Source: Flectonema sp. DT1601 (lineage: Eukaryota). From it: a stretch of 64,000 bases of DNA. Within the stretch, counting starts at the first letter, position 1; each line of letters opens with the position of its first letter. The translations under genes were made by a program, and so were the position numbers. Below are positions 1 to 64,000 of the stretch, one piece after another. The stretch covers positions 1,364,001 through 1,428,000 of the forward strand of contig OZ025783.1 of the NCBI GenBank assembly GCA_964019425.1, in the 5' to 3' direction. Below the pieces are notes generated by a model that saw only the letters and a list, made by a program, of their open reading frames with translations, was not told where the DNA came from and searched no databases.

Positions 1-2
1 CG

Positions 3-3000
3 TCAGCTTCTGAGTACGTTCAAAGGATCACGGCTCTCTTTGACCTTCACGAACCTGATAAGAGTAAGGGAGCTATTCAACAAGTAATGGAGCAATACTT
101 GGGACGTGAAAAGGAATTGTACTCTGCGTTACTTGATCGCTACAGACCAAAACCTGATTCCCCTAAAAGACCGGCCTCACCAGCAGCAATACCACAGCAA
201 CCTGGCAGTCCAGAAGTTAGACCAGTTGTTACAAGGCCGTCAGTTGGTACTCCTCAACAGAGTTTTTATAAAGCAACTGATATCGCTCCGACAGCTAAGG
301 TTAGGATTGACGGTGTTGCTAAAGCTCTCTTTATTACTGCAAGGTATCCAGGTGATACATCACAGCGTGCTACTTTATCATTGGAACAGTTTGTTGAGGA
401 CCAATACCGTCCTCAGGTTCGTACATTAGATTCTGAAACAGTTGACTTGACACACGAGACAGTTGTCAGCGCCCTCCGCTGGCTTAGCGAAGGCACTCGT
501 GCAGGCGATTTATTGATATTTGCTTTCTGCGGAGCTTCACAAGATGGTTCTTTATTGCTACCGACTGCTGGTGATAATTTAATATCTCAGTCTGAAGTTA
601 ATTCTGTTCTTTTAAATGATCTTCAAAGGGGAATAAGATTAATTTGCGTATTTGATATGAGTCCAGCGACGTCCTTCTTATCATTACCAAACAGACTGAC
701 TGTTGAACAGGGAGCGGTATCAGACCTGCCGGCATCTCTCTCTCCATCAGCAGATGTAGTTGTGTTGAGTTGTGTTGGAGGAACAGGAAGACAGCCGGGG
801 TTGTTTTTGAAGTCTGTTGGAAAGAATTTAACATCTGTTCCTTTTTTTACAAATAAAACACTTCTCGAGAGCATCTCATCGGACATGAGATCTGTCTCTG
901 ATGGTGTTCCAGCTGTTCCTCAATTACAGTCTAGTCAACCCTGCAGAGCTAGTCAAAAGTTCTTTATCCATTACGTCATTGACGATGGTCCTCGAACACC
1001 ACAACACAGACCACAAGATCAACACTTACCAGACAGTGTTAGGAAACCTTATATTCCTGAACCTTCAACACCGATAGTTCATACGTCAACTGGTACTACT
1101 GGTACACAAGATTCTACAGAGGGTGGTGATATTCAAGAGTTAATTAAAGAAACCTTCAGACATGCAGACACACCAGGACATCCTAACAATGCAACAGCAG
1201 CAGGTACTGTAGGGTCATGGCTACTAGATGGGTCTTTTGGTGTGAATGTGAATAGAGAAAGTGCGATTAGATACTTAACTGTTGCTGCTGATTCCGGAGA
1301 TGGACCTGCGATTGCTAGACTGCTGTCATTACGACCTCAGTCACCGACTGTTGGAATAACCCCAAGCAGTCCACAACAAACAGCAGCAGCAAACTTCTTA
1401 AGCCTTCCTGACACTGAAGCAGCCACACGTATTCGATCAGCACTTGCTTCATACTGTGCTGCGAAGGCACCTCATGCTCTGGCTCAAGTCACTACAATTG
1501 TTGATGAGTACCGAGGTAGGGAAACAGCATTATTATCAATACTTCTACAGAAATACCCCGATTGGGATTGGCCTAAATCAGATGAATTATTCTTTGGTAC
1601 CAACAACATGACAACTCCTATCGTAGTGGGTGGAACAGTTTTAATCGATTCTGACCTTAATAGAGTGAGAGAATCAGTTGTGAATAGTATTTCTATCTCA
1701 TGGGATGATACAATGACTCCTTACAGTGGTTCTTGTGGTACTGTAGTAGCAAAAGACCAGGCGGGTAATGTAAAGGTCAGCTTCTCTGATGGAAGAACTT
1801 GTTGGTGGTCAGCTGACATCGTTACTGGTGTCGATGCGCACAGCCAGCAGCAATCATCACAAGCTGACAACTACATCGGACACAGTACTGTCACTGCTTT
1901 AGAACCTCCTCAGTCTCTTAAAACAGAAAGGGATTCACCTGCTGTTCGTATCATACTCGGGCACCCAATAATGAATCCGGTTGCGGCTCTTTATTCGATT
2001 GCTCCATTACTCGACTTGGAACCAACAGCAATACAATTGCTGCCGATATCATATTCAGATGGAGCGGTTTTGAGAATTCGTGTGGACCCGGCCGTGCCAG
2101 GACACGATCGTATTGCCAGGGAAATAGTTGCGAGATGTCGGAATCAATCTGATACCCTGTCGGTACACCTCGGGGCTATTTCTGCTGAGTTTGAAGTGGA
2201 TGAGTCTCGAACTGAAATTTCTCCGCCACGTCTTCATCACACTAACGTCTCTGCACCGCCTCCTGCACTTCCACTGGATTCGAAATCCATTCCACAAACT
2301 CCAACATCACTCCCTCGTAGACACACAACTTCGTCACCTCTGCCACAAGTTTTAGCTTTTAGTGGTGGCGGTAGTAGTGTTAGTGGTATAATTCCACCAC
2401 GTGAATTAGAAAGTCGTCAGGATGCACAAGATAGAGCTATTCTTGATCTTCAGGCTCAAGTGAGAGGGATGACAAAACGATCTGTAGGACCATCATCGAA
2501 AACCAGACGGGAAAAGAAGAAGTCCACTCCGAGGATGTCGATTCAATCAACTCCAACAACACCACCAGCATCAAGACGCAGACCTAAGTCACCGGGTCTT
2601 AAAGAGGGTGGTGGAAAACTTGCATCTCTGCAGAAGAAGCTTTATGGTGGAGGAGTTGGTCCTTTAGTTGTTCAAGACAGTGAAGTAGAGCCAATGATGG
2701 TGACGAGGTTTACTAATCTTTCTCTTCCACCACCAATTGAAAAAGAGCACGATGAGTGGTCTGTTATGACAGAAGCGGAAAAACGTCGCGAGCTTGAACG
2801 TGAGCGCCACCGACAGGAATTCGCAGCTCATCCATCCGCACCTCGCCCTTCCAGATCGATATCTCCACAGCGGCCATTGTCAAGACAGTCTTCTGCTGCT
2901 ATGACATCGACAGCTCCTAAAGCACTCGCACAGCAGAAAGATTCTGCTGCTGCTGCTGCTCGACAGGTGCTAACAATCCTAAATGAAGACACACCTCCTC

Positions 3001-3107
3001 AGGCTTTCACTCCACAAAAGACGACTCCTGCAACGGCCTCTATCAGCACGACACAAAAGAATCTGATGTTGCTACGACAGAGAGAATCATTGAGAAAGTT
3101 TCGCTGA
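3..3107 (+). CDS. Multidomain protein, 5'-truncated by the window: helical repeat, inactive metacaspase-like domain, SEL1-like segment, MIB-type SH3-like repeat, Pro/Ser-rich tail
   Basis: The frame is open from nt 3 (SASEYVQRITALFDLHEPDK... into MEQYLGRE). KALFITARYPG...GDLLIFAFCG...RLICVFD follows the caspase/C14 motif order. WDDTMTPYSGSCGTVV...VKVSFSDGRTCWW resembles a Mind-bomb SH3-like repeat. Confidence 0.7.
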   Translation, partial: SASEYVQRITALFDLHEPDKSKGAIQQVMEQYLGREKELYSALLDRYRPKPDSPKRPASPAAIPQQPGSPEVRPVVTRPSVGTPQQSFYKATDIAPTAKVRIDGVAKALFITARYPGDTSQRATLSLEQFVEDQYRPQVRTLDSETVDLTHETVVSALRWLSEGTRAGDLLIFAFCGASQDGSLLLPTAGDNLISQSEVNSVLLNDLQRGIRLICVFDMSPATSFLSLPNRLTVEQGAVSDLPASLSPSADVVVLSCVGGTGRQPGLFLKSVGKNLTSVPFFTNKTLLESISSDMRSVSDGVPAVPQLQSSQPCRASQKFFIHYVIDDGPRTPQHRPQDQHLPDSVRKPYIPEPSTPIVHTSTGTTGTQDSTEGGDIQELIKETFRHADTPGHPNNATAAGTVGSWLLDGSFGVNVNRESAIRYLTVAADSGDGPAIARLLSLRPQSPTVGITPSSPQQTAAANFLSLPDTEAATRIRSALASYCAAKAPHALAQVTTIVDEYRGRETALLSILLQKYPDWDWPKSDELFFGTNNMTTPIVVGGTVLIDSDLNRVRESVVNSISISWDDTMTPYSGSCGTVVAKDQAGNVKVSFSDGRTCWWSADIVTGVDAHSQQQSSQADNYIGHSTVTALEPPQSLKTERDSPAVRIILGHPIMNPVAALYSIAPLLDLEPTAIQLLPISYSDGAVLRIRVDPAVPGHDRIAREIVARCRNQSDTLSVHLGAISAEFEVDESRTEISPPRLHHTNVSAPPPALPLDSKSIPQTPTSLPRRHTTSSPLPQVLAFSGGGSSVSGIIPPRELESRQDAQDRAILDLQAQVRGMTKRSVGPSSKTRREKKKSTPRMSIQSTPTTPPASRRRPKSPGLKEGGGKLASLQKKLYGGGVGPLVVQDSEVEPMMVTRFTNLSLPPPIEKEHDEWSVMTEAEKRRELERERHRQEFAAHPSAPRPSRSISPQRPLSRQSSAAMTSTAPKALAQQKDSAAAAARQVLTILNEDTPPQAFTPQKTTPATASISTTQKNLMLLRQRESLRKFR

Positions 3108-4047
3108 GAATAAATTATTCACGTGACCTTTAGCGTATCTTGTAGTGGGAGGTCAGCAGCATGAAAAAGTCCACTCCTCTTAAGGGAATTAAGTTCCTCT
3201 GTTTTGTTAATATAAAAAATGTGGTTCCTAAAAACTTGCATGGTGAATATATTGTACATTTTCAGTTTTTTTTGTTTCCTTTCATTTTTTTTTATATTTA
3301 TTATTATTGTTTTAACCGTGTTAGTAGTTATTTTCCCTCCCAAAAAAAAAAAAAACAAAACAAGGTCGTCATATCGTTCATTAAGTATGGAAAAAAAAAA
3401 AGTATTAATTATTTTTTGTATTGTATTAGAGAATGCTGATTGAGCGACGTTTAATTGCAAGCACCTTGCACTTTGTGTGTTGAATCGAATCTACTTAAGA
3501 ACGTGTTAATTTCTTTTGTTTTAAAATTTAGAATACTTTTCCCATTCTCTCCCCCCTTACTGTATCCTAGATCCCGAAGTATTCTTTTTTTATCTTTATT
3601 TCAGTTTTTTTTCTTCCTTCTGTGTCTGTTCCAACATGTGGGTTGATAAAAATGAGAGAGAAAAAAAAAAAAAATTCTCTTCTTCACAAAAAGACTACAT
3701 TTTTTTTTTTTTTTTTGTTCTCAGATGAAATTTTTAGCTGGCAAAGAAAAAGCAAAAAAAAAGAACTGTATTTCTTACGGGAAAAAAAATATTATTAAAA
3801 ATGGAAAAAAAAAAAAAAAAAAGGAATCGAAAAATAGACTACAAAGTGATTGTGGAGAATCTTAGCAGATCAATTAACAATTTTTAACCTCCTCAGCAAA
3901 CATGATGCCTTGCATTTCTTCGTCTTTATGGTTGTGTGGTATCAAATGACTGATACCCCATAAGATTACCATGATATACAAGTGTGTTAGAATGATAAGT
4001 TCAACTATAATCTGAAAACAGCCCCCTCACGCTCCACACTCATAAAA

Positions 4048-5931
4048 ATGGACGGAGGGAAGCGAAAAAATATTTCTGCAGGTCCGTCAAAACGTCGACA
4101 TCGGCCGGAAGAAATAAACCCCAGTGTGAGAATTGTGTTGGATGCATTACGGAAATCAACATCACTAAGCGCCGGAGCGGAATCAGAGACGAATTATCGT
4201 AATAAAATGACCTACAGTATTATCGAAGGTAACGTGGTGACTTCAAATTTAGGTGAAAAAAGAGTGAACGATGTTATCGAACATTGGGCTGCCCTTATTA
4301 GAAGTAATACAAATAAACATGAACTTTCATACTACCGAGAAATAGGTGTCAAGCTCTCTCGAAAAGGAACAGCTTTACTCAAATTAATTTTGAGAATATC
4401 TGAAGACCAATTAAACGATTTTATAAAATTAAATATAAATCCGATTTTGGAAGAATTATCAACTTATTGCTCGATAGACTGTGCGTTTCTACAGCATAGC
4501 AACGGTAGGAGTAAACCGAACAAGTCAGATGATTATGTCTTGGTGCTTGGAACTCACTTAATAGAACACACTCCACAGCCTTTTAATGATCCTTATATCA
4601 TTTCTCCTGATACTTTCGCGGAGGTTAATCATGATGCTGAGGATCGTTTGTGGAAATTTTTAGTTTCTTATTTAAAAAATGTTTTTAAAAATGATATTTC
4701 TTTGGATCTTCTGCTCATGGGAAGAGATACAAACGCCTCGTTTGTGTCTCTGTATCCGTATTTTCCGTTTGTCGACTGTTACTGTATGTCGCATTGTCCA
4801 AAAGTCGCTGCAGATATGAAGCACAACACCGACTATGTCATAGCTCAAAAAGAAAAAAAAACTGGAATTTCAAAACCAAAAATTGATATTACCTATGTCG
4901 AAGGTAAGTTTCAGTACAGCACTACAATGTCAACCTTCGGCACTGATAGAGACAAACTGTGCTTGGTTAATGCGGGTAGGGGTGGGATGGCCGATGATAC
5001 GGTTCACACGGTTATTAATAACAAACAAATAAACAACATCATCTACGTAAGTTGTAATCAACAAACAGCATACCAAGATGTTGACATCATTATTAGTCGA
5101 GGAGGGTTCTATGTGGAGGTATGTCCTTTTTTATGTTATTTATATTTTTCAAAACTGATTAAAAAAAAAAAAAAAAAAAAAAAAAAACTCAACCAGAATT
5201 ATTGTTGTTTCAATTTCCAAGCTGGAACAGAGTATGTTATGCAAGTGTTTTGTATGCGTAGATCAGGTTGTGGGATACATCGGGTTTTGGTTCAGCCTGT
5301 TGGTCCCCCAGGATCTGGAAAAAGCAGCCTCAGTCATCGACTATCCGAAGTATTCTCAACGGTAAAACACATCGAACGAGACGTTGTTTATAAGAATAAG
5401 AGAGACGCTGGTCTCTCAATGAAATCAAGTAAGAGAGACACTCATTCTGACATTGCAACACAGCTATCAACATGCGACACAGACATTTGTGTTTATGACA
5501 GTACTTCTGGAGCTGCTGAGGGTAGACAATACATAAATGATAACTTCTTTACGCCTTCTAATATTTCAACAAGTGCCTTGTCAATAACTGTTTACTTCAC
5601 AAGTACAGACGTGTCTTGGTTGTTAAATAATTGTATGTCGAGAATTGACCATCCTGGGTTTCCTGACACAGCTGAGGGAGGAACACAAAAAATTTCAAAT
5701 GTACTTCTTAGTATCGAAACACCCAGTTCTTCTCAACCGTTACCGCAATCGGTGTCAGGTGTTCTTGTTCGAGTCTCTCCGAAGACGATTTTAGTGAAGG
5801 AAGTTCTTACCAGAGTGGCATCACTTCTCTTGATAGCTCCAAGACTAGCTCAGCAAATCAATTTATCAGCTGAAGGAATAGAACTGGAATGGACTTTAAG
5901 TAGTGAACCAGCTGCTGTTGTTTCTTCATAG
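4048..5931 (+). CDS. TrmA/RlmD-like RNA m5U methyltransferase fused to a C-terminal P-loop kinase; intron 5119-5196
   Basis: Motifs YRNKMTYS, ISPDTFAEVN, NAGRGG and IIYVSCN (catalytic Cys), followed by Walker A GPPGSGKS. A 78-nt in-frame GTATGT...AACCAG intron explains the poly-K stretch in the ORF track. Confidence 0.75.
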   Translation: MDGGKRKNISAGPSKRRHRPEEINPSVRIVLDALRKSTSLSAGAESETNYRNKMTYSIIEGNVVTSNLGEKRVNDVIEHWAALIRSNTNKHELSYYREIGVKLSRKGTALLKLILRISEDQLNDFIKLNINPILEELSTYCSIDCAFLQHSNGRSKPNKSDDYVLVLGTHLIEHTPQPFNDPYIISPDTFAEVNHDAEDRLWKFLVSYLKNVFKNDISLDLLLMGRDTNASFVSLYPYFPFVDCYCMSHCPKVAADMKHNTDYVIAQKEKKTGISKPKIDITYVEGKFQYSTTMSTFGTDRDKLCLVNAGRGGMADDTVHTVINNKQINNIIYVSCNQQTAYQDVDIIISRGGFYVEVCPFLCYLYFSKLIKKKKKKKKKLNQNYCCFNFQAGTEYVMQVFCMRRSGCGIHRVLVQPVGPPGSGKSSLSHRLSEVFSTVKHIERDVVYKNKRDAGLSMKSSKRDTHSDIATQLSTCDTDICVYDSTSGAAEGRQYINDNFFTPSNISTSALSITVYFTSTDVSWLLNNCMSRIDHPGFPDTAEGGTQKISNVLLSIETPSSSQPLPQSVSGVLVRVSPKTILVKEVLTRVASLLLIAPRLAQQINLSAEGIELEWTLSSEPAAVVSS

Positions 5932-6374
5932 AAATATACTTTTATGATCTTCCTCTAGCTTGTCACTGCACACACGCTGCGTCATAGTACCGCGCGATTT
6001 TATTTAAAAAAAAAAAAAAAGTATGTTGTTTTGTTCAGTTAACGTTTACTTTCTCATAGCAGCAGTATTATGATTCTTTTGTGTTGTTTTAGAGGAGTTG
6101 TTTGATGGAATACACATCATGATAGTCGTTTCTCTTATTATATTCCGTTCGTTTACATTATTTTCCAGGTAAATCACATTACATGAAAAAGTACTGAGAT
6201 ACGAAATAAATGATGCAGTTATTTTGTTTAATCTAATCAGAAGGAAGAAATGAGAAGGGATTTATAATACGATGAAGGAAGTGAAAAAAAAAAAAATTAG
6301 TTAGTTTTTTTAAAACCTCTTTTTACCTTTTTTTTTCGATATCAGAAAATAAAACAAACCAGCAACAGAAAACA

Positions 6375-8748
6375 ATGTCGCTGAAGGTCGGAGTTACTCC
6401 CGCCACTAGTCTGGTTCAGACTAACAAAGTTTATGTTCCATCCGGAACTCTGGGGGGGAGACTTATGCATGTACTTATTGCTGGAAGTCAGCGTAGAGCT
6501 AGTGATTTTGTATTTCTGTGTGAAGAACACCCCGACATGCAAGCAGGCAGTATAGGTTTTAATAAACTTCAGAGAGACTGCGCTAAATTGTCAACAGATG
6601 TGGATGTCATTCCATTAAAGCCTTTTGAAATTCCAAACGAGTCGTTTACGATTAGCGCTATTGGAGCTGAGATTGACTTCATGAATCCAAGAAAAATAAA
6701 TGATAAAGTAGCCGTTGATGTTGAACGTGTAACTCGTAACTTAACAACTCTCTGGAATGGACAAGTCTTTACAGTTGATCAACAGATGTTGTTTGACTAT
6801 CAAGGAACAATGTTTAAACTTCAAATTAATGAAATCGATATCATAGATGACAAGTCCGGTACGATTGAAACATCAACTTCATCTATGAAAGCAAAACACT
6901 ACTTAGGTCAGGTTAAACTAAACGAGACTATCTTCAGACTCAGAAAACCACGTTCTCGTCCAGGACTCACGTTTGATAATGTTCCAGCAGGAGCAGAAAC
7001 AATGAACACTCAACTTTTAAAGTCAAGTTTTGACTTTGGAAACTACGGAATTGGAGGTCTCGACGCCGAAGCCGATCAAGTCTTCAGAAGAGCATTCGCA
7101 AGTAGAATCTTCCCTCCATCAACTCTTCAACGTTTGGGTATCAGTCACGTTAAGGGAATTCTTTTATTTGGTCCCCCAGGTTGTGGTAAGACTTTGATGG
7201 CGAGACAGATTGGTAAGATGCTTAACTGTAAAGAACCCAAAGTTGTAAACGGACCAGAAATCCTTTCAAAGTTCGTCGGAGAATCAGAAAAGAACGTCCG
7301 CGCTCTCTTCGCAGAAGCTGAAGACGACCAGCGTAACTTAGGAGATGAATCTGAATTACATTTAATTATTTTTGACGAATTCGATGCCATTGTCAAACAG
7401 CGAGGATCAACAAGAGACAACACTGGAGTGTCAGACAGTGTTGTCAACCAGCTGTTATCAAAGATTGATGGTGTTGACTGTTTAAACAACGTCCTGTTAG
7501 TCGGAATGACAAACAGAAAGGATCTTATTGACGAGGCTTTACTCCGACCTGGTAGATTCGAAGTTCAAATTGAAATCCAACTTCCTGACTTAAAAGGAAG
7601 AAATCAAATCTTCTCCATCCACACAAAGAAACAACGTGAAAGTGGTATTTTAGCTGCTGATGTCGACATCGAATTCTTAGCTGAAAAAGCCAAGAACTAC
7701 ACCGGAGCTGAAATTGAAGGTGTCGTTAAAGCTGCTTCATCATTCGCATTAAATCGACTTATCGATTATAAGGACCCAAGTAAACCAACCGGAACTCAAA
7801 TTAGTATCTCTATGTCAGACTTTATCGCGGCATTGGAAGACGTAAAACCTGCCTTTGGAGCGTCAAAGGACCTGAATATGTACAAACGACGAGGAATATT
7901 CAACTACGGTCCAGTGTGGGAAGAACAGATCAGAAGATGTATGTCATACGTGTTACCATTAAAGTCTGGAGGAGGTCAACAGATCCAATCAGTACTGTTA
8001 GAGGGTGTTATCGGAACAGGAAAAACAGCACTCGCAGCACACATTGGTGAGACAAGTGGATTTCCGTTTGTCAAAGTTGTATCGGGAGACGATATGACTG
8101 GATTCTTTGAAAACAGTAAAGTTAATTACATAAAGAAAGCATTTGATGATGCCCATAAATCACCATACTCAGTAGTCATATTAGACGAAATAGAAGACCT
8201 CATTGATTATGTCTCAGAGGGTCCTAGATTCTCGTCACCACTACTACAGACACTAAGAAGAAGTATTAAGAGATTACCACCTGATGGTTCTCGTATTCTT
8301 ATTGTCGGAACTACTTCAAAAGCTGAATCTCTTCGTCAATTGGATTTCTTCAAGGAGTGGGATGTCGTTCATAAAGTTCTTGAGCTCTCAAGAGAAAATG
8401 TCCCAGCGGTTCTATCAAGAATGGACATACAATTCGTATCTGAAGCTGAAGAACGTGGTGCGCTTTACTCTCGGTCAATGCCTGACTTTATTGCGATTAA
8501 AAAATTAATGCAAGTTGCGGAAATGGCTCGATCACTCGCTCTCGAAAAGGTACCTGAGCTTTCTGATACCAGACAACAGTATGTTTATTTTATTATACTA
8601 CACCTAATAACAACAATAATAACAACAATAATAATAAATATAAAACAGGGGAACAGTTGTATCAGCGAAGCCTACAGCGTGGAATCCAATTACTATGAAA
8701 CATTGGGAGACCTCTTTAGAAAATTTAGGTATCAACGAAGATGACTAG
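6375..8748 (+). CDS. NSF: Vesicle-fusing ATPase NSF/Sec18; intron 8579-8648
   Basis: GIGGLD...FRRAFASR, GPPGCGKTLMAR, IIFDEFDAI, ALLRPGRFEV and a second AAA domain (GTGKTALA). Splicing GTATGT...AAAACAG gives the C-terminus ...ITMKHWETSLENLGINEDD* (stop 8746-8748). Confidence 0.95.
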
Positions 8749-9402
8749 TACAACGCAAACCCTCTCTATCTCACGTCTTGCTTCAAAGTTTGTTGCACAC
8801 TTAGTCTTAATTCGTTTTCATTCTATCTTCGTACCTGAAGTATTGTTTTTTTGGTTCGGTTCAATTCCTGCATAGCCGAGAGGGGGAAAAAAAAAAAAAA
8901 AAAAAATGGTAGTGCAGTGTTATTTCAATTTTTATGTAGTGATCTGTGTCGATGTACTTCCCTAGCCCTTTGGCGATAAAAAGAAAAAAAATATTACATT
9001 CGGGTAAAATATTAAACTGCTGAGGTGAATCCAGACGCTGTCGGCTGTGGTTGTATCATTGAAGTTACCACGATAATCACTTCGTTTTATATCTAACTCT
9101 CGTCTTAGTAGCTTGTTTCATACATGTTATTTTCCTTTCTCTTTTTTTTTTCTCTTTCTTCGTAGTTGTGATTTGGCACACAAGCCAGGAAAAAAAAATG
9201 ATTTTTAGTCGTCAAACCACCCCCACGTGTGTCTTTTTCCCTTTTCCCTTTCCCTTTCCCTTTTTTTTTTTTTTTTTTTGTTACATTCATAGTGTAAAGA
9301 GAGAAAAAATCGACTTATTGATCTGATTATAACATCCAACTGTAAAGTCATATTACATTCCAATAACAGGTCGTGGCATCAAAAAGATTCTATTTAAGTA
9401 AC

Positions 9403-12400
9403 ATGATCAATCTACTACTTGTGATCCTTGGCCTCGTAGTGTCGGGATCAGCATCGTGTGTGACAAATGCCACATGTCAAGCTGGCTATGATTGCAAATA
9501 TAACATCACCATGGGTATGAACGTATCTGCGTGTGTACCATCCTGCGGTGTTGTCTCTTGTAATGTTAGTACTGATATCTGTGAAGTAGCTAATCAGGGA
9601 ATCCAATGTATTATGGCTAACGGGTCCATGTCGAATTCACCATGTGGGAGTTGTCCTTTTAATACTGATTGCAAATATACTCAACTTTTTGGATATATTT
9701 GTATGGATTCATGTTCATATCTGAACTGTACTAACAATCAGACGTGTTCACAAAATACAACAACCGTGACTTCAACATGCGAAGCTGCTGCTTTTACGGG
9801 TTTTCAGGGTGACTTCTGCAACGCATCCAACCCTTGTAGTAATTGTTTTTGTTCAGGTAATGCGACATGTGCATGTACGTCAAATATCTGTACCTGTAAT
9901 TCAGTAGCTAATATTTCTCTGTGCCAACAGCTCTCATGTAGTGAGCTTTGTCAATATAATACAACCTCAGCTAATTATAGTTGTGTTCCGAAATCAACGT
10001 CAGCATGTCCTTCGTGTTCAAGCCCAAATGTTTGTGACTACAATAAAACAAGCGGATTATTTGGGTGTGTACCACCGTATGTAGTCCCACCATCTGTTCC
10101 TTGCAATGGCTCTTGTTTTGTAGGAGAAGTATGTGACCAGGATGTTTGTACTCCATGGAGCCAGACAAACAATGACAATGCCTGTCAAGGTAAATGTGGT
10201 CCGAGCTTTTGCTTATTATCATCAAATACTTACAACTGCACGGGAGGTACTACTTGTAGCCCCCTCTGTAATGGCACAGACGTGTGCGCATTCATCGGAG
10301 GAGTTGGATGGGAATGTAGTTTTGACAACTGTGGAGGGTGTTCTGTAGGTGAGTCTTGCAATCTTGTGAATTCAGCATATGTTTGTGAAAATGATACGGC
10401 TATGCCAACTGTTGGCCCAGCCTCGTGTGCTGTTGGCTGCTTGTCGAACGAAACTTGCGTTCTCACTAACGGATCCTATAAATGTGAGGCTGTCGATCCG
10501 TGCTCTCTATGCAGCTTAACTGAAGCGTGCTTCCCACGTCAGAGCAATAAATCGATTTCATTTTGTACGTCAACTTGCACTGATGTCGCATGTCCCGTCG
10601 ACCAAACGTGTAGCGTCATCCCTGGTGTCCCTCCTATGTGTTCAGGTAATTGCTCTGTATGTATTATAATGTTTTAGTCTGCTATTTATAGTTTCTTTTT
10701 ACAAAAAGTAAGTAAACAAAAAATCCAACAGTCCCTCTCTTGTGGTGTTAATGAGAAGTGTGTTAATAATCAGAACGGTACAGCTGTGTGTGAGCCAACA
10801 GCATCAACTGATCCTTGTGGGAATTGCACTTCAACTCAACAGTGTCAGCAAGAAGGTGGATCAACAAAGTGTGAAAGTATAGATACCTGTAATCTTGCAA
10901 GGCGTCAGGAAGGACAGTTAGTTTGTCTGTTCCCAGAGAACTGTGTTATTGCCGCTGATGGCTATGCAATCTGTGTACCTCCGACACCAACATCATGTGT
11001 AGAGTCAGAGTGTGTTAAGCAGAACAAAGTTTGTGGTCCTGCAGGTGATTGTATCACAGACAAGTGTATCGCATTTTCTTGGCCACCACCTGGAGTTCAA
11101 TACTGCAGTCCAGACAAAAGCTGTCCAACAGGAAAGAAGTGCACAGGCTGTACAGCTTCAGCAACTTGCAACAGCGCTACTGGTGCGACAACTTACGGTA
11201 ATGATTGTCGTCCAACATGTGAGATCTTTTCATTACTATGTAATGTTACTGAACAAGATTCATGGACACCAGAAGAACTGAGAGATTGCTGTGCTGTCGC
11301 AAGCATCGGCTGTTCAATTTATGACTGTCTGGATGAGATGCCAGTTGAACAATGGTCGAGTGATAAGAAAACCTTCTGCTGCAATAGCACAGGAAAAGGA
11401 TGTCCTCCAAAAGCAGGTGAATACGACTGCTTAGATAGCAGCGACTTAACTGGATGGCAATTTGTTAAGAAACAATGGTGTTGCAACAATAAACAAATTG
11501 GATGCCCTGTTGGATATGACTGCAGCAGTAACCCTTCTTCATGGAACCAAGAACAATCAACATACTGTTGTAAACTAAAAGGCAAGGGTTGTACTGCAAC
11601 AAATGGTTACGACTGCACATGGAACAATCAAACCACCTCTGTATGGAGTAATAAACAAAAAGACTGGTGCTGTTCAAATGCGGGGGTTCGATGCCCTCCA
11701 CAAGATCTATTCTCATGTCCTGATAACACAACACAGTACAGCGATGATCAAAGTGAGTGGTGCTGTGCTAATAGAAACAGAGGATGTCCTTACAGCTGTC
11801 AAGAAAGAAACACGTCAAGGCAATCATGGACAGAAGAACAAAGAAAATACTGCTGTTTATATGATGGTATTGGCTGTAAAGCAAATATTGATAATTTCGA
11901 TTGTTTCGATAGTTCTCAAGTGTGGACATCTAAACAGAAGAAATACTGCTGTAAGGAAGAAGACATTGGATGTCAAATCTCATGTAATGGATTACTGCTA
12001 TCAGAATCTGATAAGGTTCATTGTTGCAATGAGAAAGGATTATACTGCAATGAAAAGATTCAAGATCCAACTTTATCAGAGAATATGATACGAAAGAGGT
12101 TCAGATTATCCTTTAGGGCTGATTGGGGATCTGTAGTTCAAAATCCAAAAAGGATGATTCGTATGTTTAGACTGACTTTATACCATGCGTCTAGAACAGC
12201 TGTATCAGAAAGTGCTAATATTGATATTGAGTTTATTGGATCAAAAACACCGATCGGAGATTTCCCAACCAATGATGATCTCCACAACTGGGGTATAATT
12301 GCGTCAACTAATTGGAGTATGGGAATTATTCCTGCGGAGGTAAATAAATCAGTGACGGCATCAAGAAATTTTAGAGTGCTATCTGAGACGAGGAATGAAG

Positions 12401-12828
12401 CGAGTGTAGCATCAGATCATTTATTTGTTTATTACTCTTTATACGGAACTGATGAATCAGTCATGAATTCTGTTAGTCATGAAATTGACGTAACTGGAAT
12501 CAATGCTGCTGGTAAGAATCCAACGGGACCAATGCATGATAATGCCGAAGGCTATTCTCTTATCCTACGTCATCCTAGAAATGAATTAATTGATCGAAGT
12601 GCTGGTGAAACACTTCCTCCACCTTCGAGTTCAAGCACTGATAGTGTTTTATTGATAATTGGTATTTTACTGGGAGTTCTTATCCTTGGTGGGTTCGTAG
12701 GCATGTACATCAATAGACAAAAACGACCATCAGGCCTCACAGAGTATTCCGGTCAACTAGAAGAAATGACGCCTGCCGAACGTAAGATATTTGAGACTCC
12801 TGAAACTGTTGAAACTGGTACAATTTAA
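9403..12828 (+). CDS. Cys-rich type I membrane surface glycoprotein; intron 10657-10731
   Basis: Signal peptide MINLLLVILGLVVSGSAS, many Cys and NxS/T sites, tandem YDC..W...K.WCC....GC repeats and a C-terminal TM (VLLIIGILLGVLILGGFVGMYI). A 75-nt intron joins the two ORFs in frame (CSGNCS|SLSCGVNEKC). Confidence 0.85.
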
Positions 12829-15537
12829 AACAACAGACGCAATAACGATTGTTGTTGTATTCACAGTTTCTTTTTTTTTTATATTTTATATTACGTTTCA
12901 AGCGAGAATGGTTTTTTTTTTCCACAAAAAAAAATCTAAAAAAAAAAAATATATATCAGTCATTCCTTTTTTTTGCGAACAAAAAACACCTTTTTCTCAC
13001 CGCCTGAGCAAGGTTACACGATATGTTACTTTTGCTCGATTTTTTATTTTTTGGAATCGGGGAGGGTGCGATCTGTAAAATTAGGCATAGGGATATACTT
13101 TTAAACATGGTAAGTGCTGCTAAAAAGAGATAAACGTCTCTTTGCAAAATTTCCTTGGTACTACTCAATGATAAATATTAATCCCAGACCTGGAATGGAA
13201 AGATCGAGAAAATCTGAGTAAAAAACACCCCTAATTTTTTTTTTTTTACTATTTTTTCCCCCTTCTCCCGCACTCAAGAGATATGCACCTTTTTACTAAC
13301 AAATCAACCCTAGTAGCAATTATGTAAGGAAAATGTTGCATCTGTGGTGGTGATAATGATCATTAAGTATCAAAGTAGGTCCAAAAAGACAGGTAGTAAC
13401 AATCTGCCTCACCGGCACATGCTTAGTACTCTTTAATATATTTTTGCTCGATTATTTTTTCTCTGGATCCCGCTGGGCCAGCAGTGTAAAATTAGACCCT
13501 TCGATTAATTTTTAGTTTTGGTACTTGTCCACGGCTGAGCTGATTTAGTAAACCACAAAATCTCTTTTCTCAATTCGGGAGACAAGTATGTGATGCCAAC
13601 CTCCCGATTTCGGACGGAAATGAACCCAACGATGCAGCGCATTAAAATGCCGCTTCGATCGAAATTTTTACAATTTTTTTTTGAAATTTTTTTTCAGTGT
13701 CCAGAATTTGTTCGCAAAAAAAAGGAATGACTGATATATAAAATCAATAAATAACATCCCAGCTCGCATTGCGATTTTGGAAATTCTTTTTTTCATTTTT
13801 TTTTTTTTTTTTTTTTTTCTTTTTGCACCGACAAAGTCGGAGAAGAAATTTATTCAGATTACAAAGCTTTTATTTATTATGGCTGTGCGTTCAGTTTTAC
13901 TGTCGATCAAAAAAAAAAAAAAAAAAAACACCAAATATAAAGGTTATCTGAATAGTTTTTTCTTACTTATGTCAGTAGCATAATCGAGGCACACTTGAGC
14001 TTACTTGGATTTCGCTGCTTTTGGTAGCCTTGCGTGTCGGTTCTATTGAACATCGCAGTTGCCAATAATAGTGCCAATTATTATTATTATTTTTTTTAAT
14101 TTTTTTTTTTGTTTCTCGTTTTCTGAATTGAAGATACATCCCTCGAAAAGGTGGATGGCGACAGAACTTTGACAGTATTGTCATTTTATGTTTTCTTTCT
14201 CTCTTTGGTGAGATTGTGAACAACGGAAGGTACAGTTCGGTAATATTCACCACTACAACCAATCTCGTCCATGCTCCAGATACTTTCGCGGCATGGGTTC
14301 TCTAGTGTTGTTCTTATAATACTGTCGAAAAAAAGTCATATTGTTTCTTTTTTATTGAACTGACGCTTGATAGTTACGAGGAAACACCTCTAATAATTGA
14401 TCAAACATTCTTTTTTTGAATTTTTTTTTTTTAAAACCCATTAATTAAGGACGGCGGTAGAAACCAGTTTTTTTTTTGACTATTTTTGAAAAAAGAGCCA
14501 ATGAGGAAAGGGTAAGGCAAAGTGAACCACCATTGTCTGCCCGTTACAAATACACGCACATTCACCACCTGAATGGTGAACAGAACAAACGAAAACACTA
14601 AAGACAAAAATAAGCTCAATTCGTATGACTTCTTGCGCTTCTTCAATTTTGATTTAATGTTGTTGTGGGCGCAGGGGTCTTCTTCTTAGTACGTTCTTCC
14701 TAATAGCATTTCCCGACACAGAGATGTTCTCCCCTTTGTAAGATTTAAGTGGAACTTGCCAAAACAGGGGTGCATGGCACATAAAAACCTTACGCCCCTG
14801 GCATCCATAAGTAGTCCTCACTCAAGTATTGTGATACTTACATTGTTTAGCAGCGCCAAATATAGATGGATAGTGCTCAGCGGTGCTGAACATGTGTGGG
14901 AAGTGCGAGCCTGTTAGCCGAGATTTCCCCTTAGCGAAAAAGAAATCTTTCAAATAAGCACTGTAGTGGTCCCCCGTCCTTAATGGGTTAACATGAATTC
15001 GCTTCGGTAGGTTTACTTTTGTGGATACTCACCGAACACGCAAAGACTGCATTTATACGGCTGCTGACATACAAAAAGGCTGTAAATTGCTGGCTTACCA
15101 GACAGAACTTCAAGGCTATGCCTATTTTAATACGATGGGTGATTCCATCGTATTATTGTTATTTTTTTTTAAATATCGTTTTTCATAAGTTTCTATTAGT
15201 TATTGGTTTGTCGTCATTTTTTTTTCTTTTTGTTTTTTTTTTCCCCCTTATTTCTTCTTCCCTGTTTTTCTCTTTTATTATTATTATTATTATTATTATT
15301 ATGACGTTTTCTGTTCTTTTTTTTTTTTTTTTTAATTTTTTCTTTTCTGATACGAGGCCCCCCGCTGCTGCGGTCAACCACGTCTTCACTAATGCCAGCA
15401 AACGATTACTCATTTGTAGTTTACAGGCCAATATGTAATCACTGTTGTGTGATATGGGTAAGTTTACACAAAGCATAACTACTCTTATGAGTTACCTCTC
15501 TCTCTTCAGATATTAAAAGTTAGCAACAAGCTACACT

Positions 15538-18500
15538 ATGACGAAAGGAGACAGCAGCTCTCGGAGCAGCAGCAGCTCTGATAAGGAAAAAGATTTGAAG
15601 AGACCTGAAACTGAAGAGGTTCGTTATTATCCTTTTGGAAATAATGGATTCGTTACCTACGATGAGTTCTTGGAACTTCCAAGAGGTTTGGACATTACTG
15701 AAGAAGACGCACAGAGTGAAGATGGTCTCGATGGTGAACGTCTTCGTGTCTTCAGAACCTTTCAGACCAAACAGGAACACGACAAGGCCAACAGATGGAA
15801 TTTACAAGAGATGCCTAACACGGAAGTCCCTTACAAACTTCTATCGACGATGGGAAAAGTTGAGTGGGTGATTTCAGCTTTCGTTAAGTTCTGCGCGATC
15901 TGGGGAGTTCTGTACTTGTTTATCATTGCTTTGGGAATTATGGGTAACGCCTTTAAGGTTCTTGGTGGTAAGTCTTCTGGTAAGACTTTCCGTGAGAGTG
16001 AGCTGCTCTCCAATCCGCTGGCCGGTCTTGCGATTGGTATCCTTGCGACAGTTCTCATGCAGTCATCCTCGACCACGACTTCGATTGTTATTTCAATGGC
16101 TGCTTCCGACTTGGTGTCGGTGAAGAACGCGGCGTACCTGGTGATGGGAGCGAACATCGGTACCTCAGTGACCAACACAATCGTTTCGATTGCTCACTTG
16201 AACAGTCCGGAACAGTACCGCAGAGCATTCACTGCTGCTGTGTTCCACGACATGTTTAACTGGTTGACTGTATCGATGTTCCTTCCTCTCGAAGCGTCTT
16301 CTGGATTCCTCGTAGAGCTCGCTGGGGCAGCTGTCGACAGCATGAACCTCGGAGATAAACAACAGAAGACTGAATTCATTAAAAAGATTACAAAGCCTGC
16401 TTCTGGACGTGTCGTCTCTGTTGACAAGGGACTGATTGAGAAGATTGCTGAAGCAAAGACTAGCGAAGAATTATCAAAACTCGAGAAGAAGTCGATCATC
16501 AAAAAGAAGTCTGGATTCGTTTTCCGTGACACTCCACAGTCAGATGACGAGGCCGGTTTGTTGTTGTTGTTCGTGTCGATTACTATGCTTTGCACTTGTC
16601 TGTTGCTTCTCGTTAAGCTGCTCCAGTCTGTCCTAAAGGGAAAGGTCGCTGTGTACACGAGAAAGGTACTGAACCTCGACTTCCAGAACAAGTACCTGAA
16701 GATGTTTGGTGGGTTGGACAGTTACATCCTTCTCCTTGTCGGAACTGGTGTCACCATTTTAGTGCAGTCGAGTTCAGTATTCACCTCCACATTGACTCCA
16801 CTTGTAGGTATTGGATTGATTCACATTGAAAAGGTTGTTGCATTGACTCACGGAGCTAATATCGGAACCACTGTGACTGGTGTCATCTCAGCACTCTCAG
16901 GAGACAATGTCGATACCGGAATGAGAGTCGCTCTTGAGCACGTTTTCTTCAACTGTCTCGGAACAGTAGTCTGGTTTGTCATCTGGCCGCTCAGACCCGT
17001 TCCTCTCGCCGCAGCGAAGTTCCTCGGAGAGACTGCCTCTAACTTGAAGTGGTTCCCTGTCGCGTACATCATTGCTGGTTTCGTAGTTGTTCCGACTTTG
17101 ATCGTTGGTCTTTCGATCCCTGGATGGGAGGTACTAGTGGCTGTTGGTATTCCAATCTTTCTGATTATCTTGTTATTCGTTTCATGGTTATGGGTAAGAA
17201 GAAACAGGGCCAACATGTTATCACGTGGAGGATGCCTGAGATCTGATGTCGCCCCTTGTGGATGTGCATACCCAAACTGGATGCAGGTTTGGGGAGGAGA
17301 CCGTAGTGAGGACACTGTCGACATGGACGAGCTTAGAAAGAAGGAAGCTTTAGCAGAGGCGGACGAAGTTGCTGAATGGCCAACATCTCCGATGGCGTGG
17401 GGTATGGCGCTCTTGGCATTCCTCGCATTAATGATGGCGATCCCTACTGCTCAGTGGAGACGTATCCGTTACGCAAAGGAGACCCGCGGAAGAAAGGAAT
17501 ACGGTTTCGGACTGTGGGAGGTCTGCTCTGATGACTTCAAAGAGGACGTCGAATGGGCAACCAGACCTCCACTGTGCGACCAGGCACAGGTGAACGAATG
17601 CGCAAAGGATTTAGCTCGTAGTTGTAAGACTAACGACTGGGCAGCAGAATTCGAGCCAACTAGTTTGGAGGAAGACATGTACGAGAGTGCCTGGCAGACC
17701 TGCTCGAAGCTCGGGTGTCGTGTGTGGGACTGGCTGCAGCATTGCCCTGAGATGCCAGATTGCAGTGCCAACAAGGAATTCCACACAAACCGTTGTGCCT
17801 CTGTAGTGTATAATTACAAGTTCTTCAACCATAACCAGATGGACTCAAAGGGTGTTGAGTACTCGTACCCAGGTGACACTTCAACAGTTCCACCTCCGAT
17901 GGCGAGTACCCCAACACACGCTAACGTTTTCTTCTCAGGAGTTGCCAGCAGTTACAAGGTATCCACTTTCCCAGTTGCACCTAAGTCTCTTGATGACCTT
18001 AACGCGGCTAACGCCCCAAATGGTCTGACAGCTTCGTGCACTGGCTGTACTGAGACCTGTGCTTCGTCTACCGATCGCAGCATCTGCACTGACGCTCCAG
18101 GATTCACTGGTCTTTCTTATGATAGTTGTTCAGGAGAGTTACTTGTCGTGACTGGACGTGGTCCAACTCTGGGATGCACTGATGGAAGTGCCTTCGTCTT
18201 TGAAGGGTTTGCACCGTCGATGTCGAAAATCTCTCTGACGAAGGCGAAGGATGCCTCATCCCACGTTGCTGAGATTAGCACCACAGTTCAGTTGAAGCGC
18301 ACTAACAACCTCGGCGCTGTTACCTACGCCAGTGGTCTTCCAAATGCTAACAGCTGGGGAACTGCTTACAATGCACCGTCAGTCACCAGCGCTACCACAT
18401 GCTCGGGATCAATCTCAGCAGTTGATACTGAAGGTCTTGATCTTAGTGATGTTCACGTTATTAGATACAAAAGGAACTCTACTGCTGGTATCTACGTTGG

Positions 18501-19978
18501 TTCTGACCAGTACGGAGCAAGGGTTGTTTTCTGGGACGACAACGGTGAAATTCTCGCTACCTACGTTGCTGTCGGAACGGATGTTGCCAACACGATTGCT
18601 GTCCTTCCTTCACAGTTTGGATCCCGAGACAGGTCAAGTGGAAGAGTAACGATGACTATTAACTCTGACAAAACAAAGTTGGTTGTGTGCGCACAAGTTG
18701 CGATGAGCACTACGGCGTATCTCCGTAACAGTCCTGTCGTCAGATGTGCTGTCTTAGACATCAGTGACTACAGAACTCCGACATTGTTAAGCGTGAAGCT
18801 CGTTCTCCAGAACGAGGCCGCTGTAGAGTACGGAGCAGACGTAAGAGGTGTCGCCTCTCTCCAGTCTGAAGTAGAGTTCGTCTCCGCCCAGTGGCTTACT
18901 GGTGACAAGGTTCTCTTCTTGGAGCAGGGCAGGGTATGATTTTATTATTTTATTTCAAGAAATCCATTCATGACTTTATAAACTAAAACAGTTTAACGGT
19001 AAGAATCTTGGAGGAGGTATGTACGTTGTCGACTTCTCTACTGGAGATGATATCAAGTCATTGACTACCGACACTCTGGTGAACATCGAAGGAGCTGCAG
19101 TAAGAGCCAGGGCTTCTGTAACCAACCCATCAACTGCTGATGAATTCGACTACGAAGCCCATCCACAGGCCTATCAGATATTAGTCAACGCTAATGCCAG
19201 ACCTGTTGATGTAGAAAAGCTGATGGACCTGAACGACATCGATGAGAGCACCAGAGAGAAGATGTCATCGTCACCAATCGGAGGGATGCTCGTCCCAAAT
19301 GAGCACAATATCGTTCTCGCTGAAGACAATAAGTTTGGAGCCACCGGCAGCAGCTACTCCAAAGTGCACGTTGTCAACCTGAAAAACAAGTTGAAGATGT
19401 CGCAGCCAAAGTGCTCTCCATCATCATCATCATCATCATCATCAACACCAACTAGTGACTCGAATATTGTAAAGGGAACTGAGAGATGTCGTGACATCGA
19501 AGATGTCTGCCCGGAGGGTGACCTCGCTGGAGACTTTAGAGCTGTTGCTGGATGTGTTGTTACTTCATGTATTCTTCTATTTATTGGTCTCGTCTTTTTG
19601 ATTGCCTACACTTGCACTTCAAAGGCTGCGTTTGGTATCTACGTCACTGCCGGTTGTTTCACTGTGTGTTGGATTCTGCTTCTTGCTGGTTGGGTCAGGG
19701 TTGCTGCTTTAGAAGACAGCACCTACACCTGTATGTTCCAAGATGAGGCTTTGAGAGGTGGGCTTGTTCTGATTAAGGGAAAGCTTGTGTACATAACTAT
19801 GGAGAGTTACTCGTGGGCGTTTGCAATCTTCTCGTGGGGATTGATGACAATCTCGTTAGCCACTGTCCTGCACCACGTTATCAGTAAAGCATGCTGCCCT
19901 GATCCTTTAGCTGAGAAGAAGAAGGAGTTGGCAGAGGAGGGAGGTAACGACAGTGAGAATGCTCCTGACCAAAAATAA
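15538..19978 (+). CDS. SLC34: SLC34 (NaPi-II) sodium-phosphate cotransporter fused to an amastin/claudin-like module with an inserted phytase-like domain; intron 18934-18991; about 1460 aa
   Basis: Two QSSS repeats (MQSSSTTTS, VQSSSVFTS), two GANIGT motifs and HDMFNWL. A 58-nt GTATGA...AAAACAG intron joins the ORFs in frame (EQGR|FNGKNLGGGMYVVD). Confidence 0.9.
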
Positions 19979-20644
19979 ATCAAAACAACAGAAAACCATA
20001 TTATTGTTGTTCATTTTCTTATGTATATTCCTTTTGGTTATCTTTTTTTTTAAATTATTGGATGTTTTTCTTTTTTTTTGTTTGTTCGTTTGTTTGCCTC
20101 AAAAAATCTTTGCAAACTAACAGCGAGAGGACACCAAAAAGAAAAAAAAAAAAAACTCCAATTTACTATCAGGAAACTGCGTGACTTTACTACGAGCTCC
20201 AGCTCAAAATAAAATTACTGTTTCTTTGATTGCTCATCATTTTATTTAATCCTCTCTTTTACTATACTTGAGATATGCTATTTGCAACGTATAATTTCAC
20301 GTTGGAAAGCACTGTTTTTCAGGGTTATAACCTTCCTCTTCCACACCTTTGACGGGAATCAATAGAAAGCCGGTTGTAGTACTTCCGCAGCGAACTATGA
20401 TGCTGTAAAGGTGAAAAAAAAAAAACTTTCCTCTCCTTTTTATATTTCTTTTATACTAAAGTGATTATTTTAACCTTTAGTTTGTTGATTTTGAAACCAA
20501 GAATAGTTATTTCAGACCATGACTGACATAGTCTAGGGAAACTGAAAATATTTTTTATTTTATGGTAAGTGATGATTGTGTGATTTCTTTTTAAACTTTT
20601 CTTTTTTTTTTCCCACTTTTTAGCATTAATACCGAATTATTAAT

Positions 20645-22123
20645 ATGGCGCCACTCGCTGAAAACGGTGATATCACATCCCCAGAGAACTGGGCTGCGTA
20701 CTTGGCTGCTTCCGTAGCATCTGATGGAATGACAGGAATAGTACCAGCTGTTCAACAGCCACAAGAGGATGCTTCACAAACTGTATCTGTGTCATCTGGA
20801 TCTTCAGCGATGGACAAGTACGAAAATGATGCATTGAGAGAGGAAAACAGAAAACTTGCGGAGGAGCTTCGTCAGCTGAGATCCCAAGTGAGTCGTTCTC
20901 CAGTAAACTCAAACAGTCAGCCAACAACACCAACTACTCCAACTTTAGTAGCGACTGCTACTTCAGAATCACAGGAATCAATTCGAACAACTGAAGTCAC
21001 TCCAATCGCTCCATTTGAAGTACCTGCAGTTGTACCTGTCCCACAAGTATTACCGTCACCTTGGGTTTTCGGAAATGAAACAATGGCCAAACCTGATGCC
21101 ATTGCTGATGCAGTTTGGAACGCCTTCATCACCAACTGCACAATCCGCTGTCTAAGACCTAGTCAGATACCATTTCTTGATAATCAATCATTATTATCAC
21201 TTGGTATTAATAGTCTTGAGGGTTGTATCGCTCTTAGAGAATCTCAGGTTATGCAACAGATGCAGATGCCATCACTCGCTGAACAGCAACTTCAGCAACA
21301 GTTGATGGCTCCTCTTGTAGCTGCAGCAGAGCCTGTGTTCTTCGCTGGAGAATTATCTCAGGTTGTTTTACTTGAAGATCCTGGTAAGGGAGAATGGGTG
21401 AATGTTCTCATCACAGCTGTTGATAACATAACGAGGACTTGTGATATCCTTGTTCTTCCTACTCCTGGTGCTGGATCTAGATTCGCAAGACAAAACAGAA
21501 AAGGGATTAGTATGAAATATTTAAGGAAGTTGTTTATTCCTCAACAGATGCCTCAATCAACAATGATACAGCCAACATTAGTAGCCCCAACTGCTACAGC
21601 AACAGGGTTACTACCACCAGTCGTACCTGTTGCATCTGGTGTCCCTATCTCCAGGAAGGTGATGCTGAGATTTCGCTACGGACGTGTAGGAACCTGTGAG
21701 TGCTCTCTCGGGCTGGCAATCGGAACCCACGTCATAGTAGCCATGGGAAGAGAAGGTCGTCACCAAGATCTTGGAGTAATTATTAAATTTATGGGTTCTG
21801 GAGGTGACGGACGTCGCGTCGTTCGCGCTGCTACCCCAACTGAAATTGCCAGCTGGAACAACCTCTCAGCTTCTGATGCTGAGGCTAAGGATTACATGAC
21901 TGACTTAGTGGAGAAAAATGATGTCCCGATTGTTATCGATGCCGCTGAATGGCAATTTGAAATGAAGACTTTAACATTTCACTACACTAGTTTGGTCCCA
22001 CACCCAGACTTCAGAAAGGTGTTGACTACCGCCTACCGTAAGTTCCACTGCAGGATTTGGATGAACAACTGCAAGCCTTCTGAAGGCAAACCAGGTGAGC
22101 TTCTGAACGTTTCTGTAGAGTAG
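20645..22123 (+). CDS. PSP1 C-terminal domain protein (probable RNA regulator)
   Basis: C-terminal HVIV...DLG...VVRAAT...DAAEWQFEMKTLTFHY...DFRKVL...FHCRIWM matches the PSP1 domain. The N-terminus is a coiled coil plus low-complexity sequence. Confidence 0.85.
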   Translation: MAPLAENGDITSPENWAAYLAASVASDGMTGIVPAVQQPQEDASQTVSVSSGSSAMDKYENDALREENRKLAEELRQLRSQVSRSPVNSNSQPTTPTTPTLVATATSESQESIRTTEVTPIAPFEVPAVVPVPQVLPSPWVFGNETMAKPDAIADAVWNAFITNCTIRCLRPSQIPFLDNQSLLSLGINSLEGCIALRESQVMQQMQMPSLAEQQLQQQLMAPLVAAAEPVFFAGELSQVVLLEDPGKGEWVNVLITAVDNITRTCDILVLPTPGAGSRFARQNRKGISMKYLRKLFIPQQMPQSTMIQPTLVAPTATATGLLPPVVPVASGVPISRKVMLRFRYGRVGTCECSLGLAIGTHVIVAMGREGRHQDLGVIIKFMGSGGDGRRVVRAATPTEIASWNNLSASDAEAKDYMTDLVEKNDVPIVIDAAEWQFEMKTLTFHYTSLVPHPDFRKVLTTAYRKFHCRIWMNNCKPSEGKPGELLNVSVE

Positions 22124-25100
22124 AAGTATATTGCCGAGTTAAATCTTGTTGTGCACACAGGTCTATGTCATCCCCTCTTGACTCAGACCTGAAGCAAAGC
22201 CATGAAACTTGTTATTTCTTACCCAGATAAGGAGAATTCTTTGATCTTCGAACTAAAGGGTAAAAAAAAAATAATTTCGCAATTTACCAATCTCACTGTT
22301 CGGTATTCCATGGTTGCAATCATTAGGAAAAAAAAAAAAATAAACGACTATAAAAAAAAAAAAAATTACTTACTTCTTTATGCCGTACCTGTACCCATTG
22401 CTATTCGAATAAACGATGAAAAGGAAAAAAAAATAAGAAAAAAAATAAGAATCGAAGAAGAATATATATTATGCCGAAGGAACTGTTTTAAAAAAAAAAA
22501 AAAAAAAAACTGGAAGCCGAAGAAAAAAAGAAAAAAAAGAAAAAAAAAAAAAAAAAAGAATTTTTATAGTTTGTGTCCTTGATTATTTTCCCTTCCTCAC
22601 CTTATTTTCTTTTTCTTTTCGACAACAATCCTGTATATTTATACTGACATTATTTTTGTTATGTACAAGTGCTATACAATATCTGGCATTTTCTTCATTT
22701 TTGGCTACTATTCCAAAACGAAGCTGAACCAATTCTTATGCTTTTTTAGTTTAACCTTGTTAAGGATAACTATTTCTACATTGTCAAATTATCACTCCCC
22801 TTTTTTTCGTCTACAAACTCAAACATTCAACCCCTTATTTTTTCTTTTTTTTTAGTTTTCGAATTTTTTTTTTTCACTCCTCGTTCTCTGTTTTTTTTTT
22901 TTTTTTTTGTTGTTGTTTTTTTTCTGTTTTCGTAAAGGAAAAAAAAAAAAAAAAAAAATATCTTCCGTTGCGGTGGTAATTCCACGCTTGCACGGCTTAA
23001 CATCCTCTCTTTTCTAAATTTTCATCCGGTTTCTCATTACCGGCCCCCCTTTATGTAGCTGTTTATCATTATTTTCTAAATCTGAAAAAAAAAAACAAAA
23101 AAAAAAAAAATACCAGATTAGAAAATTTAAGGGTTCGAAACTTCACAACAGGATTTCTTGTTGGAAGTTGAACACAAAAATATTTCATTGCAGATTATTA
23201 GTTTCCTGCAGATAAATATAAGAATAAGATAAAAGTGAGAGAGTTTACCATTCAGGAGATTGTTAGCTCAGATGATAAAACGTAATTCAGATAAAAAGAG
23301 GATTTCTTTTTAATTCCTCGACTTCCAATACCCTATCTCAATCCCTGCTTTTTTTTATTTTAATTTTCCCCCCTTATTCTTTTTTTTTCTTCTTTCCTTG
23401 TTTTTTTATTTTTGGAAACAAGAAGAAAAAAAAAAAGGGAAAGAAAAAAAAAACCAAAGAAAAAAGGAGAAAATTTAAAAAAAAAAAAAAGAAACGAAAA
23501 AGAGGGAACATAATTATTATTTTTTTTTTTTTTTTTTAGTATATAATATCCTTCGCAGTCCTGTAGCCTGCAGAACAAACAAAAAAGTACCAATATGTGT
23601 TTTTCCGACACGAAAAAAAAAAAAAAAAAAAAGCAAAAAAAAAAAAAAAAAGAACTCTTCGTGTACCCTAAGGGAATAAAAGCATTATTATTAATCCTGG
23701 CATCAGCCAGCTCTTTTCTCTTTAACGAGAAATCCTGATATGTTTTGCATTTCTTTCCGCTTCTTAATAAATCTCCAATTTAAAAAAAACATATTATTAT
23801 TATTGTTGAGATCACATAGGGAACCCTTTTGTACGATGTAAATCAGTCTTCTGAGTGCTAGTAAGAGACTTGCTGTAATACTACACGCGTCTCTCCATCT
23901 GTTTCGTCACAGTCTGTGGATCTAGTCACCCGTTTTGTTTGTTGCTCTTTTTTCTCTTATCTTCTAAAAAAAAAAAAAAAAAAAAAATAAGGCAAATTGT
24001 CTTCCGGTGTCCTCTGCACTTAACGTTATTCTTTCTTTTTTTGTTTTCATTCTTTTCTTGCTACGGTTCCAGATTCCGTGATGAGCCTTGTTAAACAAGT
24101 ATCTATTGGAAAATGGTAACTAGCTTTTATTCTTTTTGTTGTGCACATAAAATTGCGCAAACGAGTCCCGTGCAGAAATTCTGCTGAGGTGATCAACGCG
24201 GTTTGACGTGATACTTTGTGATAGTAGTATGCTTAGTCTTGCTCAATCGCTTGTATCTTTTGGGTCAACTTTTCTTTTTTTCTTTTTACTGGCAAACGTT
24301 TTTTTTGGTATGTAGTTGTGTGTTGTGCCAAAACTGCTTATTTAACGAGCGCCCTTCAGTAGCCGAGTAACCTGATTTCGCGCAGATAAAAAAAACATGA
24401 AAAATCCATTCGGAAAATTCCGCTTGCCAGTGCAAGCAAACTATGTGTTCGTGGTCGCAGTTTTGCTTTTTTTTTTCCTCTTTTTTTTTCCCGTTTGTTT
24501 CCTTCTCCCGAGTCCCTGATAAATATAAAAAAAATATTAGTTTCAAGGTACTTGGTCACATTGTGACACTCAAAAGTATGGGCATTCCGTGTAGAAACTC
24601 TGCACTGGTTATCCATACCTGCTTGTGAACCGCCGAGAGAATCTATCCTCAAAAATGATAGATGACCCTTTTGTGAAATTCCAGCAGTTTTGCCATCTAT
24701 CTTGTGTTTGTGAGTGTTTTCTTTTTTGCCAAACTTTTTATCTGTGTTGGGGGGTATTAAAAAGTTGTTCTGGGCACATGTGACATTACTGTCATCTTTC
24801 CCATGTGGGGGAGTTAGCTAGTGTTGTCGATTGATGGGTACTGTCTTAACTGAAATCCTGCTGTCCTTGAAACGTCTGAAACGAGGGATCTCTCAAGTTT
24901 CAAGTCCTTTTGTTATATTTTATTTGTTTTCGCTCTCTCCGTGGCTTTTTTTTTAAAAAAAAAATTTTTTTTTTTTGGAAAAAAAAAAAAAAAAAAAAAA
25001 AAAGAGGGAAGAAAAAAAAAACGGAAATGAACGTCCAACGTGCTTTCTTTCTTCGGTTCAGAGCCAGTGATTCTGATACCGCATTCAAGGATGGTAACGT

Positions 25101-25753
25101 GCCTTCCTTGAGACTGACTACGGCTTTAATTGCCATTGATCTTAACGAGCCGGCGCTGTGCGTGCGATTTCTTTCCTTCTCATTTTTAGTTACTAAAAAT
25201 AAACTTATAATTACAAGAAAAATTTGGTGCTTCTTGCCCTAATTTTCTTTTGATTTTTTAATTAATGTTTATTGACGATTGTACTTCGAAAAGAAGGAAT
25301 CGAAAAAATCTTCTCCCCTCTTGGTTTGCTTTTTTTTTTTGAATATACTCAAACATTCAACCCCCCGCATGATAGATCTTTTTGTATCTTATTAAATCCC
25401 CCCCGTTGTTCTGCATAGCCTAAACACTAGAAATCTAATCTAGCGGCGAGCATCTTGCGAACAGATGTTTATCTTTTTTTTTGGAATTATCCAAACAAAT
25501 AGGAATATTCGAGGAAGAGTTCAGCCTTCTCCCCGCAAGAAAAAAAAAAAAAAAAAAAAAAACCTTCCCTCCCAATGAGATTCCTTAAATAATATCCTTT
25601 CGTTTTTTTTTTTTTTTTTTTTTTAAATTTCTTTATAAGTTTCCTCCTCCTTACAGAGGAATATCTTCGCTATGCCGTCTTACAGGAAGCAAGTTATAAT
25701 TTTGGTGACAAAAACAGCAGTAATAAATTATTTTGTTCTTCTTGAAACGGTAC

Positions 25754-26127
25754 GTGAACGGCAGGACCCTTCAGTCCAGCGTCATGTTGAATTCTTAGAA
25801 GCCTATCAGTCGACTCCAGTGTGGCGCTTTTGTTTTTATTAGTCACTGATGTACCATTTTTTTTTTTTTTTTTTACAAGGCAGTTTTTTTTGAACTGCAG
25901 GACCCCACAGTCTAGCGTTCTAAGCAGCTTGCAAATATGTAGCAACCCGCATGTTTTTTTTTTTCTCCTTTTCTCCTTTTTTTTTTTCTTCCTCGTATCT
26001 AGACTGTGCTTAGTTGACCCGATGCGGGGTGTTACGGTTCAGTTGATGTTTGCGACCTCTGTTGTAGCCTTCTAACATTCCTTAGTGGTTCCATGATAGG
26101 TCAGGTGCAGGACCCTCAGTCTAGCAC
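25754..26127 (+). repeat. Three copies of a conserved hairpin GC-A-GGAC-(CCYWCA/CCTCA)-GTCY-A-GC
   Basis: Copies at 25754-25785, 25892-25920 and 26105-26127, each with a different but complementary lower stem. Confidence 0.7.
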
Positions 26128-26240
26128 GCAAATAAAAATTGCCGTAGCTCCCGCCGTGGTATCAATTCAGTCGGATTTTAGCCACGCTGAATGCGTTTGG
26201 AAAAAAGAGTTTAAAAAAAAAAAAAGGGGAGGGGGGGGGG

Positions 26241-26271
<31 letters not shown>

Positions 26272-29200
26272 ACATCAACATCGTAGGATGATTGCTTCGT
26301 GTCTTTTCCCCTGTTTTCTACATTGTCAAATTACCCCCCGTCATTACTGATCTAGCATCTTTCTAAGCTTCTCGGTTTAACCCCTATGAGTATATTCCTG
26401 TTTCTATAGTCAATTCGTCACCCCGCATTGCTGATTAATTCATTTCATAACATTGCTCCGTGTATCTAGATCATTTATTGCAAATTTTTTTGTATCCCGA
26501 AGTTGAAAGCTGTAGAAGTTATTTTCCTTGTTCTTATGGTGATTTTGTACCAAACAGTGCAAAATACTAAGGCAAGTTGGAGAAAAAAGTGAACGTAGAA
26601 ACGTCAAACTTCCGTTATTTATAACAGATCAAAAAACAGTTTTCTTTTGTAGCTATTGGCAATAGTAGTAGCCCGCAGCAGAATTTCTTCTTCTCTGTCT
26701 TTTTTCTCCCTTTTCGGATACATGTCCGCGTTTAGTAGGTATTATAAGAACAAAAAGAAATGTTGGCAGCACTCGTAAACCTCTTTTAGCTTTATCAGTT
26801 TAAGTCGGTTCACGGATTTGTGCACAAACAAAAACATCCAGTGTTATATTACTGTTTTTCTGTATACTTTACAAGTCAATTCTATCTTTTTTTTTTCCAG
26901 AAAAGCGTAGCGTGCTAGCCATAATACATAGATTTTGGTTTCCCATTTATTCTCTCTCTCTCTCTTGTTTTTTTTCTACTCACGTTTCTTTTCTTTCCTC
27001 GGCTTTCACACAAGTATCCAATTTGAGTTACCTAGTTACGCATTGTTCGTGGTTGGTAGATCCTTTTCCTGTCGCTGATTAGGTCTGCGTCTGCATTCAT
27101 TATGACTATAACAGAATTTAAAAAAAAAAAAAAAAAAAAGACGATTGTTTATTGCCTTCCCTTTTGCTCTTTCCTTCCAACATCCATCACCTTTTTTTGA
27201 CCATGTTAATTTTCCCGTAGTTATGGTCTTGTTGCTCTCGTCTAGTTTAATGCCGTAGAGTAGCTGCGGTATTCTTGTTCGCTCGAAAACAGTCTTTTTA
27301 AAAAGATTTCCTGTATTTCTTTTGTTTATTTATTTTTCCTTTTTTTCCAGAGACGAAACCCCCTCGTGGCGCTGCCTTGTTGTATCAGTCACAGGCAGCG
27401 TCCTCTTTTCTTATTTTGTTTTCCCCTCGAAAGCTATATATTTAAACGTTTTGCTGTTGTAGAAGGGGCCAACTACGCTCGTTCCTTTCATGTGTTTTGT
27501 TAATCTTTTTTTTCATTTTATTTCTTCGGCTTCCAACAGTTTTATTGCAACTTATTCTTCTACGGTGAGTTAGTTTCCTTTTGGTGTCTGTCTACTTACA
27601 GTACCAGTGGAAAAATCAGCTTTTGTTCGCTTAGCAGTCTTTGGCAAATCCATGCTGCTTACTGTGACTCAAAAAAAAAAAAAAAAATAGAAAGAAAGAA
27701 AGAAAGAAAGAAAAAAGAAAGAAAAAAGAGAAAAAAAAAGGTGAAATAAAAAATAAATAAAAAAAATCTTCGGCTTCCAATAATTCAAATTTTATCCTTA
27801 CCGGCGGCTTACTGCTCAAAAGTAGTGACAACATGATTTCTTCGATTCAGTATCATATTTAATCGACAATTTTCGGTTTTTAGTTTTGGGGTACTGGTTT
27901 GGCGACTTATGGCTCTGGTGATGAAGGTTAAACCTTCATTTCAACGTATTCTTTTTTGTGCAGTAGTGCTAGTTAGTTGATTGGTTATATCTTGAGGTTA
28001 GCTTCTACTTACATCCAACTTACCGGAATTCTTTTTTAAAAAAAAAAAAAAGTAAAAAATAAATAAAAAAGATGACATCGTGTGCAGTGATGATATACGA
28101 TAGTCTTTGCTCCCCCCAACGTTCATTTAGCTATGGCGTTTTCTTTTTCTTTTCTTTTCTTTTATTTTTATTTTATTATACGTAATTCAAGGGTTCACGC
28201 TTTGAACCAGTCACTTGTGGTAGGTAGCCTTGTGGTCAAGGCTCATACTAATCCAGTTATGGAGGTCACTTGTCGAAGTAGCCCTTGCATCTCCCTTTTC
28301 TGCCTCTCTCCTTGTTTCCATTTTTTTATTCCAGTACACCGCTAGCTGTCGTTGTGCCGATCCCGTTCCCTCCCTTCGTTATTTCGTTCACGTACGAATA
28401 TACTATGTTGTATTTTCCCCGCGTTTCTTTTCTTTTTTTTTTTCAAGCAGGGATTTATTTTCCTGTCCTTGTAGTTCTTTTGCCTCACAGCGAAAGATGC
28501 CAGCTAGTATTATGTCACAATTTATCTTTTTATCTTTTTTTTTTTTTTTTCCCCCGTTAACAGCCTCTAGCTGTCACCGCTGAAGGTTGGCAACAGGCTG
28601 GTGTCCTTCTCGTGCAGTCACGCTGCTTAAGACTATCATATTAATAACATTCATTCTTCTTCTTCGCATGTTGAAGTTTGGGTGTGACGTGTTCGTTGGG
28701 ATGTCTTGTCCTGAACTGCATTTTTTTTTAATCCAACTAAATACTTATTAACGCTTAAGACCTGGAAAGTATTTCCCAGTTACTTGTGATAAGGTGTGTT
28801 TTCATCCGTCCCCCTTTTTTTTATTCTCTTTTTTTTTTTTTTTTTTTTTTTTTGTTCTCTGGATCACGTTCCTTTACCTGGCCTGCTTTGCAAAGCATCG
28901 GAGATTTATGCTCTGGTGACACCCTGATGACAAAGTCTCTTCCATACAGGAAATTGCTGCATCCTTCCTGCTGGTTCTAATTATTATTATTTCTTTTTTT
29001 TTCTTCTCCCTCTCTATCTCTCTCTGCAAGCAAACCTTCCTGAATCCCTTCCCGTCCCAGTCAACGTAGCAAGATATAAAGTAGAAAATAATTTAGAATA
29101 AAAAAAAAAGAAACGTTTAAAAACTTATTTGCATGTCCCGCTGTTTCGTGTGCGGATTTTCCCTCCCTTTTGGCTAACTATTTTTGCATTAAAAAAAAAA

Positions 29201-29749
29201 AAAAGATATTATTATTTTAATCGAATATGGTACGATTAGAAAAAGGTATTAACTCGAAGACGAAAACGAAGCACTCTTTTTTTTTTGCTTTATGGTGTTG
29301 GTCCTTCCCACTCCCTAAAACTCTTTTCCTACCTGTTCTGACGTAAGCCAAAGATCAGGAGCAGGCATTTTCTGTGGTGAAGAAATTCAAAAAAAAAAAA
29401 AAAAAAAAAAAGGCGGTAGGAAAAAAGTAATTGTTATTGTTAGGTGCGTACTTTGGTTGCCAAGTTAGTGAGGTTATTTTGTTGCCCCGTATCTTTCCTT
29501 GCTTAGCAGAATCACCGATGGTGATATCACATTATCCTGCTGTACGCGGAAACAAGAAAAAAAAAAGAGGGAAAAAAAGCCATTTGGCTTTGTTTTATTT
29601 TTTTATTCTATTTCTTTTTTTTTTTTTTTTCCCCTTTCCTCTCTCTGTTTTATTTATTTATTATTATTTTTTTTTGTACCCCCCATGCTATATTACACGT
29701 AAAAAAACTGCAAACAAAAAGGCAGAAAAAAAACGACTTAAATGTTTCA

Positions 29750-30270
29750 CTTCAGCGCCCAGCTTAAGACTTGATATTCGGTCCTGGTTCTTTATCACTT
29801 TTAGATTAAGGGCTTGCTAACCTGAAGATTTTGGCAACTCCACCTTACCTACATAACGGGAAATCAGCACCTGGGATGCGCGTGTTAGTGGCCTGTATTT
29901 TAGTGCAGGAAACGATTATACACTTCAAAAACAGATTATCTAATGATCTCAGACAGCTGAATCAAAAGATGCCTGTGAAGTTTCGGAAACCCACTTTGCA
30001 CTGCTTCTCGTGTTTTGATGAAGGAGAGCTGCTTCAGCGCCCAGTTGCGATTTTGGTTCGAATAGAGCCAGTCGTGGCTAACCTGAAGTACTTTAGGCTT
30101 AAACATCTTGGTGGAAAATTGCCTCAGATGTGTATTTGTTTTGGTTTTATATTATCGGCATAAAAAAAAAGAAGTGTTCCACGAAAAAAAAAAAAAAAGA
30201 AATTCTCAGCGCCCAGCTGCTATTGTGGTTTGTTGTCGTCGAACCTGCAGTCAGCTAACCTGAAGTTTCT
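29750..30270 (+). repeat. Three copies of a structured element TCAGCGCCCAG-[variable stem-loop]-GCTAACCTGAAG
   Basis: Copies at 29750-29827, 30032-30088 and about 30198-30270. The flanks are conserved and the interiors are unrelated but self-complementary. Confidence 0.75.
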
Positions 30271-33200
30271 CAAAGAAAAAAGAAAAAAAGTAAAAATATA
30301 AAAAACAAAAAACAAAAAAAACAAAAACGATTTGATCATCAATTCACTGAGATATAATTTCTGGTGTGCATTACCAACATTTCGCTGGTCCCTAAATTGT
30401 GTTGACCTGTAGCTTCGCGTTGATGTGCAATTCAAGAAGCTCTATCAAAAAAGAGCCTGCATCGATATCTTAAGGCAATAGATATTTCCATGTTTGCCAC
30501 GAGGCTGTGATCTGTTTTTCTATTTTTATACCAACTCTCCATCCCCCTCGCAGTCTTCTAAGGCGTCGCGGTGAAAATTAAGTGTTTAACCTGTTAGTTG
30601 TTACCACTTATTTTCGGTTCCCTTTTTTTTGTCCGAGACCTTTTTTTTTTTTTTAATGTGACGTGTTTTCAAGTAACATGCCTAGCTTTCTTTATTTTAT
30701 TTTATTTTTTTTCGTTGTTATCTTTGGAATTGGTTTGAAAAGCTTACTTGCACTAAAAATACAAGCAGCATATATTGCCCTTGAGATAAATTCTGATAAA
30801 CGCTGCAATGACAGCTTGAGTTCAATTCTGCTACTAGCATGCTGTTAAAAAAAAAAAAAAGATGAATAAAAAAAAATTAAATAAATAAGTAATAAAAAAA
30901 TAGAAAACAGCAGTACAAGGCACTTGCTATGAAAGGGGAAAGAAAACAAAAGAAAAATAAATAAATAAAAACACCGTTTTATATGGTAACGCTCTAAAAG
31001 CGGAACTTCCTTTCGCTAAGGTAGCACCGCACACAGAATTCTATATATCAGTTTTTTTCCTAATCCCCGTGCAAAGGTGGAGGATAACAAGTGAATAAAA
31101 GCCGCCGTTTCTTCAAGGGAACCGATGCGAAGACTGCTAATTCTTTGTTTTGTTCTGTTTGTGTCTTTTGCACATGAGTTTATTATTTTTGTTTAATTTT
31201 TTTTTTTTTTTTTTTTGAATTTTTTAAAATTTTTTTTCTTGTTATCACTGAGTACCAATTTGACAAGCGGACTGCGTGATGTTATTTTCTTGTACTCTTT
31301 ATTTTTCGTTAAATGGTTTTTTTTTTTTTTAAAACGGGGTGTAAGAGATGACTAAACTAATTATTGGGGCATGGTACGTGGCGATGATTACGCGCCGCTT
31401 CAAATATCAACATGCAAAAAAAAAAAAAAAAAAAAAAAAAAAATGAGAACATTTCTAGTTATTAAATAATACGCTTTGACGAGGCAACCCGAGACACCTG
31501 TTTCTTCTGATTAAGTCAGTCACAGTGGCATGTCATGGAATTTCGCTTCGGTCGGTGTACTTATTACTTGCACGTTTTCGTGCTTTTTTCCCCTTTTTTT
31601 CCCCCAAAAACCCTTATTGCTCTGTAATGAGCATTTTTATTTTATTTTGTGTCAAAACATAACCTCACTCGCAAATACGGGAAAATAAGCACCGATTATT
31701 TATTATTATTATTTTTATTATTTTTTTTTAAAATCCCCCTCTTCCCCCTTTTCTGCGATGAATAAAATAAGCAGCCATAAGATAGTAGTAACATCGGTCT
31801 TTGTTATACAGATAAAATACGATTTATCTTATCATAGTATTATTGCTTACTCCACGGGGGACAAAACCAAAAAAAAAAAAAACGTTCTTTTTCTACCCCA
31901 ACGTAGGGGGGTGAGTGTACCGCTTAGTAGCTTGCAGTATTGTTTTTTATACCTCCCTTGGTTGGTACAATAAATTTAGAAGTAGGGGAAGATATATATA
32001 CGAATGGAGATTTGTTTGTGTAAAAAAGCTATTAGATAAGACTAGCTTTTGCACCAGCGTGACGTATACTGCAACCAATCAACATAAAAAAAGAAATAAA
32101 AATATAAAGTTCAACTTACTGAGGTGCATCCTGTGGCGAGAAGGGGGAAAAAAAAAAAAAAAAACGACAAAACATTATATAAAATCAATGTCTAAGATAT
32201 ATTCGTGGGCAGATTTTTTTATAGCGTTGGATTCCAAACGACATCGTAAAAATAAAAATTTAAAAATATGTTGTGCTTACCTTTAACGAGTATTTTGTGT
32301 GACACCCGCGTTGCGACGGCACAACGTGCGAGTGTTTGTTTCCCCTCATTTATTTTCCCTTTTTCTTAAGCTCTCTTCGCAGTGGGTATGCCACAAGTTT
32401 TTAAAAAGGTGGCTTTAAAAAAGAAAAAAAAAAAAAGACTAATTGAGTGCATAGTCCTACTGGGGACGTCGTAGCCGATTAGTTCTCTTTGCATTTTCTA
32501 TTATTTATAGAAAGCAGCTTGCGATTTTATTGGGAGATGGATATCCGGTTTGCTCTTATAGCTTCTTTTTTTTTTAAAATTCTTTTTTTTTTTTTTCTCT
32601 TTCCTTCTTCACACGGTGTAATTCTTACCTTCCCCATTCTCTCTCCTTAGCAGATATAGTACATGTTTTTTTTTTTTTTTTTTTTCATTTCCTTATTTGT
32701 GCATATATTACTACCAAGTAAGCCCACTGCCTGCTTTGTGCATGTAGTGGGTCTGGGTAGTTACCTCTGGTCAATTTACGTCTCTTCTCGCCTGTGAGAA
32801 TCTCACGGTGAAGTGATGGTAACCCGTGAGCTTCTCCAGAAGTTTGACTTCCCTGACTTAGATAAATAAATAAATTAATAGGCTTGCATCTACACTCTAT
32901 AATTGATGCCAGGGGGTCATGCAAATGAAATTAATTTGGAATGATGCTGTTTTAGGCATCGCTGGTTTATATTCACTATGCAGTAATCTGTATTTTTACA
33001 AAAAAAACTGTTATTTTTTCTACATTTCCGGTGACCAGTTGCGCTCGGAAAACTTTGTCCTCTTTCTTTTCTTTTTTTTCTGTGAGATTTTAGTTTCGGG
33101 CACCAACAAGTAAGTAGGGCACGTTGCATACCTCACCCATAAAATTAAATTATTATCCAATCTGAAGCTAACAATTTAATTTTGATGTTGTTTTAGTTGT

Positions 33201-34642
33201 CTTGACTGACCCCACTGAATTGTAACAAACGCGGCTTTTAAGACAACTATTTCTACAGCAGCGGGGAGGGAATTGACAGACAGATTAAAAACAGTTCCCT
33301 TTTTTTTTTTTTTTTTTTGCTGATTAAGTTAAAGAATTATTTCCATTTCGTATTTTAGTAGTACAGTAGAGAAAGGACGTTGCTTGTTTCGAACCACCCT
33401 TCGATATTGCAGGGGAGGGAACGACAAGTTCTGCCTTGCGCTCATTTTTTTATTTCTTTTCTTTTCTTTTCTTTTTTCTTTTTAAAATAAAAATTCAAAT
33501 TTTGCTCTCTCATCTGTTTTGTCATTTTCTTGCTATGTTTAATGCTCTCAACCTTTTCTTGTGGTTGCAAGTTCCACACAGCTGGGAGCTTTTGCCTAGG
33601 ACTAACTTGTCTACATGCGGCTCCGAGTTGAACGCACGACCAAGTCTTTTCAGATTGTATTGATTGATCACTCTTAAGTTACTTTTTGTTATCAAAATCT
33701 GTTTTATTTATATATGTTTTTAGTTTATACAGAGTGGACAACTGGTGTCTATTCTTTTAACTACGGTTAATGTAATTCCTCACAGAGTTAACAGAGGTTT
33801 TTAGCTGCCCGTGAATCTCTCTCCCTTTATTTCTAGTTGCGATTTTCAGCCTTGTAGCTTCTGTGCTTGGCTTGCTTTTAATAAATACATTTCTTAATGG
33901 GGAGATGGTAGTTCTCGGCTCCTTTATCTGGGATGGAACGGCCTTATTGCGACGAGTAGCTTCATAGCAATAGCGGTTCCAGGTTTACAGTTTTCTTTTT
34001 CCACCTTCTTTTCCCATATTTCCCTCTTACAACAGCTGTAAGGGTAATATTAGCTCTCTTTAATTCAAAAAAAAAAAAAAAAAACATTACTTACGAGAGG
34101 TTCACCCAGAAAATATTGTGACTTATTGAAATTAGTTCTATTATTGTATCGGAAAGTTAGGTTCCACTGGTGATGTGTTTTTATCGCTTGGGACAGCTGT
34201 GTGATTAGAGCCACGTATAACGTAAAGGAATGGCCTTTGGAAAAACTGTGTGGTTTAAAAATGAAACAAATGAGTACTAGTTACTTAACTGTTATAATTC
34301 TCACAGCAAGATCCACAGGTCCGGGAGATGTATCTTCATGACTTCACGAAATACGAAAGGCTTCACAGAGTTTTTGTCTCATTTCAAGCTATCTCTTTTC
34401 GTCTTTTTTTTGACGTGCTTTGTGCGTTCCCTCTCTTTTTTTTTTAAAATAAATTTTATTTTTTATGTAATTCTTTTTTTTTTTTTTTTTAATGTTTAGG
34501 TATACTTTACATTAATCAGCCCAAAGTAGCTCGTGGTACAGTGATACAGACGCAATTAGTATTCAGAATCGATAAATTCGGGGGACGTACTGCAGAGCTT
34601 GTGGGTGTTATTATGAGTATTTCCTTGTATCTTTCACTATAA

Positions 34643-34676
<34 letters not shown>

Positions 34677-36678
34677 AAAATAAACGTACGTGCACATTTT
34701 TCCTCAAGGTACTTTCTTGATGGAAAGTTTTGCTAGAAAAAAAAAGAGAAAAAAAAAAAAACTCCCTGTTATTCTCTCTCCATATCTGCATCCCCAAAGT
34801 TGTTATTTATTTTATTTTACTCACCGTTATGGGAAAAAAAAAAAAAAAAAAAAAAAAAAAAACACGAAGCCCTAGTCACCGTCGAAATAAGGAAAAAGGG
34901 AAAAAAATGGGGGCATTACTGCATTGTTCTAAAACGAAAAAAAAAGATACCCGTAGATAATAGGCGTATGCCCTGTATCGTCAATTTTGACCTCTCATTC
35001 TTCCGAGATATATTGAAGTGTTCGGTATCGGAATTGGCCCAATTTGGTAAAAACAGGGACATCATTGCTGACAGATTTCTTTGTTCATCTCTCTCTCTAT
35101 TTCTCTCTCCCTGCTTTCTTTACAAATCGCAAGCGACGTATTAATGAAGTAGCGTGACATAAGTGAATTGAACATCGTGATGACTCATTCGACGTTCTCT
35201 AACATGTAATTACTCCCCGTCTTTCTCTTCAGGAGTATACCAGCATACCATTCACTCAGAGCGCTTGTGGCTGATAAGCGTCACACTTGTTGCGGAAATC
35301 AACGTAACACTTTATTCTCCCCCCCAAGTCCCCCCTTTTTTTTTCCCCCATCAACTATTTCCGTTTTTCTCACATTTATTGTCGTCGTTAGCTGTCGTTT
35401 AAACATGTTACTGTGGTAACATGGTTTAAGCGTTCACAGTAGCATTTGGTTGGTGTCGTCAATGTCGAATTCATGCATTTAGAGTTTACAATTTCCTTCA
35501 ATACTTTGTTGGGGGAAAAAAAAAAAAAAAAAAAAAAAGAACACAGGGAACAAAAACCACAATTAATATAACCGGAATTTTTAGTATTTTCTGTTCATCA
35601 ACGTTCAAAATGGATTTTGTGTCAATTTTTTTAAATTTTTTTTTTAAATTTTTTTATAAAAACCTACAGCACACAGCCGTTTTTGTTTGTCTTTTTTGGC
35701 ATCGGACGTAGTAAGGACTGCATTTGGGTATTGTTGATCAAGCAATAGCTGCGTAGTCCTCCAGTAGTCTGGCCTCTATTTTGACACATGGCAACAAGCT
35801 ATTTCTAATTTATTACTAATGCGTAGTGTCTGTTCACAACACTCCTAGTCTGAAACAGTCTGCGTGGTGGACGCACAACGGACTTGAGTGTGCAAAAAAT
35901 CTGAATTAAACGATACTCGTTTAAACCGTTCAATGTCAAATATGCGCAAAAAAAAAAAAAAAAAATAGAATAAAGAATAAAAACGCATGATTCGCAGTAC
36001 GAATACTTTACTTTTTTTTATACGACCCTGATGACTTTTGGAATAGTACTATTTTTTCTTCTTCTTCCCCATACTATTTTTTCCCCCTCTCTCTCCTCTT
36101 GTTGGTCTCGTTGATCACTTTATGATTGAAATATGTGCCATGATCCCCCATCCCTCTCTCCCCTTTTGATAAAATCATTCTTCTGTGGAAGTAGATTGTC
36201 ATGTGTTTAAAAAAAAAAAAAAGAAAAAGGGAAAAAGAAAAGAAAATATACATATGCATACGTACGATTAGTGAACGAAGGACTGCGTGCCCAACAGAGC
36301 CTTTTTTTACGATTATAGTATGTTCTTGTCAATGGGTGGAGCCGTGATTCTTCGTTTTGGAACGAATTTTTTTGAGGTTGTCTGAACTGAAAATTACTGA
36401 AGCAACAAAAAAAAAAAAAAAAAAAGAATGGTACTATTTTCACAGTTATAAAGATTTACGATAATATCCTTGTTGGTTCTCTGTAACATTCGATTGATTC
36501 TTTATCGCAGCACATGATTTCTAGAAAAATAAAATAAAAACGATAAAAGAGTTGTGTTGCTGTTAATGGGTTCCAAGTCTTGGTAAGAGACTACCAACAA
36601 GCATTTGTATAGATTACTGACGGTACGGTTGCAACAGTCGTCCATAAGATTCAGTTTTCTTGAAAATATAAGCATTTC

Positions 36679-36714
<36 letters not shown>

Positions 36715-37620
36715 CCCCCATGTTCGCTCCCACACCCCTTCAATCGCTCTCTTTTAACGTATGCAGTAATTTTTCTCATCTTTCGTTGGGTAGCACTACC
36801 TTATGTAAACCTTCAAGTAAATGAAAAGAATCCACTCAAAGCAAAGGAATGGAAAATGATAGTAACTCTGTATGCAGCGAAACAGAAAGGGGGATCCTAT
36901 CCTCAGTTTAGTCAACGAGAGAAGAGAACAAAAGAATTACTAAAAAGTTATTTCTCTAGAATGCCATGCTCTCTCGAAGGCTGCTCATCCTGTCTTGCAA
37001 AAAAAAAAAAGGAAAAAAAAAAGAAGAACTCCATTTCACTTGGTTACTTATTTAACAATCGCTGGTTGAACTGCTGGATTCAGTTCTGTGGGTGATTCGG
37101 TTTCTATGTTTTTAATCATTCTTTTCTCACAGTAGTCCTAAGAAAGCGCACCTCATCGCATAAAAAGGACTTCACATATTTTTTTTTCCCTCTCTCTCTC
37201 CCCTCATTCCCTCCCTGCTCATTTCTAGCTTATTGAAAACAAAAAAATGAAATGAAGGTAAAAAGAAAACAATAAAAAAAAAAAAGAAAAAAAGAAAAAA
37301 GAGCACAAACAAACAAAAAAAAGAGAACGAAAGAAAACAAACCGAAACCCTTCCGCAATCATGTTATAGTGAAAGCGATAGCCGCTGGTTGCTTCCTTTG
37401 GCTTACGAGCATCTGATTCCCAATGCAGCTATTCCTTTTTTTTTCTTTTTCTTTCATTTTTTTTCATTCACTTCTTTCCTTTTTATGAAGTGAATTTAGT
37501 TTTTTTTTTGCACAAAATTGGGAAAAGAAGAACCAATTGTTCAATCCAGATTCTTTCCTATATATAAAAATTACAATTTAACTACAGAAATCATCAAAGC
37601 ACACAATATGGTTACACAAC

Positions 37621-40600
37621 ATGTGGAAACATAAAACACCCAATGGAGTTCTCAAATATATGGATGGCGTGTCATTCTCAATAATTCCTTCACTGTACGG
37701 TAATGTGTTGCAAATATCTACAGCTGTTGAAAAGTACCGAAATAATAATAATTATTGTGAATCTGAGAGAAATTGGAATGAAGAGTGGCAACAACTAATT
37801 CATAAACAAAGAAATGAAGAAAGTGAGACATCGATGAAACAACTTTGTAAAGAGTTCGAAACAAGATGTGAAAAGAGATGTGAACTAGTTGGAGATTCAA
37901 TCAGCGGATCATCAGGGGCTTGCCTGCCTCTAGTTCCAGGTATTTACTTCAGTGCTGGAATCGTCACTGTACCCATCTGCACTCCGGAAAGAATATCTCT
38001 TTTTGGAACCTTAAATGCAACTCATAAGCTAGTCAGCAAGGAGCTTACTGCACTGAGCGAAATACTTGGGATCCTACCACACTTAACCTCTCACATATCC
38101 TTACCCCTCGCTTGCAGTGTAATTTATCGAGGTATGACCTTTTGGTGTTATGCATTATTCCCTGTTGCGGGATTGGTTAAGAACCGTGTGAAAAGTGAGA
38201 TGGGAAATTACGATAAATATAAAGTTCGATTCCCGAAGGACACTATTTTATTCAATCTAAACGAAAAAGGATTAGAAGTATATTGCAACCCAAATGAATA
38301 TACGACACTTAGAGAAATTGGATCTCATTTCGGATTATGTGAAATTGAAGCATTGCAGTTTGCGGCATTGCCTTATATTCAATTTCCTCTGAGTCTTAAC
38401 ATGTTATGGGTGCTTAACGATAATCGAACTTATATTTATGATGTTGGGAGGTTTCTTACTGCTATGTGCAGGGATTACAAGGAAGTTGACAGACATAGAT
38501 CGCTAAACTTGCAAACTTACAGACCTGACATGATCAGGGACATCACAAATCACAGTTGGGTACCAGAACTTGTCGGACCGTACTCTGTCGAATACTGGGG
38601 AGTCGTTAACTTATCAAGTCAGCTTCATAAGGTACTATTATTAAATCGGTTAAAGTCTTCTTATACATCAGTGGCGTCTCATGACCTACACAGCCACTTC
38701 TTATGCTTGAGTGATATTTACAATTTTCCTGTTTTGAGCCATAAATCAATGATGGACTTAACTGTTAGGGCATTTAAATGCTTATTAAATGTACCTTTTA
38801 ATCCGAACACTGGATCGAGACAAGTCTTACCAAGATGTGCTGCGACTGAAATGAGTCTGTTGGTTCGCAATGATCAAAATCAGTATTGGAATAATATGAT
38901 AGTTCCTATTTTAAAAGAAAAATATGGAATGTCATTTGAGAAACCGTCGTGTACATCAACGAGAATCGCTTCATCTCTTGAAAGGGATTTTATAAGTGAA
39001 TTTATAGGTGTCACGGAAAAAGATATAAATTTAGACTTACTGAGAGCTGTTGTGCAATCAATTAATATGACGTTTCATTTTAGTTATAGTTCTCGTCGTC
39101 GAGTTGTAGAAATTATTGAACATCCTTATGGTACGAAGGGAATTCGACTTCCTTTGTTTTCATCTTATAAAAAAACAATTTCAGATGTGTTATCTCAAAT
39201 TGATAAACGTGGAGTATCTTCACCTGGTTCAATTGTTTCATATTATCGACTAACAAAAATGTTGCGAGAACGAGGTCGAATCGGAGAATGTCCGTACTAT
39301 TCAGGCATCTGTTCTTCTATTCCAGTAGAACGTCTTGGTGATCGTCCTGACGCTTTAGTGTGTGAGTTCATTAGTTCACACGATCCGACTGCTTGCAAAA
39401 CATACTTAACAAAAACACATCTAAATACAAATTATGAAACAATAGTTATGAGAACCTTAGCACGAAGTACTCATATCAGCGACATCGAGAGATACGAATT
39501 GTACAGTCGTTTACTTTCTATATTTATGAAGACGAAAGATAGGACGTTATTATCGATTGTGAGAGAATTCGCTCTTGCTCAAATCGCTTTACTTGAAAAA
39601 ACCACATGCACTCGATGTGGTACCAACGCTGTAACGGTAGGTTGTTCTGTTTGCAAAGAAAAAGATGTAATTTCTTCTAAATCTGCTCATTTTAAAAGAA
39701 TTCAGTGTGATGTTAAAAAGATTATAAGTGCTTGCGGAGCCTTTCAAGTTGGAAGCGTTCCTATGATTCCTACGCCAAGCATCGGGAAAATGAATGAAAA
39801 GACTACCAAAGCTGGTGAGGGTGTGTACTATCCCTTATTCTCATATCAAAAAAAAAAAGAATTAGTTAGTGGTACCATAAAACTATCAACCAACAGCAAC
39901 AACAGATCAACCAGCATCTCGGAGGGGAACACTTAGAAGTAGTAGTTGTACTTCTCGTGTTGATCGAAAGCAATCCTCGAAATCCGCTTCACCACCTTCA
40001 TCACCCAAGAGAATTGGAGGTAATTCTGGAGTTCTTAGGAATCTTAATTTAGTACTCAAGGGACCCTCACCTCCAACAACTGTTTCTACATCAGGAATGA
40101 GTAGAACTCGTAAAGTCAAGGCAGCTGATCCACAGCAACCTACAGAACAAATAATTCCATGGCTGCCTGACGCGATTCCATTATGTGATAGTTGTGATAG
40201 TAAGTTACATGAAGGAATTGAGAACAAGTCTAGTTCAGTAATCCACCAACCAGATTCATTAACAACGAACATCATATCATTGTTAAAAGATTATGTATAT
40301 CTTGCAAAGACATCACATTTGAGTGGTGCTGATGATGTCGGTATTCTCACAGCGACATTACATTTGGGAAAACTAACTAACGATGCGTCATTAGTACAAT
40401 GTGCTTTGAAAGATTGCAATGAGCAAACTGAGGAATCATTTACTTGGAAAGTATTATTAGTGACGATGAAGTTTAATGGTTCGACGTTGGAAAAGGATTG
40501 TTTTTTTGAAATATTATCTGGTCTGGTGGAACAAGCCAGTATTTCCGATAGCCTTCCACAATGGATTTTTATAAAAATAGAAGAGCTGCTTAACCTTTTT

Positions 40601-41296
40601 GATAAAAGTATTCACAAAACTGATGTTATTTGGCTTCAAAATTGTTGTCATGTCTTTGGTCAAGAAACTCCCAAAACAAACGTCAATAATAACGACGCAG
40701 TTTTTATTAAAGTCAACACGTATCCATTAACTCCTGAGTTGGACCCTTGCACTATAAGAGTATTATTAAATTTAGGATCTTATTTTTACAGGCTGTTCAG
40801 TGCCAAGGATCGTGATACCCTTCATCAAACGCTAGGTCTATCAGCAATCTACGCTGCGGTTAATTGTTTAGTACCTGCATTCCTTCTTTGTGTAGATCCT
40901 GATTGTGAAAGGAAGTACAGTACGTCAGATCAGATTGGGGTTCTTCAAGATGTTGTTATTGATTATTTAAGACCAGCAACTCATTATCTCAGTTCTTCAA
41001 GCAACTCTCGTGATGTTATTACTGCTAGTTTGATCGTGAGAACGGTTTCTCAGCAGATAACTGATTTAGATTGGAGTCCAAGAAAACCTCTTAAACATCA
41101 ACAAAGAAGACCAAAACAACCGACAGTCAACTCGACTGAAAAGAAATCTGAAGAACGTCTTCTCAGATATAAATACAACTTACACACTAAAGATCCCTAT
41201 GGAGGTTGTGAACGTGACGTGTACGCATTGAAATTAAAAGAAATGTTGACATCGTTGAAGTGTACTTCAAAGAGTGGCAACGATCAACTTGAATAG
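37621..41296 (+). CDS. Divergent Clu-domain protein; intron 39821-39905
   Basis: HKLVSKEL...LPLACSVIYRGMTFWCYALFP...DNRTYIYDVGRF...YRPDMI resembles Clu-domain motifs. An 85-nt GTGTGT...AACAG intron connects the 771-aa and 399-aa ORFs through a stop-free frame. Confidence 0.65.
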
Positions 41297-41546
41297 TTAT
41301 AGTTGTGTTTTGATTATATTAGTGTTTCATCATTTACACAAAAAAAAAAAAAAAAAAAAAAAATTAAAAGGTTTTTTTTTATTATCTTTTAGCTTTCGTT
41401 TTTTTTTTTAGTTTGTTACTTTTTTTGTTTACTATATTACCAGTAGTCAAAATGTTTCATAACTGAACGTTTCTACAGATTTATTTATTCAGTTCTTAAG
41501 CAATACTCAAAAACATTTAATTACCCGTACAGAACTAATAACAAAG

Positions 41547-43124
41547 ATGCCTCTCCAACCTGTGATCTCAGCCCGTGGCATGGAAATGGCCACCTTGAAA
41601 CCTCCTGCATTTCTTGATGTCTACTTCGAGGGTCTTGGTAACTTGTACTCAAAAAGTAATCCGAGTGGTAGTATTAATTTGTGTATGGCGGAGAATCAAT
41701 TGTCAAAGGAAATGGTGAGAGCAAAACTAGCAGAAGATGCCAAGAGTAGTGTAGATATGATTTCTATGGGTTATCAGGACTTCTGGGGAAGACCAGAACT
41801 ACGTCAAGCATTTAGTGATTTCATGGAACGGAAATTAGGTGGTAAAGTAGGTGCAGACAACCTGGCCATCATAAACGGTGCTGGGTCAGCAGTCATGTTG
41901 ACGACATTCGCGTTGTGTGATGCTGGTGATGCCGTACTATTACCAGCTCCACTTTATTATGGTTTTGGAAGAGATATTGAAGGTCTTGCTGGTGCGAAGA
42001 TCGTACCACTTGAGGAACTAACTAGCAAATGCCTCGCATCAACATACAAAACACAGACAGAAGCAGGTAGCCGACCAAAAGTACTCTTATTAACAAACCC
42101 AGGTAACCCAACTGGTGCAATATTACATGAGGATGTTATTAGAGGAGCAGTTGAATGGGCGCAAGCCAACGGTGTTCACGTTGTGATGGATGAGATGTAC
42201 GCAGTCTCCGTTTTTAGAAGCTCACCATTCAAGTTTAAATCTTGTTTAGAAATTTTCGATAAATTACCAACCAATGTGCATTTAGTTTGGGGTCTTAGTA
42301 AAGACTTTTGTGGATCTGGACTGCGTTGTGTTGGTATTCACAGCAGAGATGAAAACTTTATGGACGCGATATCGAAATACACATACTTCTTTCAAGTTGG
42401 AGGACCTCTTCAATTACAGGTTTGTATCGTTACATAATAAGAGGGGGGGAAATAACAAAACAAAACAAAACAAAACAAAACAAAACAAAACAAAACAAAA
42501 CAAAACAAAACAAAACAAAACAAAACAAAACAAAACAAAACAAAACAAAACAAAACAAAACAAAACAAAACAAAACAAAACAAAACAAAACAAAACAAAA
42601 CAAAACAAAACAAAACAAAACAAAACAAAACAAAACAAAACAAAACAAAACAAAACAAAACAAAACAAAACAAAACAAAACAAAACAAAACAAAACAAAA
42701 CAAACAAACAAACAAACAGGTTGCATCAATGCTAAATGATAAGCCATGGGTTGACAGATACATTGCTAAAATGAATAACGACCTTAAGATGTCTTGTGAA
42801 TTTGCTGAATCTGTTCTACGTGAAAATGATATTCCCTTCTTAGCACCTCAGGCAGCGTTCTTTTTATGGTGTGATTTCAGTAAGTGGTCGAACATGGCAG
42901 GAGGTGAGGTACCTTTTTTAGCTTACCTCTCAAAACTTCCTGGGGGAGGTGTCTTACTGACTGCAGGAGAGGGATGCAGTAATCCTGTCTCAGGTTGGTT
43001 TAGACTATGCTTTTCTTCTAGTACTGTTGAGGAGCTCACCATCGGAATGAATAGACTTGTTAAAGCCGTTAAGGCAATAGATGATGGTACTGCTAAGATT
43101 CCTTCATCAGCTGCAAAATTATAA
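41547..43124 (+). CDS. PLP-dependent class I/II aminotransferase, ACC-synthase-like; intron 42420-42719
   Basis: MAENQL, NPGNPTG, DEMY, GLSKDF.GSGLR (PLP lysine) and GWFRLCF. A 300-nt phase-0 intron restores the frame. The protein ends in AKL. Confidence 0.9.
42456..42717 (+). repeat. (CAAAA)n microsatellite, about 49 perfect units followed by CAAA units, inside an intron
   Basis: Directly visible in the sequence. Confidence 0.98.
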
Positions 43125-43557
43125 AGAAATAAAATGAAACAACTCCTCGACTTGTCTCACCGACATTTTTGCGATTTGTCAGTTTGAGTGTTCATATTTA
43201 TTCTTATCACAAAAAACTCACAGGATTTAAGTAAAATTGGATTCAGTCGATTTTTTTTTCCTTCTCTCTCTCCATTTAAACTTGTGGACCACGTGCAAAA
43301 ACCCACCAATTACAATTAGTAGTCACGGTTTCTGTAATTTACTGCTGCATGCCTCGTTCGTCTAGCCGATTATTTATTACTTAATTATGAAGCTTTTTGT
43401 TGACAACATCGCCGCTTTGCGCAAAAACAGATAAGTAAACGACACTGATTCTAAAGGTTTATTTTATTTTTTTTTAAAACCACAAAAAAATAATAAACCT
43501 AACATCGTCGGCGATACCGGCGAAGACATGCTCGCTGAACATAACGGAGATACATTG

Positions 43558-43594
<37 letters not shown>

Positions 43595-44250
43595 CTGTAA
43601 AATACTTCTGTTATTCACCTGAGGTATGAGGAACCGATACAGTTCTCGTACACTAGTTTTACTTAAACGGGAAAAAAAAAAAAAAAAAAAAAAAAAAACT
43701 ATTTTATTCTGAAGTTATGTAAAGGGTCGATATATCTCATTCGAATTATCGTATCGTACTATTTGTAAGATTTTATTTAAAGTGCCAACCATTTACTGCG
43801 CCTCCAAAAAAAAAAAGAAGTTTTTTTTTTCCCTCTCCCACGCTCATCCTGTAGTACGCCTTTATGTTTTTATGATACAACACCAGTTGTAATTTTTACA
43901 AAAAATCGAACATACATACATCCCCCAGCAAATCCTGTAGTACGTGGCCCTCCCGAATCCCCATATTCGACAGCACATATGGGATTTTATCGATACCGAC
44001 TGTTGGTCTCTTTTCATCGCAACCGAACCCTATATTCGTTTTAGCCAGTTTCAAGTTGCTTTATATTTAATCATAGCATCAAGTTATCCCGCATAAGTTT
44101 TTATTATTGTTTTCACTCATAGGTTATGTTACTGATGAAATGATACTGTCGACCTGGAGATGTGTAGTCGTTTTTGTTTGATATTTTAAATGTGTCTGTT
44201 GATGGTATTTCTTTTTTTGAAGAACTACCCATAAAGTAACACAACACAAC

Positions 44251-45156
44251 ATGACCAGCGTTCAAGACCAACTCGATAAAAATGATATAGATATGTGTTG
44301 GGGAGGAGGAGGTGAGAAACCATTCAGCAAGTCATCAACTGAAGTCGTATTTAGAAAAGAGAACAACGCTGACACGTCAGAAGTACTGGACGTTGAGATT
44401 GAAAGAATTTGGAAGCAAAAAATTACTGAAAATCCGAGAGTGTTCAACGGGTTGAAATTCAGATTAGAAACACAACAGGTAAATGATGATAAACTAACAC
44501 TTCAATTAGGCTTAACCGACTACAGAAGTTATCTTGGAACTGCTTTTGCTCCAGAAGAAACGGTTCAGTTAGCGATGAAGGAAAAATCGCATTCATCTTC
44601 ACACCCTTTTATGTCACATGCCTTAGGTGTTGAGTCACTGCTATTAACAAGTGATCAGTGGTTGGTTTTTATTAAAAGAAGCACTGATGTGTCAGAGTAT
44701 CAAGGTTACCTTTGTGGACCAGGTGGTCATGCAGAACCTAAAAACGTTGTAGAAAACTCAAAAGAACTTCCACATGAAAGAATTACTGAAATCCTCAGTG
44801 AGGAATCAAAACAATCTTTGATTTTAGAAGAAGTTTTTAACAGCGCTGTTGATGAGGTCGCTGAGGAAGTCGGACTTCCACATAAAACACTAACCAACAA
44901 CGGGATTATCGGAATAGCAAGAAACACTGCTGCCAGGGGAAAACCTGACTTACTATTTCTCATCACGACTGTACTGTCAAGGAATGAAATCAAAGCAATC
45001 TACGACAAGGGTGAAATGGCTGAAAAATTTGAAAGCACGGAAATTGCTTTTGTACCAGCAGATGACAAAACAGCACTTCAGGCCCTTCTTGATGAGGGCA
45101 AGATAACTCCACCGTCTGCTGCTGCTCTTATCTGTTTCCTGAAACAAGCTGTCTAA
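44251..45156 (+). CDS. NUDT22: NUDT22-like Nudix hydrolase (UDP-glucose pyrophosphatase family)
   Basis: IW...NPRVFNGLKFRL, LGLTDYRSYLGT, HALGV, PGGHAEP and a Nudix-like EVAEEVGLP. Confidence 0.85.
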   Translation: MTSVQDQLDKNDIDMCWGGGGEKPFSKSSTEVVFRKENNADTSEVLDVEIERIWKQKITENPRVFNGLKFRLETQQVNDDKLTLQLGLTDYRSYLGTAFAPEETVQLAMKEKSHSSSHPFMSHALGVESLLLTSDQWLVFIKRSTDVSEYQGYLCGPGGHAEPKNVVENSKELPHERITEILSEESKQSLILEEVFNSAVDEVAEEVGLPHKTLTNNGIIGIARNTAARGKPDLLFLITTVLSRNEIKAIYDKGEMAEKFESTEIAFVPADDKTALQALLDEGKITPPSAAALICFLKQAV

Positions 45157-45455
45157 CAGCGGAAGGGGGGAACAACAAAAAAAAAAAAAAAATTCATATG
45201 AGAAGAAAAAAAAAAGAGAAAAAGAATTCTTGCTTGTAGCTTATTATTGCCACACCCTACCAAAGATACATCACAATGTATCATCTCATCGAGAGAGAGG
45301 TTCTAAACTTCTCCGCTGCTTCATAAATTAGTTAACTTTGATACAATTATATTTATTTAACATTATAAATACACTATGATGATAGCACAAGCTGCTCTCC
45401 TGTATTTAATAATACTAATCTATCTATTTTATAACACAAGGTATCAACAGAGCCA

Positions 45456-47690
45456 ATGGTCCGCCTACTCCCTCCAGAAGTAACTGATGACGATGTTGAG
45501 GCTGCCATTGCCAGGTCCCTGAAAGCGAAGGTGTGGAAGATGGTTGATGGTAAAAAACCTTATTATTATCACAAGGAAACGAAGAAATCAGTTTACAAGA
45601 AGGAGATGATGAAAATAATGAAGACAGAAGCAACACAAAAAGCCTTAGCAGACAGACTAACGGAGGTAACAGACTTAGTAGAGAAATACTTGAAAGATAA
45701 GAAGTGGAAAAAAGCATCGAATAAGGGAAAGGTTTATTACTACAACCCGGCAGACAGGAAACAAGTTGTGTGGGATTTAGAAAAAGTTGCTGCGACTGAA
45801 TTGGGTTACCTGGATACTTCAAAGAAAGGGAAATCACCAACTCCGTCAGCAACACCATCAGCGACACCATCGGCGAATAGTACGCCAAAGCCGAAACCAG
45901 CTAAACAGCCTACGACTATAGATCCAATAAAGTCAGATTTATCAGAAAAAGAGCCCTCTGAAAGCCCTCAACAAGAACCTGAAGAAGTCACACCAGTCGA
46001 TGATTCAAAATCTCAAACACCAACAAAAACTGTTGAAGATATTTCAACTGATGTTGTTTATGAAGAACCTGACACACAACCAACTCAATCAGCTTCCCCA
46101 GAACCTGAACCTTCTCCGAAATCATCACCCAAACAAGACCCCAAACCTGTTGAGGACAAATCGATAAAACCTCCGGAAATACCAGCTGAGTCACCACCAG
46201 CTAAACAACCCTCCCCTTCAGAAGATCAAGAAACTCAAAGGATTATTATTCAACAACAAGAACAACAACGAAGAGATATATTAAGTGCTACAATGAAAGC
46301 GCTAATAGAACTGGAAACTACTCAGAGAAGACTACTTGTTGAAGTATTAGAAGAAACTGAATTAGTTGTAATAGAAGAAGAGTTTAAAAGATGGAATATC
46401 CAACAGGCTTGTGCGAATGATTTAGAAATGGCATTGCATTCACTTGCAGCATCTGCATTGTACGCACTGCAGATGCAGATTAGAGCTGAGGTAGAGTATG
46501 ATGAGCAGGTTGAGTGGAGGGAAATTGAAAACTTTTCATTCACTTCAAAGACATATTATTATAAAATACAACTTGAGAGGCATTCCAAAGAACGTGAAAT
46601 GTTCTGCGACATCCACATCCAATCCAGACTAGAAACAGTCCACGAAGAGGAATCTCTTTGCAGAGATGCCCTCTCCATCGTTGAGCGAAGACACCATGCT
46701 CACTATGCCCAAACAGCTGCTCTTGTTAGGGTCTGGGTGGAGTTCACTCGCTCAAAGTTTGAAGATTTCTTTATAAGTGCGATAAACGACTTAGAAGAAA
46801 TGAAAGATCTGGAAGATAAACATAGAAGGATCGTTTTAACAAACAAGAAATCCCGACAAGACCTATTCCACTGCGAACGAATGTCAAGAGAAGAAATCAA
46901 TAATCAGTTTATTCAAAGACTCGACGACATATCACGAGAATGGACTGAACAGTATGAAGGATACAAGAAAGAGATAAATAGAGTGAGAAAAATGCCTCCG
47001 ACGTCTTCGGAAAAACAACTAATTTTAATAAAACAACAAATGGAAGAATTGATAAAAAGAGATCCGAACAGCTCCCCAGCTGCAGCACATCGATTAACAG
47101 AATTACAAGAGAGTTCAAAAGACTGTGAAATAGCTCGTATCATAGCAAGAGTTAGAGCACTTGAGGACGACTCATTGCGACATAGAGCTAAACTTTCTCT
47201 TTTGAGAAAATCACAAAGTCAGGATGGAAAGTTGAATAAGGTGTCAGTGAGCAGCACGTCTTTGCAGCCGTTAAAATTACAAATTGATGCCTTGCGTGCC
47301 TTACAAACACATCAAGTAATATCAGAACCTGTTTATGATAAACGTTCGTATCCTCAACATCTTCCTCAGCAGCCACTTCAGGAAAGTACAGCTCCATCAA
47401 ATGCAGTGGAGGTGTACACTCAGTTGTTGACTGCTTTTTATACGAAAAGAGATCCTGCAAAAATTCAAAACGTTTCTGTTTTACTCTCTCAATTTCATGG
47501 AACTGAGGAACGGCTTTTTGCATCGCTCGTTAGGAAGTATGATATCCCTACTACCAACCCTCACAGGGATACACTTGTGCAAGTGCTTAAACAACATGCT
47601 CCGTGGCAGTTGTGTTGTGTTGACTTGATTCTTCATCTCTACGAGGGATCAGAACACTCTTTAATTACTCACTTAATGAGAACTTACTAA
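45456..47690 (+). CDS. Protein with two WW-like motifs, a Pro/acidic linker, coiled coil and two C-terminal helical repeats
   Basis: WKMVDGKKPYYYH and WKKASNKGKVYYYNP...VW in an uninterrupted 744-aa ORF. Confidence 0.75.
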   Translation: MVRLLPPEVTDDDVEAAIARSLKAKVWKMVDGKKPYYYHKETKKSVYKKEMMKIMKTEATQKALADRLTEVTDLVEKYLKDKKWKKASNKGKVYYYNPADRKQVVWDLEKVAATELGYLDTSKKGKSPTPSATPSATPSANSTPKPKPAKQPTTIDPIKSDLSEKEPSESPQQEPEEVTPVDDSKSQTPTKTVEDISTDVVYEEPDTQPTQSASPEPEPSPKSSPKQDPKPVEDKSIKPPEIPAESPPAKQPSPSEDQETQRIIIQQQEQQRRDILSATMKALIELETTQRRLLVEVLEETELVVIEEEFKRWNIQQACANDLEMALHSLAASALYALQMQIRAEVEYDEQVEWREIENFSFTSKTYYYKIQLERHSKEREMFCDIHIQSRLETVHEEESLCRDALSIVERRHHAHYAQTAALVRVWVEFTRSKFEDFFISAINDLEEMKDLEDKHRRIVLTNKKSRQDLFHCERMSREEINNQFIQRLDDISREWTEQYEGYKKEINRVRKMPPTSSEKQLILIKQQMEELIKRDPNSSPAAAHRLTELQESSKDCEIARIIARVRALEDDSLRHRAKLSLLRKSQSQDGKLNKVSVSSTSLQPLKLQIDALRALQTHQVISEPVYDKRSYPQHLPQQPLQESTAPSNAVEVYTQLLTAFYTKRDPAKIQNVSVLLSQFHGTEERLFASLVRKYDIPTTNPHRDTLVQVLKQHAPWQLCCVDLILHLYEGSEHSLITHLMRTY

Positions 47691-48112
47691 CTGATTATGG
47701 TAGTTGAAAGCGAACGTACTTTACGTAACTATCTCTCAATCGGGAGACATGTGATTGCGAATCCTTTTAGTTTTTTTTTGTACTAGATTTTTTTATTTTC
47801 TTGTTTTTTTTTCCCCCTTTTTTTATTTATTTTTTTTATATATAAAATCCTTCCCCCTTTTTTTTCCTAGCTTTTTTATTAAATCGTTAGAAATTTTTTG
47901 CGTTGTTTTTCTTTTTTTTTTATAGTAAATTTGTATTAATGTTATGCAAAGAGAAGTATTGATTATGTTTTTTATGTATTTTGCAGGCAATCACAATATC
48001 GTATTAGAACCATAACTTGCCCTACTAGAATCAGAACTAATCCATTATGTTGGTGCTTATTTACTTTCTTTCTTAATCAAGTACTTAAGTGCGAGTCTCC
48101 TCTCAACGAGGG

Positions 48113-49093
48113 ATGTCGCACCAATGTTGTGAAATATGCGAAACAGCTCCTGGAGAATTTTCTTGTGATGAGTGTGGGATGTTGATTTACTGTACTATAT
48201 GTTGTAAGAAGTTGCATAGTATTTCAGCTCTTGAAGGTCACATGTTGAAGAAACTCGCAGGAAGTCCACAAGTTGTAGGAACTCACAAGGACGAGAGAGG
48301 ATCACCAGACGATATTTCAGATCGTAAAAATGTTGATTGGAATAATCTAAAATCAGTTGTAGAGGATTGCGTCAAACGACTTCAACAACTTGACATTTTA
48401 AAGAAAGAAATATCTCAGGCAGTTCGAAAGGAAGAAATTGGAATTGACACAGCCAAGAGAACACTTAAATCTGAAATTGATCAAATGCTCGAAGCAACAA
48501 AAGCACGCGGTGATTCATTAATAGATGACCTCGACAAGAAATGGTCATCACGTAAAGACATTTGGAATACAGAAATAAAATCAACGGAAACCCTAATCGC
48601 TAACGTAACCAAACTGAAAAATGAATCCTCCGTAAAACTTTCAGCTGGTGGGTCTGGTGCCGAAGAAACACACAAATTAAAAATGTCACTCGATGGGTAC
48701 TCTAAAGAGAAGGATAACAGTTTTGAAAGGATCACTTCTCTTACTTCTAATAAATCTGACATTTCAGGAGACCTTCAAAATAAAAATTATTATCAAGCGT
48801 TATCTGAAATAGTAATGAAGGGAGCAATCCGTCCTCCTGGTTGGGTTTTGTTATCTCCGTCCAGTAGTAAGAAATCAATTAGTACGTTTGTGGCTTCTCC
48901 AACTCAGCAAGTTCGCTCCTCATCTCCACCGTCGTTATCATTTATGAGAACGAGAACTGGTAACGTTAGATCATCATCAAGGCGATCGATGTCAACGCCA
49001 ATGCCTGCAAGGCAGCCAATCACTAGAAGTTTTACCGGCTTCAGTCCGTCTGCAGCAGCTGCTTATGAGACTCGTCATGCCTTGCGATTCTAG
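48113..49093 (+). CDS. B-box zinc finger and coiled-coil protein
   Basis: CEIC...CDEC...YCTICCKKLH...H followed by heptads. The first ATG is at 48113. Confidence 0.8.
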   Translation: MSHQCCEICETAPGEFSCDECGMLIYCTICCKKLHSISALEGHMLKKLAGSPQVVGTHKDERGSPDDISDRKNVDWNNLKSVVEDCVKRLQQLDILKKEISQAVRKEEIGIDTAKRTLKSEIDQMLEATKARGDSLIDDLDKKWSSRKDIWNTEIKSTETLIANVTKLKNESSVKLSAGGSGAEETHKLKMSLDGYSKEKDNSFERITSLTSNKSDISGDLQNKNYYQALSEIVMKGAIRPPGWVLLSPSSSKKSISTFVASPTQQVRSSSPPSLSFMRTRTGNVRSSSRRSMSTPMPARQPITRSFTGFSPSAAAAYETRHALRF

Positions 49094-49722
49094 TCGTGTT
49101 GTTAATCCAGTAGTAGTTGGACCAATGTTATCTTTTTAAAAGTAAATTTATGTATTCCGAAAATAAAGTTTTAAGTCCAATGCAGTTCGATCTGTTTTTT
49201 TTTTTTTTTTTAAACTAATGCGAATTCGTTTCCTGCTGTTAGTGGGGGGAAAAAAAAAAAAAAAAAAAAAGAAAAGGTAAGGGAATAGGGGAGGGGGAAA
49301 GAACAAAAAAAAAAAAAAAAAAAAAAAAGGAATATTGCTGTCAGCCCCCCTTCCATTATAATGTAGAGTCTTTTACGGCATTCGCAGAGTGTTTACCTAT
49401 ACTAACATTGCCTTTAGTCAACATGTATCATAAAATTATGTTAGGTAACTTTGATACAATGCACATATTTATATCGTTATAAGTATGCTCAAAACAGTTA
49501 ACCCTCCTTTTCAGTTTCCTTTATTTTTTTTCCCTCTTTCTCTCAGTTTTCGTCCGAAAAAAAAAAAAAAAAAAAAAAAACGACTTTCTTTCCTTTCTGT
49601 GAGTGCTTTGGATGCTAACCGTTTCTTATAGGAAAAACAAATATAATGTGGTCTGTCATCAGTAAGCAACACACTAAGATTTCTTAAATATTAATTTCAC
49701 GTAGTAAACACAAAAAGAAAAC

Positions 49723-51094
49723 ATGGGTTGCTTTAACTCAAAAGATAATGATTCAGAAAAGGACGATGGAGGTGATCGCAAGCGACAGAAAATAATAAAA
49801 TGGTCATACAACATGGTTGAAGATAAGACATGGACGAAACCAGAGAAAAATGAATTCAAAGCAAGATTTGAAGGAAGCACTGAAAAGATGCTTGAATTTC
49901 TCAATACAAAAGGAATGGAAAATGACATGAAGGTATTCTTACCAGGGGAACTCGATGGTTATGACATTACTATTGAAGATTGTACTAATTGTGATTTTTA
50001 TATTTTGGATATAACGTCGCAGGTATGCATAATATGATAATCATTGGGTTGCAATTAATCTAATTATTTCTTTGAAAAAAAAAAAAAAAAAAAAAAACAG
50101 ATTCAAGTTGATAATTGTATCGGCTGTCGTTTCTTTTGCTCACCCTGCTCTGGATCTGCCTTCTTCAGAGAATGTAAAGACTGTTCTATAGTTGCAGCCT
50201 GTGCACAACTTCGAATGCGAGACTGCACATCCTGCCGTATGATGATTTTTGTTCCAAGACAACTTACAATAGAAAGTTGTAACAAAACTGAAGTTGCTTG
50301 CTGGAAAGTAAGTTATTTCGGTTTGGCTGTTCAATTCGCTAGAGCACAACTGTCTGTATATGAGAATGGTTGGTATCACTCTCATGATTTCAATACGAAT
50401 TCAATGCCGAGAATTTTACCATCTTCCACTACCGTTGAAGACATAATGTCACGGTCAGATCGTGACTGGAAACCTCTTGACACGGTTGCGACTCACATAT
50501 CAGCACAAGAGTCGAATATCGATTTGGCTGTTCCACTCACTACAGGAGATAGAAGTTCTCTGGGTTGTTTTATCATTTTATCGAACGGATCTAACGAGGC
50601 GGCTTCGATCATATCGTCACACTTCTCGGTATGATTACTAATCTTTATTGTGTGTATCCTTTTGGTATTATTCATTGTTATAATATAAAACAGGGAGGTA
50701 AAGGTGGTGCCGCCCTTGGAGTAGCAGCAACCAAAGAAGTAATGCTGAGTGAAGCTGACTTGAAAGCGTATGTTGTTTTTTAGTGCACTGTGTTGTTTTA
50801 AAAAAAAAAAAAACTGAAAACAGACTTTTTCCTGGAAATACACTGAAATGTCCAAAACGAAGAGATGCGTACACTGCAGGACCGGTTATTGCGTTATTGC
50901 TGACAGGTGCGGCTGGGGCTGATGGGATCGTAAGGAGTTTATTACGTCCAACTGGCATCTGCATTCTTGGAGACGACGCTTCTGATCTCACTCCTGACAT
51001 CAAACTCGGTCAGGTTTACATTTGGAATGCAGAGAAGTGTGCTACTCCTTCTACACATGTTCTTGATAAAATAAGAGGAGACTTTGATGGGTAA
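49723..51094 (+). CDS. RP2: RP2/XRP2-like TBCC-domain protein; introns 50023-50100, 50629-50693, 50768-50823
   Basis: Acylation-type N-terminus MGCFNSK and TBCC beta-helix motifs (IEDCTNCDFYILD, QVDNC, ACAQLRMRDC, TIES). Three GTATG...CAG introns give one continuous frame. Confidence 0.8.
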
Positions 51095-51427
51095 TTATAT
51101 CCTATGTGAAGTTAATAGATTATTCTGGCCTTCAAATATTTTTTATCAGTTTCTATACTTTTTGTTACCTTTTCAATTAATTCTTAACCCTGTAGACTGT
51201 AGCATATTATTATTAAAAATATATCTTTCGACTGCAGTGTTTTATTATTTTCTTTTTTTGGAGACGGTGGAACATTTCTTCTTTCTCCCTTTCTACAGAT
51301 TTAATGTGTGGAGCCATTCGAATGTTAGAATTGGAAGGAAAAAAAAAAAAAACTAGCATTTATACCTATTCAGCGATAACGTTAACAGGAAAAAAAAAAA
51401 AAAAAAAGTTAGAATTAAAAGAGAAAA

Positions 51428-52678
51428 ATGAAAATGCAATATGGTCTTGTTGCATTCGCATGCTCTGCAGTAATGGTACTTCGTTGTTGTATGAAATCAG
51501 AAAAGGGAAGAAAAGCAATAATAAGCAACTCAAAGAGTAGACCTTCTCACCACGATGCTCTTATTGAATTACAGATGCTGGAGAAGATAATGGTGGGACA
51601 AACCGTAGCGACTACAACCTTCTTTAAAGGATCGATTCCAACTGAGTTTCTACAGGAGAGAGTAGCTGCTATTGTAGAGGCGAATCCTTGGTTGGCTGGA
51701 AGAATGGAAGACAGTTGTCGAGTGTCATTCCCCAGCACGTTGGGTGAGAGAGAAAGAGAACACTCTTTTTTCAAGACAGTAACACCACCTGAAGGAGTTA
51801 CAAATAAGACATCTCAACGTCGTCTTCTTAGCCTCCTTAAGAAATATATTTTGATTGAAGATGACTTTGGGTTCGGTTTGTTCTCTGTGGTGGCCTTCCC
51901 AACAGAAGGAGGTTTCATTCTTCTGACTACAATCTGTCACACGCTTGTTGACGCATGTGCGTTCTATCAGATTTATGCAATGCTCAATCCTGAGAATGAA
52001 ATCATCTCCTTAAACTCAAATAGAAAGGAAGACGAATGGGACGCAATGGTATACGGTCCCAAAGACTTCCCCTACGTGAAGTTTACATTAAACGGGATTA
52101 TCTGTAGCGTCTTAAAGGCTGTGTTCCCATGGGTACTACCAACAGAAGTCTGTGCAACATATAAAGTAGACCAGGAATACGTTGCATCACAGAAGAGAGA
52201 CTTTAAAGGTGAAGGGTTCATTTCAACAAATGATATTTTGAGTAGTTGGTGGTTTAGTAACTTTCCATTAAAAGCGTGTTCCTTCATTGCGTGTAATATG
52301 AGAGGGAAGGTTAAGGCTTTAGAGGATACTCTAGCTGGTAATTACATAGCAACTCTTCTACTGTTGACAGAGGAAGAAAGGACTGCGGGAGGTATTCGTT
52401 ATGCTCTTTCAAATTACCAAAACGTTGAGAGAGAGTTCAAAGATCCAGGAATGTGGTATTGGATAACAGAACCGATGTGTTTAACTACTAATTGGTCTTC
52501 ATTCTATTCGAAGCTTTCCTTCCCTAATTGTTGTGAAGAGTTTCACGCTCCACTTGTTTATGTCGATGGGGGAGACTTTTGTATCATCTTCAGATCCAGT
52601 GAAGAGGAACTTTGTATGTTTATGCAATCATCAGGTTCTGAACTTCCTACAGGCGGACCATTGGCACAGCAGCTTTAA
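51428..52678 (+). CDS. HXXXD-type CoA-dependent acyltransferase-like protein, copy 1
   Basis: NPWLAGR, CHTLVDA (HxxxD), ISTNDIL, NMRG...AGNY and TNWSSF, with a hydrophobic N-terminus. Confidence 0.75.
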   Translation: MKMQYGLVAFACSAVMVLRCCMKSEKGRKAIISNSKSRPSHHDALIELQMLEKIMVGQTVATTTFFKGSIPTEFLQERVAAIVEANPWLAGRMEDSCRVSFPSTLGEREREHSFFKTVTPPEGVTNKTSQRRLLSLLKKYILIEDDFGFGLFSVVAFPTEGGFILLTTICHTLVDACAFYQIYAMLNPENEIISLNSNRKEDEWDAMVYGPKDFPYVKFTLNGIICSVLKAVFPWVLPTEVCATYKVDQEYVASQKRDFKGEGFISTNDILSSWWFSNFPLKACSFIACNMRGKVKALEDTLAGNYIATLLLLTEEERTAGGIRYALSNYQNVEREFKDPGMWYWITEPMCLTTNWSSFYSKLSFPNCCEEFHAPLVYVDGGDFCIIFRSSEEELCMFMQSSGSELPTGGPLAQQL

Positions 52679-53465
52679 GTTACTTCGTCTCGACCAGGTT
52701 GTTTTTACCCTACTGATGGAGAGAGACCCCCTCGGGGCAGTGTATGTCGACAGCAATACGGGGTAGTACGAGAGGAACTCCCCTTTCTAGTCCCTGGTAT
52801 CTACGGTTGTCTGATCGGACAGTGCCCCTTGTAGGATGTAACTCTCTCTATTTGGGTAAATTCTTTCTTGTTTGTTTACTTTGATTCAACCTGATTATGA
52901 AATTCTACTCTCTCTTAACATAGTTGTTGTTTTTTTGTTTGACTGTTTCAACATCTCTTGGCACCGCAGCTATGTAGTGATTATAGCTTTCGATAGATTT
53001 TTTGAAATGGAAAAAAAAAAAACTGGAATGAAAGTCCTGAACTAACCCCAAGGACGGTGTTAAATGGAAACAGTGCGAGCTGTTTCTTTTAAACACCTTA
53101 ATATATTCTAGTTTTATATTTTGAATTTAGCATGCTATTTTATAGCAAACTTATATTCTAACTTATTTGCACTTAGTTGCAATTCTTTGAAAATGCAATA
53201 CGATTACGGCATTCGCTTGCTCGGCTTAGAGATTACATAAATCCCAAAAGGGAAGTACCATATGATAGTCATGTGTATTCTATGCGTTTCTGCTTGGATA
53301 AAAAATTGCATCTTTCTTTTCCCCTCATTTTTTTTTCCTTTTTTTTCTTCGGGAAGATAAATAGAAACTTCTTTCGTTGTCACTAAGGAATACACAGCAA
53401 ATTACCTATTCAGCTATAACGTTAACAGGAAAAAAAGAAAAAAAAGTTAGAATTAAAAGAGAAAA

Positions 53466-54716
53466 ATGAAAATGCAATATGGTCTTGTTGCATTCGCATG
53501 CTCTGCAGTAATGGTACTTCGTTGTTGTATGAAATCAGAAAAGGGAAGAAAAGCAATAATAAGCAACTCAAAGAGTAGACCGTCTCACCACGATGCTCTT
53601 ATTGAATTCCAGATGATGGAGAAGTTAATTGTGGGACAAACTGTAGCGACTACAACCTTCTTTAAAGGATCGATTCCAACTGAGTTTCTACAGGAGAGAG
53701 TAGCTGCTATTGTAGAGGCGAATCCTTGGTTGGCTGGAAGAATGGAAGACAGTTGTCGAGTGTCATTCCCCAGCACGTTGGGTGAGAGAGAAAGAGAACA
53801 CTCTTTTTTCAAGACAGTAACACCACCTGAAGGAGTTACAAATAAGACATCTCAACGTCGTCTTCTTAGCCTCCTTAAGAAATATGTTTTGATTGAAGAT
53901 GACTTTGGGTTCGGTTTGTTCTCTGTGGTGGCCTTCCCAACAGAAGGAGGTTTCATTCTTCTGACTACAATCTGTCACACGCTTGTTGACGCATGTGCGT
54001 TCTATCAGATTTATGCAATGCTCAATCCTGAGAATGAAATCATCTCCTTAAACTCAAATAGAAAGGAAGACGAATGGGACGCAATGGTATACGGTCCCAA
54101 AGACTTCCCCTACGTGAAGTTTACATTAAACGGGATTATCTGTAGCGTCTTAAAGGCTGTGTTCCCATGGGTACTACCAACAGACGTCTATGCAACATAT
54201 AAAGTAGACCAAGAATACGTTGCATCACAGAAGAGAAACTTTAAAGGTGAAGGGTTCATTTCAACAAATGATATTTTGAGTAGTTGGTGGTTTAGTAACT
54301 TTCCATTAAAAGCGTGTTCCTTCATTGTGTGTAATATGAGAGGGAAGGTTAAGGCTTTAGAGGATACTCTAGCTGGTAATTACATAGCAACTCTTCTACT
54401 GTTGACAGAGGAAGAAAGGACTGCGGGAGGTATTCGTTATGCTCTTTCAAATTACCAAAACGTTGAGAGAGAGTTCAAAGATCCAGGAATGTGGTATTGG
54501 ATAACAGAACCGATGTGTTTAACTACTAATTGGTCTTCATTCTATTCGAAGCTTTCCTTCCCTAATTGTTGTGAAGAGTTTCACGCTCCACTTGTTTACG
54601 TCGATGGGGGAGACTTTTGTATCATCTTCAGATCCAGTGAAGAGGAACTTTGTATGTTTATGCAATCATCAGGTTCTGAACTTCCTACAGGCGGACCATT
54701 GGCACAGCAGCTTTAA
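53466..54716 (+). CDS. HXXXD-type CoA-dependent acyltransferase-like protein, copy 2
   Basis: Near-identical 416-aa paralog of 51428-52678. Confidence 0.75.
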   Translation: MKMQYGLVAFACSAVMVLRCCMKSEKGRKAIISNSKSRPSHHDALIEFQMMEKLIVGQTVATTTFFKGSIPTEFLQERVAAIVEANPWLAGRMEDSCRVSFPSTLGEREREHSFFKTVTPPEGVTNKTSQRRLLSLLKKYVLIEDDFGFGLFSVVAFPTEGGFILLTTICHTLVDACAFYQIYAMLNPENEIISLNSNRKEDEWDAMVYGPKDFPYVKFTLNGIICSVLKAVFPWVLPTDVYATYKVDQEYVASQKRNFKGEGFISTNDILSSWWFSNFPLKACSFIVCNMRGKVKALEDTLAGNYIATLLLLTEEERTAGGIRYALSNYQNVEREFKDPGMWYWITEPMCLTTNWSSFYSKLSFPNCCEEFHAPLVYVDGGDFCIIFRSSEEELCMFMQSSGSELPTGGPLAQQL

Positions 54717-56352
54717 GTTACTTCGTCTCGACCAGGTTGTTTTTACCCTACTGATGGAGAGACCCCCTCGGGGCAGTGTATGTCGACAGCAATACGGGGT
54801 AGTACGAGAGGAACTCCTGTTTCTAGTCCCTGGTATCTACGGTTGTCTGATCGGACAGTGCCCTTTGTAGGATGTAACTCTCTCTGTTTGGGTAAATTCT
54901 TTCTTATTTGTTTACTTTGATTCAACTTGATTATAAAATTCTACTCTCTCTTAACATAGTTGTTGTTTTTTTTTTGTTTTGTTTTGTTTGACTGTTTCAA
55001 CATCTCTTGGCACCGCAGCTATGTAGTGATTATAGCTTTCGATAGATTTTTTGAAATGGAAAAAAAAAAAACTGGAATGAAAGTCCTGAACTAACCCCAA
55101 TGACGGTGTTAAATGGAAACAGTGCGAGCTGTTTCTTTTAAACACCTTAATATATTCTAGTTTTATATTTTGAATTTAGTATGCTATTTTATAGCAAACT
55201 TATATTCTAACTTATTTGCACTTAGTTGCAATTCTTTGAAAATGCAATACGATCACGGCATTCGCTTGCTCGGCTTAGAGATTACATAAATCCCAAAAGG
55301 GAAGTACCATATGATAGTCATGTGTATTCTATGCGTTTCTGCTTGGATAAAAAATTGCATCTTTCTTTTCCCCTCATTTTTTTTTTCTTTTCTTTCCCTT
55401 CCTTTCCTTTCCTTTCCTTTCCCTTTTTTTTTTTTTTTCTTCGGGAAGATAAATAGAAACTTCTTTCGTTGTCACTAAGGAATACACAGCAAATTAGTAT
55501 AGTCTCTTTTGACTCTGATCGTTGTCTCGACATACCTGCTTCACGAGGTTTGTTCTTGTTTCTACCCTTGCTCCCTCTTGGCCTCCCACCTCGTCCGAAC
55601 CATCTGGTTCCGGGGTTTTGGCTCCGTCTTTCCTCGACCTGGGTGTCTCCTTAGCGGAGTCCCTAGCGCCCTCCCCCTTCCGAGAAGTCTAGGACCCTCT
55701 GTATTGGATCCCCTTCTCTATTCTCTCGTTCCTCTCTTCTTGGGTGTCTTTCTCACTCTGCTGACGACCTCGTGGCCAATTCATTTCCTGTCACTTCTTG
55801 TCCGTCCCGATCTACCGGCTCCGGGCGTACTCCCGCGTCCGTGAACGAGGTCAAGGATTCTTTATGCCCCATGTGCATACCCCATCGTGTCGGGTGAGTC
55901 TCCCTTCGCCACCCGCTCCTTCCCTGCCCGACGCAGTTTGGGTACCACTCTTCTTGCACTTGTGTGGAGCCCGCTCCCTCGCGGTGCCCTCTTCTGGCAC
56001 CTGCTACTTTTTATTTGGAATCTTTATTTATTTATTTATAACAAGTTCACAAGATATATATACTGAAAATAAGATTCAAAAGTAGTCACTCTTTTATAAG
56101 ATTTTCCTGCCGTTTACTCAATAGTTCTTAAGCACACACTCCTTTCCCCCGCCGGTGTCTGTCCAAATTGGGCTTCCTCCTCGCAGAAGTAATCTGCACC
56201 TGTTTTACGATGTGGATACTTCTTTGTAGTGACCTAAATAAGTGTTATTATGCATGTTGATTTTTCTTACTTATATTTAATTCTTCTTTGTCAGGTGCAT
56301 ACAGTAATAGAAAGCTACTTACTTCTTAAAGAATAATAAAATATTCGTAATA

Positions 56353-57039
56353 TTGGAATCCAAACAAGTAGACAATAACATGGAAACACCGACTGAATCT
56401 ACAGAGCAATGCGATTCAGAAACTGATTGCGGTAAGGAACATGATCTCCTAACATGTATTAACTCTGAGTTAGAAGTACTTCTCTCTAGCCATTATGAAT
56501 CTCGTCTCATAGGTGAGCCTGGGGTGTTGGCTTTGGATAATCCTCTGTTTTTAGTTGGATCACTGTCAGTTGAGCATGATAAAATAAAAAGATTAATAAA
56601 AGAAATGATAACTAACGATGACATTCTAACCTTACCAACGACTAGATTTCTCAAAGAACTCCACAAGTATTGTATTATGGCGAGAGGGAGTGTTGGAATC
56701 AACGGAAAGAGGATTCCGCTATTCCTCATTGACGTCGTTTGTTTGATTCTACTTATCAGATACGATAGTTCTGAGGATCCTATTCAAAATAACGAAATTG
56801 AAGAAATATCATTTCCGGAAATATTTTTTAAATCACCTCATTGGAACTGCGACATGCTACTGATATCTAGACTTATCACGCTTGAATTACTAACTATAGA
56901 ACAGGTCATGGATGAAAATCCAGCTCCATGCCTCAGTAATTTGTTAATTAGGTTTGTTGAGACTGAAAAACTAAAAGGATCTCCCTCATCGCTGCTAAAT
57001 TGTTTTCGAGGAATAGCATGTTATCGAAATAGTTATTAG
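56353..57039 (+). CDS. Hypothetical protein (first ATG at 56380)
   Basis: A ~220-aa ORF with protein-like composition, preceded by a pyrimidine tract + CAG at about 56294. No family recognised. Confidence 0.5.
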   Translation: MESKQVDNNMETPTESTEQCDSETDCGKEHDLLTCINSELEVLLSSHYESRLIGEPGVLALDNPLFLVGSLSVEHDKIKRLIKEMITNDDILTLPTTRFLKELHKYCIMARGSVGINGKRIPLFLIDVVCLILLIRYDSSEDPIQNNEIEEISFPEIFFKSPHWNCDMLLISRLITLELLTIEQVMDENPAPCLSNLLIRFVETEKLKGSPSSLLNCFRGIACYRNSY

Positions 57040-57095
57040 AAACCATTATTATTTACACTTTTTCGGATGGTTTTTTTTTTTTTTTTTTTTTTTAA

Positions 57096-58806
57096 CCCTT
57101 TAATAAGAGGCCAAAAACCCTGTTTTTGAGAAAAATCGAAAAATTTGACAAACGGGAAAAGGGGTGTGGGGAAAAATACAAAAAAATTACAGGGTGAAAG
57201 ACACCCCCCCCCGCGCATTGAAAAAAAACTGAGGTCAGCCCGCAAGGGGGCCAAAATAACTTGAGAAAATGCAACAACAGCCTAAAAAAACACTGTTGCT
57301 TAGGACCCCTGGGTTCGCTTTGATTTTAGCAATGTTGTAGGAGTAGAGTGCTTCCGTTTCATGTTTTTCGGTGGGATATGATTGTGTGTGGCAAAGGTAT
57401 GGTTGTTGCAAACAGGGGCTGAATACTTGTCAATATTTTCGTGATATTGTTCGAAGCAGGGATCCATGCATAAGAAAACCTCGCTTTTTGAACAAGAAGT
57501 CGATGACCTTACTTTTTTTGAGAACAAATCCGTGAACTGCAGTCCCCAGAAATATCAAATTTTCGTAGGTAGTGACATTTTGTGTGAGTTTGGTGTGTTC
57601 CATGATCAATAAGTTGAGAACATGGATTTTTTTGAACTGAGCATATGTCCCGACGTCTTTTTCAGACTTCTTTTGGAGGGTGAAAACATTGAAGATAGAA
57701 ATCTCTAACAAGTAGTGAAAGACTTTCAGGGTCCAGCGTTTTGTCATCAGAGTTCTTCTTGCCTTCCCCCTGATACCGTCTACGAGGTCAACACCGCCCA
57801 TCAGTTTGTTGTACTGATGGATCTGTACCGGTAAGTCGATAGTCACTTTTTGATGGATTTCCTTATTTTAGTCAATCACGTGGCTGTCTCATAATTCTCC
57901 TCGAGAGGCAATGTGCTGAAGACATGTACTTCTTTTGGATTGCCCCTGAATTTATGTGATGCACATTGTGCTAGGACTGAAAGTACGAGGCAGAGAACTT
58001 CTCCACCCGTCCCTGGGCCTCCGCCTTATTGATCTCGGACCATTTGGGAACTATTGTTTCCCAAAAGCTGCGGATTTTGTAGAGCTTGTCAGCAGGTACG
58101 GGGTTGGTGACAGTGTAAAACTTTAGATTGGTTCGAATTTAGAGGAACCGATCTCAGGAAGCGAAGTGGGGTGTGTACGCTGGGTCTGATGTACCGTTCC
58201 TGTAATCTGAGATATTTGGTTTCTTACAGAGACCCACGAGGATATTGAGTCCTAAAGAGAGTTTGAGTTCAGCTACGTTAAGATTGAGTGCCTAGTTGTT
58301 GCTGCAGTGCGAAATCATCTCATCACCTTTGGGGTGAACCCAAGTTCAAATTTCTGCAGTTCCTTCATCAATTTCAGGTCTGACATGTTCTGCAAGGACC
58401 GTCGAAACGTGTGTCGTTTTACCTTGGTGATTTTCTTGCTCCATTTCAGAGGGGAAATGCTTGGCTCAATTGTACTCTCTTCATCGCTCGAAGAAGACTC
58501 AGGAGCACCCAAATCTGGGATAGGTGACCCCACTGAATCACTTTCGATGGAAATAGTTTTAGGGATTTTAATTTTTGGCTGAAAACATGGGATAGTCATG
58601 GCTAAGACTGTTCCCAGTGCAGAAAAAAAAAAAAATGAACTTTTTCTCAGAAAAAGCTGGTGATTTTTGCAGCACGATCCCACATAAAATTTGTCGTTTT
58701 TGGGCAGCTCTGGCTCCACCCTTGTACTCACAAGGTACATTTTTCCCCTTTGTCAAAAAAAAAAAAATGCGAAAGGCCACTATAGTGGCCTTCAGGGCTT
58801 AAAGGG
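57096..58806 (-). mobile_element. Decayed piggyBac-family DNA transposon
   Basis: TTAA flanks (57092-57095 and 58807-58810), inverted termini CCCTTTAA...TTAAAGGG and transposase remnants on the minus strand. Confidence 0.9.
57430..58608 (-). pseudogene. Fragmented piggyBac transposase
   Basis: P.QI.QYNKLMGGVDLVD...KRWTLKVFHYLLEISIFNVF in one frame, the Cys-rich tail CSKSEVFLCMDPCFEQYH in another frame, and an acidic N-terminal fragment. Too short and broken to be intact. Confidence 0.85.
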
Positions 58807-58899
58807 TTAAATTGTTTTTTTGATCGATTTTTGCATTTATTTCATACCACACTATTTCTCAGGAGGGGGGAAAAAAAACAAACAACAAAAAAAGAAAAA

Positions 58900-59943
58900 A
58901 TGTCAGCTGGAGGGGATGCACCACTCGTTGAAGAAACTCGCAAGTTAGGATCTATCGTTACCATAAGTAAGATTTATAATCACCCAAATGCTGATTCCCT
59001 CGCAATAGCAGAGGTTAGAGGATGGAAAGTAATCGTAAACAAAGATCGTGATGGCTATTCTGATGGAGACAAAGCCGTTTACGTTGAGATCGACACAATC
59101 GTACCTGAGGAAATATTAATCGGAAGAGCCGAACATAAAATTTTGAAAGAAAAAAAATTTCGAATCAAGTCTGCGAAAATCAGAGGTAGCCTCTCTCAGG
59201 GAATTCTCTTTCCTATGGAAATACTGCCAACAGGCGACTATTCTATAGGTGATGATGTGACTGACTTACTTGGCTTAACGAAATATGTTGATATATCACT
59301 GGACGTGAAATGCATTGGCAGGTTTCCTTCTTTTATTCCCAAGACTGACGCTCAACGGATTCAAAACTTAACTACTGCTGAGTTCGCGAATATTGAATTC
59401 TATGCAACTGAAAAGCTTGACGGGTCATCATTTACATGTCATCTAACTCCTGAGGGTGATTTTAATGTTTGTTCTCGAAATTTTATTGTCGCTCCAGGAA
59501 CCGATTTTGATGAAGTTGCAAAGGCCATGAATCTCAAAGATATACTAACTGAAGCAAAAGTATTCGACTTGGCACTTCAGGGAGAACTCATTGGGCCTAA
59601 GTTTCAAAACAACAGGTACGCTTTGAAGACTCCGACTGTTGTTTTTTTCAACGTTTTTGATATAAAAAAACAACGAAACCTCTCAAAAAAAGAAAGCATG
59701 GCTTTGATTCAGTCTCTCCGACTATCTTACGTTCCCGTAATAATCGAATCGATAATTTTTTCCAAAGACGACACCGTTGATTCTATTCTCGCAAAAGCAG
59801 AGGGATTCTCCGTATTAAATAAAAAAGCCCAGCGAGAAGGACTCGTTTTCAAGTCCACCGACGTAGTAGAGAGAGAGGGATTCTTACCTACCACCGTCTC
59901 TTTTAAAAGCATATCCAATAAGTATTTGTTAAAATATGACTAA
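58900..59943 (+). CDS. ATP-dependent RNA ligase, DRB0094/Rnl2-like family
   Basis: N-terminal HPNADSL...GWKVIV...YVEID...RGSLSQG module, FPSFIPKTD.QRIQN, motif I TEKLDGSS, QGELIGP, FNVFD, REGLVFK and FKSISNKYLLK. Confidence 0.9.
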   Translation: MSAGGDAPLVEETRKLGSIVTISKIYNHPNADSLAIAEVRGWKVIVNKDRDGYSDGDKAVYVEIDTIVPEEILIGRAEHKILKEKKFRIKSAKIRGSLSQGILFPMEILPTGDYSIGDDVTDLLGLTKYVDISLDVKCIGRFPSFIPKTDAQRIQNLTTAEFANIEFYATEKLDGSSFTCHLTPEGDFNVCSRNFIVAPGTDFDEVAKAMNLKDILTEAKVFDLALQGELIGPKFQNNRYALKTPTVVFFNVFDIKKQRNLSKKESMALIQSLRLSYVPVIIESIIFSKDDTVDSILAKAEGFSVLNKKAQREGLVFKSTDVVEREGFLPTTVSFKSISNKYLLKYD

Positions 59944-60760
59944 GGTTAACTCCTTATTACACGTTCTCTCTTCATGAGGCGCATTATATCTGCGACCATT
60001 TCCCTCTTCTCTTCTCTTCTCTTTTTTTTTTTGGAATAAATTGGAGAAAAAAAAAGAACAAAGTGTTTGACGCCAATCAACTAGCTGCACAAAATCTTAT
60101 TGTTATTAGTATGTGTGGATATAGAAATATGCGAAAGCTTTCCTCTCACTGATGATATTTATTTAGCGGTCAAGGGTCGGAAAACGTCCGTTTTTTTTTT
60201 TTTTTTTTTTTTAAAATTAATATCTAGCCTATCGAAGTCCCAGAAAGCTATGTTACCTTCGTTTAAATATTTCCTTTTTTTTTAAACAGTAAGTTACTGA
60301 TTAACAAAAAAAAATCCATAAGAACCGGGAGATACAGTTAGCTTGTGAGTTAGTTGGATGAAGCGACTTCCTGAAAAGAAATGTTATATTCTGCCTTACA
60401 GCCAACACAAAAATGACATCGAAACGGAGCAGCAAAAAGTTATTCGCAGCGCCGCCTTCAATCTCAGGTGGTGAGACGTATGAACAGACTGACAAGAATA
60501 ATAAAAATATTTATAAAGCGGAAAAGAAAGAAGCTCCTAAAATTGGTAAAAGTAAAAAGAATCTATTTGGTAATGTTGCGGATGACTTCTAAACGTGAAC
60601 AGTGACGTCTCATCGGAGTCTGTACAGTGTTACCTTTTCGTGTGTTTTTGTAATCCCTAACCTCCTCTATTTGTTGAATTTCTATTGAAACAGTTTTTGT
60701 TTTAATTAATATTTTAAAGAAAATATAAATATCTTCCTCTTCCGCAGTAAGCATATCAAG

Positions 60761-62386
60761 ATGCTGTCTTTTTTGTTAGCAACTGCTGTTGCCACGCAAT
60801 ATGATTTAGTAGTGTTTGGTTCCACTCCGAGTGGAATCAGTGCGGCTCTAACATTCACTAACATGACTGTAGGAGGAAAGGTAGCTGTCGTAGAACCGAC
60901 TGCATACATTGGAGGTATGTCAGGAGCAGGTGGTATCGGATTTAGAGATTTTGCTACTCCAGCTCCGTGCTGTACGATGGTTGAGTGGGGAATGCTGAAC
61001 GCAGCACACTACAACGTAACATACCCAGTCTGGCAACCAGACAACTATCTAGGACAGGCTAACTTCAGAAAGCTTCTCGCCAACCACAACGTTGAGTTAT
61101 TCACAAATGAACAATACACTCCATTCTCAGTTAAGCAATCAAATCAGAGAATTACTTCATTCTCGACAACCACCAAAACCTGGTCTGCTACAGCCTTCGT
61201 TGACTCCAGTTACGAAGGTTTGATCATGAGAGAAGTGACTACCTTCACATGGGGAAGAGAAGCGGTTTCAGAATACAATGAAACCATGGCTGGAGTTCCT
61301 CCTAAGAAGAGTCCTGTTTACAAGAAACCAATTAATGGATACTACAAAAACACTACTACTCCACTGAAGTATGTTTCAGACCAAGCAGAACTTCCAGTTG
61401 GATCAGCTGACTTAGGAGTCATGGGATACAGTTTTAGATGTTGTGTTACTAACAATGTTCATAATAAAGTTGCTTTCCCAAAGCCACAGGGATACAATGA
61501 GATGGACTTCGAACTTATGAACCGGTATGTACAAATAATTCATTTTCTATAGTTTAAGTAATAAAGACAGTAGGAGGACATGTTAATCAAAACATAATAA
61601 AACAGTTACGTAAACTCTCTAAGCAGCCCTCCATCGATTCACAGTCTATTTGGAATCCTTGACTACAGAAGCTTCCCACCAAGAAACAAGTGGGATTTGT
61701 GTGATGCTGGAAGTTCTCCAGTCACTTCAGATGTCGTTGATGAGACCATCTCAAAGTATATGAACGGAACTCAGGAGGATCAGAAGGTTGTTTCTGAAGC
61801 AGTTCAGTACTACGTTCAGGGATTCTTGTACTGGCTCGGTAACAGTGAGAACAGTCCGGAATACACCAGAAAAAGTGTTCAGAGCTACGGACTATGCGCT
61901 GACGAGTGGCCAGAAAACGGTCACGTCCCACCACAGTTGTACGTAAGAGAAACCCTTCGTATGGTTGGAGACCACGTCTTTGCTCAGGGGGAATGGCAGC
62001 ATGGTGGTGACGACAGCCGTAGCATTGGAATGGGAGGATGGGGAATTGACATTCACGTTGTTCACAGAAATGTTGACAAGACTACTGGAATCGTCTACGA
62101 TGAAGGATGGACTAACCCAGGTACTGGTAGTCATCCATTTCATCTTCCTGTTGATTTAGTTCTTCCAAGAAAGACTACCGTACAGAACCTTTTAGTTACT
62201 TCAGCTCCATCATGCAGTCACGTTACCTGGGCTGCTATCCGTGAGGAACCAACTTTGTGGTTGTTGGGTATGGCTGCTGGTGGCGCTGCCTCACTTGTTA
62301 AGGACGGCGCAGTTCAGGATGTGAACATGGAGGACCTTCAGAAGGCTCTTCGCGCTCAGGGAGTGAACATTCCAAGTTCACAGTAA
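60761..62386 (+). CDS. Secreted FAD-dependent oxidoreductase (FAD_oxidored-like); intron 61525-61605
   Basis: Signal peptide, YDLVVFGSTPSGISAA, IGGM, DSSYEG, GREA..EYNE, GLCADEW, PPQLYVRE and SCSHVTWAAIREEP. An 81-nt intron restores the frame. Confidence 0.88.
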
Positions 62387-64000
62387 ATTATATTACAAAT
62401 CATTTTAATATCTGCTGCGGTAGTACATCGCATGTGACTAAACAATTTTGACGACATTAGTTCAACGCGCCGCTTTCTTTGCAGCAATCACCTCACTTAC
62501 GCTAGCTGAATTCCCAGCGGATTTACTCTGCATAAGGGGATAGCGGACCCACTGCACTAGTTTTATATATTAAACAGGAAGGGTACCGTTGTTTATTTTA
62601 TTGATACCGATCAAGGTACATGTCGGTCTCTGAGATCTTCAGTGATCCCTTCATTACGATGTGTTACTAGTGGTATAGTGGTGGGTTGATTATCTTTCCA
62701 GGGGGATTATTTCTTTTTGTCTTCTTAGCGCTAACGTTTTCCCTTTCTCTGAATGACGGAGATTTCATCACCGAGTGGTTTTTTTTTTTTCTCTCTCCCG
62801 GAATTCCTCCTCATCCCATCTTTTTTTCTCACCGAAACTACTATTCCGTTGAGGCTATCAAGAAAGTCTTGATAGCGAGCAATGATTGAGTCACTCAATC
62901 ATTCTGTTCGTAGTTACAGAGGACATGTTTGTTTTTCATCAGCTGGTTTGCGGGTACCTGACAGGGTCTAAGCGTAAGGCTCATTGCCTTACGTGTGTTG
63001 GTTGTCTTTTCATTTATGTTGAGAGGCAGTTCCCTGCGGTATCAAGGTATCATCTGATGGGTAAGTGAAAAAAAAAAAAAAAAAAAAAAAAACAATAATA
63101 ATAATAATAAAGGGATGTTCACGCCTCTCAATGTTTATACTTGGGCGTGTGGTTCTGGAATAATCCGTCTTTTCCGATTCTGTTTTTTTCTTTTTTCCAT
63201 TCTTTTGTTTATTGTTGTCATGCTGCTGAATGCGATGACAAACAGCACATGATCCAATTTCTGAGAATTTGCAATTTGCGTCCCCTCTTTTTGTTTCTCC
63301 TCTTTACTTATTTTATAACGCGTTTCGCTATCTTGAACTGTTAGTAGCAGAACCGTATCATCAAACAGTATAATTCAATACAAAGATCCTTTCGTATTGA
63401 ATTAAATCCCTGATTTTTATATCCAAGTCGCCCCCCCTCCCTATTTTCAAGACGAGTACTCATGAGTTTTTATAAAAAAACTGTTACAGTGACATAGGCG
63501 CGTGGCGGTCAACTTTCTTCCTCCAGTGGCATTATTTATTTATTTGCAGTCAATTTACTTCGCTGTCGCTGACAATCAAAATTGTTCCGAGAGATTGTTG
63601 TTCCTTTGAGCTTGATGATTATAGTGATATCCCCTCCCACTCCTTTTCCCAGCGTCGTCTTCCGTGTTTGTTTTGTTTGTTTTTCATTCTCTCGTTTTGT
63701 CATGGCTTAATGCAGCTTGGTGAAACTTCTTTTGATAAAAATTCACAAAATAAATTTTTAAAAAAAAAACAAAAAAAAGACTGTTCTTTTTATATGCTAA
63801 TTAACTAATTCTTAATTTCACAGTAAACACCACAAAAAAAAAAACACCCTATGCCACAAGCTTCTTACTCTCTCTGTGTGATCATCAAAAAATGACTACT
63901 ACATTATATTATTCCACTCACAGTGTTATCTTTATTAATGTTGGTATCGTTGAGATGTTTAATTATTGCGACCATTCCATCATCAAAAAATGAAAATCCA

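Follow-up and report, generated by a model that had tools for sequence, protein, structure and literature searches.

The window analysed here, a stretch of 64,000 nucleotides of Flectonema sp. DT1601 DNA, contains two open reading frames, 15538-18936 (1133 aa) and 18974-19975, that we join across a short intron into one gene for a protein of 1460 amino acids (Table 1). The intron is the shortest and most A+T-rich of the 54 frame-keeping GT/GC..AG pairs. When the exons were aligned with an intact propeller repeat of the stand-alone protein P0017, residues 34-362 of the repeat matched up to 18933 and residue 364 resumed at 18995. In run X1, whose type is not on record, a contig from a relative approximately 85% alike spans the junction with a deficit of exactly 58 nt (77 letters skipped and 19 lying between). 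Three close ENA homologues lose their likeness at this same place, and third codon positions in the exon 2 frame take 26 of the 38 listed differences from the X1 relative.

Table 1. Features of the fused transporter gene
Feature	Position	Strand	Basis or remark
Exon 1, coding	15538-18933	+	aa 1-1132 of the 1460-aa model; ORF list, intron scan
SLC34 Na+/Pi cotransporter core, ~aa 110-555	15865-17202	+	Pfam, TIGR01013, zebrafish structure, motifs
QSSS motifs of SLC34 core	16060-16071 and 16765-16776	+	Motif mapping
Linker after SLC34 TM8	17203-17391	+	Basic start, Cys cluster, without hydrophobic segment
First helix of predicted claudin-fold unit and W-x(n)-GLW-x2-C signature	17392-17526	+	Fold of homologues, motif scan
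Cys-rich helical cap in loop 1, common to dinoflagellate-type proteins	17527-17817	+	Alignment, models of homologues
PF13449-related beta-propeller, first part	18043-18933	+	Profile, alignment; acidic and Arg residues invariant in the family are mostly lost
Intron, GT-AG, 58 nt, 79% A+T	18934-18991	+	Intron scan, X1 relative contig, P0017 alignment
Exon 2, coding	18992-19978	+	aa 1133-1460 and stop; ORF list, intron scan, P0017 alignment
PF13449-related beta-propeller, last part	18992-19396	+	Profile, P0017 alignment
(CAT)n repeat, coding for a Ser-rich spacer	19419-19444	+	Repeat scan
Cys pair that closes loop 1, and helices 2-4 of predicted claudin-fold unit	19487-19885	+	Helix limits approximate

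An initial sequence-only reading had proposed this single protein, and the continuity of the exons with P0017, the relative's contig and homologues in a single frame bear it out; every motif that it quoted was found in the order and place given. It is extremely improbable that each ORF is a gene of its own or that the fusion is an artefact of assembly or annotation. The junction is not spanned by any contig with the window's own sequence, and in the protein collection this gene, like three near relatives, is represented by the exon 1 product alone; against these points stand one-frame homologues in both transcriptomes and genomes, the residue-exact continuity over the intron, the 58-nt gap, and the fact that exon 1 alone would stop in mid-propeller with one of four helices. 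The architecture, an SLC34 core followed by a claudin-fold unit with a cap and a propeller in its first loop, is thus real as one gene model. We found no paralogues of the gene elsewhere in the 64-kb window, and no Rfam matches in it.

The transporter core is complete, as had been claimed from the sequence. It contains two Pfam Na_Pi_cotrans repeats (E 4e-30), scores 314 bits against TIGR01013 (cut-off 306) and matches the zebrafish SLC34A2a structure (PDB 9z60) with an E-value of 7e-109. Using the zebrafish alignment, we mapped by motif the Pi- and Na-site residues named in bioRxiv 10.64898/2026.05.25.727688; both QSSS motifs are present, as are the ligand motifs of Na1-Na4, and the core lacks none of the Pi- and Na-site motifs seen in the SLC34A2 structure. 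The protein thereby shares with the SLC34/NaPi-II family (PF02690, TIGR01013) its two inverted repeats, eight helices and Thr/Asn/His/Asp ligands for Pi and Na, and as far as its sequence can tell it is likely to be a working Na+-driven phosphate importer. Because the Na1 Asp is kept, import would be expected to be electrogenic, with 3 Na+ for each Pi. It differs from the family in a C-terminal extension of approximately 900 residues, which adds four helices and a large, probably outer, domain and is carried by none of the animal and ichthyosporean proteins among the 120 best SLC34 matches. The linker that leads into it would lie in the cytosol.

The fold of the four-helix unit was read from predicted models of two homologues, P0020 (a piece from R. 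humris, pLDDT 88) and P0057, and transferred to the window protein. Both models contain a four-helix bundle with a beta-sheet cap that matches claudin-type proteins at Z 13.5-15.5 over 133-177 residues, although de novo or unrelated four-helix bundles score Z 13.0-13.9 in the same lists. For P0020 the matches were TARP gamma3 (Z 15.2, rmsd 3.2, 162 of 175 residues aligned), the Cav1.1 gamma subunit (Z 14.7), MP20 (Z 14.5) and claudin-15 (Z 13.5). A loop-1 signature, W-GLW-C...C, marks the claudin/PMP22/TARP superfamily; its W and C are invariant or nearly so in the diplonemid and dinoflagellate groups, its GLW is variable, and loop 2 contains a Cys-bearing beta-hairpin. Searches by sequence found no Pfam claudin-clan match in the window pieces, the fused homologues or 13 members, which the long loop-1 insert may explain, and no match of a claudin-unit profile among PDB sequences; Foldseek with the P0057 model returned nothing at E<=0.001. 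The unit had been described as a claudin/amastin-type tetraspan split open in loop 1. Models and signature uphold the claudin type and the split, but Pfam Amastin matched neither the five window pieces nor the 13 members, and ESM Atlas look-alikes of the unit (0.85; top cluster 30% Amastin, score 0.89) are a lead only. An Amastin match on the Symbiodinium protein P0144 was rejected, as it sits on SLC34's own helices 7-8.

Claudin-fold subunits modulate channels, and the fold is known as a separate auxiliary subunit. The unit described here shares the predicted bundle, the beta-sheet cap and the W-x(n)-GLW-x2-C...C signature with such proteins (TARP gamma2/3/7/8, Cav1.1 gamma1, MP20, claudin-15/19), but it is fused to a transporter in one chain, and its loop 1 is enlarged by the Cys-rich helical cap and, in diplonemids, by a propeller of 400 residues. 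By analogy with TARP and Cav-gamma, it may act in trafficking or gating as an auxiliary subunit that is part of the same chain. Cap and propeller are likely to lie outside the cytosol, as first supposed, because this is where helix counting from the SLC34A2 structure places them and because at least nine Cys are conserved; judged by the positive-inside rule, the charges flanking the first claudin helix (seven K/R after, three before) do not support this topology.

The inserted domain is a phytase-like, PF13449-related propeller, in agreement with the sequence-only reading. Pfam Phytase-like did not match the window's own pieces, but two of the nine fused homologues scanned pass the PF13449 cut-off (P0018, E 1.5e-10; P0019, E 1.7e-8), two more fall below it, and a propeller profile built in this study matches the window model at E 1.6e-65. 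The strand pattern of the P0020 model reads as five blades, and its best fold matches, with the propeller set within a larger model, are YjiK (Z 19.5 between the propellers) and glutaminyl cyclases. Bacillus-type phytase, a six-bladed, Ca-loaded propeller, is absent among the fold matches listed. Foldseek with this model returned generic propellers only, the ESM Atlas gave leads under 0.9 only for the propeller piece, and sequence search found no solved structure for the family.

At seven acidic motif positions, which were picked after the alignment had been viewed and at which several fused rows are gapped, the window protein keeps one residue and each of 16 fused units at most two, whereas the stand-alone proteins P0017 (three repeats) and P0030 keep all seven; two of four Arg motif positions survive in the window. 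The loss is selective, since the window keeps 14 of 30 polar invariants where intact P0017 keeps 28, and 18 of 35 non-polar invariants where P0017 keeps 21. We call the lost residues catalytic on the grounds of their conservation. Two proteins labelled PF13449 in published work, PtPhos2 of P. tricornutum and NSP_RS03145 of Nodularia, would have a homologous propeller with the same motif order and a likely outer location; in comparison, the window propeller is without most of the invariant Asp, Glu and Arg and sits in a loop of a membrane protein. The proposal that the domain releases phosphate is not supported: enzymatic release is unlikely because most of the acidic and Arg positions that do not vary in intact members are lost in all fused copies, and the window propeller is, from its residues, likely to be non-catalytic. 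At one prokaryotic locus with an intact propeller, the neighbours are kinase and WD40 genes, with no phosphate genes among the four ORFs scanned.

Among the 120 best SLC34 matches, in searches confined to proteins of at least 623 aa, which pass over shorter ones from diatoms, haptophytes, chlorophytes, euglenids, kinetoplastids and bacteria, 13 are full-length fused homologues in one frame, and in these the claudin profile is split around the propeller at positions ~130 and ~148. Another 55 have the claudin unit without a propeller, so the importer-claudin pair exists on its own. This propeller-free fusion is a wider pattern that was absent from the initial reading. It includes dinoflagellate proteins of 835-930 aa (Prorocentrum cordatum, Amphidinium carterae, Gymnodinium smaydae) that are annotated as phosphate transporters only, or unnamed, and that have the same Cys pattern; the Cys-rich cap is conserved across diplonemids and dinoflagellate-type proteins. 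In quick trees the cores of the propeller-free proteins group with diplonemid cores, the dinoflagellate cores lying with these on one side of a branch. We infer that the SLC34-claudin fusion, common to two distant groups, came first and that a diplonemid surface-phosphatase repeat was inserted later, its active site eroding. In a poorly resolved propeller tree the fused units need three changes, and a single origin is possible.

We favour, with a probability of about 0.55, an explanation in which a Na+-driven importer runs at its C-terminus into a predicted claudin-fold unit, a built-in auxiliary subunit that would hold the residue-depleted propeller outside the cytosol; there the propeller would be no enzyme but a cap, for docking or for shielding. 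It draws on the domain order, the single frame of the homologues, the Pi and Na motifs and the propeller's lost residues as observed, and on the claudin fold and five-bladed propeller as predicted from homologue models.

It is possible, if on balance doubtful, that the propeller, though seemingly dead, binds an organic phosphate or polyanion. As a pseudoenzyme sensor it would then either enrich this ligand for active phosphatases nearby or gate the importer by signalling via the claudin unit. Claudin-fold subunits are known to modulate channels, intact membrane-anchored paralogues (P0017, P0030) exist beside the degenerate ones, and the first-motif Arg is kept in 10 of the 11 fused rows that cover it and one Glu in 12 of 16, residues that could serve ligand binding; a second Arg is kept in several rows. 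PF13449-labelled intact proteins are moreover induced by phosphorus starvation in Nodularia (PMC9846622) and Phaeodactylum (PMC7283521). The pocket residues, however, differ among the fused copies, which would not be expected where a ligand site is conserved; divergence of the domain is rapid (24-33% identity between genera, against 64-78% for the core); and degenerate repeats are common in stand-alone proteins too.

That divergence, which extends to the whole ectodomain, would also suit an ectodomain unrelated to phosphate that serves in adhesion or as part of a coat, at the surface or in the phagosome lumen, with the fusion only anchoring or sorting the importer to that membrane, and the claudin/amastin-like look-alikes are surface proteins (a lead only, at Atlas scores under 0.9). 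We consider this quite unlikely, as the Cys-rich cap is conserved over two distant groups and a domain from a family linked to phosphorus starvation (PMC9846622, PMC7283521) would be an odd choice by chance. The scavenging reading first proposed, in which the propeller is still active as a phosphoesterase and supplies the importer by way of a rearranged or reduced site, is improbable, since different copies substitute different residues at the depleted acidic positions, even though the PF13449 homology is clear, the chemistry of that family is not established, and close relatives (72-76% identity) show the third-position bias of purifying selection.

Neither SLC34-claudin architecture, with or without the propeller, was found described in the literature searched, which agrees with the initial remark that no such SLC34 was known. 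The ecology of both dinoflagellates and diplonemids is shaped by how they take up phosphate, and diplonemid nutrition is poorly known. A broader and rather unlikely proposal is that the two groups share, probably via gene transfer, a class of SLC34 importers into which a regulatory subunit of claudin fold is built, and that in diplonemids the pseudo-phosphatase in its loop gates uptake and either binds organic phosphate or brings in active surface phosphatases; if true, it would place a one-chain phosphorus transporter-sensor in two of the most abundant groups of marine protists. The nearest relatives of a diplonemid SLC34 bear an unannotated module of predicted claudin fold that elsewhere is a separate channel subunit. 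An N-terminal SPX domain is present in 5 of 21 dinoflagellate-type matches, and the resulting natural series (core alone, as in animals; core with claudin unit; the same with SPX; the same with propeller) offers ready-made constructs to ask how a solute carrier is affected by an auxiliary subunit of claudin fold. The call to look for the fusion in other euglenozoans was rewarded with uninterrupted homologues in four named diplonemids: Rhynchopus euleeides, Diplonema japonicum and Namystynia karyoxenos, from transcriptomes, and the genetically tractable D. papillatum, where such loci number at least five and the product of one has been detected as protein.

An ORF scan of the region returned two forward-strand frames, 15538-18936 and 18974-19975, which a short intron would join into a single chain (see the table). 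This intron is the shortest and most AT-rich among 54 frame-keeping GT/GC..AG pairs around the break, and similar short AT-rich GT..AG stretches are found in other genes of the window. It is supported by three observations: an intact propeller repeat aligns to its residue 362 at 18933 and again from residue 364 at 18995; a contig of a relative about 85% alike (sequencing run X1, type not on record) spans the junction and is shorter there by exactly 58 nt overall; and third codon positions hold most of the differences listed against that relative in both exons (32/39 and 26/38). No contig identical to the window spans the junction. Directly upstream of the start codon, positions 15458-15509 contain GTAAGT, a pyrimidine tract and CAG, a candidate for a short 5'-UTR intron or for a trans-splice acceptor at 15509.

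The sequence-only reading had proposed one protein combining an SLC34 transporter, an amastin/claudin-type unit and a phytase-like propeller. The one-protein claim was borne out by full-length fusions in the transcriptomes of Rhynchopus euleeides, Diplonema japonicum and Namystynia karyoxenos, and in D. papillatum (DIPPA_19196/19186, 19218, 19221, 23782 and 07814, all annotated as "hypothetical protein"); R. humris has a partial fusion. Searches with the insert returned 6 proteins in one case and 51 representatives in another, and in core trees the window core is nested within the diplonemid fusion group (SH-aLRT 100), so that its source is probably a diplonemid too. We consider it very unlikely that the fusion is an artefact. 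At least four of the D. papillatum loci (DIPPA_19186, 19196, 19218 and 19221) lie on one contig of 381,215 bases and are a tandem expansion; a close ENA relative likewise has several copies on a single contig.

Residues 1-555 were confirmed as SLC34, with two repeats (Pfam E 4e-30), a TIGR01013 score above the cut-off and a match to zebrafish SLC34A2a at E 7e-109. Both QSSS motifs and every Pi and Na1-Na4 motif named in bioRxiv 10.64898/2026.05.25.727688 are present. Of 15 full-length fused homologues examined, 14 have the same complete set, the exception being P0101, whose second QSSS pattern is unmatched. SLC34A3 owes its electroneutrality to the loss of one Asp; the window protein retains this residue and is thus probably an electrogenic importer. 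The SLC34 TM3-TM4 loop lies outside (same preprint), so five further crossings would put the end of TM8 inside; since a hydropathy scan detected no helix in the stretch that separates TM8 from the first claudin-unit helix, the loop after the latter should face outward. The nine to eleven Cys kept in both the diplonemid and the dinoflagellate-type groups fit this orientation, whereas the positive-inside count around that helix disagrees with it, and the loop has only a single N-glycosylation sequon. Cys clusters at 17224-17270 and 19895-19899, in the predicted cytosolic linker and tail, are possible palmitoylation sites.

Structural models support a claudin fold for the four-helix unit. The R. 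humris homologue P0020, modeled from linker to C-terminus (pLDDT 88, pTM 0.79), has four helices and a beta cap that match TARP gamma3 (Z 15.2, rmsd 3.2, 162/175 aligned), TARP gamma7 (15.0), Cav1.1 gamma (14.7), MP20 (14.5) and claudin-15 (13.5), against a background of 13.0-13.3 for unrelated four-helix bundles. With the propeller-less homologue P0057 the same claudin-type structures were matched at Z 13.6-15.5, and bundles scored as high as 13.9. The claudin part of the earlier assignment thus stood, and the amastin part is tentative at best. No Pfam claudin or amastin model matched the unit in the window pieces and homologues scanned, and Atlas clusters bearing amastin (0.89) and claudin (0.85) are leads only. 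TARP and gamma subunits modulate channels.

The homology to phytase-like propellers is firm at the sequence level: PF13449 was matched by four of nine scanned fused homologues (two above cut-off), and a profile of stand-alone members matched the window model at E 1.6e-65. The P0020 insert is modeled as a propeller, apparently five-bladed from its strand list, with YjiK (Z 19.5) and glutaminyl cyclases as best fold matches. Five stand-alone members from outside the diplonemids define 30 polar and 35 non-polar invariant positions; P0017, an intact stand-alone protein of a eukaryote, keeps 28 and 21 of these, and the window 14 and 18. At seven acidic motif positions, picked after viewing the alignment, the window keeps one and each of 16 fused units at most two, some with gaps, as against 7/7 in all three P0017 repeats and in P0030 of Lacrimia; degenerate repeats occur in stand-alone proteins too. 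One Arg and one Glu are mostly retained in the fused units. Since a sequence search found no solved structure of this family and literature searches no biochemical study of PF13449 propellers, we infer from conservation that the lost residues are catalytic. What ties the family to phosphate is expression data: a PF13449-labelled Nodularia gene goes up 5.5 log2 when P is limiting (PMC9846622), and secreted PtPhos2 goes up 7.4 log2 (PMC7283521).

The stand-alone eukaryotic family (P0017, P0021, P0022, P0024, P0027, P0029 and P0030), two members of which are recorded from the diplonemid Lacrimia lanifica, has one to three PF13449 propellers, often with a signal peptide and C-terminal anchor, and mixes intact and degenerate repeats; the three of P0017 are near-identical, and P0029 adds desulfoferrodoxin-like domains. 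The window propeller (18043-19396) is 37% identical to P0017, closer than to other fused propellers in a weak tree, which may reflect slower change or later replacement.

Among the best 120 of 1618 SLC34 matches (623-1983 aa), scored with purpose-built profiles, 17 combine claudin unit and propeller: 13 of these are complete, their claudin unit being interrupted at profile positions ~130 and 148, and 4 end at the intron. A further 55 have the claudin unit without the propeller, and 48, mostly animals, have neither. Propeller-less members include Prorocentrum cordatum, Amphidinium carterae and Gymnodinium smaydae; the remainder are mostly transcript-sized contigs clustering with these. In a quick unrooted tree of 36 cores, built without short algal or bacterial SLC34s, a single branch (SH-aLRT 96) separates the 25 claudin-bearing cores from all others, and among them the diplonemid set is sister to the dinoflagellate-type set. 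SPX was also present in 5 of 21 matches of one homologue search; P0042, P0080, P0082, P0084 and P0086, transcript-sized contigs clustering with dinoflagellate sequences, carry SPX, SLC34 and the claudin-fold unit in a chain of ~1100 aa. The Na1 Asp is replaced by Tyr in P0042 and P0057.

The reading we favor, at a probability of roughly 0.55, is that of a functional Na+/Pi importer joined covalently to a claudin-fold subunit. In diplonemids a surface-phosphatase repeat would have been grafted onto this subunit; the repeat would then have lost its active site and would now act as a docking or shielding cap. The earlier suggestion that the domain releases phosphate fares poorly given the acidic positions lost from fused units, and residual hydrolysis is improbable. 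A ligand-binding or sensing pseudoenzyme, as the same suggestion allowed, is the less remote alternative, if still unlikely; an unrelated coat or sorting role is hardly more probable than hydrolysis.

The P. papillatum subcellular proteome (PMC12697944, supplement file 1) lists 4,870 proteins, DIPPA_19186 being one of them; the five remaining loci did not turn up in the portion of the proteome text examined. The profile of DIPPA_19186 was compared with three markers only. Its correlation with a tagged cell-membrane protein, an imputed marker, is high in replicates 2 (r 0.89) and 3 (0.97) but low in replicate 1 (0.18); for an ER protein the values are 0.81, 0.82 and 0.67. These figures hint at a surface location.

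The SLC34, claudin-fold and PF13449 parts all come from known families. Literature searches limited to non-subscription papers found neither the SLC34-claudin nor the SLC34-claudin-propeller architecture described, and term searches of PMC12388464, PMC12122900 and PMC10161547 (main text) met no mention of claudin or amastin; the three-part combination, and the claudin unit hidden in dinoflagellate SLC34s, appear undescribed.

Table. The intron of the fusion gene and other features of the window
Feature	Position	Strand	Remarks
Intron	18934-18991	+	58 nt, GT..AG, 79% A+T; joins ORFs into 1460 aa
Cys-rich secreted-looking gene	9367-12828		Interrupted near 10646-10731 by a short AT-rich intron; no Pfam match
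AT-rich stretch, ~15 kb	22124-37581		Homopolymer runs, no convincing ORF; between two + strand gene clusters
(AACAA)53 microsatellite	42454-42716		Apparently within aminotransferase gene intron
Tandem pair of 419-aa ORFs	51419-52678 and 53457-54716		99% identical in DNA; no Pfam match
RNA ligase (PF09414)	58786-59943		PHA02142 OB-fold; phage/bacterial-type Rnl2-like protein

Follow-up and report, generated by a model that had tools for sequence, protein, structure and literature searches.

Diplonemids rank among the most abundant eukaryotes of the sea, and their gene control is probably post-transcriptional. To our knowledge, even trypanosomes have few discrete structured cis-elements. For the NT8 mRNA of Trypanosoma brucei, a purine-responsive stem-loop of about 60 nt in the 3' untranslated region (UTR) is reported to act post-transcriptionally and to suffice for NT8 regulation (PMC4066783), and it is reported to be bound by PuREBP1-2 (PMC11405848). 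In trypanosomes, transcripts coding for RNA-binding proteins frequently carry very long 3' UTRs, which reach 7.3 kb in the case of RBP10 (PMC8982893), and redundant elements have been described in them (PMC8982893, PMC11405848). For MAT2A, six hairpins are reported to recruit METTL16, the U6 methyltransferase (PMC6162343). The 3' UTRs of Diplonema papillatum are described as exceptionally long ("several kbp") and have been proposed as protein-binding platforms; the genome paper calls for the identification of the factors that bind them (PMC10161547). In the literature accessible to this analysis, no diplonemid UTR element is described.

Here, we report three copies of a hairpin motif on the + strand of a 64-kb stretch of the genome of Flectonema sp. 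DT1601 (the window; all positions are counted from its first nucleotide). The copies lie in a long non-coding gap behind a gene for a PSP1-domain protein. We regard the RNA motif as real and apparently not described before; in kind it is familiar, namely, a structured multi-copy cis-element. The finding concerns one locus in one genome.

Several described systems resemble this locus in part. The METTL16-bound hairpins of the MAT2A 3' UTR occur several to a UTR and, like the copies, present an invariant sequence on a replaceable stem (PMC6162343), which makes them a model for how a protein could read several copies. However, the MAT2A nonamer UACAGAGAA is absent from the copies, which instead keep an inner loop and its pairs invariant. 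In addition, the host of the MAT2A hairpins encodes a SAM synthetase, whereas the presumed host of the copies is the PSP1-domain gene and protein binding is predicted. The NT8 stem-loop lies in a euglenozoan 3' UTR but is a single copy in a transporter mRNA, whereas three copies follow the PSP1-domain gene here; the two are likened by description. The RBP10 3' UTR of T. brucei is, like the gap, a very long non-coding tail that follows the gene of a regulator and contains several redundant elements; however, no short consensus was found in it, whereas two three-copy hairpin families occur here, in a gap twice as long (PMC8982893). Like the copies, trypanosomatid H/ACA-like AGA-box snoRNAs come in clusters and are built as a single hairpin (57-91 nt), in which a lower stem and a pocket are followed by an upper stem that is less conserved (PMC2613932). 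The copies differ from them in having no AGA box at 13-16 nt and only 2-3 nt on the 3' side of the loop. Finally, the P-site part of helix 44 of the small-subunit rRNA (Escherichia coli 1400-1404/1498-1501) has its CGCCC and UAAC strands in common with the copies, but its flanking pairs are unlike theirs and the probability of a chance match is not small.

The three-copy core

The word TCAGCGCCCAG was found exactly at 29752, 30034 and 30206, always on the + strand of the 64-kb window, and GCTAACCTGA was found exactly at 29816, 30077 and 30254, once per copy. In all three copies, the identity of the 3' half-site reaches GCTAACCTGAAG, which starts 43-64 nt after the start of TCAGCGCCCAG, and the whole cluster lies within 520 nt. 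The repeated core therefore amounts to 11 + 12 nt, i.e., 23 nt that are identical in the three copies. Copy 1 occupies 29750..29827 (+) and has the invariant core, but its upper part is branched and unrelated; its motif fold is marginal. Copy 2 (30026..30093, +; core, 30032-30088) has an extended lower stem, the loop and a G-U-rich upper stem of 15 bp. Copy 3 (30199..30269, +; core, 30206-30265) has the same layout, with an upper stem of 16 bp that is homologous to that of copy 2.

Such a repetition is not expected by chance. None of 100 dinucleotide-shuffled versions of the gap contained a triple 11-mer within 600 nt, and none of 300 contained a triple 9-mer. Apart from the core words, no 10- or 11-mer of mixed composition occurs three times within 600 nt anywhere in the window. 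A structure descriptor that includes both stems matched exactly these three places in the 64 kb, all on the + strand. The first-pass annotation had proposed three copies sharing an inner loop, and the exact half-sites, the shuffles and the descriptor bear this out. A census of gapped triple motifs was non-discriminating (26 of 100 shuffles). A weaker fourth copy had also been suggested. At 24348..24375 (+), both half-sites do occur in order, which was seen in 6 of 300 shuffles; however, the motif is absent from the eight best folds of this site and the covariance model did not detect it. It is a possible decayed copy.

When the covariance model built from the three copies was run on the window outside 25901-25999, only the three training copies scored, and the next best hit reached 13.9 bits. 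For the region 28900-30800, one sequencing run yielded a single identical contig of 151 nt at 30427-30577, outside the copies. A pattern scan of metagenome contigs returned 21 loci; none had more than a single match and a single 3' half-site. The GC content was 0.47-0.75 in 19 of them and the two AT-rich loci do not fold into the motif, so these loci were put down to chance and rejected as homologues. The same scan of viral contigs returned 0 loci. In the accessible literature on diplonemid UTRs and snoRNAs, on Flectonema, on the half-site sequences and on autoregulation through tandem asymmetric loops, the motif is not described.

Folding and stem variation

Folding against shuffled sequences was clearly strand specific for two of the copies. 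On the + strand, copies 2 and 3 folded better than their controls (z of -3.76 and -3.25), whereas the corresponding values on the - strand were +0.14 and -0.95. Copy 1, in contrast, did not fold better than its controls on either strand (-0.28 on + and -0.40 on -). In a context of 700 nt, the probability of the core pairs was 0.91-1.0 in copies 2 and 3 and 0.01 in copy 1. When copy 1 was folded alone, its motif pairs had a probability of 0.55-0.66; the addition of 10 flanking nt lowered this to 0.06-0.07, and in wider contexts it dropped to about 0. The minimum free energy (MFE) structure of copy 1, at -15.1 kcal/mol, is a three-way junction, and this copy has two folds within 0.3 kcal/mol of each other. 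The marginal motif fold of copy 1 would need stabilisation by a ligand; otherwise, the copy would be decaying or switchable.

The stems that had been annotated for copies 2 and 3 were recovered as described. The stem annotated for copy 1 (TTAA..TGATA/TATCA..TTAA) was not: at -4.7 kcal/mol, it lies about 10 kcal/mol above the MFE. G-U pairs make up 4 of 24, 7 of 27 and 4 of 27 MFE pairs in copies 1, 2 and 3, respectively. The proposed selection at the RNA level on the + strand is supported by two features of copies 2 and 3: they fold well on that strand only, and the changes between them preserve pairs. For the invariant asymmetric loop CGCCC/AAC, the letters stand, but the fully open form is less likely. 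In copies 2 and 3, the G of the loop is predicted to pair with the C of AAC with a probability of 0.61-0.66, and the inner loop is thus probably made up of a bulged C, a G-C pair and CCC/AA rather than an open CGCCC/AAC.

The stems had also been described as freely varying. This does not apply to copies 2 and 3, whose upper stems are homologous (12 of 16 positions identical in the 5' arm, p = 0.0075), but the upper part of copy 1 is indeed unrelated to those of copies 2 and 3 (p = 0.45 and 0.67). Among the 20 consensus pairs of copies 2 and 3, five show one-sided changes, three show two-sided changes and none is broken. Across all three copies, 46 of 48 cells pair, compared with 19-56% in slid controls. 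Within the core, 7 of 11 pairs never vary and no two-sided change occurs. Covariation across the three copies was not significant, since the same values were reached in 124 of 500 shuffles. The invariance of the loop and its adjoining pairs suggests a read-out of sequence and not of shape alone, and an invariant loop with its pairs on drifting or replaced scaffolds is the pattern that a sequence- and shape-specific ligand would preserve.

The host locus and a proposed 3' UTR element

In the window, 21 of 22 long reading frames are on the + strand, and the copies are co-oriented with all flanking genes. Upstream lies the gene of the PSP1-domain protein (20645..22123, +; 492 aa; PSP1 C-terminal domain, Pfam PF04468, E = 2.8e-14), which is presumed to supply the host mRNA. 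The protein is 80% identical to a protein of Flectonema neradi and 44% identical to one of Diplonema japonicum, which points to a diplonemid host of the Diplonemidae; relatives were found at 0 loci in viral contigs and 0 in prokaryote contigs. No solved structural relative was found, and the predicted structure is unusable (mean pLDDT, 38). Downstream of the copies, a gene with a CLU domain follows at 37621..39936 (+; PF13236, E = 3.5e-08).

Between the two genes extends a non-coding gap of 15,498 nt (22124..37620, +), which lacks a convincing coding frame and shows a strand bias for GTAGC; the next largest gap in the window measures 2,710 nt. The copies start 7,627 nt past the PSP1 stop codon and end 7,356 nt before the CLU-domain gene. 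The 5' UTRs of D. papillatum are about 70 nt long (PMC10161547), so the copies, 7.4 kb off, are too distant to belong to the 5' UTR of the CLU gene. Of the six best stop-free stretches of at least 40 codons in the gap, five are on the - strand, at 40-56 codons. A tRNA scan of 26000-38000 returned none, and a promoter and terminator scan stayed at chance level, with a method that is unsuited to a eukaryote. Stable hairpin windows across the gap number 36 of 438 on the + strand and 27 of 438 on the - strand. Single strong hairpins on the + strand (z < -3, 70-nt windows) were seen at 35389, 28529, 28039, 33569, 32414, 23104, 32694 and 35704, and several of them carry inner loops. We infer that the gap is either a very long 3' UTR of the PSP1 mRNA or such a UTR plus a lncRNA.

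A second three-copy hairpin family was detected by descriptor and shuffles at 25761-25780, 25897-25916 and 26107-26125 (+). It consists of GC, an A.A mismatch, a GGAC/GUCY stem and a C-rich loop of 5-6 nt ending in CA. The lower stems differ and all 18 core cells pair. A triple 9-mer of any sequence occurred in 0 of 300 shuffles, folding z values were merely -1.2 to -1.9, and the family has no Rfam match. GTAGC, chosen post hoc from a scan of all 5-mers, occurs in the gap 23 times on the + strand and 3 times on the - strand, spread over 23055-36790, compared with 7 and 5 times in the other non-coding DNA (15.7 kb). Dinucleotide shuffles gave a mean of 5.4 and a maximum of 14 against the 23 observed, whereas the excess over an order-3 model was not significant (z = 1.5). 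GTAGC is a candidate linear binding motif. CTCTC (49:6) and CCCG (28:9) are likewise strand biased in the gap. Two words occur there in exact pairs on the + strand: an 18-nt C/A-rich word ending in CATTCAACCCC at about 22817 and 25347, and the 14-nt word TCTTCGGCTTCCAA at 27523 and 27767.

Our preferred reading, to which we assign a probability of roughly 0.55, is that the copies form a repeated element to which a protein binds, within a very long 3' UTR that belongs to the PSP1 mRNA. The whole gap would then share one transcript with the PSP1 reading frame, and the copies, formed in the + strand transcript, would be repeated sites for a regulatory protein. The binding surface would be the invariant inner loop with its flanking pairs, while the upper stem would merely keep the two core strands in register. 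Three copies might give a dose effect or cooperative binding, and the element as a whole may tune the stability or translation of the PSP1 mRNA. In a eukaryote, a protein would be the most likely ligand. That this protein is the PSP1-domain protein itself, in an autoregulatory loop, is a guess. Kinetoplastid PSP1-domain proteins have been linked to mRNA control and are reported to be cell-cycle regulated, with evidence of mRNA binding for just 4 of the 11 in T. brucei (PMC6907760).

Several results count in favor of such a protein-binding element: the invariant loop and pairs, the pair-preserving changes in the stems and the presence of the copy 1 core on an unrelated scaffold. The 3' UTR setting is favored by a fold that is strand specific and co-oriented with the flanking genes, and by the second hairpin family and GTAGC in the same gap. 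Published work points the same way: diplonemid genes are described as co-transcribed, with long 3' UTRs proposed to bind regulators (PMC10161547), trypanosome regulators such as RBP10 have very long 3' UTRs (PMC8982893), and kinetoplastid PSP1-domain proteins have the link to mRNA control noted above. Other results count against this reading. The distance of 7,627 nt from the stop codon exceeds the "several kbp" given for D. papillatum 3' UTRs, and intergenic regions in that species can exceed 10 kb (PMC10161547), which speaks against the UTR itself. Copy 1 is not predicted to adopt the motif fold in context, stable windows are barely more common on the + strand, covariation is not significant, the GTAGC excess is not significant against the order-3 model and most of the 11 T. 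brucei PSP1-domain proteins lack evidence of mRNA binding. With loop mutants set against stem mutants, the 23-nt core offers built-in controls for a pull-down or a reporter assay.

Alternative explanations

Instead of a protein-binding element, the copies might be domains of a separate lncRNA or be processed into small snoRNA-like guide RNAs, which we consider unlikely. In several respects they look like the H/ACA-like RNAs of trypanosomatids (PMC2613932): they measure 57-78 nt, have the shape of a single hairpin, keep a conserved pocket below an upper stem that diverges, and are clustered. Copies 2 and 3 are predicted to share that architecture, in which stem I, pocket and stem II make up one hairpin of 57-91 nt; copy 1 is branched, and copy 3 has an AGA three bases past its extended stem. 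However, counted from the top of the loop, AGA stands at position 8 in copy 1, is missing from copy 2 and stands at position 18 in copy 3, and a distance of 13-16 nt is required (PMC2613932). With an AGA box at that distance in 0 of 3 copies, the copies do not fit an H/ACA-like snoRNA of the trypanosomatid type. They do not fit a box C/D snoRNA either: box D (CUGA) is present in all three copies, but an exact box C (RUGAUGA) is found in none, a box with one mismatch is found in copy 2 only and the gap contains just four RTGATGA on the + strand. Thus, of the protein-binding and guide roles that the first-pass annotation had offered together, protein binding fits best, and the lack of both boxes speaks against a guide. 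The core might also bind a metabolite or an ion, or cleave itself; the copies would then be a eukaryotic riboswitch or ribozyme arranged in tandem, in which copy 1 is the unit that switches. Small aptamers, too, have an invariant asymmetric loop set between pairs that do not vary, and the two nearly isoenergetic folds of copy 1 would suit a switch. Yet the conserved letters amount to just 23 nt with no second conserved domain, and the hammerhead pattern CUGANGA...GAAA occurs in 1 of 3 copies on the + strand and 0 of 3 on the - strand. In addition, Rfam 15 gave 0 matches at the gathering threshold in the whole window. At E values up to 5, none of 30 weak matches spanned a whole copy, all being of low complexity; the CrcZ match that touches copy 3 (17.7 bits against a threshold of 95) is an A-rich chance match. 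The earlier statement that the motif matches no riboswitch or ribozyme therefore holds for Rfam at both settings, and we regard this reading as very unlikely. Selenocysteine insertion (SECIS) and iron-responsive (IRE) elements were set aside: on the + strand, every copy lacks both the RTGA of the SECIS stem quartet (RUGA-GA) and the CAGTG of the IRE apical loop (CAGUG).

The letters of the loop lead to another reading, which is quite unlikely in our view: the core could mimic the P-site half of the decoding centre (helix 44) and recruit a ribosome-biogenesis or initiation factor or an rRNA methyltransferase. The sole CGCCC of E. coli 16S rRNA is at 1400-1404, facing UAAC at 1498-1501, and the same nine letters are invariant in the three copies and in the possible fourth. 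Presumably, the eukaryotic decoding-site sequence is identical and forms a bulged C, a G-C pair and tandem C.A. In human rRNA, A1832, the METTL5 site, is reported to pair with C1703 at the decoding site (PMC6735865). However, the rRNA match was noticed post hoc, and a rough estimate puts the chance of finding two such strands opposite each other in rRNA at 0.05-0.07. If the strands need not face each other, 66% of all 5+4 combinations are found within 110 nt of rRNA, and matches of 5-9 nt arise readily for either hairpin family. The flanks differ from helix 44, the U of UAAC is paired in copies 1-3, and METTL5 is described as inactive on short RNAs and as writing only rRNA in human cells (PMC6735865). 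By analogy, tandem decoding-site mimics in an mRNA 3' UTR could couple a PSP1 regulator of the cell-cycle type to ribosome biogenesis or SAM supply; this is a long shot, but, if true, it would give euglenozoans their own equivalent of the MAT2A-METTL16 circuit, with rRNA mimicry as its basis. A neutral origin, in which the copies are what remains of a local duplication or of a short mobile element whose inverted ends are imperfect, would agree with the shared ancestry of copies 2 and 3, with the gene-adjacent repeats that are common in D. papillatum (PMC10161547) and with the non-significant covariation of three sequences. Neutral decay, however, would not have kept 23 core letters identical and yet turned the upper part of copy 1 into an unrelated sequence. 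Two of five flank and spacer comparisons reached p < 0.05, both between stretches with A runs, and there is neither a common target-site duplication nor a further copy in the 64-kb window, which makes relics very improbable. Finally, the copies could be non-canonical structured introns with Euglena-like CAG/CTG ends, or splice signals in which a hairpin holds a branch point and a 3' splice site. In all three copies, a 5' N3-CAG pairs with a CTG near the 3' end, as in the Euglena N3-CDG/CHG rule (PMC12501133), and removal of all three can yield an open stretch of 235 codons, which beats 22 of 22 slid controls (maximum, 176). However, that stretch scores as non-coding (-0.16 per codon, whereas real genes reach 0.12-0.35), and the purine needed after CTG-N5-6 (PMC12501133) is absent from all three copies at both spacings. 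Non-canonical introns are reported to dominate in hemistasiids only (PMC12621601), and the putative introns of the window, judged by eye, follow GT..CAG with A-rich ends, as do those of D. japonicum, whose 3' ends are A-rich (PMC12621601). The branch-point-like CTAAC noted in the 3' strand found no support, as CTAAC is not enriched on the + strand of the gap (8 on +, 11 on -) and the putative introns are A-rich at their 3' ends. Introns or splice signals are therefore extremely unlikely, and the protein-binding element in the PSP1 3' UTR remains the preferred reading.

Elsewhere in the window, putative canonical introns with A-rich 3' ends were seen by eye at 5103-5220, 8600-8650, 10640-10730, 18935-18992 and 61525-61606. 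Some of the putative introns have no in-frame stops, and the listed open reading frames read through them. A long perfect array of the pentamer ACAAA occupies 42450-42650 and beyond (+), in a putative intron of the aminotransferase gene. The frame at 15538-19978 (+) combines a Na+/Pi cotransporter domain with a long C-terminal extension that apparently crosses an intron into the frame at 19019-19978. Two nearly identical genes of 416 aa stand in tandem at 51428-52678 and 53466-54716 (+), the first without a Pfam match. At 58900-59943 (+), an RNA ligase carries a PHA02142 OB-fold domain, a combination that is, judged by the Pfam names, typical of phage-like or bacterial ligases.
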